A stretch of DNA of 64,000 bases, taken from positions 208,196,001 to 208,260,000 of the forward strand of contig NC_042997.1 of the NCBI RefSeq assembly GCF_006345805.1, read 5' to 3'. The position numbers and the translations under genes were made by a program. Under the pieces are notes generated by a model. It searched no databases and was not told the origin of the DNA. It saw only the letters and a list, made by a program, of their open reading frames with translations. The DNA comes from Octopus sinensis. Its lineage: Eukaryota. Shown one piece after another: positions 1 through 64,000 of the stretch (positions are counted from its first letter, which is position 1; every line of letters begins with the position of its first letter).

Positions 1-3000
1 CAAAGTTTGGCACAAAACCAGCAATTTCAAGGGAGTGGCTGAGTCAATTACTTCAACCCCAGTGCTCAACTGCTACTTATTTTATTGACCATAAACATCT
101 CTGGAATTTTGGTTTCAAATTTTGGCACAAAACCAGCAATTTCAAGAGAGTGGCTGAGTCAATTACATCAACCCCAGTGCTCAACTGGTACTTATTTTAT
201 TCACCATAAACTTCACTGGAATTTTGGTTTCAAATTTTGGCACAAGACCAGCAATTTCAAGAGAGTGGCAAAGTCAATTACATCAACCCCAGTGCTCAAC
301 TGGTACTTATTTTATTGACCATAAACATCTCTGGAATTTTGGTTTCAAATTTTGGCACAAAACCAGCAATTTCATGAGAGTGGCTGAGTCAATTACATCA
401 ACCCCAGTGCTCAACTGGTACTTATTTTATTCACCATAAACTTGACTGGAATTTTGGTTTCAAATTTTGGCACAAGACCAGCAATTTCAAGAGAGTGGCA
501 CAGTCAATTACATCAACCCCAGTGCTCAACTGGTACTTATTTTATTGACCATAAACATCTCTGGAATTTTGGTTTCAAATTTTGGCACAAAACCAACAAT
601 TTCAAGAGAGTGGCTGAGTCAATTACTTCAACCCCAGTGCTCAACTGCTACTTATTTTATTGACCATAAACATCTCTGGAATTTTAGTTTCAAAGTTTGG
701 CACAAAACCAGCAATTTCAAGAGAGTGGCTGAGTCAATTACTTCAACCCCAGTGCTCAACTGCTACTTATTTTATTGACCATAAACATCTCTGGAATTTT
801 GGTTTCAAATTTTGGCACATGGCCAGCAATTTCAGGAGAGGGGCAAAGTCAATTAGATCAACCCCAGTGATCAAGTGGTACTTATTTTATTGACCATTAA
901 CATCACTGGAATTTTGCTTTCAAATTTTGGCACAAGGCCAGTAATTTAAGTAGAGTGGCTACGTCAATTACATCAAACCCAGAGCTCAACTAGTACTTAT
1001 TTTATTGACCATAAACATCACTGAGATTTTGGTTTCAAATTTTGGCACAAGGACAGCAATTTCAAGAGAGTGTCCAAGTCAATTACATAAACCCCAGTGC
1101 TCAACTGGTACTTATTTTATTGACCATAAACATCACTGGAATTTTGGTTTCAAAGTTTGACACAAAACCAGCAATATCAAGAGAGTGGCTGAGTCAATTA
1201 CTTCAACCCCAGTGCTCAACTGGTACTTATTTTATTGACCATAAACATCACTGGAATTTTGGTTTCAAAGTTTGGCACAAAACCAGCAATTTCAAGAGAG
1301 TGGCTGAGTCAATTACATCAACCCCAGTGCTCAGCTGGTACTTATATTATTGACCATAAACATCACTGGAATTTTGGTTTCAAAGTTTGGCACAAAACCA
1401 GCAATTTCAAGAGAGTGGCAAAGTCAATTCCTTCAACCCCAGTGCACAACTGGTACTTATTTTATTGACCATAAACATCACTGGAATTTTGGTTTCAAAT
1501 TTTGGCACAAAACCAGCAATTTCAAGAGAGTGACTGAGTCAATTACTTCAACACCAGTGCTCAACTGGTACTTATTTTATTGACCATAAACATCTCTGGA
1601 ATTTTGGTTTCATATTTTGGCACAAGGCCAGCAATTTCAGGAGAGTGACTAAGTCAATTACATCAACCCCAGTGCTCAACTGGTACTTATTTTATTGACC
1701 ATAAACATAACTGGAATTTTGCTTGCAAATTTTGGTACAAGGCCAGCAATTTCAGGAGACTGTCTAAGTCAATTACATAAAACCCAGTGCTCAACTGGTA
1801 CTTATTTTATTGACCATAAACTTCTCTGGAATTTTGGTTTCAAATTTTGGCACAAGGCCAGCAATTTCAGGAGAGTCACTAAGTCAATTACATCAACCCC
1901 AGTGATCAACCGGTACTTATTTTATTGACCATAAACATCACTGGAATTTTGGTTTCAAATTTTGGCACAAAACCAGCAATTTCATTAGAGTGGCTAAGTC
2001 AATTACATCAACCCCAGTGCTCAACTGGTACTTATTTTACTCACCATAAACTTCACTGGAATTTTGGTTTCAAATTTTGGCACAAGAACTGCAATTTCAG
2101 GAGAGTGGCAAAGTCAATTAGATCAACCCCAGTGCTCAACTGGTACTTATTTTATTGACCATAAACATCACTGGAATTTTGCTTTCAAATTTTGGCACAA
2201 GGCCAGTAATTTAAGTAGAGTGGCTACGTCAATTACACCAACCCCAGTGCTCAACTAGTACTTATTTTATTGACCATAAACTCACTGAATTTTGGTTTCA
2301 AAGTTTGGCACAAAACCAGCAATTTCAAGAGAGTGGCTGAGTCAATTACTTCAACCCCAGTGCTCAACTGGTACTTATTTTATTGACCATAGACATCACT
2401 GGAATTTTGGTTTCAAAGTTTGGCACAAAACCAGAAATTTCAAGAGAGTGGCAAACTCAATTCCTTCAACCCCAGTGCACAACTGGTACTTATTTTATTG
2501 ACCAGAAACATTACTGGAATTTTGGTTTCAAAGTTTGGCACAAAACCAGCAAGTTCAAGAGAGTGGCTGAGTCAATTACTTCAACCCCAGTGCTCAACTG
2601 CTACTTATTTTATTGACCATAAACATCACTGGAATTTTGGTTTCAAAGTTTGGCACAAAACCAGCAATTTCAAGGGAGTGGCTGAGTCAATTACTTCAAC
2701 CCCAGTGCTCAACTGCTACTTATTTTATTGACCATAAATATCTCTGGATTTTTGGTTTCAAATTTTGGCACAAGACCAGCAATTTCAAGGGAGTGGCAAA
2801 GTCAATTACATCAACCCCAGTGCTCAACTGGTACTTATTTTATTGACCATAAACCTCTCTGGAATTTTGGTTTCAAATTTTGGCACAAAACCAGCAATTT
2901 CATGAGAGTGGCTGAGACAATTACATCAAACCCAGTGCTCAACTGTTACTTATTTTATTCACCATAAACTTCAATGGAATTTTGGTTTCAAATTTTGGCA

Positions 3001-6000
3001 CAAGACCAGCAATTTCAAGAGAGTGGCACAGTCAATTACATCAACCCCAGTGCTCAACTGGTACTTATTTTATTGACCATAAACATCTCTGGAATTTTGG
3101 TTTCAAATTTTGGCACAAAACCAGCAATTTCAAGAGAGTGGCTAAGTCAATTACTTCAACCCCAGTGCTCAACTGCTACTTATTTTATTGACCATAAACA
3201 TCTCTGGAATTTTGGTTTCAAAGTTTGGCACAAAACCAGCAAGTTCAAGAGAGTGGCTGAGTCAATTACTTCAAATCCAGTGCTCAACTGCTACTTATTT
3301 TATTGACCATAAACATCACTGGAATTTTGGTTTCAAAGTTTGGCACAAAACCAGCAATTTCAAGGGAGTGGCTGAGTCAATTACTTCAACCCCAGTGCTC
3401 AACTGCTACTTATTTTATTGACCATAAACATCTCTGGATTTTTGGTTTCAAATTTTGGCACAAGACCAGCAATTTCAAGAGAGTGGCAAAGTCAATTACA
3501 TTAACCCCAGTGCTCAACTGGTACTTATTTTATTGACCATAAACCTCTCTGGAATTTTTGTTTCAAATTTTGGCACAAAACCAGCAATTTCATGAGAGTG
3601 GCTGAGTCAATTACATCAACCCCAGTGCTCAACTGGTACGTATTTTATTGACCATAAACTTCACTGGAATTTTGGTTTCAAATTTTGGCACAAGACCAGC
3701 AATTTCAAGAGAGTGGCACAGTCAATTACATCAACCCCAGTGCTCAACTGGTACTTATTTTATTGACCATAACATCTCTGGATTTTTGGTTTAAAATTTT
3801 GGCACAAAACCAGCAATTTCAAGAGAGTGGCTATGTCAATTACTTCAACCCCAGTGCTCAACTGCTACTTATTTTATGACCATAAACATCTCTGGAATTT
3901 TGGTTTCAAAGTTTGGCACAAAACCAGCAATTTCAGAGAGTGGTGCTGAGTCAATTACTTCAACCCCAGTTCTCAACTGCTACTTATTTTATTGACCATA
4001 AACATCTCTGGATTTTTGGTTTCAAAGTTTGGCACAAAACCAGCAATTTCAATGAGAGTGGCTGAGTCAATTACATCAACCCCAGTGCTCAGCTGGTACT
4101 ATTTTATTGACCATAAACATCACTGGAATTTTGGTTTCAAAGTTTGGCACAAAACCAGCAATTCATGAGGTGGCTGAGTCAATTACATCAACCCCAGTGC
4201 TCAACTGGTACTTATTTTATTCACCATAAACTTCACTGGAATTTGGTTTCAAATTTTGGCACAAGACCAGCAATTTCAAGAGAGTGGCAAAGTCAATTAC
4301 ATCAACCCCAGTGCTCAACTGGTACTTATTTTATTGACCATAAACATAACGGGAATTTTGCTTTCAAATTTTGGTACATGGCCAGCAATTTCAGGAGAGT
4401 GGCAAAGTCATTAGATCAACCCCAGTGATCAAGGGTACTTATTTTATTGACCATAAACATCACTGGAATTTACTTTCAAATTTTGGCACAAGGCCAGCAA
4501 TTTAATTAGAGGGCTACGTCAATTACATCAAACCCAGAGCTCAACTAGTACTTATTTTATTGACCATAAACATCACTGAGATTTTGGTTTCAAATTTTGG
4601 CACAAGGACAGCAATTTCAAGAGAGTGTCCAAGTTAATTACATAACCCCAGTGTGCTCAACTGGTACTTATTTTATTGACCATAAACATCACTGGAATTT
4701 TGGTTTCAAAGTTTGGCACAAAAGCAATTTCAAGAGAGTGGCTGAGTCAATTACATCAACCCCAGTGCTCAGCTGGTACTATTTTATTGACCATAAACAT
4801 CACTGGAATTTTGGTTTCAAAGTTTGGCACAAAACCAGCAATTTCAAGAGAGTGGCAAAGTCAATTCCTTCAACCCCAGTGCACAACTGGTACTTATTTT
4901 ATTGACCATAAACATCACTGGAATTTTGGTTTCAAATTTTGGCACAAAACCAGCAATTTCAAGAGAGTGACTGAGTCAATTACTTCAACACCAGTGCTCA
5001 ACTGGTACTTATTTTATTGACCATAAACATCTCTGGAATTTTGGTTTCAAATTTTGGCACAAGGCCAGCAATTTCAGGAGAGTGACTAAGTCAATTACAT
5101 CAACCCCAGTGCTCAACTGGTACTTATTTTATTGACCATAAACATAACTGGAATTTTGCTTGCAAATTTTGGTACAAGGCCAGCAATTTCAGGAGACTGT
5201 CTAAGTCAATTACATAAAACCCCAGTGCTCAACTGGTACTTATTTTATTGACCATAAACATCTCTGGAATTTGGTTTCAAATTTTGGCACAAGGCCAGCA
5301 ATTGCAGGAGAGTGACTAAGTCAATTACATCAACCCCAGTGATCAACCGGTACTTATTTTTTGACCATAACCATCACTGGAATTTTGGTTTCAAATTTTT
5401 GCACAAAAAACAGCAATTCATGAGTGTGGCTGAGTCAATTACATCAACCCCAGTGCTCAATGGTACTTTTTTTACTCACCATAAACTTCACTGGAATTTT
5501 GGTTTCAAATTTGGCACAGAACTGCAATTTCAGGAGAGTGGCAAAGTCAATTAGATCAACCCCAGTGCTCAATGGTACTTATTTTATTGACATAAACATC
5601 ACTGGAATTTTGCTTTCAAATTTTGGCACAAGGCCAGTAATTTAAGTAGAGTGGCTACGTCAATTACATCAACCCCAGAGCTCGACTAGTACTTATTTTA
5701 TTGACCATAACGTCACTGAGATTTTGGTTTCAAAGTTTGGCACAAAACCAGCAATTTCAAGAGAGTGGCTGAGTCAATTACATCAACCCCAGTGCTCAGC
5801 TGGTACTTATTTTATTGACCATAAACATCACGGGAATTTTGGTTTCAAAGTTTGGCACAAAACCAGCAATTTCAAGAGAGTGGCTGAGTCAATTACTTCA
5901 ACCCCAGTGCTCAACTGGTACTTATTTTATTGACCATAAACATCACTGGAATTTTGGTTTCAAAGTTTGGCACAAAACCAGCAATTTCAAGAGAGTGGCA

Positions 6001-9000
6001 AACTCAATTCCTTCAACCCCAGTGCACAACTGGTACTTATTTTATTGACCAGAAACATTACTGGAATTTTGGTTTCAAAGTTTGGCACAAAACCAGCAAT
6101 TTCAAGAGAGTGGCTGAGTCAATTACTTCAACACCAGTGCTCAACTGGTACTTATTTTATTGACCATAAACATCTCTGGAATTTTGGTTTCAAATTTTGG
6201 CACAAGGCCAGCAATTTCAGGAGAGTGACTAAGTCAATTACATGAACCCCAGTGATCAACTGGTACTTATTTTATTGACCATAAACCTCACTGGAATTTT
6301 GGTTTCAAAGTTTGGCACAAAATCAGCAATTTCAAGAGAGTGGCAAAGTCAATTCCTTCAACCCCAGTGCACAACTGGTACTTATTTTATCGACCATAAA
6401 CATCACTGGAATTTTGACTCCAAATTTTGGCACAAGGCCAGCAATTTCAGGAGAGTGTCCAAGTCATTCACATTAACCCCAGTGCTCAAGTGGTACCTAT
6501 TTTATTGACCATAAACATCACTGGAATTTTGCTTTCAAATTTTAGCACAAGGCCAGGAATTTCAGGACATTGGCTAAGTCAATTACATCAACCCCAGTGC
6601 TCAAGTGGTACTTATTTTATTGACCATAAACATCACTGGAATTTTGGTTTCAAATTTTGGCACAAGGGCAGCAATTTCAGGAGAGTGTTCAAGTCAATTA
6701 CATCAACCCCAGTGCTCAACTGGTACCTATTTTATTGACCATAAACATCTCTGGAACTTTGCTTTCAAATTTTGGCACAAGGCCAGGAATGTCAGGAGAG
6801 TGGCAAAGTCAATTACATCAACCCCAGTGCTCAACTGGTACTTATTTTATTGACCATAAACATAACTGGAATTTTGCTTTCAAATTTTGGTACAAGGCCA
6901 GCAATTTCAGGAGAGTGGCAAAGTCAATTAGATCAACCCCAGTGCTCTACTGGTACTTATTTTATTGACCATAAACATCACTGGAATTTTGCTTTCAAAT
7001 TTTGGCACAAGGCCAGTAATTTAAGTAGAGTGGCTAAGTCAATTACATCAACCCCAGAGCTCAACTAGTACTTATTTTATTGACCATAAACATCACTGAG
7101 ATTTTGGTTTCAAATTTTGGCACAAGGCCAGCAATTTCAGGAGAGTGTCTAAGTCAATTACATAAACCCCAGTGCTCAACTGGTACTTATTTTATTGACC
7201 ATAAACATCACTGGAATTTTGGTTTCAAAGTTTGGCTCAAAACCAGCAATTTCAAGAGAGTGGCTGAGTCAATTACTTCAACCCCAGTGCTCAACTGGTA
7301 CTTATTTTATTGACCATAAACATCTCTGGAATTTTGGTTTCAAATTTTGGCACAAGGCCAGCAATTTCAGGAGAGTGTCCAAGTCAATTACATTAACCCC
7401 AGTGCTCAAGTGGTACTTATTTTATTGACCATAAACATCACTGGAATTTTGGTTTCAAAGTTTGGCACAAGGCCAGCAATTTCAGGAGAGTGACTAAGTC
7501 AATTACATGAACCCCAGTGATCAACTGGTACTTATTTTATTGACCATAAACCTCACTGGAATTTTGGTTTCAAAGTTTGGCACAAAACCAGCAAGTTCAA
7601 GAGAGTGGCAAAGTCAATTCTTTCAACCCCAGTGCACAACTGGTACTTATTTTATTGACCATAAACATCACTGGAATTTTGCTTTCAAATTTTGGCACAA
7701 GGCCAGCAATTTCAGGAGAGTGTCCAAGTCAATTACATTAACCCCAGTGCTCAAGTGGTACTTATTTTATTGACCATAAACATCACTGGAATTTTGGTTT
7801 GAAATTTTGGCACAAGGGCAGCAATTTCAGGAGAGTGTCTAAGTCAATTACATCAACCCCAGTGCACCACTGGTACTTTTTTTATTGACCATAAACATCA
7901 CTGGCATTTTGCTTTCAAATTTTGGCAAAAGGCCAGCAATTTCAGGAGAGTGTACAAGTCAATTACATCAACCCCAGTGCTCAACTGGTACTTATTTTAT
8001 TGACCATAAACATCTCTGGAATTTTGGTTTCAAATTTTGGCACAAAACCAGCAATTTCAAGAGAGTGGCTGAGTCAATTACATCAACCCCAGTGCTCAGC
8101 TGGTACTTATTTTACTGACCATAAACATCACTGGAATTTTGGTTTCAAAGTTTTGCACAAAACCAGCAATTTCAGGACATTGGCTAAGTCAATTACATCA
8201 ACCCCAGTGCTCAACTGGTACTTATTTTATTGACCATAAACATCACTGGAATTTTGGTTTCAAAGTTTGGCACAAAACCAGCAATTTCAAGAGAGTGGCT
8301 GAGTCAATTACTTCAACCCCAGTGCTCAACTGCTACTTATTTTATTGACCATAAACATCACTGGAATTTTGCTCCCATATTTTGGCACAAGGCCAGCAAT
8401 TTCAGGAGAGTGTCCAAGTCAATTACATTAACCCCAGTGCTCAACTGGTACCTATTTTATTGACCATAAACATCACTGGAATTTGGGTTTCAAATTTTGG
8501 CACAAAACCAGAAATTTCATGGGAGTGGCTAAGTCAATTACTTCAACCCCAGTGCTCAACTGGTACTTATTTTATTGACCATAAACATCACTGGAATTTT
8601 GGTTTCAAATTTTGGCACAAGGCCAGCAATTTCAGGAGAGTGTCCAAGTCAATTACATTAACCCCAGTGCTCAAATGGTACCTATTTTATTGACCATAAA
8701 CATCACTGGAATTTTGGTTTCAAATTTTGGCACAAAACCAGCAATTTCAAGAGAGTGTCCAAGTCAATTACTTCAACCCCAGTGCTCAACTGGTACTTAT
8801 TTTATTGACCATAAACATCACTGGAATTTTGGTTTCAAATTTTGGCACAAGGCCAGCAATTTCAGGAGAATAGCTAAGTCAATTACATCAACCCCAGTGC
8901 TCAACTGGTACTTATTTTATTGACCATAAACATCTCTGGAATTTTGTTTTCAAAATTTGGCACAAGGCCAGCAATTTCAGGAGAGTGGCTAAGTCAATTA

Positions 9001-9733
9001 CATCAACCCCAGTGCTCAACTGGTACTTATTTTATTGACCATAAACATCACTGGAATTTTGCTTTCAAATTTTGGCACAAGGCCAGCAATTTCAGGAGAA
9101 TGGCTAAGTCAATTACATCAAACCCAGTGCTCAACTGGTACTTATTTTATTCACCATAAACATCACTGGAATTTTCCTTTCAAATTTTGGCACAAGGCCA
9201 GTAATTTAAGTAGAGTGGCTAAGTCAATTACATCAACCCCAGTGCTCAACTGGTACTTATTTTATTGACCATAAACATCACTGAGATTTTGGTTTCAAAT
9301 TTTGGCACAAGGCCAGCAATTTCAGGAGAGTGTCTAAGTCAATTACATCAACCCCAGTGCACAACTGGTACTTATTTTATTGACCACAAACATCACTAAA
9401 ATTTCGCTTTCAAATTTTGGCACAAGGCCAGCAATTTCAGGAGAGTGTCTCTGTCAATTACATCAACCCCAGTGCTCAACTGGTACTTATTTTATTGACC
9501 ATAAACATCACTGGAATTTTGGTTTCAAATTTTGGCACAAGGCCTGCAATTTCAGGAGAGTGGCTAAGTCAATTACATCAACCCCAGTGCTCAACTGGTA
9601 CTTATTTTATTGACCATAAACATCACTGGAATTTTGGTTTCAAATTTTGGCACAAGGCCTGCAATTTTGAAACAGTGTCTAAGTCAAGTAGATTGACTCC
9701 AGTGCTCAACTGGTACTTATTTTATTGACCATA
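1..9733. repeat. 115-bp tandem satellite, about 84-85 monomers, running off the left edge; monomer derived from a SINE 3' half (SINE sense is the minus strand)
   Basis: Monomer about ttattgaccataaacatcactggaattttggtttcaaattttggcacaaggccagcaatttcaggagagtggctaagtcaattacatcaaccccagtgctcaactggtacttatt repeats every 115 nt. The many 77-aa and 103-aa ORFs are artefacts of this period. Confidence 0.97.
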
Positions 9734-9802
9734 ATTAAAAGAATGATAATAATTGATTCTGAAAGGTAGACGAGACAAAGATGGGAGAAAAAAATTACTT
9801 AC

Positions 9803-10036
9803 CACACGGCTCTTTAAAACTTATAATGTAAGTATCAGAGGTTTGTTGTTGAAATGAAGAAATTTCTCCAGCAGAACTTTTTTTTCTGTTTCCAAAATAA
9901 CTTTGAAGTCTCTCAGAGCTGACATTTGAAGAAACGTTTTTCACTTGAACACTGTTTATTTCCTTAATTCTATCCACTTTCAGTTGATTTCCTTTTAAGG
10001 GGTTGTTTTGGCACAGCTTCTGAACATTCTCAAAAT
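9803..10036 (-). CDS. Internal coding exon (234 nt, phase 1-1) of a PARP14/PARP10/NMI-like RRM-repeat protein gene
   Basis: Acceptor TTTATTGCAG| at 10037 and donor G|GTAAGT at 9802. Peptide DFENVQKLCQNNPLKGNQLKVDRIKEINSVQVKNVSSNVSSERLQSYFGNRKKSSAGEISSF resembles the V.N......E.L.LYFEN.RRSGGGEI RRM motif of PARP14-type proteins. Confidence 0.8.
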
Positions 10037-10546
10037 CTGCAATAAATACAGTGAATGGAAATAAATAACAGATTAATTTCAACTCTTAAATGACTTTAGA
10101 CGAACAAATTTAAAAATATGGAAAAAAAAAAAAACTTTGAATGTGTGCTGATGAGGTTTAATAAAGCTGAAATGGAACCATCAACAGATATTCTGGTAAT
10201 AATAAACTCTCCTATGATAAAACATGGTTACTCTTCTCGTTATTTATATTCTACCGAAAGAAGACAAAAACTTTCTGACTCAAAAACTAAGTGAAAATAA
10301 AAGAGACGTGATACTCTCCCCTGAAGTACATAGATTTTCCCTTCCTCTCTCTCTCTTTCACTGCTATAATAGCAAGTCCAGCAAGCAACAAACACATGGA
10401 GATAGATTAAATTTTGGTAAAAGAATCAAACTGAAGTCAATTTACTGACGTTTTAACACATTTTACTTTTAAATGATTTTGAGAATTCTTCAAATATGGA
10501 GATTTTAGCATTAAAATGCAGTTCCAATTATTTAACAACTCCATAT

Positions 10547-10983
10547 AGGCACAGGTGTGGCTGTGTGGTAAGATGGTTGCTTCCCAGCCATATGGTTCTG
10601 GGTTCAGTCCCACTGTGTAGCACTTGGAACAAATGTATTCTAATATAGCCTTGGGTTGACCAAAGCCTTATGAGTGGATTTGGTAGATGAAGACTAAAAG
10701 AAGCCATCTGTCTGTCTGTTAGTGTCTCCGTGCTTGTTGTAAATGAGTGTCCCTGTCATACAAGCAGTGTCCTTCATTTCCAATCTTCCTTAAAACATGT
10801 CTGGTGACTGGGAAACATTACCTTACTTGGAAATAGGTGAAGGTTGGCAACATGAAGGGCATCCACATGGTTCCAGGTTCAGTCCCACAGCATGGCATCT
10901 TGGGCAAGTGTCTCCTACTATAGCCTCAGGCCAACCAAAGCCTTGTGAGTGGATCTGGTAGGCAGGAAATGAAAGAAACCCGT

Positions 10984-10985
<2 letters not shown>
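10547..10985 (+). mobile_element. Two decayed tRNA-derived CORE-like SINE copies, the first with an RTE-like tail
   Basis: Head aggcacaggtgtggctgtgtggtaag, B-box-like ggttcagtccc and CORE-like gcac(c)ttgggcaagtg. Every consensus CpG in the first copy has become TG or CA. Tail gttggcaacatgaagggcatcca. Confidence 0.8.
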
Positions 10986-11019
<34 letters not shown>

Positions 11020-11022
<3 letters not shown>

Positions 11023-11330
11023 TTATATATATAAAACTGAGAATGTGTGTCTGTCTGTTTGTCTATCTGTGTGTTTCCCTAAAACTTGAGAACTACACAA
11101 CCAATTTCATTCAAATTTTACACATGCCTTACTTAGGGTCCATGTAGTTTCATGGGCAAAAAAAATTGTTCAACTTCTTGCCTAGAGCGAGCCCATTGCA
11201 ATATCATATCTTCTCTACTATTTCAGTATTACGTGTTAAAAGTGAAACAAAAATATTTCTTTATTTTATGTCAGATGCTTTCACTTTAACAATAAAAATA
11301 ATAATAACAATTGAATAATATGTAGTAAGT
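11020..11330 (-). mobile_element. Helentron/DINE-1-like non-autonomous element fragment
   Basis: Terminus atctttatatatataaaa followed by a (tgtc)n tract and accaatttcattcaaattt. Same architecture as 48767-49161. The right boundary is approximate. Confidence 0.5.
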
Positions 11331-11469
11331 AATATTTAAAATCAAACTAAAGTATAATATAATCGTAATATAACAAAATAGCAATTGGTATAAAATTGCA
11401 TCAATGACTTGAACTTGAATTAATTAAAAATAAAATTAGCGTGCAGAAATGGAATAGTCCAGATGGATA

Positions 11470-11541
11470 ATAAGAAATTAAATTAAAGAAAAGACTATTG
11501 TCTATAAAGTATACAATGTAGAGAAAAAAGAAGATTTGAAC
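11470..11541 (+). pseudogene. Left piece of an older Tx1-family ORF1 that served as the insertion target
   Basis: Translates as RN*IKEKTIVYKVYNVEKK, which aligns with HDEIEKKRIIYKTFNTTTK of the young ORF1. Confidence 0.6.
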
Positions 11542-11765
11542 ACATGGCGGAAAGCTATTTGCGTTTATTGTAAGTTAATATATTTTTGCCGTCGTATTAT
11601 TATCTCTGTTATTCTCTACTGTTTGTCTACCTGTTTTGTATATTGCTGTCTAACTGTCAAAGTCAGCCCTCGTGCGAGGACTTCGCGTTGGTGTTCCCCC
11701 CTCCGTGGGGGAAAAATATCATTTATCTTGAATTTACCAAGGGCTTGTTAAGCCAACTGTTCGAG

Positions 11766-13118
11766 ATGGAATCCCCCATCTCTTATTCTCCCGTGACGAG
11801 TGAAGAGGAGTCTCCGGCGATGTCGCCAAGGAAAAAAGAGGCGGTGTCGCCAAAGAAAAAAGAGGCTATGTCGCCAAAGAAAAAGGAAAACCAAGCACCA
11901 GCTCCAGCAAAAAAATTCTCTGAAGTGGCCGGAAAAAAGATCAAAAAAATAAATGTGGAAGATTTGAAAAAATATGCGGACTGTGTCACAAAAGAGGGCA
12001 CGGAAGTGACAGTGGTCACAAACGTCCAAAAACACGATGAAATAGAAAAAAAAAGAATAATCTATAAGACATTTAACACGACGACAAAAATGATACAAAA
12101 AATTGAAGAAAAAAAAATAGAGAATTGTCTAAAACCATTAATGGACAAGATAACTTAGATTAACAGAGGAAAGAGATACGGCACAGTGGAGGTGCATTTT
12201 ACTACAGAGGAGATAGCAAAAAAACTATCTATGGAGCCGATTAAAGCGGAGAACATTGTTCTCCTCCCCTTGTATAGAGGGAAAAGAACATCGAGAATCA
12301 CGATGAACAACATTCCCCCAGAGGCAGATGCCAAATGTCTGGTGGCAGCAGTGATGGTAGGCCTGGAGGAAAAAATAAACATCCTCCAGGCCACAGTGGA
12401 GGAAGAGGAATTTTGGAAAGGGCAGAAAATAGTAATAGCCATTCAGGCGGAAGTTCAAACACTGGAGGAGATTCCAGAAACTTTAAAAATAAGTGAAGAA
12501 GAGAGAATAACAGTTTTCGTGGAGGGCAGAAAGCCGAGGTGCTTCGGCTGCGGCAAGAAGGGTCATGTAAGGGCGGAATGCCAACCCCAACCCAAACCGC
12601 AGGAAGCACCTCAGCCAGGTGGAAAAGAAGATAAAGTGTCACCAGAAGCAGCGCCGGGCGGCCCAGAAGGGACGACTGAAGGTGTGGAGGTGACGGAGAC
12701 AGCAGAACCAGCGGCGGAGGAAAATAAGAGCGAGGAAAAGAAAAATGAGGAGGGGTGGGCAAAAATCACCAGAAAAAAAAGAAAAACGGAAACCACCCCT
12801 CCCAGAGTGAACTTAAAAAAGAAAAGAGAGTCGATGACCTCATATATGGCCGTGAAGGCATCAAACAACAGACTCGGGAACGTATTGGCAGCTATGGCCA
12901 AAGTGGAGAGAATAGGGAAAAAGAACAACTATGTAGTTTACAGAATAGGCCGGAAGGATTACGGGCGGATAAAGTCCGAATTCTTCCATGACGTAGGCCC
13001 ACTTAGAATGGATGTGACATCTCCACATATATTCGAGGGCCTACGTCAGACTCCCCCACGAGGCCCTGAAAAAGAGTTAAACAAAGAAGAAAAAGAGAAA
13101 ACCGAACCACTGATATAA
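11766..13118 (+). pseudogene. Tx1 ORF1 (gag-like, CX2CX4HX4C zinc knuckle), 450 codons, interrupted by one in-frame TAG at 12156-12158
   Basis: Track ORFs 11586-12158 and 12186-13118 are in the same frame and read …LMDKIT*INRGKRYGTVEVHF…. The knuckle is CFGCGKKGHVRAEC. The likely start is ATG 11766 (MESPISYSP). Confidence 0.85.
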
Positions 13119-13127
13119 AGGTAAGTA

Positions 13128-16100
13128 ATGGATTGCATTTATGTTGGTTGTTTGAATGTGCGCGGCCTGGGAGCAGGCTGGAAGCAAGGTCGCTTCCTGC
13201 ATGATATCAGGTCGCGTAATTTAGATGTTATTGTTGCTACAGAAACCCGGTTAGAGGGGCCAAGAGGTCTACTCCCGCTGTTTGACGGCTACGAGAGTTT
13301 TTTCTCTCCTGGCAGTCCTACTGGCAGAAGTGGGGTGTTGGTCCTAATAAAAAGAAACCGGGTTTCTGAGAAAAAGTTAATTTTTGCAGATCCAGAAGGT
13401 AGGCTGGTCGTCATGGATTTGACGTTCAGTAACGGTAAAGTTATCAGACTGGTTGCAATTTACGCACCCAACCATACAGGGCAAAGTGATTATTTTCGTG
13501 AACTAGAAAACTTTCTTGGTACTTCACATTCATTAGTTGTGCTAGGAGACTTTAACACAATTTGCAAAGCGGATGTAGATTGTGTTGGCTCGCGTTCAGA
13601 TAGAAAAGGTAACAGTGGCTTCATGGAACTGCTAAGCCGCTTTGAGCTAGCAGATCCTTATAGGCTGGAATTTCCGAACGCTCCATTGTGGACATGGTCA
13701 AACAGCGATGGATCTTCCAGGTCATATTTAGATAGAATACTAATTAGAAAAGTAGACAGTAAAATAGCTAAGTGTCCACAGTTTTACCCGATCAGCTACA
13801 GTGATCATAAAATGGTCACTTGTAAGCTTGACATAGATAAGGTTAAAAATAGAGGATCCGGTTACTGGAAACTTAATACGTCCCTTTTGGCGATTAAGGA
13901 GTACAAAGACCGGATTAGGAATATAATTCAGAGGGCACTATCTGGTACCATCATTAATAACAAATGGTGGTACGCCCTCAAACGAGCCATCAAGTTTGAG
14001 TCAATTAGATATATCATAGGAGTAGTGGCTAGAGAGGCTAGAAGGGAAACTACTCTAGTTAAGGAATTAGAGGAAGCCTTGAAAACTGGCTCTGCGGCTC
14101 AGGTGGCGTCCAAGAGACTGGTGTTAAACCAGCACTTCGAGGCCAAACACATGGGCTGCATTGTCAGGGCTAGAATCCGCCATATGGGTTGTGAAGGAAT
14201 CAAAGCCGTGAGATGGGCCCGAGTGGTGGAAGCACAGCATGGTAACGATGCCATGATTCGATCTTTGACGAACCAACAAGGTGAGTTGATAAACGAGCCC
14301 GAGGAGATGTGTGAGGCCTTTCAGGAGCACTTCGCTCAGCTTTTCGGTGAGTGCGGCGGACTGGATAGGAGGAGGGCCTTTACGGACCTACTCGACGGGC
14401 TGCCGTGCTTATCGGGGCGAGATGCGGAGGGCTGTGAAGGGCCAATCACGCCTGAGGAAGTGGTTGAGGCAATGGCGGACTGCGGCGCAGGCAAGGCGCC
14501 GGGTTTGGATGGTCTACCCTATGAGTTATATAAGAGTATGCCAGACTTGTTCGGGCACCTACTGGCGGAGGTCTATGCGAACTGGCAGCAGAACGGGCTT
14601 ATACCCAGATCTGTGCGCCGGGGAGTAGTGACACTCGTCAGAAAGGACCCGAGCAAGGGGGAGTGCATTGATAATTTCAGGCCCATCACTCTGCTAAACA
14701 CAGAGTTGAAGATTTTGGCCAAAGTGTTATCGAAAAGATTGGCGCGTGTCGCGGATGGTCTGATCGGGGAGGCACAGACATGTGCCGTTCCGGGCAGAAC
14801 CATTCAGGATAATCTCCATCTAATGCGGTACACTATAGAGGGGTTTAATAGTGATTCTGGCAAGGGTGGGGCACTGGTCCATTTAGACCAATCTAAAGCA
14901 TTTGATAGGGTCGACCATCGGTACCTGGTATCTGCCCTGGCACAGTTCGGGCTGAGCCTTGGCTTCCTCAGGTGGATTATACAAATTTACGATAACATCG
15001 ACTCGGTAGTTCGGGTGAACGGCTTCTTGTCGAAGCCATTCAACATCAAGCGCTCGGTTCGTCAAGGGTGTCCGCTCTCCCCGCTTTTGTACATGATGGC
15101 TCTTGAGCCATTACTGCGAAAACTGAGCGGCATCCCGAGACAGCCAGGTAGTGGAAAATCAGTGTCAGCGTACGCGGATGACATCACCATCATCGTAACC
15201 GAAATGGACCACCTATGTAAAGTAGGCAAGGCCATAGAGGTTTACGAGACGGTGACAGGAGCAAAAGTTAATCGCGAAAAGTCAGTCGGCTTGCAACTCG
15301 GCACCTGGAGAGGCAAGTCGATGCCTCCGGACAGCGTCGTGGGACGTTGGACGGAGGGTCCGATTAAATTGCTAGGGGTCTGGTTCGGTCCAGACCTCCA
15401 AATAGAGAAGAATTGGGGCGAGGTAACGAGCAGGGTGGCTGCAGTAACCAAGACCTGGTCTTGGCGGTGGCTATCCCTGAAAGGGAGGGCGGAGGTGGCC
15501 AATGTGTTTATCGCATCGGTTATCACCTACCGCCTTTCCGTCGTTCCTTGCCCTGATTCGTGGTTGATCAAGTTGGAAAGACAGCTCTTCTACTTTTTGT
15601 GGAAGAGCGGGAAACCACTTGTGAAACGCTCTACTTGCTGTCAACAACCGTTAAAGGGTGGGCTAGGGATGCCTTGGCTGATGATGCGCAGACATGCGCT
15701 GAGGTTAAGACATCTGTGGCTCTACCTGGATGGTGAACGGGTGTGGTCTCCGCTAGCAAAACTGATGTTTCCCAAGTTCACTAGTTTCGGTGGATGGGAA
15801 ACCTGGCTGAATCGTAGATCGAAACTTGGTACTTGGTACACGGAGTGTCGCAAGGCTCTCCTGCTATTCCGTCGCTCGGGTAACGCCTGCGGTGGGGGTT
15901 CCACCACATTCTTCTACAGAGGGTTGCTAGAGGCGGAATGTGAAGATACCTTGGGGGAAACCCTAGGTCTCGACGATAATCAGCTGGCCAGTCTGTTCCG
16001 ACGTACGTTCAAGCCGAAGACACTGGACAACTTCCAGAAGTCTCTGGCATGGCAATGCTACAGAGGAGCTCTACCTGTTCGGGATAAACTCGCAAGGCAC

Positions 16101-16523
16101 GGTGGTCAAGACAGTCCGATATGTCCAAGATGCGGGCGGGATAGGGAAACCGTCCCGCACGCTATTGTTCATTGTAGGGACATGACTGAGGTGTGGGTTT
16201 ATGCCGAACAGCTGTTGTCAAGTACACGAAGAGTACAGCTGTCGACTGAGTCGATTACAAAAATTGACCCACCGGATTTCCTCGCGAATGAAGGTAAGTT
16301 TCGTTTTCTCGTTGTAGTAGCAATTGCGAAAGAGGTGATATGGAAGACGAGAATGAAAGGTCTACAGTCAGACAAGTTCATCTCCGGCCCTGGTTTGATG
16401 AATTATTTCATCTTTCACCTGAAAAGGAAGATAGGGCTGGAGAGAATATGCCTGACTAAGAGAGTGTATGAAGAACGATGGAAAGATGTAGCACGAAAGT
16501 TGCGAGTGAATGATACAACATAA
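13128..16523 (+). CDS. Tx1/L1 ORF2, 1131 aa: apurinic-like endonuclease, reverse transcriptase and C-terminal Zn finger; uninterrupted
   Basis: APE motifs CLNVRGL, ATETR, LGDFNT, SYLDRILI and SDHK. RT motifs KAPGLDG, NFRPITLLN, LDQSKAFDRVDH, VRQGCPLSPLLY and YADD. Zn finger CPRCGRDRETVPHAIVHC. Confidence 0.96.
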   Translation: MDCIYVGCLNVRGLGAGWKQGRFLHDIRSRNLDVIVATETRLEGPRGLLPLFDGYESFFSPGSPTGRSGVLVLIKRNRVSEKKLIFADPEGRLVVMDLTFSNGKVIRLVAIYAPNHTGQSDYFRELENFLGTSHSLVVLGDFNTICKADVDCVGSRSDRKGNSGFMELLSRFELADPYRLEFPNAPLWTWSNSDGSSRSYLDRILIRKVDSKIAKCPQFYPISYSDHKMVTCKLDIDKVKNRGSGYWKLNTSLLAIKEYKDRIRNIIQRALSGTIINNKWWYALKRAIKFESIRYIIGVVAREARRETTLVKELEEALKTGSAAQVASKRLVLNQHFEAKHMGCIVRARIRHMGCEGIKAVRWARVVEAQHGNDAMIRSLTNQQGELINEPEEMCEAFQEHFAQLFGECGGLDRRRAFTDLLDGLPCLSGRDAEGCEGPITPEEVVEAMADCGAGKAPGLDGLPYELYKSMPDLFGHLLAEVYANWQQNGLIPRSVRRGVVTLVRKDPSKGECIDNFRPITLLNTELKILAKVLSKRLARVADGLIGEAQTCAVPGRTIQDNLHLMRYTIEGFNSDSGKGGALVHLDQSKAFDRVDHRYLVSALAQFGLSLGFLRWIIQIYDNIDSVVRVNGFLSKPFNIKRSVRQGCPLSPLLYMMALEPLLRKLSGIPRQPGSGKSVSAYADDITIIVTEMDHLCKVGKAIEVYETVTGAKVNREKSVGLQLGTWRGKSMPPDSVVGRWTEGPIKLLGVWFGPDLQIEKNWGEVTSRVAAVTKTWSWRWLSLKGRAEVANVFIASVITYRLSVVPCPDSWLIKLERQLFYFLWKSGKPLVKRSTCCQQPLKGGLGMPWLMMRRHALRLRHLWLYLDGERVWSPLAKLMFPKFTSFGGWETWLNRRSKLGTWYTECRKALLLFRRSGNACGGGSTTFFYRGLLEAECEDTLGETLGLDDNQLASLFRRTFKPKTLDNFQKSLAWQCYRGALPVRDKLARHGGQDSPICPRCGRDRETVPHAIVHCRDMTEVWVYAEQLLSSTRRVQLSTESITKIDPPDFLANEGKFRFLVVVAIAKEVIWKTRMKGLQSDKFISGPGLMNYFIFHLKRKIGLERICLTKRVYEERWKDVARKLRVNDTT

Positions 16524-16770
16524 ATGTAAAACCAAACGTAACCAAAAGTATCAGTGGGGAGGCGGGGCTCGTGAGGTCCGAACTAAACCCGCACCCACTC
16601 CACCCGTAATGTCTTCCGGTCTGTTCCATCATTCGATTTCTTGCTATTTTTGTAATTCTCTGTAAATTTTTAAAATTCGCTTTTTTGGTAAAACCCATCC
16701 GTGTGTCTGACCCCATCATCAGATTGTATTGTCCCATCTATGCTCGCCCCTTGTGGGTAATAATAAAACA

Positions 16771-17095
16771 ACATGGAGGAAAGCACCTTCGAAAAGTGTC
16801 TTGGTGCGACTATGAAAGGTATCTAATCAGAGGTGGTAAATTCGCCACAATAGAAGCAAGGTTCGAGTCAACGGAGCGTGCAAGGGAGTACTCGACTCGA
16901 ACTTGCAAAGTGGAAATATTTTATTTTTACCTTTATATCTGGGACGTAGGATGTCTCAGAAAAGAATTTAAAATGCCCCCCCCCCCACCCAGAAGTAGAG
17001 GTAGGCTGGATTGTAGCCACACTTCTATACAAGAGGGAGGACAAGATACAATTGATCGAAATTACAAGAGACGGGCTAACAATTCCAGTCTGTTA
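16771..17095 (+). pseudogene. Right piece of the older Tx1-family ORF1
   Basis: With frameshifts it reads MEESTFEKCLGATMK / YLIRGGKFATIEARFESTERAREYST / GRRMSQKRI*NAPP..PEVEVGWIVATL. This aligns with IEEKKIENCLKPLMDK / *INRGKRYGTVEVHFTTEEIAKKLSM / GKRTSRITMNNIPPEADAKCLVAAV. Confidence 0.75.
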
Positions 17096-17260
17096 TATAT
17101 TTTAAGTACTGTTATCGCCAGCGATATCAAGATATAACTTTGTATTTTGTATTTTATGTGATGTATATATATATAGATGTACATGTAATATGTACCATAT
17201 ATATACACATATATACATGAACTAGCACTATGACCCGGCAACGACGGGTCTTTAATGCTA

Positions 17261-17303
<43 letters not shown>

Positions 17304-17309
17304 ATATAT

Positions 17310-17756
17310 CACTTCACTTCTCGACCAATCATACATGTTTTTCTATCTGTTGTTATTTATCTATCTAACTATTGTATCTAATTTCTCCTCTATTAATTCT
17401 GCCCGACCAAGTCTCGCTCTATCATCTATTTTCAACCTTCGCGTATTCGTCTATCGATCTTCGCCATATTTGAAGCCTGTTCCCTTAATACACTTCCGCC
17501 TTGTCCAAAAATTCCTCTTCCGGTCAATTTCTTTACTTAAGGCAGCAACATGTGCTCTCTCATTCATTCACCTAGCAGCTATAATCCCGAGCACAGATAA
17601 GTTTGAATGCTTATTTTCACTTCACTTCTCGACCAATCATACATGTTTTTCTATCTGTTGTTATTTATCTATCTAACTATTGTATCTAATTTCTCCTCTA
17701 TTAATTCTGCCCGACCAAGTCTCGCTCTATCATCTATTTTCAACCTTCGCGTATTC
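17310..17756. repeat. 139-bp direct repeat (17310-17448 and 17618-17756; period 308)
   Basis: cacttcacttctcgaccaatcatacatg…caaccttcgcgtattc occurs twice and appears identical. Confidence 0.9.
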
Positions 17757-18009
17757 ACGGTGCACCCACCCTGCCCACCCCCACCACCAATACCGGATAT
17801 CTCTATATTTCTGCTCCATCTATACCGGATGTTGTTTCTCCCACCACCATTATAGGTGTCTACTCTTCGAACCCCCCTCCTCAATACGCTATTTCACCAT
17901 GCATTACCCTCTTGATATCCTACGTTCTACTTGCCTAAGAACCTGTCATCATTTCTCTGAACCACCCCTCCCCACTGGTGCTCCCCTATATTTCTGCCCC
18001 CCCCCCCCC

Positions 18010-18260
18010 ACATAAAAAGCACCATTCGAACATGGCCGATGCCAGACCCCTCTGGCACCTGTGCAGGTGGCACGTAAAAAACACCCACTACACTCGCGGA
18101 GTGGTTGGCGTTAGGAAGGGCATCCAGCTGTAGAAACACTGCCAGACTAGACTGGAGCCTGGGGCAGTCCCTAGCTCCCCAGACCCTGGTCGAAACCTTC
18201 CAACCCGTGCTAGCGCAGAAAACGGACGTTAAACGATGATGATGATGATGATGATGATAT
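18010..18260 (+). mobile_element. 3' terminal fragment of an RTE-clade LINE
   Basis: gagtggttggcgttaggaagggcatccagctgtagaaac…aaacg(atg)n, the same tail as at 33500-33680 and 36780-36965. Confidence 0.8.
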
Positions 18261-18481
18261 ATATGTTTTCTGTCTGTGTTTGTATACCCACCATCACTTG
18301 ACAACTGATGTTGGTGTGTTTATGTCCCCAAAACTTAGCAGATCAACAAAAGAGACCAATAGAAAAAGTACAAAGATTTCTTTGACTAAAGGTGGTTAAA
18401 TCAAATGACTGAAAGGTGTAAAAGAATAATAGAAAATCCAAGAAATCTTTTTCAGAACAAATCAAACTTGAAGAAACTTAC

Positions 18482-18718
18482 CAATTTCATTTTCGCAATA
18501 CACAAGAAAAGTTCCAGGTTTTCTTCCAGGGAAGACACGTACAATTTCTAATTTCCTGTTCTCTTCCAAAAAATCAGTTAACATTTTTTCCGACATGTCT
18601 TTGGGGCCATTTGACACAATCATTGCATCTTCTTGCCAGACTAGATTTTTATACCAGTCCACTTGAAGTTCATGTTTGCTTACATTATGGACCTTCTTTT
18701 TGACGACATTTTCTGCAT
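18482..18718 (-). CDS. Internal coding exon (237 nt, phase 1-1) of the same RRM-repeat gene, upstream of the 9803-10036 exon
   Basis: Acceptor TTTTCAG| at 18719 and donor G|GTAAGT at 18481. Peptide DAENVVKKKVHNVSKHELQVDWYKNLVWQEDAMIVSNGPKDMSEKMLTDFLEENRKLEIVRVFPGRKPGTFLVYCENEI has an RRM-like pattern and splices in frame to the next exon (…ENEI-D-FENV…). Confidence 0.78.
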
Positions 18719-19449
18719 CTGAAAATCAAAACAGCAGAAGAAATTGAGAAAATGTCATTATTTATGAGTGGAGGGCATGGTTGTGTTGGTGTAGAACCAG
18801 GTCAAAGACATTCCGACCATAAACACCCCCAAGTGTCCTTCCTTGTTTAAGATGTTAGGTGTTACATGAAGAAAATTTAACTGCCTTTTCTAGCAGATCA
18901 AGTCATCACTTAGAGGCCCCTTTGTTTGCTCTATAACCAAGAGGATTGTGAGGTTCCCTGTACAATTAATTGGTTCTAGTTCAATCCCACTGTCCAACAG
19001 CACCTTGAGCAAGTATCTTCTACCGCAGCCTCAAGATGACCAGAGCCTTGCGACTGATATTTGGAAGAGAGAAACAGTGGACATCACAGGATTTGTGTGT
19101 GTGTGAGGTATCGCCAAAAGGCAATACTTGGAGGAGGCAGTACTCAATAAAAAGCTTTATAACTAGCAGACCGTTATGTAAATAGAGAAAGATTCTTCGG
19201 ATTTGAGGTGACCTGTTGTCATTAAACATCAAGGCAACATTCCTGCTGATTAATATAGAATGCAATAATTATGATGATGATGATGATGATAATGATGACG
19301 ATGATGATTTCTTTTATTTGCCACAGGGCGTAAGTGAGGGGCATTACTCGGACATTTAACAATCTGTGTGTGTGGGGGGAGGGTTCACATAAAGGATGAA
19401 GGGAAAGAAAGCACCAATCAATGAACCCCACAGATCCAGGATCACCCTG

Positions 19450-20420
19450 ACCATGAAGGGCACGAGTCCTCACCCCGGTGTTGTTCTCCACTCACCAGGT
19501 GCATGCCTAAAGGAGCTTCATTCACCCTAATCATTCTTACCAGTCAGCCACCTTCCCTCTCCACCCTCACTTTCTTTTCCAAATGGAACTTTAAAACAAA
19601 AAAGGGAAGTGGGTTTAACTGAAGTGGAAGGTGTCTTTCCTTAATTTTTTTTGGCCTCGTCCACAACACAACCCCTTTCTCTCGGGAGAGAAACATCATC
19701 TGCCCTGCTTTGTTAAAGGACAGTGATGGGGTAATCCTCAAAACAGACTCAACTCATAGCCAGATCCTTCCTATATGTGCCAACAGCTGTTCAACATGAC
19801 TCTGCAGATCAGAAATGCTTGGACACTGTACGAGGGCATCTCAGTCAGTCCCATCCATAGAGTTTATGCCAGCGCTGCTCCTCGGTAGCCAGACCAAGAA
19901 TTTCTGGAAACTACCTGTGTTAATTCCTGGCCTGAACGTCCTCCAAAGCAGACCAGATGCTTCATACTGGTCAACGCCTAATGTTTTCCTGAGAATGTCA
20001 TTGCTCTTAGCCAACAATAGATTTCTATATATTGCTAACATGGAACTTCCATGACCACAATACTTGATTGCCAGTGAATGCCAGATGACATTCCAGATGC
20101 CATGACTCTAATCCTGGTCTTCTTTTTCTTGATCCCGGACTGCAGCTTCCACCCATCCCCCCACTTTTTCATGCTAGCATAAGTTAGACGGAGACTTTAA
20201 TTTACAAAGGATTTCACAGAACAATATTCGGAGAGAGGGATCATGTGTTTCTCTATCCATATTTCATGCCTCCATTTCCTGTATCCTAGTTTGGTAGACT
20301 CACTTCTTCCATAACATTCCATTATGGCCCTTTTATCATTCTGAGATCATCTTCTTCTCAACTTTGCAGAGGTATTCGAATAAACGACAAGGTCCACCTG
20401 GATGTACAGTAGGTTGCAAA
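19450..20420 (-). mobile_element. Highly degenerate DIRS-like (YR retrotransposon) RT/RNase H remnant
   Basis: The minus-strand peptide LLLAKSNDILRKT…RPGINTGSFQ… has the spacing of the DIRS RT segment after YLDD (LLLAxS…G..IN..KS). It has many stops and frameshifts. Confidence 0.4.
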
Positions 20421-21143
20421 AAGGCTTTTACTTGGGGATTCAGTGTTGTGATGATAATTTTTGTTTGGCATTTCACTCATAAAGAGGACTGTGGTGTTAC
20501 AACCAAAAGCAACCATCTCTAAGGCAAAAGAGACCTACTTCCCGTTGTCGTAGACCTAACCCAATAAAGGGGTCCTCTCTATCTTCTCTGGTCTCGGCAG
20601 GTACACATTATCATTACTGCTACTATCATGGATCAGTAGCACAGTGTACAACGATATGACAATAACAAGGCTGTCTTCAGCAGCAATAATAATAATGATA
20701 ATAATAATAATAAAGAAATACTGTCTGGATGGTCATTGATTCAAACTGAGACCCTCCACCTTTTGCCCAGTTTTTGTCCTGCAGGGTGATCAAATACAAA
20801 GAAAAACATTCATCTCACAAAGTATCCACTGTGACGTTGCTGGGTTTGTCCCTGATGGCCTGTCTTTCATGGATATTGACCAATTTCTGGCCTACGACCA
20901 TGGCTGCACTGGTGGTGGTGGTGGTGGTGGTGGAGACACAAATAAACAATGCTGAGAGTCAATGAGGAGAAGAACGAAAAAATATGTTTAAGGAAAAAAG
21001 TACAGGGTTCATAAGGTGACCCGAGTACTGCTGACACTGATGAAATGGAGGGGACTGGATGATTATATTGGGGTCAGGGACAAGCGGTGAACTCTGATAC
21101 ATCCACCATACAGAGGGTGTGCCAAGAAATTGCAATATTGTTA

Positions 21144-21200
<57 letters not shown>

Positions 21201-22039
21201 TAAGACAAGACGAAGAGCACGATGCGATAGTAATGGATGTTTTATTGGTTGAATGATATGTCGACAGTAAGTCTATACTTGTTGAGTTTGAAATATTAAA
21301 TTTGAAGTATGAACGAGAGCAACCAGCATCCACACGTTGATGGAATGACATCATCAATCTTTAAGTTTCAATTTTATAACAGGCAAAAAGAAAGAGGTAA
21401 GAAAAAAAAGGAAAGGAAAAAGAAGAATATTTAATCAAACAGTTTTGTATAAATTTGATGATATTCTCCTGTCATCTTATTCATTCCTGCAGGGCATGAT
21501 GTTAATAACCCACAAACATATTTCTCCTCATGCAGGAATTTCAACCGTGTTTCATGGTCTGCTACCACAACAACTCCTTTACAGAATCATCCAGTTAGCT
21601 CAAGACATCATCAGGAAGAACCACATCCAGTTTTGGCCCCTACTCCTCTACTGTTTTGACGTGGTGCCCTCCCCCTTTTGGAGATGTCTTCAGCTCTGTG
21701 CTGAGTGCATGTCTTCTTTCTCCTTCTTTCCTTCTGCTCCCTACCCTCTTCGATGTAGTGTCAACGAGTATCAGCAGGCGACTGCCTGTCTTGTCAAATT
21801 TCCCTTTAAATACCTGCTGCTAGGCTCCAGCAAGTTGTCACGTGACACTGTCTTAACTTTAACTGACCAATGAAGGGCGTGTAGTCTTGGCCCATGCATT
21901 CTTTAAACGAGACCGTCACCTGTCAATCAGCGAAGCTAATTCAGTGTCAGCCTGTCTCACCTAGTGATGTTATTTTCCTGCCGGTATGTTATGATTTTCA
22001 AGCCATTTTTGGTTTTCCTGCTTCAGCCATATATAGAAG

Positions 22040-22850
22040 CTGGCTTTTTCGACTGCCTCCTGTATTCTCCTTATTAGTTTCTCAATTCCAAGCTAGAAAA
22101 TGCAAATCTTCTTTTGAATAGCGTTGTCATTTTCCTTTCAATGAAGCCCCTAGCCCCCACTGCCAGGTGGTAATACTCGACAGTCCATCCCTGTTCTCTG
22201 CATTCTTCGATTAGCTTTTCGTACCTCCTCTCCTTTCGTTTCTCTGCATTGTCGATGTTCTCTTCCCATGACACTGTCAGTTCTAGCAAAATTCCTATTC
22301 TCCATTCTCTGTCCCATAGGACTAAATCTGGTCTTTTTGTCGTTTTTATGAGTGGAAATATTACTAGTCTTCCTAAACCCGTGGCCACCTCCCAGTATCC
22401 CTTCCATTTTACATCTATCTCGTATACTTTACTTATAGGCCTGGTTTTATATCCTTTTCCCTCATTCTGGAAGTATACTTTCCTGCGCTTTTCCACTTTT
22501 GGGTACTCTCCCCTATTGTATCCCTTGATCTTCTCCTTGAGTGCTGCACTTATGACGCCGAGGACTTGATTATGACGCCATGTATACTTTTCTAGTGCTA
22601 GTCTGCAGTTTGACAGAACATGTCTAAACATCACTTTCCCTCCACATCTACACTCATCGGTTGTTTTTACGTTCCACTGCGCTAAGTTTGCCAGTGAGGG
22701 TAGAACGTCGAAAGTAGACTTGATCAGGATGGATGTTCTTGCTTGTTCGACCAAGCCCAAAGTTCCTGCAATGAGATTCTGCAACTGATCACATATTCCT
22801 CCCATCTCAGGCACTGTCCCTGTTGACTGCATTGCACCAAATGTACATTT
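22040..22850 (-). mobile_element. RLE-type non-LTR retrotransposon 3' fragment (HERO/NeSL-like)
   Basis: ORF 22074-22832 has CRCGGK…HVLSNC, YTWRHNQVL, TTKRPDLVLWD, LELTVSWEEN, KERRYEKL and AVGARGF: a CCHC motif plus a PD-(D/E)xK nuclease. Confidence 0.85.
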
Positions 22851-22899
22851 TGCCTTTCTTCTTCCTCCTTTATCACTTCAGCCTCTTTCATCTCTTTTA

Positions 22900-24776
22900 T
22901 ACTGAGAAGTGAAAGTGAAGCAGATTCAGAATATTTTTCAAAAGCTAAATGTTTGGCAAGTTCTGTCCAACTACTCTATTGTGCCCGATGTCATATCTGT
23001 GCCCATTAAGTCTTTCGTTTAATTATTCTGTTGTACAACCAACATAAATCAAGTTGTGTTTCGTGCATTCTGCCACGTACGCCAAATGGGAATCTCCACA
23101 TGTCCCACCGTCTGTAAAAATCATAACATTTCTGATATGATTCCTGACAGAATTCACTTGACCCATATTGTTGCACAATGAACAGGGATTACCTCTCTTG
23201 TGGCTGTTTTTCAAGGTACAGCATGCACATATTCCAATGTACATTTTCTTGGAGTAAGAAGTAGTGGTCAATAATTCTCTTATATTCTTATTCCGTCTAA
23301 AGGTTACAATAGGAGGCCGAGGATGTTATCTGTTTGAAACGAAGACATTTGTTCACCACACACTGGTGACTTCTATGCATCACTTTTGAAAGGCCAGCAA
23401 AATTTCAGTACCGGTTAATCACTAAAGGAATTCAATTGTAATGTGTTTGTTAAAATTATGCATGAAGGTTTGACTATCTTTCCTAAGCTTAGCTATTTCA
23501 TTTGCTATTTCCTTTAATCGTGATTCACTATAACCGCAGTTGACATAACGATGCACAAAAGCATTTGTATGTTTCCAGTAATCCCCTATGTCAGTACAAA
23601 TGCTTAAAGACCGATGATGTCATTCCATCAATGTGTGGATGCTGGTTGTTCTCGTTCATACTTTAAACTTAAATTTCTATAATTCTGAATTTTTATCACT
23701 TCTTATTTTGAACTTGACAAAGACAGGATTACTGTATTGAAAGTGTTCTGCGTAGGATGGTGCAGTGCCTAGTTGTGCTATTTCCTCTACGTTATATATA
23801 CTTGTAAGCCAGGTGTTTTGTTATGTACTTGTCTGAATTTTTTTTTTTATCATAGCTAATGCACCTACTATGATAGGAATTGTTTCTGTTTTTAGACCCC
23901 ATATTCCAGGGCTTTGCATTTTGAAAGTTTCTCCCTTTCTGTTAGAGAAACATTGTCATCCACTGGTACTGATACAGCAATTAGAAAGCATTTTTTTTTC
24001 TTCATGATCTCTGACAACTAAATTCAGCTTATTGGCTTTAATTTCTCTATCTGTGTGTATTGGCATATCCCAGAGTATGGTTGCTTTCTCGTTTTCTGTG
24101 ACCTTTTCTGGTGTGTGCCTATACCATCTTTTTTCTGTTGTTATTCCATAGTGTTGGCAGAGCTTCCAGTATATGTAGGTCCCAACTCTCTTGTGTCTGT
24201 GAATATATTCCATCTCAGTCAGGACTGGGCAGCCAGAGATAATATGATTTATTGTTTCTTGTCCATCTCCACATATTCTGCAGTTACTTGTTATATTTCT
24301 TTTCATTACATGTTTTTGGTAATTTCTGGTGGGGAGGCTTTGGTCTTGTGCTGCAATTAAAAATCCCTCTGTTTCTGCTTTGAGTTCTGAGCTTCTCAAC
24401 CATTGCTGGGATTTTTCTCTGTCTATTTCTTTTGCATTTAGTTTAGCCCAGTATTTGTTATGAAGGGGCTTTTCTTGCCATCGTTTTATCATGATCCGTT
24501 GCTGTTCTAGTTTTAGTTTGGATTTCAGTTGTTTCTTCTTCTTCTTTATAGTTGTCAGGTACTTTGACTTCTTGTTTGTATTTGTCAGCTTTCTTTAAGA
24601 CTGAAAACAGTTTTTAGTTTTGTTCATGCTTTGTGGCTATTTGTATTAGTTTTCCTTGCCTCTGATGTAGACATTTCTATAGTCCTATGGTGGTTATTTT
24701 GTAATAGTTTTCTAGCTGTATAAGGCCTCTACCACCTTCGATACATTGTATATATATATAGCCTTTCTATGTCAGA

Positions 24777-24826
<50 letters not shown>

Positions 24827-25545
24827 TATATTATATTATCATCATCATTATTATTATATTATTTTGAAAAGATTGATATAACTTCACAGACAGTCACAGA
24901 AATGCAAGAAGTCAATTAAACTACCCGGTGATCCTTACCAAACAAAAAAGACTTCATCAGTGAACCGTGACCAGAGTATTGGTTGATGACCATGTAGGAA
25001 TTTGAATGCCTTCAGTGACTGTGTCTCGAATATCCTCACGGAGAGATTAGCAAAATTAGCTGCCATAGGGGTACACATGGCACAACCCTTTATCGGGTGG
25101 TAAAATGTTTGTCCAAACTTCATTGAGTTACTTTGTAACACAAGCTTCAACAGCCTACAGAGAAAATTTGATGAAATACTTTTGTTTGGCTATTAATCTC
25201 TGTGGTTAATATTGGGATATAAGGAAGAAACATCCATGATTGCCAAAAAACACCTTTCAACATTGTTTCAGTACCTAAAAAACTTGTTTATTTTAGACGT
25301 AAAATCAAGTATCCTGAATATAGGAACTTGATCTTTTTGCAACAGGGAGTAGGAAGCCATCCAGCCACTTCGACATTTTGGTTGTACAATAGAAATGTGT
25401 GTGGCAAATTGGGCGCATTGGAGGAAATTTTTTGAACTTTTTGTGTATTTCAGGGAGACCATAAAATACAGGTGTTCCTTTTTCTGGCTGTAAAATCCTG
25501 GATTTGGCCTTATTAATGAAAGTATCTTCTTCCATTTACAGAATT
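22900..25545 (-). mobile_element. Penelope-like element copy A (RT, thumb, GIY-YIG), interrupted by an R4 fragment and microsatellite at about 23630-24860
   Basis: RT motifs FYGLPEIHK…MRPI, KGCAMCTPMAANFAN and WSRFTDEVFFVW. GIY-YIG HLAYVAECTKHNLIYVGCTTE. The reverse complement of 22900-23620 aligns with 25830-26590. Confidence 0.85.
23880..24720 (-). mobile_element. R4/Dong-clade RLE LINE 3' fragment
   Basis: KAETEGFLIAAQDQSLPTRNY…CRICGDGQETINHIISGCPVL…ILWDMPIHTDREIKANK. Confidence 0.88.
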
Positions 25546-26590
25546 ATTTTGTCTGGAAAAGATCAAAGAATAGTTCAATTAAATTCTTGCATTTCTGTGA
25601 CTGTTATGCTAAAAACTATGGCTTTAGGTTCAACATAAAAATTTACGTCTAGTTTTTCAAAAACTAGCGTTGAATTTTTTGGACACAAAAGTTAAGTTTT
25701 CTGGAGGCAGAATAGTGACAGAGTTACTTTGCAAGCCCATGTCATTCTACATTTACCTCCACCACCATTCCGATCATTCACCTCATATTATTCAGCCAAA
25801 TCCTAAATACCAATTTTTGAGGGTAAAACAGATTTGTACTGACAGAGAGGATTACTAGAAACGTGCAAATGCTTTTGGGCACCATAATGTCAAACGCAGT
25901 TACAGTGAATCATGATTAAAGGAAATAGCAAATGACATAGCTAAGATTAGCCAAGAAAGTTAAACCAAATTCACACATAACTTTAGCAAACACAATACAA
26001 TGTGTGACAGAAACCCTTTAGTGAATATCTAGGACCAAAATTTCACTGGCATTTCAAAAGTGTTGAATGAAAGTTACCAGCTTGTTGCAGTAAAATATCC
26101 TTGTTTCAAAACAAATATTTCCTCAGTCGCCCATTGTAGCTGTTAGACAGAATAAAAATATAAGAGTATTATTAACCTCTACTTCTGACTCCAAGGAAAC
26201 TAACATTGGGGTACCTGCATGTTGTACCCTGAAAAACAGCCGCAAAAGAGGTAAGCCCTGTTCATTGAACAACAACATGAATCAAGTGAATTCCATCAGG
26301 TATCATATCAGAAATGTTATGATTTATACAGAAGGTGGGACATGTAGAGATTCCCATTTGGTGTATGCAGCAGAATGCATGAAACACAACTTGGTTTATG
26401 TTGGTTGCACAAAAGAACAATTAAACAAAAGATTTAATGGGCACAGATATGACGTCAGGCACAATAACGGTAATTGGACGGAACTTGCTGAACATTTTGC
26501 ATCAAATGGCTGCAATTTTGAAAAAGACTCGAGAAAGTGCATATTCTCAGTAAATATTCTGAATCTGTTTCACTTTCAATACTCAAAATG
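25546..26590 (+). mobile_element. Penelope-like element copy B (5'-truncated RT thumb plus GIY-YIG), head-to-head with copy A
   Basis: FLDTKVKFSGGRIVTELLCKP and CRDSHLVYAAECMKHNLVYVGCTKEQLNKRFNGHRY…ELAEHF. Confidence 0.87.
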
Positions 26591-27059
26591 CATGAGGAGA
26601 AATATGTTTGTGGGTTACAGGCATGTAGCCATGGGTGGGATGGGGGTGGGGACTACGGGATGTTTTGCGCCCAATGCTAGAATTTCAGCCCCTTCAGTTT
26701 GAGAATTTGTTTTAGTTAATCTTGGAAGAATGCATTATTTCAGCCTGAAAGTGTTTGTAGACAGTTGAAAACAATACTTTTAACAAAAAAACTTCCTCAC
26801 ATACCTTTTGTGGACAATTTTATCAAATTTTAGACACTTTAGTGACAACAGGTTGCTTTCAACATCTTCAAAAGATCTGAGGTCGCTAAAGCGGCAATAA
26901 ATTTAATTTCCTTTGATTTTAGTGGTAGGTGAAAACATGTGGGTGATTACAAACGCATATGTTGCGTGTGCACATGTGTGCACATGTGTGCATGCACATG
27001 TACTGTAGAATGGTCAGTGAAGTGGTTGTTGTCACTGTAATTGTTATTGTTGTGGTGAT

Positions 27060-27590
27060 TCTTGTTGTCACTTCTCAGTATTTTGTCCAGCTGTCTCACA
27101 ATTCACCTGTGAAGAGCTGTCAAGTTTTTAAGCCCAAAGCCCTGAACCCCCTCCGGGCCAGGCACTTTTCAGTCAGCAATTTTCCTGTACTGATCTCTAA
27201 TCATCTCCTCAGATATTCTAAAATCCTCCTGCTTATACTCTCCACTCTCCTCTTTCAGTGTCTTTAGCCACACTGCTTCAGTTTCATGTTGTTTCTCCAG
27301 AGACCATATGTTTAACGAGAATCTTCTGATTTCCTCAGCATCCGGCATGGCTTTTTCACCTTTTTCTTTTTCCCATCCAGTTCCTGATAGACTCGTTTCT
27401 GATTTTGCTCAAAGAAAAGTCTGTTCAATCTGTATTGCTCAATTCTCTGTTCATATCTTTTTTAACTTATGTGCTTTAGCTTTCAACCCCTGTTTTAATT
27501 CCTCAATCACAACATAGATTCCTTTTCTCTTCACCCTATACTTCCTCTTTAGCTCAACATATTTCTCTCACTGAACTTCATTTCTCTTTT
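27060..27590 (-). mobile_element. R4-clade ORF fragment (region upstream of RT), inverted relative to the adjacent R4 copy
   Basis: The minus strand reads ELKRKYRVKRKG…EELKQ..KAKAHKL.RYEQRIEQYRLNRLF.QNQKRVYQELDG…KVPGPEGVQGF. Confidence 0.7.
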
Positions 27591-27619
27591 TGCAGTAGTC
27601 TGTCCAAAACAGGCAGAAC

Positions 27620-29810
27620 TAGCCATTTCAGTTAGGGAAGAGAAGGAAATCAGCCCCAAAAAGGTGCAACTGGAAGGCCCCGGGACCAGATGGAGTTCAA
27701 GGCTACTGGAACAAAAGATTTGGTGAATGTCACGCACGAATAGCTGCACAACTCAACACCTTGTTAAATGTCGACCAAGGAACACCAGAGTAGTTGACAT
27801 TGGGTAGGACAGTGCTGTGCTTGTAAAACATTGAAAAAGTCACTACAGTAGACAATTACAGGCTGATATCCTGCTTGCCACTTATGCGGAAATTTTTGAC
27901 TGGAATACTCGCAGAGTCAATGTAAGAACGTCTGGAAAAAAATGGAGTCCTCCCACATGAGCAGAAGGGTTGCAAGTATAAGTGCAGAAGTATCAAGGAT
28001 CAACTCCTGATAGATAAAAATGTACTCAGAGACTGCAAGAGGAGGACAAGTAACTTAGCTATGTCATGGATCGACTATCGTAAGGCATATGTTATGATTC
28101 CACGTTCTTGTATTATGGAGTGTATGAGCCTATTTGGTAATGCATCAAGTGTTGAGTGATTGCTTGGTAAAAGTATGGCGAATTGGAGGACAGAACTGAC
28201 AGTATACAGAAGAAGTTTAGGGACAGGAGAAATTAGGAGGGGCATCTTCCAAGGAGACTGTGTGTCCCCACTGAACTTTGTACTGTGCTTAATACCATTA
28301 ACACTGATTCTGAGGAAAGCAAAGGCTGGGTGTGTATTCAAAAGCTACCAACGAAAAGTCAACCATTTGTTATTCATGGATGACCTCAAACTTTTTGGTA
28401 AAGATGAATCCCAAGTCAGTTCCCTCTTTTCATATGGTGTATACATTCAGTGCTGATATCAGAATGGAGTTCGGACTGAGAAAGTGTGGTGTGTTAGTCT
28501 TGAAGAGAGGCAAAATCAAATGTATGGACGGACTAACGATACCGTTGGGGGAGTTTGTGAAGCAGATAGAAGAGACGGGCTATAAAGTAATTGGGGATTT
28601 TGAAAAATGAATAAACTGATGGAGAAAGAAATGACAGAAACATCTAAGGTGGAGTACTTGCACAGACTGAAACTGCTCTTTAAGTCGAAATTAAGCGGAC
28701 GGAATAAGATCGAAGCTATCAAGATCCGGGTGGTTTTACTCCTTAGATATGGAGCAGGGATAATCGCATGGACAGTAGACAAACTAAACAGCTGAGATAA
28801 AAAGACAAGGAAGTTGCTAACTAGATATGGGACACTCCACCCAAAAAGTAACACAGACAGACTGTATGTAGTAAGAAAAAGAGGAGGAAGAGGACTTATT
28901 GGATGTGAGCACAGCTTTAGAGCATAAGAAAACAACATAGCATGGTATGTAAAAATATGCCACAGAACCTCTATTATTGGAAATAAGAAGTTCAGGCTTG
29001 TGTAGGATGAAAGATGGCAAAGATAAAGCACTGTACAAGCAATTGAAAATAGGTGGGTAAAGAAAAGAATGCATGGACAATTTCATAGGGATGTTGAAGA
29101 TAAGACAGACAGAGAAAAAAGATAGATGGGTGTGGATGACTAAAAGTGATTCAAAACCGGAAACAGAGGCTTTAGTCTGTGCTGCCCAAGAACAAACTAC
29201 ATAAAATATAGAATAGACAACACAGCAGAAAGTGATAAGTGCAGAATCTGTGGACAAAACGGTGAAAACGTATGGCATATTATCAGCCAATGTACGCCAC
29301 TAGCCCAGAAGTAATATAAGAGACACCATGACAATATAGCCAGGCTTGTCCATTGGACACTTTGCAACAAGTATGGACTTGACAGAGCGAAAAATCCGTA
29401 TGATCACAAACCTGAAGCCATCATCAAAAATGATAATGCAAAGATCCTGTGGGATTTTATGATTCAGTGCAACTATGAGATTAGAGAATAGAAACCCAGT
29501 CATAGTGTTAATTGAGACAGGAAGCAAACAATGCTGAATCATAGATATAGCATGCCCAGCGTACAACAAGGTATGCAATAAGGGAGAAAGGAAAGTCGAT
29601 AGATATGACAGGTTAGCTTGGGAGGTTAAGCAGTTGTGGTCGATGAAAAAGGTGGTAGCAATACCAATAATTGTTGGAGCCCTGAGAACAGTGAGTAAAA
29701 ATTTTGAGAAGTGTATGAAACAAATAGGGCTGCAATAAGGTTGAGCACTTGCAGAAAACAGCACTGCTTGGAAATGCTCGAATACTGCGGAAGGTATTCG
29801 AAAAATAAGA
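27620..29810 (+). mobile_element. Degenerate R4/Dong-clade LINE (RT plus RLE)
   Basis: WKAPGPDGVQGYW, RRGIFQGDCVSPL, VNHLLFMDDLKLF, KPETEALVCAAQEQ, a CRICG knuckle and IPIIVGAL; many stops. Confidence 0.88.
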
Positions 29811-29929
29811 GGTGTTACCTTAGTTCACTGTAGCGAACAGCTGGCACTGTAGTACATCTCCCGCATTAGAAGCTGTACACAAGGCAATAATTATAACAAT
29901 AATAATAATATCTACTGACTTAGATTCCT

Positions 29930-31090
29930 TAGAAGAGCAAAAGTGGAAGGGCATCAGGTAGAAAATATAAGATCTGCTCTCAGGAATTCAAGCAAATGGA
30001 AGTCTGCAGAAAAGGATAAAATTCTTAACTTCTGTTTGAATGCTTTCGCAGAGAGCCATGAACTGCTAACAAAACTTTACAACAATGTTTTGCAACAACC
30101 TAATATGATTCCCTTGGCTAGTTAATGGTGTAACATTCCTACTTCCAAAAAATGAAGAAGCAAATGAACCAAAAGTTATAGACCTATAACCTGCTTAACA
30201 ACAATGTATAACATCTGTCCTGACGGAATATACCTATAGTTTTTTAATAGAAAGTGGCATATTCCCTAATGAGCAAAAAGGATGTAAACGTGAGTCCTAT
30301 GGGTGTAAAGATCAGATGCTCGTCAATAAGATGATCTTAGAAGATTGTCACGAACGACACAAAACTTGTCAATAGCCTGGATAGACTATAAAAACACTTT
30401 TGATAGCCTACCACATAGCTGGATTAAGAAAAGTCTGGAAATGTATAAAATAGCACCTACTCTGCAAAACTTTTTGTCTGCAAGTATGAGATCATGGAGA
30501 ACCACACTAGCTTTGAACAGTGACAATAAATCTCTTAATGTTGGAGATGTCAGAATTTCATGTGTCATTTTCCAAGGTGACTCTCTATCACCACTCCTCT
30601 TTCGTCTGGCCTTCCACTCTCTTGAAATTGCTCAATGATGTACAGTACAGTTATAAAATGTTTGATAAAAATATAAATCATCTCTTTTACATGGATGATT
30701 TAAAGCTCTTTTCAAAAAATGACTACAAGGCTTACAAGCGATTGTTAAACGATTCCAGTGATGACATCAGAATGCAATTTGGCCTCCATAGATGTGCAAA
30801 AGCTACTTTTATCAAAGGAAAAATGACAGAAACATCCAACGTTAACCACGGCCAGCAGAATGTCATAAAGGAGTTAGAACCAACGGTGAGCTGCAGATTC
30901 CTAGGGGCATCAAACATTCAATGATGAGGGAAAACATCAGAAAAGATGCCATCACAAGGTAAGGGCAATACTCAAGACAGAGTTGAATACAAGAAACAGG
31001 ATTGAAGCAATCAATGCTTTAGCCATACTAATCATGACTTACAGTTTCTATATCATTAACTGGTCAGTTACTGAAATACGTAATATGTGC
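29930..31090 (+). mobile_element. Second degenerate R4-clade RT fragment
   Basis: IAWIDYKNTFDSLPHSWI, IFQGDSLSPLLF and INHLFYMDDLKLF. Confidence 0.85.
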
Positions 31091-31224
31091 TCTACAATTT
31101 CTCTATTGTACCTCCTTGATCGTACTTTAGCCTTTCAACACCTAGCATAACCCCTACATAGCCCTTTCGGTTCCTCGCTCCATTTAGTAGAAGGAGTGTT
31201 TTTCCTTTTTTTTTCTTTCTTGGA

Positions 31225-33680
31225 CATTACTTGGCAACCTCATAATGGAGTCATACCCAATGATTGGCATAGCAGCACCATAGTTAACTGCTACAAGGGT
31301 AAAGGTAATGCTCTAGATAGGAATAATTACAGGGGTATTAAACTGCTGGATCAGGTGATAAAGGTCACAGAGAGGGTCATAGTCCATCTCATTAGGGAGA
31401 GAGTCTGCTTAGATGAGATGCAGTTTGGTTTTGTTTCGGGTAGAAGCACCCCTGATGCCATATTCCTGGTTTGACAACTACAGGAGAAATACCTAGCTAA
31501 AGATAAACCCCTCTACTTAGCTTTTGTGGACTTGGAGAAAGCCTTTGACAGGGTCCCCCGATCACTTATCTGGTGGTCGATGTGGAAACTGGAGATTGAT
31601 GAATGGTTGATAAGGGCTGTACAGACCCCTATACAGAGAGGCTGTTAGTAAGGTCAGGATTGGCAACGAGTATAGTGAAGAATTCCGGGTAGAAGTAGGG
31701 GTCCACCAAGGTTCAGCCATTAGTCCCTTCTATTCATCATAGTCCTCCAGGCAATAACAGAGGAATTCAAACGGGTTGCCCCTGGGAGCTCCTCTATGCT
31801 GACGACCTGGTCCTCATAGCAGAACCACTACCGGAACTAGAAAAGAAATTTCAGGTGTGTAAGCTAGGTTTAGAATCAAAAGGCCTTAGCAAAGGGATGT
31901 AGCAAAGACCAAAGTTATAGTAAGCAGAAAGGCGAACTCATCATCCCCCCACCCCAGGCAGGTGGCCCTGCCCGATCTGTAGAAAAGGTGTAGGTAGAAA
32001 CTCCATAAGATGTATCCAGTGTAAGCTATGGATGCATAAGAGGTGCAGCAACATCAAAGGAAAATTAACCAAGAAGATAGCTTTCATGCATGGCAGATGC
32101 ACAGGGGCAATAGACACCACAGATACTCAGAAAACAGATTCCATCACACTCCAGAGAGAGAAACTAGAAGTAGTTGATAGCTTCTGCTACCTAGGTGACC
32201 AAGTTAGTAGTGGAGGATACGAATAGCCTGGGCAAAGTTTAGAAAGCTTCTACCCCTAGTGGTGACAAAGGGTCTCTCGCTCAGAATGAAAGGTAGATTG
32301 TACAATGCATGTGTGCGAACTGCCATGCTTCACAGTAGTGAAACATGGGCCATGACTGCAGAGGACATGCGTAGACTTGAAAGAAATGAAGCTAGCTTGA
32401 TCCACTGGATGTGTAATGTCAGTGTGCACACATGACAGAGTGTAAGTGCCCTGAAAGAAATGCTGGACTTAAGAAGCATCAGATATGGTGTGCAAGAGAG
32501 ACATTTGTGCTGGTATGGTCACGTACTGCAGATGGATGAGGAGAGATGTGTGAAGAAGTGCCACTCCCAAACAGTTGAAGGTATCCGGGGTAGAGGTAGA
32601 CCCAGGAAGACATGGGATGAGGTGGTCAAGCATGACCTTCAAACGTTAGGCTTCACAGAGGCAATGACGAAAGACCGAGATCTCTGGAGATATGCTATGA
32701 CTGCAAAGAACCGACAAATAATGTGAGTTCATAGCTGCTTCCTGCACCAGTTTCGCATAGCCCCAGCCCATCCAAAGTACCTTCAATTGCAGACCGACCT
32801 TCTGTGCTTACCTTGGATCAAAGGGTGACCTACTGTGCTTCAGGAGACCTATTGAGTCAAGTACATCAACATCAAAATAAATATCAAACGGAAATTGCAG
32901 TTATGATACCTGTGCCGGTGGCACATAAAAAGCACCATCCAAACGTGGCTGATGCCAGCACTGCCTTGACTGGCTTCTGTGCTGGTGGCACATGACCTGC
33001 TGTGCTTGAGGAGACCTATTGAGTCAAGTGCATCAACATCAAAATAAATATCAAATGGAAATTGTAGCTGTGATCCCTGTGCTGGTGGCACATAAAAAGC
33101 ACCATCCAAACGTGGCTGATGCCAGCACTGCCTTGACTGGCTTCTGTGCTGGTGGCACATGACCTGCTGTGCTTGAGGAGACCTATTGAGTCAAGTGCAT
33201 CAACATCAAAATAAATATCAAATGGAAATTGTAGTTAGGATCCCTGTGCTGGTGGCACATAAAAAGCACCATCCAAACGTGGCTGATGCCAGCACTGCCT
33301 TGACTGGCTTCTGTGCTGGTGGCACATGACCTGCTGCGCTTGAGGAGACCTATTGAGTCAAGTGCATCAACATCAAAATAAATATCAAATGGAAATTGTA
33401 GTTGTGGTATCTGTGCCAGTGGCATGTAAAAAGCACCATCCGAACGTGGCTGATGCCAGCATCGCCTCGACTGGCTTCTGTGCCAGTGGCACGAAAAAAG
33501 CAACCACTACACTCACGGAGTGGTTGTCGTTAGGAAGGGCATCCAGCTGTAGAAATACTGCCAGATCAGACTGGAGCCTGGTGCAGGCTCCTGGCTTCCC
33601 ATACCCCGGTCGAACCATCCATTCTGTGCTAGCACGAAAAACGGACATTAAGCGATGATGATGATGATGATGATGATGAA
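31225..33680 (+). mobile_element. 5'-truncated RTE-clade LINE with an expanded 3' UTR
   Basis: VNCYKGKGNALDRNNYRGIKLL, QFGFVSGRST, YADDL and RGRGRPRKTWDEVV; the tail ends in (gat)n. Confidence 0.92.
32843..33500 (+). repeat. Four tandem 167-bp units inside the RTE 3' UTR
   Basis: ggagacctattgagtcaag recurs at 32843, 33010, 33177 and 33344. Confidence 0.92.
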
Positions 33681-33769
33681 TGGTATATAATAGTAATTTT
33701 GATTCAAAGGATATAACTAAGTTTTAATTTCTTACAATTAATTTTTGTTTATTTACTTGAGAATCAGAA

Positions 33770-34780
33770 CTTAGTGATTAAAGATTTCAGCTTAAGTTTG
33801 CAATTAATTTTTCTTTCATTCTGCGCATTGAGCAATGTTGTTTTAGCCCATAAAATCTGCATAAATTTGTGAGTACACAACAGACAGAACTTATTCCCTA
33901 TTCTATACGATTTCGTTTTCCTTATTTTCTCCCACTTTAGTTTATATTTAATTTCTTTAGATTTTAGGCTCCAAATGTAAGCCTGTCGAGTTCATTCATT
34001 TCTTAATTTTAAATGAGTGCAAATGCTGCGCTATTCTTTGTTTAATTTTATTTGATGTTGAACCTATGTATGTCCTGTCTGAGCTTACTTCAATATTCCT
34101 ACTATTTATTTTGCTTTGGTCATTCCTATCTTCATTTAAAGAAACCACACATTTATATACTACATCCATTAAGTTACATTTGTTTTTAAATTAAAATTAA
34201 TTTTTGTCCCTACAATTGCACTTTTTTTATTCTCTACCATTATTATTGGGATAATTATTTAATTTATTATAGCAATATTCATTCAACTAATATTTATTTA
34301 GTGATGAAATAATATTCCTTACATTATTAGTAGTAGAGTATCCTACTCCTATATTATTTTTTGAAAATATGTTTCTGTATATTTTATTTTCTATAATAAA
34401 TGATTCTATTGTTTTAGTGATTTCTTTTATAATATTATCTTTAATCTGGATCCCATAAGGGACTATCAACCAAATTATTTTATTTTTATCTATGTTTATA
34501 TTATTATTTCTCGTATCCTTATTTATGCTATTATTGTTATTGTTATCTTTATTATTTATAATTGGATCTAATTTTTGCCTATCATTTAATCTTATATATT
34601 CCTTATATTTCTATTTTTAATTTTATTCTTCATTCTATTTATATTTTTTAATGTTTTTATATGCTCCTTGTATTCTATAAAATTCCAATGTGTTTCTCTA
34701 TTATAATTATTATGATTGTTATTAATTTGGTTTTTATTTTTATTTCTATTCCCATCTACATTTTCTTTTACATTTTTCTA
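33770..34780 (-). mobile_element. Penelope-like GIY-YIG endonuclease region from a second family
   Basis: The minus strand reads CNLMDVVYKCVV…TYIGSTSNKIKQRIAQHLHSFK…KWEKIRKTKSYRIGNKFCLLC…LLN. Confidence 0.75.
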
Positions 34781-34786
34781 TACATT

Positions 34787-34850
<64 letters not shown>

Positions 34851-34937
34851 TAAGCAATTAAGGGTTTAGCAACGAATTGCCTCACCACACACCGAATTTA
34901 GAAATAGCAGTCAAAGAGTTATAGCTATTCTTTCTAC

Positions 34938-34987
<50 letters not shown>

Positions 34988-37900
34988 CAGGGGTTGGACA
35001 AAATAATGGAAACACCGAGCATCATATAATAGTCAACTGCTACAAAGGTAAAGGTGATGCTCTAGATACAAATAATTACAGAAGTATCAAGCTGTTGGAT
35101 CAGGTAATGAAGGTTATGGAGAGGGTCATAGCCCAACTAATTAGAGAGAGAGTTAGTTTAGATGAGATGCAGTTTGGGTTCGTGCCAGGAAAAAGCACCA
35201 ATGATGCTATATTTCTGGTAAGACAGCTGCAGGAGAAATACCTAGCCAAAGATAAGCCCCTGTACTTGGCTTTCGTTGACATGGAGAAAGCATTCGATAG
35301 GGTCTCCCGATCCCTTGTCTGGTGGTCAATGAGGAAACTAGGGATAGATGAATGGTTAGTGAGAGTTGTGTGAGCCATGTACAGGGGCACTGCTAGTAAG
35401 GTGAAGGTTGGCAACGAGTACAGTGAAGAATTCCAGGTGGAGGTAGGGGCCCACCAAGGTTCAGTCATCAGCCCCCTCCTATTTATCATAGTCCTCCAGG
35501 CAATAACGGAAGAATTCAAGACAGGATGAACCTGGTAGCTCCTCTATGCTGATGACCTTGCTCTAATTGCTGAGTTACTATCAGAACTGGAGGAGAAGTT
35601 TCAGGTGTGGAAGTAAGGATTAGAATCGAAGGGGCTTAGAGTCAACCTAGCTAAAACCAAATCCTAATAAGTAGGAAGGTAGACAAACCACAAACGCCTT
35701 CAGGTAGATGGCCCTGCTCGAACTGTAGTAGAGGCGTAGGTAGAAACTCTATAAGATGCACCAAGTGTAAGCTATGGACACATAAGATGTGCAGCAATGT
35801 CAAAGGAAGGCTAACTAGGAAGATAGTTTTTGTATGTGGCAGATGCTCAGGAGCAATAAACACTGAGAATGCGCAGAGACCAACTTCCGCCACATTCCAG
35901 GGAGAAAAACTAGAAGTAGTTGATAGCTTCCGCTACCTAGGTGACCAAGTCAGTAGCGGGGGTGGGTGTGCTGAAAGTGTAACTGCTAGAGTAAGAATAG
36001 CCTGGGCAAAGTTCAGAGAGCTCTTACCTCTGCTCATGACAAAAAGCCTCTCGCTCAGAGTAAAAGATAGACTGTATGATGCATGTGTATGAACAGCCAT
36101 GCTACATGGCAGTGAAACATGGGCTGTGACTGCTGAGGATATGCGTAAGCTCACAAGGAATGAAGCCAGTATGCTCCGATGGATTTGTAATGTCAGTGTT
36201 CATACTCGACAGAGTGTAAGTACCTTGAGAGAAAAGTTGGACCTAAGAAGTATCAGTTGTGGCGTGCAAGAGAGACGTTTGCGCTGGTATGGTCATGAGG
36301 CGAGAATGGATGTGGATAGCTGTGTGAAAAAATGCTACAACCTAGCAGTTGAGGGAACCTGTGGAAGAGGTAGACTCAGGAAAACCTGGGACGAGGTGGT
36401 GAACCACGACCTTCGAACTTTAGGTCTCACCAAGGAAATGACTAACTAGACCTTTGGAAGTATGCTGTGCGTGAGAAGACCCGGCAGGACAAGTGAGGCC
36501 ATAACCTGTAGCCTCTATCTGGGATGTAGCCAGTCCACTTATGCATACCTTTCCTTCTTGGGACACAAAACTCTACTTGTGGAGACCTGCTGAGGCAAGT
36601 GAAAATCAAAATCAAAATCGAAATCGATTAACATCAATGGAAATTGTAGCTGTGATGCCAGTGGCACGTAAGAGAACCATTTGAACACCAGTGACGCCCC
36701 AACTGGCCTCCGTGCCAGTGGTACATAAAAAGCCCCATCCAATCGTGGCCGTTTGGCAGGCCCGACTGACACCTGTGCCGGTGGCACGTAAAAAGCACCC
36801 ACTACACTCACAGAGTGGTTGGAGTTAGGAAGGGCATCCAGCCATAGAAACATTGCTGGATCAGACTGGGCCTGGTGCAGCCTTCTGGCTTCCCAGACCC
36901 CAGTTGAACCATCCAACCCATGCTAGCATGGAAAGTGGAATCTAAACGATGATGATGATGGTGATCTATAAAACCTGTTACAGCTTGTCTATTTTTATGT
37001 TTTTTGATTTATTATTAGTGTTGCTTAATATGTTTTGACAAAATTGCTGTTTCTTTTCAGATATCATCTGAAAAACGGAATTAAAATTCATTAAAATGAC
37101 AGATCTATCGGACTTTCAAAGAGGACAAATTATTGGTGCCCTTATCGCAGGCACTAGCATAACAGAAACAGCCAAAATGCTTGGCAAATCAAGAAGTACT
37201 GCCTCAAAAGTAATGATACCCTTAGAAAAAGAGGGAAAAACCTCCTCAAAAGAAAACTCTGGAAGAAAAGCAAAACTTTCAGATAGGGACTGTAAGACTC
37301 TTATGTGAATTGTTAGAAAGAATCACAAAAATACAACTCCCAAAAATACTGGAGAGCTTAATAAGCACCTCGAGAATCCAGTTTCCACAAAAGCTGTTCA
37401 CCAGGAGCCACACAAAGCTGGATATTACAGGAGGGCTGCAATCAGAAAACCACTACTTTCAAAAACAAACATTGCAAAGCATTCAGAGTGGAGTAAAAAC
37501 CTACAGAATTGGTCACTAGAGCAGTGGAAGAATGTTATTTTCTTAGACAAGTCATCCTTTACCTTATTTCTGACCACCAGCCGAGTGTATGTGTGGAGAC
37601 AGCCAAAAGAAGCATTTAACCAAGACTGCCTTCTTCCAACTTCTAAACATGGAGGAGGATCTGTGATGATCGGAGGGAAGAGGCCTATATTTTGGAGATG
37701 CACCAGCTCAATGGTTTCCCTTCATGGCAGAATTAATAGTCAAGACTATTTAAGCATTTCATCTGATCAAATTCATCCTATGGTTGCAGAACTGTTTGTG
37801 GAGTGAAAAGAAATCCTTCAGGATGATAATGCACCAATTCACACAGCTAAAGTTGTTACTGAATGGCACAAGGAACATTCTAGTGAAGTTGAACATCTTA

Positions 37901-38146
37901 TCTGGCCACTTTAGTCCTCAGATCTCAATATTATTGAACATTTTTGATGCATTTTAGAAAAACATGTAAGGAGTCGATATCCTCCACCATCAGGAACTGG
38001 AGACTGTTTTAGCTGAAGAATGGACAAAAATACCTTTGGAGAAAATTCAAACTTTGTATGAGTCCATACCTCATAGAATTCAAGCTGTAATTACTGGCAA
38101 AGGCTGTCCTGCCCCATATTAAAATAAATTTGTTTGAAACTGTAAG
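34988..38146 (+). mobile_element. Tc1/mariner DNA transposon interrupted by an RTE LINE; right end lost in the gap
   Basis: TA followed by TIR-like caggggttggacaaaataatggaaacacc (34988-35016). Degenerate transposase at 37096 to about 38120: MTDLSDFQRGQIIGA…, KHGGGSVMI, QDDNAPIH and PQ(I/D)LNIIE. Confidence 0.88.
35017..36965 (+). mobile_element. 5'-truncated RTE-clade LINE inserted next to the Tc1 left TIR
   Basis: LAFVDMEKAFDRV, YADDL, EVVDSFRYLGD and GRGRLRKTWDEVV; tail ggaagggcatccag…(gat)n. Confidence 0.92.
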
Positions 38147-38246
38147 NNNNNNNNNNNNNNNNNNNNNNNNNNNNNNNNNNNNNNNNNNNNNNNNNNNNNN
38201 NNNNNNNNNNNNNNNNNNNNNNNNNNNNNNNNNNNNNNNNNNNNNN
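38147..38246. other. Assembly gap of exactly 100 N (scaffold join of unknown true size)
   Basis: Run of 100 n. Confidence 0.99.
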
Positions 38247-38714
38247 AACAAGATGAGGACAAATATCCGTCAAATGTAAATAATGTAAATAATGTAAACA
38301 ATGTACAATTGTTTTGATTTCTCCAATGTGTATCTTCTTTGCCAATATACGTTAGTGAAAGTTAATCACGCACATCCACATACACGCATACACACACATA
38401 TGAATATGTGTTAGTGTGCGATTGAGTTCTGGACAGCTCAAAATCTACCAACAGTGGTTTAGTCTATATGAAACTATGGCAGACAAGCTTTTTAAAAATG
38501 TTACGTTGCAGGTTTTAATCTAGAATCTTTCTGATTGCGAAACGATATCCTCACCAGTCTTTCAAGTTGGGGCAAAATAGACCGAAAGGTGAAATATAAG
38601 AAGTGAAATGTTACCCGAATCAGTTTTCACCAAATAATTCTTTCGTCGCTTCGAAATTTAATTGTTATATAACAGTCTTTCATTGCTTTAGATAGTTCTT
38701 TGTATTTTTACTGG

Positions 38715-39400
38715 ACTCTGCCAATGTCTTTTGAGTTGCAAGTGTAGGGAAGTTGAGGGCAGATCAAGGCAGTGCTCCATACAGGGGTCTGCTTCTCTAT
38801 AATCAAAGGTATCTAGACCAGTCTTTTGATTGTCCCTCCCTTGTTCTCAAGTGGTTGATTATCTTCCACGGAAGCCATGGAGTCTCCGAGCCAGGAGGGT
38901 ACGATTACCATATCAATTGGGAAAGGATTGTTCTCCAGCTTTTCCACCCACAGCTGCAGTCCAGTCTCTTCCCGACATGTTAGGATCTGGACATGACTGA
39001 GGACGCTTCATAACTTTCGTTGGACCAGCGTCGATATCTTTTGAGGAGATGGCGTTCATCACTAGTAATATTCGTTATTTAGATTGTGCTGTCTCTTTCT
39101 TGTCTGATTTCAGCTGGGGCAGTGCCAGCGTAAAGGGACTGGTACTTTGTGTCGGCTTCTTCCATGCAAATAGTGATCAGGTGACAGATGTTAGTCAACA
39201 GTGGGGGAAGTTTCTAGTCATCGAAGAATAAAACAAGGTCAGAGCTGTAGATCTTAATCTATAAGCAGTAGCACCCTGTTTGGAGCAGACTAGTTTTCGT
39301 AGGATGTTGCTTCGGGACCAACTTTCAGTTTGGTGCTTTTGGCGGGCAGCGTAAAGGAGAGAGTGTAATCCAAGGTGGACATGGTGAGTGCAGGTTTTTT
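38715..39400 (-). mobile_element. Degenerate Ingi/Vingi-like LINE 3' region
   Basis: With frameshifts the minus strand reads TLSFTLPAKSTKLKV / RSNILRKLVCSKQGATAYRLRSTALTL / INHLRT.EG.SK…CPQLP. Confidence 0.6.
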
Positions 39401-39940
39401 CCCAACTGTAAACTAGAATTTCAACTGAATAAGGTACATGAAGCATTACAAAAGAAATATGAAGAAAACAAATTCAAAAACTTTTAAGAAAAACATGAAA
39501 TAAAAATATCTTTGCAAAATGATGAAACAATCTCTAGATTTCTTTTTTTCTTTTCTCTTTTATACGTTTCATTCATTAGACTGTGGTCATGCTGGGGCAC
39601 CACTTTGAAGAATTTCAATCGAACGAATCGACTTCAGCACTTATATTTTTAATTCTGGTACTTCTTCAATCAGTTTCTTTTGTCGAACTGCTATGTTACA
39701 GGCACGTGAATACGCCCAAACCGGTTGTCAAGGGGTGAAACAAACACAGATACAGTGACACACATAGATATATACATACATATATACATACATTCATGCA
39801 TACATGCAGGCATATATATATATATATATAATATATATAATTAATCAATATAGGGAGGCAAAAAAAATTTTGTAGAATTCTTTTGCCCCCAGCGGCCTAG
39901 TGGGAAAAAATTAAATAGTCGTAAACCATTTCTAAGTTCA

Positions 39941-40170
39941 ATATCACAATCAAGGAACGGCCATAATAGGCCATTCACCCACTAGAAATAACAGCAAAAA
40001 GCTTCAACCGCAAAATAACATTAATTCCGTAAATCAGGAGAAAAAGGAATTTCAGGGTAAATGTTTTTTAATTTTCTCCTGATTTACGGAATTAATGTTA
40101 TTTGCGGTTGAAGCTTTTGGCTGTTATTTCTAGTGGGTGAATGGCCTATTATGGCCGTTCCTTGATTGTG

Positions 40171-40174
<4 letters not shown>
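39941..40174. repeat. Foldback element: about 103-bp near-perfect inverted arms (39941-40044 and 40072-40174) with an approximately 27-nt loop
   Basis: atatcacaatcaaggaacggccataataggcc…tcaggagaaaa is followed by its reverse complement. Confidence 0.9.
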
Positions 40175-40205
<31 letters not shown>

Positions 40206-41006
40206 ATATATAATATATATATATATACATATATATTTACATATATACATACTTACATACACGTGTGTTTACGTCCCCGTAACTTCTATCGGCAAAAGAG
40301 ACCGATAGAATAAGTACTAGGCTTACAATGAATAAGTCCTGGGGTCGATTTGCTCGACTAAAGGCGGTGTTCCAGCATGGCCGTAGTCAAATGACTGAAG
40401 CAAGTGAAAGAGTAAATAAAGTGAAAGGTTTCAGCAACTGAAGTTTACGGAAGGACGTCAAGGAAATAAAATGTCAACTGTGAAGAAATCAATAGAAAAC
40501 CGAGGACGAATACGGAATAAAAGAATTGTAAGATAAAAGTATTGTTGAATGAAAAGATAGATTGTGTTAAAATTGAGCATCGTTATAATAAAGTGAAATA
40601 TCATATCAACTGTAAGGGAATCAAAACAAAACTGATGAGGAATTCGGAATAAAAACTGGAAAGATAAAAGTAAAGTAGAATGAGAATAGAAGTCGTTGAT
40701 AAAATTGCGTCATGTAACGAAATGAAATAAATATTATTTAAGAAGAGGGAAACGTAAGGAGGTTAGTAAAGGTATTGGATTGGAAAGTGTAGTAATTCTA
40801 ACTGGAGACTTTTACAAGACATATTTCCCAATGATTAGCGGGTGAGTTATCGTGGACAACGGCAGTGAGTATTGTTTTATATAGGCAGATAAGTGAAAGG
40901 GATTTGAAGTGAGTGCAGCACTGACATAGGTCTAAGAGAAACTAAGGACCAGTTTTATAACGGATTATATATATATATAGGTGTATGTGTGTGTGAGTGT
41001 GTGTGC

Positions 41007-41142
<136 letters not shown>

Positions 41143-41186
41143 CAATAAATGGTGGGGTTGTGTTGACCGCACGTGCAGAAATGATA

Positions 41187-41421
41187 GGTGAGGAAAAATT
41201 CTAAAAAGGCAGAATGCTAAATTGAAGGTAAATTTTAATAAAAATGGGTGTATGGAAAATTTTGAAAATTAAAGAAATATATAATATTTAATATATATAT
41301 AATATATAATGATATATATAATATATAATATTTTTTTAATTTTTAAAATTTTCCATACACCCATTTTTATTAAAATTTACCTTCAATTTAGCATTCTGCC
41401 TTTTATAATTTTTCTTTACCT
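41187..41421. repeat. Foldback with about 95-bp arms around an AT microsatellite
   Basis: aggtgaggaaaaattctaaaaaggcagaatgctaaattgaagg…gtatggaaaatttt pairs with aaaattttccatacaccc…gcattctgcc…tttctttacct. Confidence 0.85.
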
Positions 41422-41499
41422 ATATATATATATAATATATAATATATATATATATATATAAGTAAATAAAAGGAGTTGAACGCTGATGTTATTCAAATT

Positions 41500-41595
41500 C
41501 TTTTACTTTCGACATGTTTCGAAGACAACATTGGTTTTATTCCAAAGAAATAAACGGTGTAAAACGATGTAATCTTCTCATCAGGAAAGAAAGAG
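41500..41595 (-). ncRNA. Type I hammerhead ribozyme in a Penelope-like terminal repeat
   Basis: Minus strand ctctttctttc-CTGATGA-Gaagattacat…atgttgtcttC-GAAA-cATg-TC|-gaaagtaaaag. The core is intact. Stem I is CTTTC/GAAAG plus extension, stem II is long, and stem III is the minimal palindrome ACAUGU. Predicted GUC cleavage lies between 41511 and 41510. Confidence 0.75.
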
Positions 41596-41859
41596 TACCC
41601 ATCTTAACAGGACATTATAACAATTTTGATGACTGCATAAATGATAAACAGAACGCTATTAAGTATTTAAAAAAATAACCGTTAGTAGATTTGACATCAA
41701 AGGTAGACAATAGAGAAAGAAGGGGAAAAGAAATAATAGGTAGAGAACGAATAAAGGAGAAATATAGAGGGATATGTTGGTTGAAAAAATGTTCAAAGGC
41801 TTGGAAGTAGATTTCTCTATTGAACTAAAGTGCCAAGTGAACTAAATGTTCAGACTAAG

Positions 41860-42040
41860 TTAGATTGGTTCATCCTATCCATATCTTTCCCTTATGATAA
41901 CGGTAAAGGATTATGTAACATTTGCAACTCTGAACTCTTCCATATTCTCTTCTCTAAGAATCACCTTGTTAACACACTTATAGAGCGATCTTACAAATGT
42001 AAGCACTGGCAGAAACATCCCTTTAGCTCATATAAGTGAT
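41860..42040 (+). mobile_element. Penelope-like endonuclease C-terminus fragment
   Basis: GKGLCNICNSELFHILFSKNHLVNTLIERSYKCKHWQK matches the C.LC..E...I…LN…E….C.H tail also seen at about 33800-33900. Confidence 0.65.
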
Positions 42041-42081
42041 TTATACCAATCTGTATAATTTGAACATTTAGTTCACCTTGC

Positions 42082-42420
42082 ACTTTGGTTACTATGGAAA
42101 CAAAGTTTTCTGCAAACAGTCATGGATACGTGGTGGTTACATTCTTTGGTTACTATGGAAACAGAATTCTTTGCTTACTCCGCTAACAGAACTCCACGGT
42201 GAGGTGTAAAATACTGGCTTCTGATTGGCTAACATACACCAAATTTTGCAAACTTTAAAGGCTAATTACTTTTTAATTATATATTTATAGGGAAAATGAT
42301 TTTCAGCTTCATAATTAGTAGACCAAACTTAATCCATAGACAAAATTTGAAAACAATTGGAACAAACAACAGAAACTTTATCAACAAAATCTTATATGGA
42401 CCCCAGGAGTTAGCTCAAAC
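42082..42420 (+). mobile_element. Copy of a non-autonomous (hAT-like?) element; inverted homolog at 49548-50030
   Basis: Colinear similarity to the reverse complement of about 49620-49975, including two gttactatggaaac motifs and ctgattggct. Confidence 0.7.
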
Positions 42421-42629
42421 AAGAACAAAGAGAAAACACAACAACGCGAGGACGTGGAATAAGTATAGGGTTATTGGACACTCAGGAAAGGAAAGAAATA
42501 AGGAGGATTTAACGTTTCGATCGGAACTCTTCATCAGATATATAGAGAAGGGAAAGATCCAAGGAAGGCAAGACGGAGAAAGAAAATCGCCAGCGATACA
42601 CATGCGATCATATATATGTATACAAATAT

Positions 42630-42687
<58 letters not shown>

Positions 42688-42890
42688 ATATATACATATA
42701 TATATAGTGGGGCAGTGTGTGGTAAGAAGTTTGCTTCCCTTCCGTAGGATCTCCATTTCAGTCCCACATCAGCGTCATCATCCTCTTCCTCATCAACACC
42801 AACACTACCACCAATATCAACAACAAAACCACCATCACACTCATCATCATCACCATCACCATCGTCATCACCACCATCATCATCATCATC

Positions 42891-42936
<46 letters not shown>

Positions 42937-43675
42937 CCACCACCATCATCATCATCATCATCACAGTCATCATCATCACCATCATCATCATCATCACATT
43001 CTTCATCGCCTACACCACCGATGTCAGTATGTATATTGTTATTTGTTGCTGTTCTCTCGTGCCTAAACGGTTTTATTGTTTCACCGTTAATTAGTGCCAA
43101 CTCCGCTGGAGGGGGTGGCGAAGTGGAAAGGGACAAGTGGAGGGGGAAGGGGGCGAAGTGCCTTTCATTATTTTTTGTCCAATAAACATTCTCCCGATTG
43201 TACCTTCTGTAAAATCTTTCTTTCTCTCTTTATCTCTATCCCCACTCCACCGCCACCCCTCTCTCTACAAAGTCAACCTCCACCGCCGCCCCCTCTCTCT
43301 CCAAAATCCTCCTCCACCGCCGCCCGCTCTCTCTCCAAAGTCCCCCCTCCAGTACAAACCACCTCACCGCATCACGCCGTGTGTTTTAATCCAGGGTTTT
43401 CTATAATTACCTGAATTATACCTTATACAAGAAACATATTGAGAAACAAGAACAACAACTACTACTGCTGCTGCTGCTACTACTACTACTACTACTACTA
43501 CCACTGCTACTACTGCTACTACTGCTACTACTAGTACTACTACTACTACTACTTCATGATCCGCGAAAATTGTGTCAACAGACATAAGTTAGTCAAGGTA
43601 GGTGAGAAAAAGGCCCCACGGCTGGTACAACCAACACCACTACCAACAACAACATCAATACACTCCTACTACTAT

Positions 43676-43736
<61 letters not shown>

Positions 43737-43758
43737 GCTGCTGCAGCTGCTGCTGCTG

Positions 43759-43801
<43 letters not shown>

Positions 43802-43988
43802 AGTTGCTGCTGCTTCTTCTTCTACTGCTGCGTAATACGTTGGTGAATGTCATGTCGAAAAAAGAAAAGACCCGCCTCACTAAATAAAGCACCTAAGCAT
43901 AAGTAAACACTTCTTCTCAAACAACATGACGACAGCAACAGCAGCAACGGCAAGAACAACAAGAGCAGCAATAATAATAATAATATTG

Positions 43989-44034
<46 letters not shown>

Positions 44035-44065
44035 CAACAACCACAACAACAACAACAACAACAAC

Positions 44066-44103
<38 letters not shown>

Positions 44104-44194
44104 TAATACTAATAATATTAATAATAATAATAACAACAGCAACAACAACAACAACAACAACAATAATAATAACAACCACAACCACAACAACAAC

Positions 44195-44238
<44 letters not shown>

Positions 44239-44299
44239 TAATACTAATAATATTAATAATAATAATAATAATGATAATAATAATGATAATAATAATAAT

Positions 44300-44381
<82 letters not shown>

Positions 44382-44428
44382 TAATACTAATAATATTAAT
44401 AATAATAATAATAATGATAATAATAATG

Positions 44429-44530
<102 letters not shown>

Positions 44531-44784
44531 TAATAATGATAGCACAACAATAACACCATCAATAAAATAACAACAGCAATAACATAAACATCAGCAACGA
44601 GAGTAAACAATAACAGACATTTCTGTTCTAATAACATTTCCAAAAATCGTTCTGTGATAATAATTGTGGAATATCTTCAGACTAAGATAGCAATAATTTG
44701 GTGGAAGATTTTAAAACTAATTAAGACTGGTTATTGTGGTTGTGCTTGTTGTTGGCGTTGTTCCTGTGGTTGGTGTTATTTCCG

Positions 44785-44828
<44 letters not shown>

Positions 44829-45210
44829 CTTCTTCTTCTTCTTCTTCTTCTTCTTCTTCTTCTTCATTATCATCATCATCACCTTTGGAAATTTTATATC
44901 AAAATACAACACATGAAATCTTAGTAATATAGTAATTATATCACTAGATATTGAACATAAAATTTAATTACTATACACACACACACACACACACACATAC
45001 AGAAATTAAAGTAGAAAAGACCCCACACCTTTCAAACGGTACCTGGACAAATTCCTCCAGTAAATACAGAATAAACCACCCACACCTGGATACGTCTCAG
45101 CCAACTACAACTTTCTGCTTGAGTGGTCCATGGTGTCCCGAAATAATTAACTAAAAGACTTTTTCAGGTGGTGCTATTGAGTTAGTCATATATATATATA
45201 TGTATATATG

Positions 45211-45294
<84 letters not shown>

Positions 45295-45304
45295 CCTAAA
45301 AAAA

Positions 45305-46280
45305 AAATGTTTTAGCCCGAAGGCCGCGGCCATGCTGGGGCACCACCGCTGAATGAGCTACACTAGTTTGTGAATCCACCTCTGATAACGTGGCACTTGA
45401 TCAACAAGGGAGTTCGATGCTGCTGCCCGCATCCGCGTCTCCTGTCGTGAGGTAGGTTCATCTGGGACTCCCAACAAGAAGAGATCCAGTTTAGTTTTAA
45501 AGAAACCCACATCCACACCATGTAAGTCTCAGGCATTTAGGGAGGATGTTAAAGAGCTGTGGTCCTCTGAAACCAAGCTGTTGCAGTATCTGGACCTGTA
45601 TTTTGATGGTGATGTTGGAATCCTTGGCACCACGCAGCGGCGCCCAGTTCTGCGGTTGGAGTAACTTTGAATGCCAAAGTTTGGGACAAGACCCTCCAGG
45701 ATTTTCCAAATGTATATCACTGCATATCTCTCCCGCCTCCGCTCTAGGGAGAAGAGCTTTAATACCTTCAGTCTTTCCCAGTAGCTGATATTTTGCATTG
45801 AGACGATTTTCTTTGTGTAGCTTCTCTGAATTGCTTCGAGTTCTGCTGTTTGATTTATATTGTGTGGTGACCAAAGTTGGGAGCAGTAGTCAAGCGGCTG
45901 AGGACGAATGTTTTCCATAGGACCATCAGTGTCTCCTTCTCTCTTGTTCTGAAGTTCGGAGAATCCTCCAGCTAGCCGTCTGCATTTTATCACCAGATTA
46001 GCAATATGCATTTGGAAAGATGCATCATTGCTCATGTCATGCCCAGGTCACGCACTGATTTTGACTCAGGGATTGCAATTCTTCCTGGGCCAGTGTATCC
46101 AGTCTTCACGTCATTTACCTTTGTGTGCCAATAGCGCAGGGCCTGGAACTTACCTGCATTAAACTGCATGTTGTTGTCCTCAGCCCACCTTATATTGTGT
46201 CCAGCTCATGTTGCAGATGCGCAATATTTTCAGGGTTTTGTATTGCGTGGGAGACTTTTGAGTCATCTGCATAGCTACCA
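45305..46280 (-). mobile_element. CR1-clade LINE 3' fragment with intact 3' tail
   Basis: YADDSKV, MQFNAGKF, LDYCSQLWSP, LEAIQRSYTKKI, YWERLKVLKLFSLERRRERY and RGPQLFNILP; tail …ggtgccccagcatggccgcggccttcgggctaaaaca. Confidence 0.92.
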
Positions 46281-46626
46281 TATATATATGTATATATATA
46301 ATATATATATATATATGTATATATATATATTATATATATAATATATATATATAATATATATATTATATATTATATATATATATATATATATATGCTCCAG
46401 CATGGCCACAGTCAAATGACTGAAACAAGTAAAGGAGTATATATATATATATATAATATATATATATTATATATATATATGTATATATGTTATATGTAGA
46501 AAAATGCAAACTGGGACAAGAACGTAAAACATTTAGAAGACGATACAAAAAAACACGGACGGGACATTCGAAGCCTTCAATCTTCAGTCAAGAACCGGAT
46601 CATCTTCGCAATTTCGGCTATAATAT

Positions 46627-46716
46627 AGTAATCCTTCGCCACATCGCGGTTCACCTATCGCGGGGGTGGAGGTTGGGGGTTGGAACGTAACACCCACCAC
46701 AGTCGAGGGATTGCTG
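46627..46716. mobile_element. About 90-bp Tigger/pogo-type mini-MITE
   Basis: The left end tagtaatccttcgccacatcgcggt and right end cgagggattgctg|ta resemble the TIRs of the 51631-53489 Tigger. Confidence 0.55.
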
Positions 46717-46720
46717 TATG

Positions 46721-46768
<48 letters not shown>

Positions 46769-46919
46769 CATATATACCTATATATATATATATATACACA
46801 CATATATATACATGTATATAATATTGTAATATATATTATAGACCTGTATATTTCCCATCTGCGTTAGCACATTCAGCCACTTATAATTTGTATTAGCTCC
46901 GTGAACGATGATGGTGTTA

Positions 46920-46974
<55 letters not shown>

Positions 46975-46992
46975 TGACGATGATGATGATGG

Positions 46993-47034
<42 letters not shown>

Positions 47035-47044
47035 CGACGTTGAC

Positions 47045-47080
<36 letters not shown>

Positions 47081-47236
47081 CCATATGTTTTTGTTTGGTA
47101 GTTATTTAAATATTTTCAGTTTAAAGAGAAAAAATTTCGTTTTTTAATTGACGAAACAAACTATCCCAATGAAAACAAAAATAAGCGAAGACACATTTCT
47201 CATATTATTATCATTATTATTATTATTATTATTATT

Positions 47237-47277
<41 letters not shown>

Positions 47278-47904
47278 CAACCTTCAATGTTTTATCATAT
47301 TGTTGTTGATGATGATAATGCCGATGTTGCTATTGGTTTCAGGTTATTTGTTGATGTTGTTTTTACCTAGTTTTTAAATTTCATAAATTCAAAGAAAATA
47401 TGTTTAATATATGTTTTTTTTTAATAATATATATTTGAATTTTTTCTTTTCTTTTTTTTTTCTAATTAGCGGTGCATTAGCAAATATTATGTCAAAAGGC
47501 TATAAAACTAATTACCATGTTTAGTATATTCTTGATTTCAACGAAAAAAGTGACAAGCATTAAAAATAATATAGATAAAGCAATTAGTTTTAATATCTTG
47601 AGAAAAAAAATGTCCACAAATTCTTCAAATTTTGAAGAAACGGTGAAAATTTAAATAATTTCTACAATTTCTGTTTGTATATATCTAAAAAAAAATGTTT
47701 CATTTTTCTATAAAGCTTGAAGAATATTTAATTTTTTGTTTTATTATTGTATATAAATATTTAGTTCAAATCCCTCTGTAGTCGATTTGACTTATAGCCT
47801 TCCGGGGACGATGTAATTAAGTTTAGTGCTGGCGCCTTTAAACCGACTGAGCCTTCTTGCTTAAATGAAGCCAATATTGCTTATGTTAAAACAATCCTCA
47901 TTCA

Positions 47905-48164
47905 GGCACTGGCGTGGCTGTGTAGTAAAAACCTTGCTTCCCAATTCACATGATTCCGAGTTCAGTCCCAGTGTATGGCACCTTGGGCTTCTATAGCCAC
48001 GGACCGACCAAAGCCTTGTGAGTGGATTTGGTAGACGGAAAGATAAAGAAGCCCGTCGAATATATATATATATATATATATCGTCTTCCAAGTGTTTTGC
48101 GTTCTTGTCCCAGTTTGTATTTTTCTACATATAATAATAATATATATATATATGTATGTATGTA

Positions 48165-48206
<42 letters not shown>

Positions 48207-48240
48207 ACATATATATATGTACGACGGGCTTCTATATATA

Positions 48241-48311
<71 letters not shown>

Positions 48312-48545
48312 ATATACCTATGTCTGTGTCGTTGTGTTTGTGTTTGTCCCTCTCTCCATTACCGCTTGACAACCGATGATGGTGTGTTTACGTCCCCGTC
48401 ACTTAGCAGTTCTGCAAAACAGACCGATAGAATATGTGCCGGGCTTAAAAAGAAAGTACTGGGGTCGGTTCATTCGACTAAAAAAAAATTCAAGGCGTTG
48501 CCCCAGCATGGCCGCAGTCTAATGACTGAAACAAGAAAAGGATGA
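47905..48545 (+). mobile_element. Composite SINE: CORE-like head, microsatellite, shared junction domain and CR1-type tail
   Basis: Head ggcgtggctgtgtag; then …gatagaatatgtgc…ggggtcgg…tcgact… and tail gccccagcatggccgcagtctaatgactgaaacaag. Further copies or fragments at about 39570-39760(-), 40255-40415(+), 54545-54970(-), 55415-55810(-) and 62800-63190(-). Confidence 0.85.
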
Positions 48546-48766
48546 GAGAGAGCAGATACATAATCCTTCGAGTTCAATCACTCCATAGTTCGAATTTGTT
48601 TCCATATTACAGAACCAGTCAAGGCGGTGAGATGGAAGACTCGTTAGCACGCCGGATGAAATACTTAGCGGTATTTTCTCCGTCTTTATTCCCTTTCCCA
48701 TAAGATTTCAGGCCTCGTGCCTAGTGTAGAAAGGATACTGTAGCGTCTGTAAACTACATATCAATT

Positions 48767-49161
48767 ACTAGCAGTATCGCCCGTCGTTGCTCGGGTTTGT
48801 TAGGGAAATAACTATATAAGCATTTTTAGAGATGTAAAGTATAATAGCCATCTCAATATAGCTAACCACAAGGGAGGGTGTTACTGTAGCTTTTTACGTT
48901 CTGAGATTTAATAAAACATTTTTAGAGAGTTACTTCCCTTATATAATAGCAAAAATGCATTAAAAATGGGAAAAAATGATGGTAATTTTTTTTTTAAATC
49001 GTAGACTCATCGTAGACTCATGCTAATACCCAGAAGGGCTCGATATGAATCACGACTATAAGATATTTGCTTTTGGTTAAACTGCACCGCAAAATGTGGG
49101 AGTAGTTAGGAATCTAAATCGTAGGAGACAGACACACAACTTCACTTTTATATATAAAGAT
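48767..49161 (+). mobile_element. Helentron/DINE-1-like non-autonomous element
   Basis: Starts actagcagtatcgcccgtcgttgctcggg (subterminal inverted repeat) and ends gagacagacacacaacttcacttttatatataaagat. Confidence 0.6.
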
Positions 49162-49547
49162 ATTCAGTGTTATAATTTTGCAGAGTACGCATTTGTGATA
49201 TTACATATTAAACAAATCTAAGAAGCCGTTAATATGTTTGTGTGTGTGTTTGATCAGCATGATCCCACCTCGCTGACTCGAACCAGGGAGTGTGAAACTG
49301 TTTTTATCTCTAGTTGTATGTTTCTGAACATGATAAGAATTTGAAAACTGCGAGAGATATGTAACAAATCGTTTGTTTACGATCTTTTTCATATCCGTCT
49401 TATGAAGTAAACAAACACCAAATTCTCGTTCGCCGCTCAGAAATGATTCATTTCACAAGTTTTACGTTTCTTGTGATATTAGAAATGGTTTCTTCTTAAT
49501 TTCTAGATTTGAATATAACTACGACTTTCGCGTACAACGCTTAACAC

Positions 49548-50030
49548 CAGAGGTTCTCCACCAGGGTCCATGAGGGGCCTCGTGGGTCCATGTGTTCCTT
49601 GGGAGTCAACGTGACCCCTGGGGTCCATATAAGGTTTTGTTGATAAAGTTTCTGTTATTTTTGCAATTTGAAACACTATCTCCATTTTTGTTCCAATTGG
49701 TTTCAAATTTTGTTTATAGATTAAATTTGATCTACTAATTATGAAAATGAAAATCATTTTCCCTATTAATATATAATTTAAAAGTAATTAGCCTTTAATA
49801 TTTTAAAAAAAATTTGGTGTGTTTTAGCCAATCAGAAATCAGTATTTTACACATCACCGTGGAGTTCTGTTAGCAGAGTAAGCAAAGAACTCTGTTTCCA
49901 TAGTAACCAAGGAGTGTAACCACCACGCATTCCATGACTGTTTGCAAAAAAAATCTGTTTCCATAGTAACCAAAGACGCTGCGCATGCGCACAAGGAGTG
50001 TAACCACCACGTGTTCCATCATTGAGGAAA
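49548..50030 (-). mobile_element. hAT-like non-autonomous element carrying RFX, CCAAT and NRF1-like motifs
   Basis: End cagaggttctccaccagggtccat resembles Charlie-type termini. Homologous to 42082-42420. Confidence 0.55.
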
Positions 50031-50614
50031 TGATCTCAATCTGTTTTCGTACGGAAGAACTGGGTGTGGATCCGAGCACAGCTGTTCATTACAACAATTT
50101 TTCTGGAATAAATGAATAACAATTTCGGATTCAGCGTCATAATTTACATGCATACGCTACATTAAAAGAAAAAAGATTCTTTAAAGATTTCGACATGCAG
50201 TGGCTCAAAACAGAAACATCCAGGTTCTGTACAATAAACTGGATAAGCTTCTCATCTCATCTCAACTAGGAGGCCCCTTTTCAGGGGTTTCGGTTGCGCA
50301 TACTATAGGAGTCACAGGACGCTGCTCCATGTGGTCCCGCAGTTTCCATCAAACTAGGAATATTAGGATCTCGTCCATTGTCTTGTATTCAAGATCCTCT
50401 GCATGACATCCTGCTAGTTCAAAGCCAGGAATCTGATCTGTTGGGTCCTGCCGATAACTAAATCCACGCCCTGCTGTCGACGCTTCGATTTACTGTCGTT
50501 AAGGTTTTGTCTGTCTCCTACCCTTCGACCTGTCTGGCCTGGTAAGACCTGCCCGAAGATTTCTCTCCCTCCAGCATATCTCTCCGGGTCAATGGAACAC
50601 ACAGGCACTTCACT

Positions 50615-51060
50615 GCGACAAGGTACTTCAAAGCCACAGTCGAACCATTTCTACTATATGGCTCAGATACCTGGATGTTATCAAAGAAGCTTGAGAGGCG
50701 GTTGGATGGAACCTACACTCGCCTCCTTATGAGAGTTCAAAATCTCTTGAGGAAGCGCCATCCAACCAAAATGCAAATATATGGGAAACTACCACCTGTG
50801 TCATCTCTTGTGAAGGTAAGAGAGTCCAGTTTGCTGGACATTGTTGTAGAGATGAAAAAGAGGTAATTTCTACTCTTCTCCTCTGGAAGCCATCTACTCG
50901 CAATACCAGAGGGTGCACACTCTCCTACCCTGATGTAATCTCCAGGGATACAGGCATCCAGCAACAGGACCTCCGTAATGCCATGATGGACCGTGAAGTC
51001 TGGCGTAGCATGGTAAATTCCATTGTTCGACCACGGTCGAACAATGATGATGACTTGTTG
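50615..51060 (+). mobile_element. RTE/RTE-X-like LINE 3' fragment
   Basis: LLYGSDTW, KKLERRLDGTYTRLLMRV, QFAGHC and SYPDVISRDTGI…MMDREVWRSMV; ends in (gat)n. Confidence 0.8.
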
Positions 51061-51598
51061 AATTGACCATTGACTACACAGTAGTTCTTCCTCCCTTTGA
51101 CAGGTCTTAGCATTTGTCCCGCAGGGTGTCCAACAACCACCCTCCTCACCAAGAAAGTTTGATGGGGTTGCCAGTTTAGTCGCCGACGACCCGACCATGT
51201 GACAGGTTGTATTGGATTGCACTGGGGTCGATATAATCGACTTAATCCATTTGTCTGTCCTTGTTTGTCCTCTCTGTGTTTAACTCCTTGTGGGTAGTAA
51301 AGAAATAGGTTGTATTGGATTACCTGTTACCAGTAGAGCTCAAGAGCGACCTGACATCAACTACAATACACAAAATATTCTAACATTTTTTTATAGACAC
51401 AATTCCTAATACTTTATATTTGAGAGATGAGGAATTATGAACATTATTTACATTATTTACATTTGACGGATATTTGTCCTCATCTTATTGTTAACACACA
51501 TTTCTGCTGAAGTACTCTCCAGACGTCATCAGGTGTCCTGGAGGAATTTCGAACCTGGATTCTCATTCCTAAGCTATTTTCCGATATTATTATTATTA

Positions 51599-51630
<32 letters not shown>

Positions 51631-51631
<1 letters not shown>

Positions 51632-53489
51632 AGTGATCTCTCGCTACTTCGCGGTTCAATTATCGCGGATTCACGATTTCGCGGATTTAAAAAAAATTAT
51701 ATATTTGAACACCTAAAATTTTTCATTAAATCCATTAAAATATTAATAATAAATATTATTTCCTAGTCTAGGAACAACAAAACAAGCGTAAAATAGCAAA
51801 AAAAGCATGTACAGGTGTATTTGAACTTAAGACGGGCTGTGATTGGTGCAATAGAGAGAGACGACGAATCGCAGCTTTCTATTTTGTGATCTGGCCTGTG
51901 GTTGGTGCTTTGATCGATGCTCAGATCCGCAGTATCTTCACTTGTCTCTCTCTCTCGCGGCCATTTCGCTTCAAGCTTTCTCGCCGAGTGGTTTACTGTA
52001 CTACTTTACGCGGTGCAGTGTGTGAGTTTTTTTTGTTTCTTTGTCTTGAACTTGCGTTTTCATCCCCTGCAATGGCTCCTAAGCGAGCTGCTTCTTCCAA
52101 GGCTGGTACTGAGCCTAAACGCAAACGAGAAATGATGACGATCGCTGAGAAAGTGAAACTTCTGGATATGTTGAAGGAAGTGAGAACTTTCGCTGCCGTA
52201 GCCCGCCATTTTAGCGTGAACGAATCCACCGTTCGCTACATGAAGAAGGATGAGGCTAACATTAGGAAGACGGGTGCCATCACCTTTAATAAGTCAGCGA
52301 AGAGAGTGGTTACGGCTCGTAATAAAACTATCATCCGTATGGAAGCTGCTTTGGCCGTATGGATAGCTGACTGCCGAAAGAAGAACATAGCCTTGGATAC
52401 GAATATCATCCAAACAAAGGCTAGGAGCCTGTACGAGACTTTCGCCGCTAAAGAACCTGAGGACGACAGTGGCGACCACGAAGAAGAGGAAGAAGACGAA
52501 GACAACGTAGAAGATCCGCAACCAGGGACGTCCTGTGATTCACAACCTAAAAAACGTCCTTTTTCTGCTAGCAAAGGGTGGTTTGTTAAGTTTCAGAAAC
52601 GCTTCGGCCTAAAAAGCGTTACCCCGCATGGCGAGGCTGCTTCTGCTGACACGAGCGCTGCTGAAACATACGTGAATGAAACTTTCAAGAAGATTATCTC
52701 TGAAGGTGGATATAAGCCCGAACAAGTTTTTAATATGGACGAGACGGGCTTGTTTTGGGAAAGAATGCCGTCGTGAACTTTCCTGTTCAAAGAGGAAGGA
52801 AAAGACTTAGGCTTTAAAGCATACAAGGATCGTGTGACCCTCGTGATGTGTGGCAATGCTGCGGGATTTGTCAGCCAAATTGGCTTGACTTAGGAACAGC
52901 TGGCCAAGCTCTGCAACCTGGCTAAAGAATTGAAAGAGGAGTCACAGGAATGGGACGACGATATGGCTCGTTCTGTGCAATTTTGCCACGAGGTCGACGA
53001 AGTCATGAATCCCAACAAGATGCTCTTTGAACGGAAAAAGAAGCAGCGGCACCAACTTCCCATCACAATGTTTTTGCAGCCACCCTCCCAAAAAAAAAAA
53101 TCCATTTCCTGCTGCTACTACTACGGTTGCATCTTCGGAAGAAGTTGAAGAGGTGTCCCAGGAAAGGGCACCGCCGTCAGTTTCATCACTATCATTTCTA
53201 CTGCGCAGCAAATTCATTACCATCATCATTCAAATTTTACTTCAACTTCTTTCGTGTTGAGCACAGTAAAAATCATTATTTTTTAAAGTCTAAAGTGTTA
53301 TTCCTTAACAGTTGTCCTTGTTATTAATAGACTACTGTAATGGATGGGTTGTTAACAATACAGGGAGGGTTTTAAAAGTCCAAATACACGTTAAATAAAT
53401 ACTGTAAATATGGTGTCCCTACTTCGCGGAAATTCAGTTATCGCAGCAGGTCTCGGAGCCAATCTACCGCGATAAATGAGGGATCAGTG
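51631..53489 (+). mobile_element. Tigger/pogo DNA transposon, internally deleted, inserted at TA within an (ATT)n tract
   Basis: Imperfect TIRs cagtgatctctcgctacttcgcggt and accgcgataaatgagggatcagtg, with TA on both flanks and (tta)n on both sides. Confidence 0.9.
52072..52776 (+). pseudogene. Tigger (CENP-B-like HTH) transposase N-terminal part, ended by a premature TGA; most of the DDE core is deleted downstream
   Basis: MAPKRA…MTIAEKVKLLDML…VARHFSVNESTVR, FSASKGWFVKFQKR, GEAASAD and QVFNMDETGLFW. After the stop it continues with KDRVTLVMCGNAAG and then jumps to a C-terminal segment. Confidence 0.9.
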
Positions 53490-53641
53490 TATTATTATTA
53501 TTATTATTATTCAGGTCACTCCCCCGTGGGATGAAGTTAAAATAATAGACAGGTGTGTACTGGTCTGTGTATGTGTGCGTTTTATATTTAGCAGGATGGT
53601 GCGTGTATATGTGTGCACTTTTGTGAAGCGCACACACACAC

Positions 53642-53684
<43 letters not shown>

Positions 53685-53689
53685 GTATG

Positions 53690-53757
<68 letters not shown>

Positions 53758-54759
53758 ACGCTTCATATAGCATTAAAAGATTTTAACTCTTATTTCTTGC
53801 AATAGTGGAGCGTCGGCACCTTAAGTGACAATTAGAAACGATTAAAGCTTACTTGTTATATTGCGCCTAGCTGTTTACACAGATATATATATATGTGCAT
53901 ATTGTACACGGACACACGCGCGCGCATGCACACATATATGTACATATGTATGTATATTTGTATTTATACGCATATATATATATATGCGTACACAGTGTAT
54001 TCTAGGCCGCAACTGGCCATCAAAGAGCTGCAACGTTTGCTGAACAAATGCTGGCCTATTGAGAATACGTCGTTGTCCGCACGGACACTTTGTGGCATTG
54101 GCCAATGAATAATAAACATTGACCTCTCGGCTGTCTGTCAAATTCTTAATAGATTCGGTCATTCAAAGACCCCTATTTCCCTTCATGTATTTGTAACACA
54201 CACGTACACACACACACTCTCTCTTTCTTTCTCTCTCTCTGATTCGCTCTTTCTTTCCCCACTCTCTTTCTCTCTTCCCCCACCTCTCTCTCTCTCTCTG
54301 ACATTCTCCGTTTTCTAGTCCTTCTTTTCCGCGTTTTCTCTAATTCTTTTGCATTCCCACCTGGATGTGGAAAAGTGTTAAACTGTTATATGTCATTTAT
54401 TGGAGTTTAGATTGTTTATTAGAGGTATATGTAGGTATGTAGGTATGTGTGTATGTAAGTAATACAAACACATACGCACACACACATACATGTATGTATG
54501 TATATATATAAATCTATGTGTGTGTATATATATATATATTTTTTTTTACTTGTTTCAGTCTTTGACTGCGGCCATGCTGGAGCACCGCCTTTAGTCGAGC
54601 AAATCGACCCCGGGACTTATACTTTTTGTAAGCCCAGTACTTATTCTATCGGTCTCTTTTGCCGAACCGCTAAGTGACAGGGCCGTAAACACACCAGCAT
54701 CGGTTGTCAAGCAATGCTAGGGGGACAAACACAGACACACAAACATATACACACACACT

Positions 54760-54828
<69 letters not shown>

Positions 54829-55989
54829 ATACGACAGGCTTCTTTCACTTTCCGTCTACCAAATCCACTCACAAGGCATTGGTCGACCCGGGGCTATAGC
54901 AGAAGACACTTGCCCAAGATGCCACGCAGTGGGACTGAACCCGGAACCATGTGGTTGGTTGCAAGCTACTATGAATAAATAAATAAATATATATATATAT
55001 ATACACATACATACCAGAAATTTATCATTTCAATATGAGCAATTCTAGATATGGCACTATATGCATGAGAATACATACAAAAATTAAAATATGCATACAT
55101 ACATACATGCATACATACATACATACATACATACTTACATACATACACAGACACATACATACATACATACATACATACATACATACATACATACATACAT
55201 ACACACCTACATACATATATACATGCATGTATACATGCATACACACATTCATACATACATACATACAAAAATACTCTCCCGTTGACGTTGAAATTCCAAT
55301 GAAGGACCCTTGGATCTAGGTTAGAAACCGGTTCTTTCTCTGTTGGGAAGAAATCTTGAAATAAAGCTGAACAATGACACACATACATAAATATATATTT
55401 ATCTTTTATTTTTCAGCTGTTTGACTTATTTGACTGCGGCCATGCTGGGACACTGTCATGAAAGGTTTTTAGTCGAACAAATTCAACCTTGGACTTTTAA
55501 GCCTGTATTTTATTCTATCGGCATCTTTTGCCGAAATGCTAAGTTATGGGGACATAAACATACCAACAGCAATTGTCAAGCGGTGTTTTGGGGACAAACA
55601 CAGATGCAAAGACACTCACACAGATATAGAACTGTGTATAGGACGAGATTCTTTCAGTTTCTCTGCAAAATCCAATGACAAGGTTTTGGTAGAGGCCCGT
55701 GGTTATAGCAGAAAACATTCGCTCAAGGTGCCACGCAGTGGGACCGAACCTGAAATCATGTGGTTAGGAAGTAAGCTTCTTAGTACAGAGCCACGATTGC
55801 GCCTACACACACATACACACACACACTCATGTATATGTGTATTATGGATGTTCGTACGTACGTGTGCATGTATACATGCATGCTTCTATGTATGTATGTA
55901 TGTATGTGTGTATGTATGTGTGTATGTATGTATGTATTATGTATGTGTATTTGTATGTGTGTATGTATGTATGTATTGTATGTATGGAC

Positions 55990-57360
55990 ATACTATTGAA
56001 ACCTTTCCTCAGATACATTAAAAGTTTCATTAGAGACGATCTGGACATGTTAGAGCATCTACCAAAAACCACCAACGAAGAAGCTCCATTAGTCTCCTTC
56101 GATGTCATCAACCTCTACACTAAAATTCCACATGACTACGGAATAGAGCCAATAAAATTCTGGTTAGAAGAATACCCTGAAGTTCTCTCGGACCGCATAA
56201 ACCACTTTTGTCATTGAATCCTTGAAGTTCATCCTACAAAATAATTACTTCCTATTCGATGCAACATACTACCACCAAAAATGCGGTATTGCGATGGGAA
56301 CAAAAGCAGCACCTGTCCTTGCGAACCTAATAATGGGTTTCTTTGAATCTACCCTATATGAACTTTCGCTCCAAAAATTTGGACGCCCATTCCACCAGTA
56401 TATAACGGAAAACTGGGAAAGGTGCCTAGAGGATTGTTTTGTCATCTGAAATGAAACCTAGGATAAACTCCTGGATTTCAAATCTAAACTGAACAAGATA
56501 AACTCCAGTATTCAATTTACAATAGAATATAGCAGTGAACAGCTCCCATTTCTGGACATTTGATTATAAGAAAATTCCAACAACCAAATTGCAACTGACC
56601 AACAGACCCAAAACAGTATCTCCTATTCAGTTCATGCCATCCTAAACACACCAAAATAAATATTCCATTCAATTTAGCGAAAAGGATCTGTACAATTGTA
56701 TCTGACACAACCACTCGGGAACTTCGCCTACAAGACCTCAAAATAACACTCATTGAACGTCAATACCCATCCGCACTTAATGACCATGGAATTTAACGTG
56801 CTAAGAAATTGGACACAAATACAGCAAGGACAACAAAACAAAACACCACACCTCACTTTAAATCACTCCCATACATATCAACCCACAACTCCAGAAGCAA
56901 TGAAGCATACAACACAATTATACAAAATCTCCCTCTGCTCATTCAAGACCCGAAAATGAACAACATCCTAAACACACATAAACTCCTCAAATGCAAAAGA
57001 CGACACAAATCACTCAAGAGACTCCTAACAAATGCAAAACTTACGATACCAACAGTTAAAAAATGCAGATGACCTAATTTTGGTACATGCCCATACCTAA
57101 CTGAAGGCTCGGGATTCACATTCCTGCAAGGAGAAGAATTCTCAATTAAGACCAACTTCACATGTGCTTCCCAGAACCTTATCTGTGCCTTAACCAGCTC
57201 AGGTTGTGGCCACAATTATGTGAGCCAAACGAGCCTTACTTTGAGTTGCAGAGCCACGCTGCATAAAGAACAGATTCGTTTTCCTTAATACAGACAGATG
57301 GCCCTGAGCGAACATATCGACAGCTGTGCAAAAAATAAAACGCCGAATTTCCATATCTTT
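55990..57360 (+). mobile_element. Degenerate Penelope-like element (RT plus GIY-YIG), third family
   Basis: LVSFDVINLYTKIP, YHQKCGIAMGTKAAPVLANL and FTCASQNLICAL…CGHNYVSQT. Confidence 0.88.
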
Positions 57361-57465
57361 CCGACGGGAACTGAACTCACGACCTTGTGATCGTGAGCCG
57401 AATACCCTAACAACAAACGCGCCTTCATTACATATACAGTAAATATGCATATATATATACATATA

Positions 57466-57526
<61 letters not shown>

Positions 57527-58250
57527 GTTAATAAAATAGAATATATGCATATATATAAACATATATGTACGTACCTACCTCTACATGTACATATACACGC
57601 ATATATGTGTACAGGACACCAAAAAGACGTCGAACACATAGAGAGACGAAACACATAGACACAAACCAAGGAACAAGACGAGCAAAAAAAAGGGGGGGAG
57701 AGATACAGGACAATAAGCACAACGAAAAATCCCCTTCTTCAGTCGCTAAGATTTCATCTACTAAACGTTTCGAAGGATAAAAGCGAGACGTATACTTCGA
57801 AGAAAAATTCCTTCCCGCGAAAAGCAAATCAATTAAAATTCTGAGATCTTTTCGCAGAGGGGTAAAAAAAAAAAAAGCAAGACGGTAACGACCGACCAGG
57901 GATTGGTCCAGGCCATGTCTAACTTAATAGCACCACCTGATAGGATTATTCGAATCCTGTTTAAGTCAAGTTTTGTTCAAGTAGTGAGTTCTTGTTGGGT
58001 GAGTTGTATCCAGTTTTGTTATATATATATATATATATATATATTGGTAAAAAATGGTAAGATAACAAAAGAAAGAAAGAGACCTCAATATTATGTAAAT
58101 AGAAGAATTTATCTGTAAAATAATATGTTACAATTACTCAATAGTCAAGATAAAACTCTGAGTTTTTCAGATGGCCAGATTACCGAAGAGATGGTGTTGT
58201 GGATTTCCACTTCGGAGATTTTTGTTGACTATTGAGTAATTGTAACATAT

Positions 58251-58300
<50 letters not shown>

Positions 58301-58397
58301 ATATCAGGGTAGCAAAAAATTTAAGAGAAATCTTTTCGCCATCAGCGGTCCAGTGAGAAAGAAAAAATAGTCAACAGACTATATATAATATACATTC

Positions 58398-58785
58398 AAC
58401 AATATTAAGGAATAGCCTTGATAGGCCATTCGACCCACTAGAAAGAGCAGCTAAACTCAAACCGCTAAATAGTTGTAATTCAGAAACCAAAGGTAGATTT
58501 TGAAAATTTAGAATATATATTCTCAAGGCGTCGATGCTGTCGCCTCGTGGATATATATTTCCCTGGCTTCTTTGCTGACGAGACAGGCCAGTGGCAAATA
58601 GATTTAATTTAATGTAATTAAATCGGTTTGCCAATATGTATGTCGAAACTATGCATAGTCCAAAGATGATAAGGGTAAATGTTTTTATTTTCCTTTGGTT
58701 TCTGAATTACAACTATTTAGCGGTTTGAGTTTAGCTGCTCCTTCTAGTGGGTCGAATGGCCTATCAAGGCCATTCCTTAATATTG

Positions 58786-58787
<2 letters not shown>
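58398..58787. repeat. Foldback element of the same family as 39941-40174 (about 95-bp arms, about 200-bp spacer)
   Basis: Arms aacaatattaaggaatagccttgataggccattcgacccactagaaa…aaccaaagg and the reverse complement. Same upstream leader and same agggtaaatgttttt before the right arm. Confidence 0.85.
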
Positions 58788-58852
<65 letters not shown>

Positions 58853-58871
58853 ATATTAGCAGCAGCTGCAA

Positions 58872-58907
<36 letters not shown>

Positions 58908-59495
58908 AAGAAGTACTGGCGGTAGTGGTGGTTTTTCTTGGGCGGTGGGGGGGCATTGTAGTTATAGTCATCGTTAACTGAGGTTGATTATAATGAAAGA
59001 TGATGATGATGATGATGATAAAGAGGAGGTAGAAAAAGAAGAAGAAAAAGCTGAAAAAGAAAGTAGAGCAAGAAAGAAATGACAAAGAGAAAGAGAGAGA
59101 GAGGGAGAGAAAGAGAAAGAAATGTAGGGAGGGAGAGAAAGAGAGGGGGGCGTGAGGGTGATGGCAGACTGGCAATTGCCTTGTCAATCATCGTTGAAAT
59201 TTGGTTCCTTTCTCGAGGAACATTCCGTTGTTGTTGTTCTGTGATTATGTAGAAGTGGACAGGAATTCTTCAAAATAGGTGAATGAAAGATGGTGAGTGG
59301 AATGGAACAGGGATATGCCAGATTAGTGCTGGAGATAAAGAGTTTTTATTAACCTGGGAACCAAAATAAACTAAAACTGACAACACCGAACAAAAGAACC
59401 TTTCTAGCAAATTCTAAGACAACCCTTCACTCTCATGTCTTTCTCATTGTCGAATGTATTGAGGTCTTTCAATATTTTTATCCCCCACCCCCCAT

Positions 59496-61412
59496 AAGGC
59501 GGCGAGCTGGCAGAAACGTTAGCACGCCGGGCGAAATGCTTAGCAGTATTTCCTCTGCAGCTACGTTCTGAGTTCAAATTCCGCAGAGGTCGAATTTGCC
59601 TTTCATCCTTTCGGGGACGATTAAATAAGTACCAGTTACGCACTGGAGTCGATATAATCGACTGAATCCGTTTATCTGTCCTTGCTTGTCCCCTCTGTGT
59701 GTGGCCCTTTGTGGGTAGTAAAGAAATAGGTATTTCGTCTGCCGTTTCGTACTGAGTTCAAATTCCGCAGAGGTCGAATTTGCCTTTCATCCTTTCGGGG
59801 ACGATTAAATAAGTACCAGTTACGCACTGGAGTCGATATAATCGACTTAATCCGTTTGTCTGTCCTTACTTGTCCCCTCTGTGTGTAGCCCTTTGTGGGT
59901 AGTAAAGAAATAGGTATTTCGTCTGCCGTTACGTTCTGAGTTCAAATTCCGCAGAGGTCGAATTTGCCTTTCATCCTTTCGGGGTCGATTAAATAAGTAC
60001 CAATTACGCACTGGAGTCCATATAATCGACTTAATCCGTTTAACTGTCCTTGCTTGTCCCCTCTGTGTGTAGCCCTTTGTGGGTAGTAAAGAAATAGGTA
60101 TTTCGTCTGCCGTTTCGTACTGAGTTCAAATTCCGCAGAGGTCGAATTTGCCTTTCATCCTTTCGGGGTCGATTAAATAAGTACCAGTTACGCACTGGAG
60201 TCGATATAATCGACTTAATCCGTTTATCTGTCCTTGCTTGTCCCCTCTGTGTGTAGCCCTTTGTGGGTAGTAAAGAAATAGGTATTTCGTCTGCCGTTTC
60301 GTACTGAGTTCAAATTCCGCAGAGGTCGAATTTGCCTTTCATCCTTTCGGGTTCGATTAAATAAGTACCAGTTACGCACTGGAGTCGATATATCGACTTA
60401 ATCCTTTATATCTGTCCTTGCTTGTCCCCTCTGTGTGTAGCCCTTTGTGGGTAGTAAAGAAATAGGTATTTCGTCTGCCGTTTCGTACTGAGTTCAAATT
60501 CCGCAGAGGTCGAATTTGCCTTTCATCCTTTCGGGTTCGATTAAATAAGTACCAGTTACGCACTGGAGTCGATATAATCGACTTAATCCGTTTATCTGTC
60601 CTTGCTTGTCCCCTCTGTGTGTAGCCCTTTGTGGGTAGTAAAGAAATAGGTATTTCGTCTGCCGTTTCGTACTGAGTTCAAATTCCGCAGAGGTCGAATT
60701 TGCCTTTCATCCTTTCGGGGTCGATTAAATAAGTACCAGTTACGCACTGGAGTCGATATAATCGACTTAATCCGTTTATCTGTCCTTGCTTGTCCCCTCT
60801 GTGTGTAGCCCTTTGTGGGTAGTAAAGAAATAGGTATTTCGTCTGCCGTTTCGTACTGAGTTCAAATTCCGCAGGGTCGATTTGCCTTTCATCCTTTCGG
60901 GTTCGATTAAATAAGTACCAGTTACGCACTGGAGTCGATATAATCGACTTAATCTCCGTTATTTTTATCTGTCCTTGCTTGTCCCCTCTGTGTGTAGCCC
61001 TTTGTGGGTAGTAAAGAAATAGGTACTTCGTCTGCCGTTTCGTACTGAGTTCAAATTCCGCAGAGGTCGAATTTGCCTTTCATCCTTTCGAGGTCGATTA
61101 AATAAGTACCAGTAACGCACTGGGGTCGATATAATCGACTTAATCATCCGTTTAACTGTCCTTGCTTGTCCCCTCTGTGTGTAGCTCTCTGTGGGTAGTA
61201 AAGAAATAGGTATTTCGTCTGCCGTTACGTACTGAGTTCAAATTCCGCAGAGGTCGACTTTGCCTTTCATCCTTTCGGGGTCGATTAAATAAGTACCAGT
61301 AACGCACTGGGGTCGATATAATCGACTTAATCCGTTTAACTGTCCTTGCTTGTCCCCTCAATGTTTAGACCCTTGTGGGCAGTAAAGAAATAAGAAACGT
61401 TAGCACGCCGGT
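59496..61412 (+). repeat. tRNA-derived SINE whose 3' 184 bp is tandemly repeated 10 times
   Basis: One head (aaggcggcgagctggcagaaacgttagcacgccgg, A-box). The B-box gagttcaaattcc recurs at 59570, 59754, 59938, 60122, 60306, 60490, 60674, 60858, 61047 and 61234. Confidence 0.95.
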
Positions 61413-61853
61413 TTTAATTTCTTTCAATAATTTATCGCAGTTGTTTGCTTTACTGTTTAGTACACGTTACTACTCTATCGCTTATTGAGATTTTATAACT
61501 ATATATATATATATATATAAATTTTTAAGCGATTATCTCCCTTATACCGGAAGAAATCACTCACTACCTCCCCTTATTTAGAAAATCTCCTGAAAATAAA
61601 CACAACGATAACTCCATGCAATATAAACATAACGTCACAAGAAATTTGAAAAGCTACACGCGAAACCGGTAATTTCTTTAAAAATTTTTAAATTATTTCA
61701 TTTTAAGGAAAGGAAAAAAAATTTTTCCAATATTCTCCAGACATTTTGACACAAATATATATATTTTTTAACATTTAAGCCTTCTGTCGTTTTTTCACAC
61801 TTTACTATTTTCTTATATATTCACCCACGTGCTTTACCAAACAAACTTTCTTA

Positions 61854-61910
<57 letters not shown>

Positions 61911-62226
61911 ACGTATGTATATCTAATGTATATTACATAAATGTAAATTTTAAAAGCCATTTGTATTTACTTTGTATACCTGCGCAACGCCAAGGACCAA
62001 TCCCAGGGTTGGATAGACAGATTAAATTTGATTTGGCATTTACAGTCTATGGTATCCTACCAAAACTTGATGATCCCAACATTGCGCACCTTAGTGTGAG
62101 CTCTATTTTATCGAACCTAGCCATTTCTGGCTTCCTGTATCAGAATGTGCCTTGATTCTAATGAATCCTTATAACAAAATTCTCTCTCGCTCTCTATTTC
62201 TCTCTGCTCTCTCTCTCTCTCACACA

Positions 62227-62260
<34 letters not shown>

Positions 62261-62520
62261 TACACATACTCACACACACAATTATATACATTGAAACCGG
62301 TCAATGTACAATGTAGTAAGTGGTATATAAGTTTACATCTGAATTATTTACGCTATTAATAGGCTCTCCCGTTCATACTATGTGCATCTTCCTGGTGTTT
62401 AAATGGCAGTATCGCCTGCTTTTAGAGGACAGCCATATTAAAGCAGTCATAAGCAATACTTTTTTGGTTCGTACACTGCTTCTATCACGAACAGAGATCT
62501 TCTAACGGGCTATATGTATG

Positions 62521-62581
<61 letters not shown>

Positions 62582-62744
62582 TGTGTGTGTGTGTGTGTGT
62601 GTTGTGCGTGTGTGTGTGTGCGCCTGTGTGTGTATGTGCGCCTGTGTGTGTATGTATATATGTATGTATATATATGTATATAAGTATGTATATCTATATA
62701 TAGGTGTGTGTATATATGTATAAATATATATGTATATATGTATG

Positions 62745-62789
<45 letters not shown>

Positions 62790-63639
62790 CTATATATCTT
62801 TCTCTCATTTGACTGCGGCCATGCTGGAGCACCTCCTTTAGTTGAGCAAATCGACCCCGGGACTTATTCTTTGTAAGCCCAGTACTTATTCTATCGTTCT
62901 CTTTTGCCGAACCGCTAAGTGACGGGGACGTAAACACACCAGCGTCGGTTGTCAAGCAATGCTAGGGGGACAAACACAGACACACAAACATATACACACA
63001 CACTTATATATATATACATATATACGACAGGCTTCTTTCTGTTTCCGTCTACCAAATCCACTCACAAAGCATTGGTCGGCCTGGGGCTATAGCAGAAGAC
63101 ACTTGCCCAAGATGCCACGCAGTGGGATTGAACCCGGAACCATGTGGTTGGTTAGCAAGCTACTTACCACACAGCCACTCCTGCGCCTATATATATATAT
63201 ATATAGGCGCAAAATTAGGGGGTTCTTTATACACGAGGGCTCTTTGTACCCGTTGAAATACGGTATAAAAACACGGAGTGTGTGTGTGTGTGTATGTGTG
63301 TGTGTGTGTGACTGTGTTTCCGCTCGCGTGTGTGTAATATGAGCGAGAACCAACGTAATGTTTTGTCGGAATGAAGCCTGAGTGAGAAATAATTGGTTGA
63401 ACAATACAGGAAAAGATGAAGTGTTTTAATAGTTTATTAGTATATTTTAACTGTTTTATAGAAGCAGAGAGAGGGCTTTGGAAACGTATGCGTCGGATGT
63501 GACCAATAAGGATGCATCGAAATTAATGAATTTATTGCAGGGAAGTTTTATTTATCCCTAAGAGTTCAATTACCTGCTAGGACCGGTTAGAATGGGTTTC
63601 CTATTAATTTCTAAGTTCTCTTTTAATTGATAACAGTAA

Positions 63640-63702
<63 letters not shown>

Positions 63703-63719
63703 ATATATATATATTATAT

Positions 63720-63762
<43 letters not shown>

Positions 63763-63943
63763 TATATAATATATATATATATACGCATTGAGTCGAATCA
63801 GGGGCAGCTGTTGAAGGGGAATATTCCTTGTATTGTTTGTCCTGTACTCTGTTTTTTCGTTGTTAAAAAAGTCTGTTTCCTTGTTTGTTTTTACGTTTTC
63901 GTTTCTCGTTGTGTTCTACGTTTATTTGTGGTGTCCTCTACTC

Positions 63944-64000
<57 letters not shown>

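What the first reader, a model, noticed from the sequence alone, without database searches (positions are those of the whole stretch)
16697..16769. A SINE 3' tail matches the 3' UTR of the intact Tx1/L1 element: a candidate Tx1-driven tRNA SINE
Seen: the LINE end atccgtgtgtctgacc-ccatcatcaga-ttgtattgtcccatctatgctcgccccttgtgggtaataataaaa aligns with the SINE tail atccgtttgtctgtcc—ttgtttgtcccctctgtgtttagccccttgtgggtagtaaagaaa (for example 59850-59911 and 51244-51306). The match spans about 65 nt with one gap of about 11 nt. Established: SINEs borrow the 3' end of a partner LINE so that its RT recognises them. Shared tails are typical of CR1/L2/RTE partners and rare for the L1/Tx1 clade, where crocodilian SINEU is the example I know. 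Inference: this Tx1 family mobilises the SINE, and a copy with an intact ORF2 lies in the same window.
Basis: partly seen in the sequence, partly recalled or inferred. Interest (0 to 1): 0.85.

Follow-up and report, generated by a model that had tools for sequence, protein, structure and literature searches.

The report
Octopus SINE tail matches L1-like LINE
The last ~62 bases of a short octopus retroposon (SINE) are truly related to the last ~73 bases of a neighbouring L1-type LINE with an intact reverse-transcriptase gene. This makes that LINE lineage the likely engine copying the SINE, an arrangement common for other LINE types but rare for L1-type ones.

Summary
The LINE end at 16697-16769 aligns end to end with the SINE tail. 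Identity is 46-48 of 60 positions against single copies and 51/61 (84%) against a consensus, with one 11-nt gap and two 1-nt indels. No shuffle or genomic control reached this score, and a SINE-tail profile hits the LINE tail at E=1.9e-5.

The tail belongs to the LINE. A 14-nt target-site duplication (13/14 identical) brackets the element at 11556-16769. A second, decayed related LINE at 19307-20150 (minus strand) has a homologous 3' end, including the CAGATTGT segment that the SINE lacks.

The same SINE occurs in Octopus vulgaris with 14-15-nt duplications, similar to the LINE's. Sister SINE subfamilies share the head and core but carry other tails, and they diverge exactly where the LINE similarity begins.

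- ORF1 carries an in-frame stop.
- Tx1 clade membership and a tRNA origin of the head could not be confirmed.
- The SINEU/Tx1 link in the literature rests on shared insertion targets, not shared tails.
- This LINE copy is probably a cousin of the tail donor, because the 3'-terminal repeats differ.

Mobilisation of the SINE by this LINE lineage is inferred, not shown. Only one copy of the LINE family could be examined.

The parts
11542..11555 (+). 5' copy of the target-site duplication of LINE-A (ACATGGCGGAAAGC)
   Evidence: 13/14 identical to 16771-16784. It is the only 14-mer with at most one mismatch between the 35 nt around the LINE end and the 2 kb upstream. Only 2 of 300 shuffles gave any such match.
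11556..16769 (+). LINE-A: a 5.2-kb L1-superclade non-LTR retrotransposon (5' UTR, ORF1, ORF2, 3' UTR)
   Evidence: Bounded by the TSD. ORFs, Pfam domains. No other copy of this family is present in the window.
11766..13118 (+). ORF1 (about 450 codons, CX2CX4HX4C zinc knuckle), interrupted by one in-frame TAG at 12156-12158
   Evidence: Single-frame translation. The knuckle matches retroviral nucleocapsid knuckles only weakly, and there is no match to mammalian L1 ORF1p.
13128..16523 (+). ORF2, 1131 aa, uninterrupted: AP-endonuclease, reverse transcriptase (YADD present) and C-terminal zf-RVT
   Evidence: Best solved-structure match is human LINE-1 ORF2p, E=4.6e-65 over residues 6-867. Closest database relative is 58% identical (P0001).
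16524..16769 (+). 3' UTR of LINE-A
   Evidence: Runs from the ORF2 stop to the TSD.
16697..16769 (+). LINE-A 3' tail homologous to the SINE tail (this is the finding)
   Evidence: 84% identity to the SINE tail consensus and E=1.9e-5 with the tail profile.
16771..16784 (+). 3' copy of the LINE-A target-site duplication (ACATGGAGGAAAGC)
19307..20150 (-). LINE-B: decayed, 5'-truncated member of the same L1-like lineage, followed by a (TCA)n microsatellite
   Evidence: tblastn gives 30% identity to the LINE-A ORF2 C-terminus (E=1e-13) and 40% to P0001. Sequence shown.
19307..19400 (-). LINE-B 3' tail, collinear with the LINE-A tail (ATCC.T, CAGATTGT, TGTCC, GCCC.TGTGG, AATAA) and ending in AAAAGAAAT like the SINE
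   Evidence: Alignments: 7 of 5000 shuffles and 0 of 8838 genomic windows reach the score. It is not significantly similar to the SINE on its own (593 of 5000 shuffles).
51219..51306 (+). Dispersed, 5'-truncated SINE copy (88 nt) carrying the tail, flanked by a perfect 15-nt TSD AGGTTGTATTGGATT (51204-51218 and 51307-51321)
59498..59727 (+). Full-length SINE unit (head, core, 62-nt tail at 59666-59727) that opens the tandem array
   Evidence: and the alignment with the O. vulgaris copies.
59546..61392 (+). 184-bp tandem array (10 units) of the SINE lacking about 46 nt of the head; every unit carries the tail

Best explanation
One subfamily of an abundant octopus SINE is built from three parts: a head with pol III-box-like motifs, a core shared with sister subfamilies, and a 62-nt 3' module. 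That module descends from the 3' end of the 3' UTR of an L1-superclade LINE lineage, probably what octopus annotations call L1-Tx1.

The copy at 11556-16769 (LINE-A, ORF2 intact) is the closest available member of that lineage. It is probably a cousin of the actual tail donor and not the donor itself.

Inferred mechanism: the SINE RNA presents the LINE-like tail and A-rich terminus. ORF2p of this lineage accepts it in trans as it accepts its own RNA, which is 'stringent-type' 3'-end recognition. The endonuclease nicks the target and target-primed reverse transcription copies the SINE. This produces duplications of about 14-15 nt and occasional 5' truncation.

Shown here: tail homology, ownership of the tail by the LINE, modular tail exchange among SINE subfamilies, matching TSD lengths, and an intact ORF2.

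Inferred: tail recognition by ORF2p and trans-mobilisation.
For: 1. The tail match is end to end and far above the controls.
2. It sits at the extreme 3' end of both elements.
3. A TSD brackets LINE-A including the tail (p about 0.01).
4. LINE-B, a related decayed LINE, has a homologous tail that includes CAGATTGT within the segment missing from the SINE. The tail is therefore native to the LINE lineage and the SINE form is derived.
5. The SINE terminus AAAGAAAT matches LINE-B and the internal blocks match LINE-A. This mix of characters is what a donor inside this lineage would give.
6. In the window and in 66 kb of octopus DNA, 8 SINE-related hits with other tails stop at profile positions 121-128. 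The LINE similarity begins at position 124, so the LINE-like part is a discrete swapped module.
7. TSDs are 15 nt (window copy) and 14-15 nt (O. vulgaris L008) for the SINE, against 14 nt or more for LINE-A.
8. The 88-nt SINE copy is 5'-truncated, a hallmark of LINE-mediated copying.
9. ORF2 is open and carries endonuclease, RT (YADD) and zf-RVT domains.
10. L1-Tx1 is among the recently active LINE groups in O. vulgaris, where nearly all SINEs are unclassified and no LINE partner is given for them (PMC13282606).
Against: - Only one copy of the LINE-A family could be examined, so there is no family consensus.
- The LINE and SINE tails differ by an 11-nt indel and 16% substitutions.
- The 3'-terminal repeats differ: LINE-A ends GTAATAATAAAAC, the SINE ends GTAGTAAAGAAAT(AAGAAAT)n. 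Established stringent pairs usually share the terminal repeat.
- No thermodynamically significant or covarying stem-loop was found (fold z-scores from -1.0 to +0.5). The consensus fold gives only a 4-pair mini-hairpin GCCC-YUUGU-GGGU with no compensatory change.
- The 6-bp hairpin UCUGA...UCAGA in the LINE-A tail is destroyed by the SINE's 11-nt deletion.
- TSD comparison rests on 2 SINE copies and 1 LINE copy.
- No age profiles or target-site logos could be made.
- ORF1 of this copy is interrupted.
Confidence: 0.6

Rival explanations
1. Historic relic. The tail was once borrowed from this LINE lineage, but the SINE is now driven by another LINE, or by any LINE that accepts A-rich ends. The shared tail would then have no present function.
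For: The terminal repeats of LINE-A and the SINE differ, there is an 11-nt indel, and no conserved RNA structure was found. Octopus genomes hold several more abundant active LINE groups: RTE, Dong-R4 and CR1 (PMC13282606). Sister SINE subfamilies use other tails.
Against: SINE copies with this tail have perfect 14-15-nt TSDs, so they are young. LINE-A also has an intact ORF2 and a nearly perfect TSD. TSD lengths match. The tail blocks are well conserved among SINE copies from two sources.
Confidence: 0.2
2. Reverse direction or copy-specific chimera. The LINE acquired its end from the SINE, for example because reverse transcription began on a SINE RNA and switched template to the LINE RNA. The tail would then be private to this copy or to a young sub-lineage.
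For: Only one LINE-A copy was seen. A TSD would also bracket such a chimera. The 84% identity of the LINE tail to the SINE consensus is not far below the most diverged SINE copy.
Against: The LINE tail contains 11 nt absent from all 14 SINE tails examined. That segment continues into CAGATTGT, which is shared with the independent LINE-B tail. The LINE-A and LINE-B tails are collinear over about 90 nt (7 of 5000 shuffles reach the score).
Confidence: 0.1
3. A 5'-truncated SINE copy happened to insert, or was mis-assembled, immediately after a tailless LINE.
For: 5'-truncated SINE copies of similar size exist (51219-51306).
Against: The TSD of the 5.2-kb element lies directly after the tail, and no separate TSD surrounds the 73-nt segment. 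The 11-nt insertion is shared in part with LINE-B. The terminal repeat differs from every SINE copy.
Confidence: 0.04
4. Chance resemblance between two pyrimidine-rich, A-terminated sequences.
For: blastn does not report the match, and one stringent local alignment was marginal.
Against: 0 of 5000 shuffles and 0 of 8838 genomic windows reach the score. The profile E-value is 1.9e-5, with full-length, terminus-to-terminus collinearity.
Confidence: 0.01

Closest known systems
Maize ZmSINE2/ZmSINE3 with LINE1-1_ZM, and Chlamydomonas SINEX-3_CR with L1-1_CR: the L1-clade SINE/LINE pairs with a shared 3' end (Ohshima 2012, PMC3472496)
   Same: An L1-superclade LINE and a SINE share about 50-80 nt at the extreme 3' end. 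The tail is conserved among related LINEs of the lineage. The proposed interpretation is stringent-type 3'-end recognition inside a clade better known for relaxed poly(A) recognition.
   Different: Those pairs are in plants and a green alga, while this one is in an animal (octopus). The maize tail has a clear hairpin with conserved loop and flank, and none is demonstrable here. Those elements end in poly(A), whereas here the LINE ends in AATAAAAC and the SINE in (AAGAAAT)n.
Crocodilian SINEU with Tx1-Mar (Kojima 2015, PMC4494074)
   Same: A non-autonomous retroposon is attributed to a LINE of the Tx1 branch of the L1 superclade.
   Different: The SINEU link rests on shared target preference (Mariner-N4_AMi) and concurrent ages. 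SINEU elements end in poly(A) and share snRNA-derived 5' ends, not 3' tails, with Tx1 families. Here the link is a shared 3' tail, and no target specificity is visible.
UnaSINE1/UnaL2 and other stringent-type pairs of the L2, CR1 and RTE clades (Kajikawa and Okada 2002; reviewed in PMC3747384)
   Same: The SINE 3' module is copied from the partner LINE's 3' UTR end. SINE subfamilies with one core but different tails fit the tail-exchange ('mosaic') model also described for bivalve SINEs (PMC11481361).
   Different: Those partners belong to other LINE clades, share the terminal short repeat, and have an experimentally required stem-loop. None of this is shown here.
Alu or B1 with mammalian L1 (relaxed type)
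   Same: An L1-type ORF2p (AP endonuclease plus RT) is the presumed engine, and TSDs are about 15 nt.
   Different: Mammalian SINEs share only poly(A) with L1. Here 62 nt of non-repetitive tail are shared and there is no poly(A).

Membership tests
SINE (LINE-dependent short retroposon) | Short, non-coding, multi-copy and dispersed, with copies flanked by target-site duplications | tested here: met
   About 230-250 nt long. Copies occur in the window and in two O. vulgaris loci. Perfect TSDs of 15 nt (51204-51218 and 51307-51321) and 14 nt (L008 5798-5811 and 6060-6073). A 5'-truncated copy exists.
SINE (LINE-dependent short retroposon) | Head derived from a pol III-transcribed small RNA, with an internal promoter | tested here: inconclusive
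   Box A/B-like motifs (TGGCAGAAA..., GAGTTCAAATTCC) can be read about 50 nt apart, but no RNA family is recognised.
tRNA-derived SINE | Head recognisable as a tRNA (cloverleaf or tRNA model) | tested here: not met
   ARAGORN finds nothing in the window, and nothing in three full copies even at 85% of the default thresholds. Rfam reports no tRNA hit at E up to 1. A strongly decayed tRNA origin remains possible.
Stringent-type SINE/LINE pair (shared 3' tail) | SINE 3' end homologous and collinear with the 3' terminus of the LINE 3' UTR | tested here: met
   51/61 identical to the consensus, terminus to terminus, E=1.9e-5.
Stringent-type SINE/LINE pair (shared 3' tail) | The tail is a conserved feature of the LINE family or lineage, not of one copy | tested here: inconclusive
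   The TSD shows the tail is part of the inserted unit, and related LINE-B has a homologous tail. No second copy of the LINE-A family could be obtained.
Stringent-type SINE/LINE pair (shared 3' tail) | Same 3'-terminal short repeat in the SINE and the LINE | tested here: not met
   LINE-A ends ...GTAATAATAAAAC. The SINE ends ...GTAGTAAAGAAAT, with (AAGAAAT)3 in L008. LINE-B ends ...AAAAGAAAT, like the SINE.
Stringent-type SINE/LINE pair (shared 3' tail) | Conserved stem-loop in the shared tail | tested here: inconclusive
   Fold z-scores range from -1.0 to +0.5. The consensus fold has only 4 pairs, with one-sided changes only.
Stringent-type SINE/LINE pair (shared 3' tail) | Tail-dependent trans-mobilisation by the LINE's ORF2 protein | not testable with these tools
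   This needs a retrotransposition assay.
L1 superclade of non-LTR retrotransposons | ORF2 with an N-terminal AP-type endonuclease, an RT and a C-terminal Cys/His motif, and closest similarity to L1 ORF2p | tested here: met
   Pfam Exo_endo_phos, RVT_1 and zf-RVT. Human L1 ORF2p matches at E=4.6e-65 over endonuclease plus RT, against 6e-25 for R2 over RT only.
Tx1 clade | Phylogenetic placement of ORF2 with Xenopus Tx1 and its relatives rather than with other L1 branches | not testable with these tools
   No Tx1 reference sequence was available. The only pointer is a by-similarity name on a distant fungal hit (P0026), plus the fact that L1-Tx1 is the L1-like class listed among recently active LINEs in O. 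vulgaris.
Tx1 clade | Sequence-specific insertion (typical of many members, not universal) | tested here: inconclusive
   There is a single insertion. Its flanks are not a recognisable repeat, and no paralogous empty site was found. Two related LINEs abut trinucleotide microsatellites.

The most novel reading that the evidence does not exclude
This is an animal case of stringent-type 3'-tail sharing inside the L1/Tx1 superclade. An active octopus L1-Tx1-like lineage would recognise a specific 60-70-nt 3' end and would drive one tail-defined subfamily of the large, so far 'unclassified' octopus SINE population. That would extend to animals Ohshima's proposal, made for green plants, that specific 3'-end recognition was the ancestral state of L1-clade LINEs. 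It would also name a concrete engine for part of the octopus SINE expansion.
Probability: 0.4. Interest if true: 0.6.

Novelty: new member of a known kind. Interest (0 to 1): 0.5.

Why it matters
SINEs make up about 11-12% of the Octopus vulgaris genome. Nearly all are 'unclassified', and no LINE partner is given for them in that annotation (PMC13282606).

A shared tail identifies a candidate partner and makes the question testable in two ways. One is genome-wide, through age, TSD and target-site comparisons. The other is at the bench, with a tail-swap retrotransposition assay.

It would also add an animal example to the very few L1-clade SINE/LINE pairs with a shared tail. [quoted passage not shown] This bears on whether specific 3'-end recognition is ancestral in the L1 superclade and was relaxed in mammals.

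The mechanism class itself, SINEs borrowing LINE tails, is textbook.

Tried and rejected
- **More copies from public DNA collections.** I looked for more copies of the LINE family and the SINE. A degenerate tail pattern found nothing in metagenome or viral contigs. A SINE-core pattern found nothing in viral contigs, and a shorter SINE-core 20-mer gave only single 20-mer matches, apparently by chance, in metagenome and bacterial contigs (only the metagenome hit was checked).
- **Protein routes to LINE-A copies.** The ORF2 protein is not on record. Its closest database relative is 58% identical, on a 3-kb contig cut 113 nt after the stop codon, before any tail could be seen.
- **More distant relatives.** The 3' UTRs of relatives at 36-38% identity (L004, L005) show no recognisable tail.
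- **Route that worked.** A Tigger-like transposase in the window led to annotated Octopus proteins, and so to 66 kb of O. sinensis and O. vulgaris DNA. This yielded two more tail-bearing SINE copies but no LINE-A copy.
- **RNA structure.** No support beyond a mini-hairpin.
- **tRNA origin of the head.** No support.
- **Paralogous empty site for the LINE insertion.** None found.
- **Literature.** No paper in the library holds the sequence motifs or describes a partner LINE for octopus SINEs. SINEBase supplements are not held, and Albertin 2015 is not held.
- **Rejected explanations.** Chance similarity, and a SINE fragment inserted next to the LINE.

Full report
**What is at the site**

The window carries a 5.2-kb non-LTR retrotransposon at 11556-16769 on the plus strand, called LINE-A here.

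- ORF2 (13128-16523, 1131 aa) is uninterrupted. It has AP-endonuclease, reverse-transcriptase and zf-RVT domains.
- Its best solved-structure match is human LINE-1 ORF2p, E=4.6e-65 across endonuclease plus RT. R2 proteins match only the RT domain, at about 1e-25.
- ORF1 (11766-13118) has a CCHC knuckle but contains one in-frame TAG at 12156-12158. The copy is therefore not fully intact.
- The 3' UTR is 16524-16769, and the finding concerns its last 73 nt.

**Check of the observation**

The quoted SINE string is a consensus and not any one copy.

| Test | Result |
|---|---|
| End-to-end alignment to individual SINE copies | 46-48 identical of 60 positions |
| Alignment to five-copy consensus | 51/61 (84%) |
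| Gaps | one 11-nt gap, two 1-nt indels |
| Dinucleotide shuffles reaching the score | 0 of 5000 |
| Genomic 73-nt windows reaching the score | 0 of 8838 |
| Tail-only profile from five SINE copies | hits 16697-16767 over profile positions 3-62 of 64, E=1.9e-5 in 130 kb; next unrelated hit E=0.64 |

blastn does not report the match, and a stringent local alignment to one array copy was marginal. Detection therefore depends on the method, but the similarity is not due to chance.

**Does the tail belong to the LINE?**

Three results say yes.

1. A 14-nt target-site duplication brackets the whole element including the tail: ACATGGCGGAAAGC at 11542-11555 and ACATGGAGGAAAGC at 16771-16784. Only 2 of 300 shuffled controls gave any such match. 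No separate duplication surrounds the 73-nt segment.
2. A second, decayed LINE of the same lineage lies at 19307-20150 on the minus strand (LINE-B). It is 30% identical to the LINE-A ORF2 C-terminus and 40% to P0001. Its 3' end is collinear with the LINE-A tail through the blocks ATCC.T, CAGATTGT, TGTCC, GCCC.TGTGG and AATAA. Only 7 of 5000 shuffles and 0 of 8838 genomic windows reach that score.
3. The CAGATTGT block begins inside the 11 nt that every SINE copy lacks and runs on into the shared TTGT. The LINE form is therefore ancestral and the SINE form derived.

LINE-B alone is not significantly similar to the SINE, so the SINE tail is specifically LINE-A-like. However, the SINE terminus AAAGAAAT matches LINE-B (AAAAGAAAT) and not LINE-A (AATAAAAC). 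This mixture suggests the true donor is another member of the lineage.

**The SINE**

- In the window it appears as one 88-nt, 5'-truncated dispersed copy at 51219-51306, with a perfect 15-nt TSD.
- It also forms a 184-bp tandem array at 59546-61392, opened by a full-length unit that starts at about 59498.
- I reached annotated Octopus proteins through a Tigger-like transposase in the window. This gave 66 kb of O. sinensis and O. vulgaris DNA.
- The same SINE with the same tail is present in O. vulgaris. L007 1524-1704 (minus strand) is one copy. L008 5812-6059 is another, with a perfect 14-nt TSD and a 3' (AAGAAAT)3 terminus. The window is therefore very probably octopod DNA.
- Six further SINE hits in those loci and two in the window share the head and core but stop at profile positions 121-128 and continue with other tails. 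The LINE-A similarity starts at profile position 124. The LINE-like segment is thus a discrete, exchangeable 3' module.
- A tRNA origin of the head is not confirmed.

**Mechanism**

The best reading is the classical one: a SINE subfamily acquired the 3' end of a LINE, and the LINE's ORF2 protein accepts it as a template.

Shown:
- tail homology, and ownership of the tail by the LINE lineage;
- similar TSD lengths, 14-15 nt for the SINE and at least 14 nt for LINE-A;
- 5' truncation of a SINE copy;
- an open ORF2 with catalytic motifs.

Inferred:
- recognition of the tail by ORF2p;
- trans-mobilisation.

Against a simple 'this LINE drives this SINE':
- the 11-nt indel and the different terminal repeats;
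- no demonstrable conserved stem-loop, only a 4-pair mini-hairpin;
- a single LINE copy and only 2 dispersed SINE copies with clear TSDs;
- no genome-wide ages.

**Comparison with what is known**

- Ohshima's survey found 58 SINEs with a partner LINE's tail. [quoted passage not shown] These were maize ZmSINE2/3 and Chlamydomonas SINEX-3_CR, none from animals (PMC3472496 and PMC3747384).
- Surveys of mollusc SINE partners report CR1, L2 and Nimb-type partners, among others, and do not mention Tx1. They do not cover octopus SINEs.
- In O. vulgaris, L1-Tx1 covers 56 Mb in 80 families, 13 of them recently active. SINEs cover about 11.7% of the genome and are almost all unclassified (PMC13282606).
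- Tx1 clade membership of LINE-A could not be tested here. L1-superclade membership is supported.

**Verdict**

This is a new member of a known kind, SINE/LINE pairs with a shared tail, in an unusual clade and host. Interest is moderate. The decisive test, genome-wide 3'-end consensus sequences and age and TSD profiles, could not be run with the collections available.

Noticed in passing
window 1-9734: A 115-bp satellite of about 85 copies. On the minus strand each unit contains the SINE core (...aataagtaccagttgagcactgg...) followed by a different tail (...ggccttgtgccaaaatttgaaacc...). The same tail occurs on a SINE-like element in O. vulgaris (L007 1177-1297). This is a large satellite derived from a sister SINE subfamily.
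   Followed up: partly
window 59546-61411; L007 1411-1704: The finding's SINE forms a 184-bp, 10-unit tandem array. Each tail is joined to position ~47 of the next head (...aaagaaa|taggtatttcgtctg), and the array ends in a stray head fragment at 61393-61411. A dimer with the same kind of junction occurs in O. vulgaris, so head-truncated SINE multimers form recurrently.
   Followed up: partly
window 19250-19310 (minus strand); L006 3780-3830 (minus strand): LINE-B ends directly in a (TCA)n microsatellite. A more distant L1-like LINE in O. sinensis ends directly in (CTA)n. Either these LINEs seed 3' microsatellites or they prefer microsatellite targets, as some Tx1-clade elements do.
   Followed up: no
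window 51700-53500: A Tigger-like DNA transposon fragment. Its product is about 82% identical to proteins of freshwater prawns (Macrobrachium), 83% to Octopus sinensis, about 80% to the cuttlefish Acanthosepion, and about 60% to a snake (Erythrolamprus). This patchy distribution suggests horizontal transfer.
   Followed up: no
window 12156-12158: A single in-frame TAG splits the LINE-A ORF1 into 130-aa and 320-aa parts in the same frame. It is a nonsense mutation, or possibly a read-through site, in an otherwise young-looking copy.
   Followed up: partly
window 16718-16736: The LINE-A tail contains a 6-bp hairpin (UCUGAcccc...aUCAGA). Its 3' arm lies in the 11 nt missing from all SINE copies. 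If a structure is recognised, it is not this one.
   Followed up: partly
window 10540-10700 and 10860-10980; also 47905-48000: Copies of a different SINE family, with a clearer B box (GGTTCAGTCCCAC), lie just upstream of LINE-A. The window is densely packed with several SINE families.
   Followed up: no
window 40299-40366, 47761-47853, 48621-48680: Fragments of further SINE relatives that share the head or core with the finding's SINE but have other 3' parts. This is consistent with modular ('mosaic') SINE evolution.
   Followed up: partly
L005 4300-4320: Downstream of the ORF2 of a distant marine-metagenome LINE relative (36% identity) lies CCCACAAGGGGG, the reverse complement of the CCCCTTGTGGG tail motif. 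This is probably coincidence, and the element's true 3' end is unknown.
   Followed up: no
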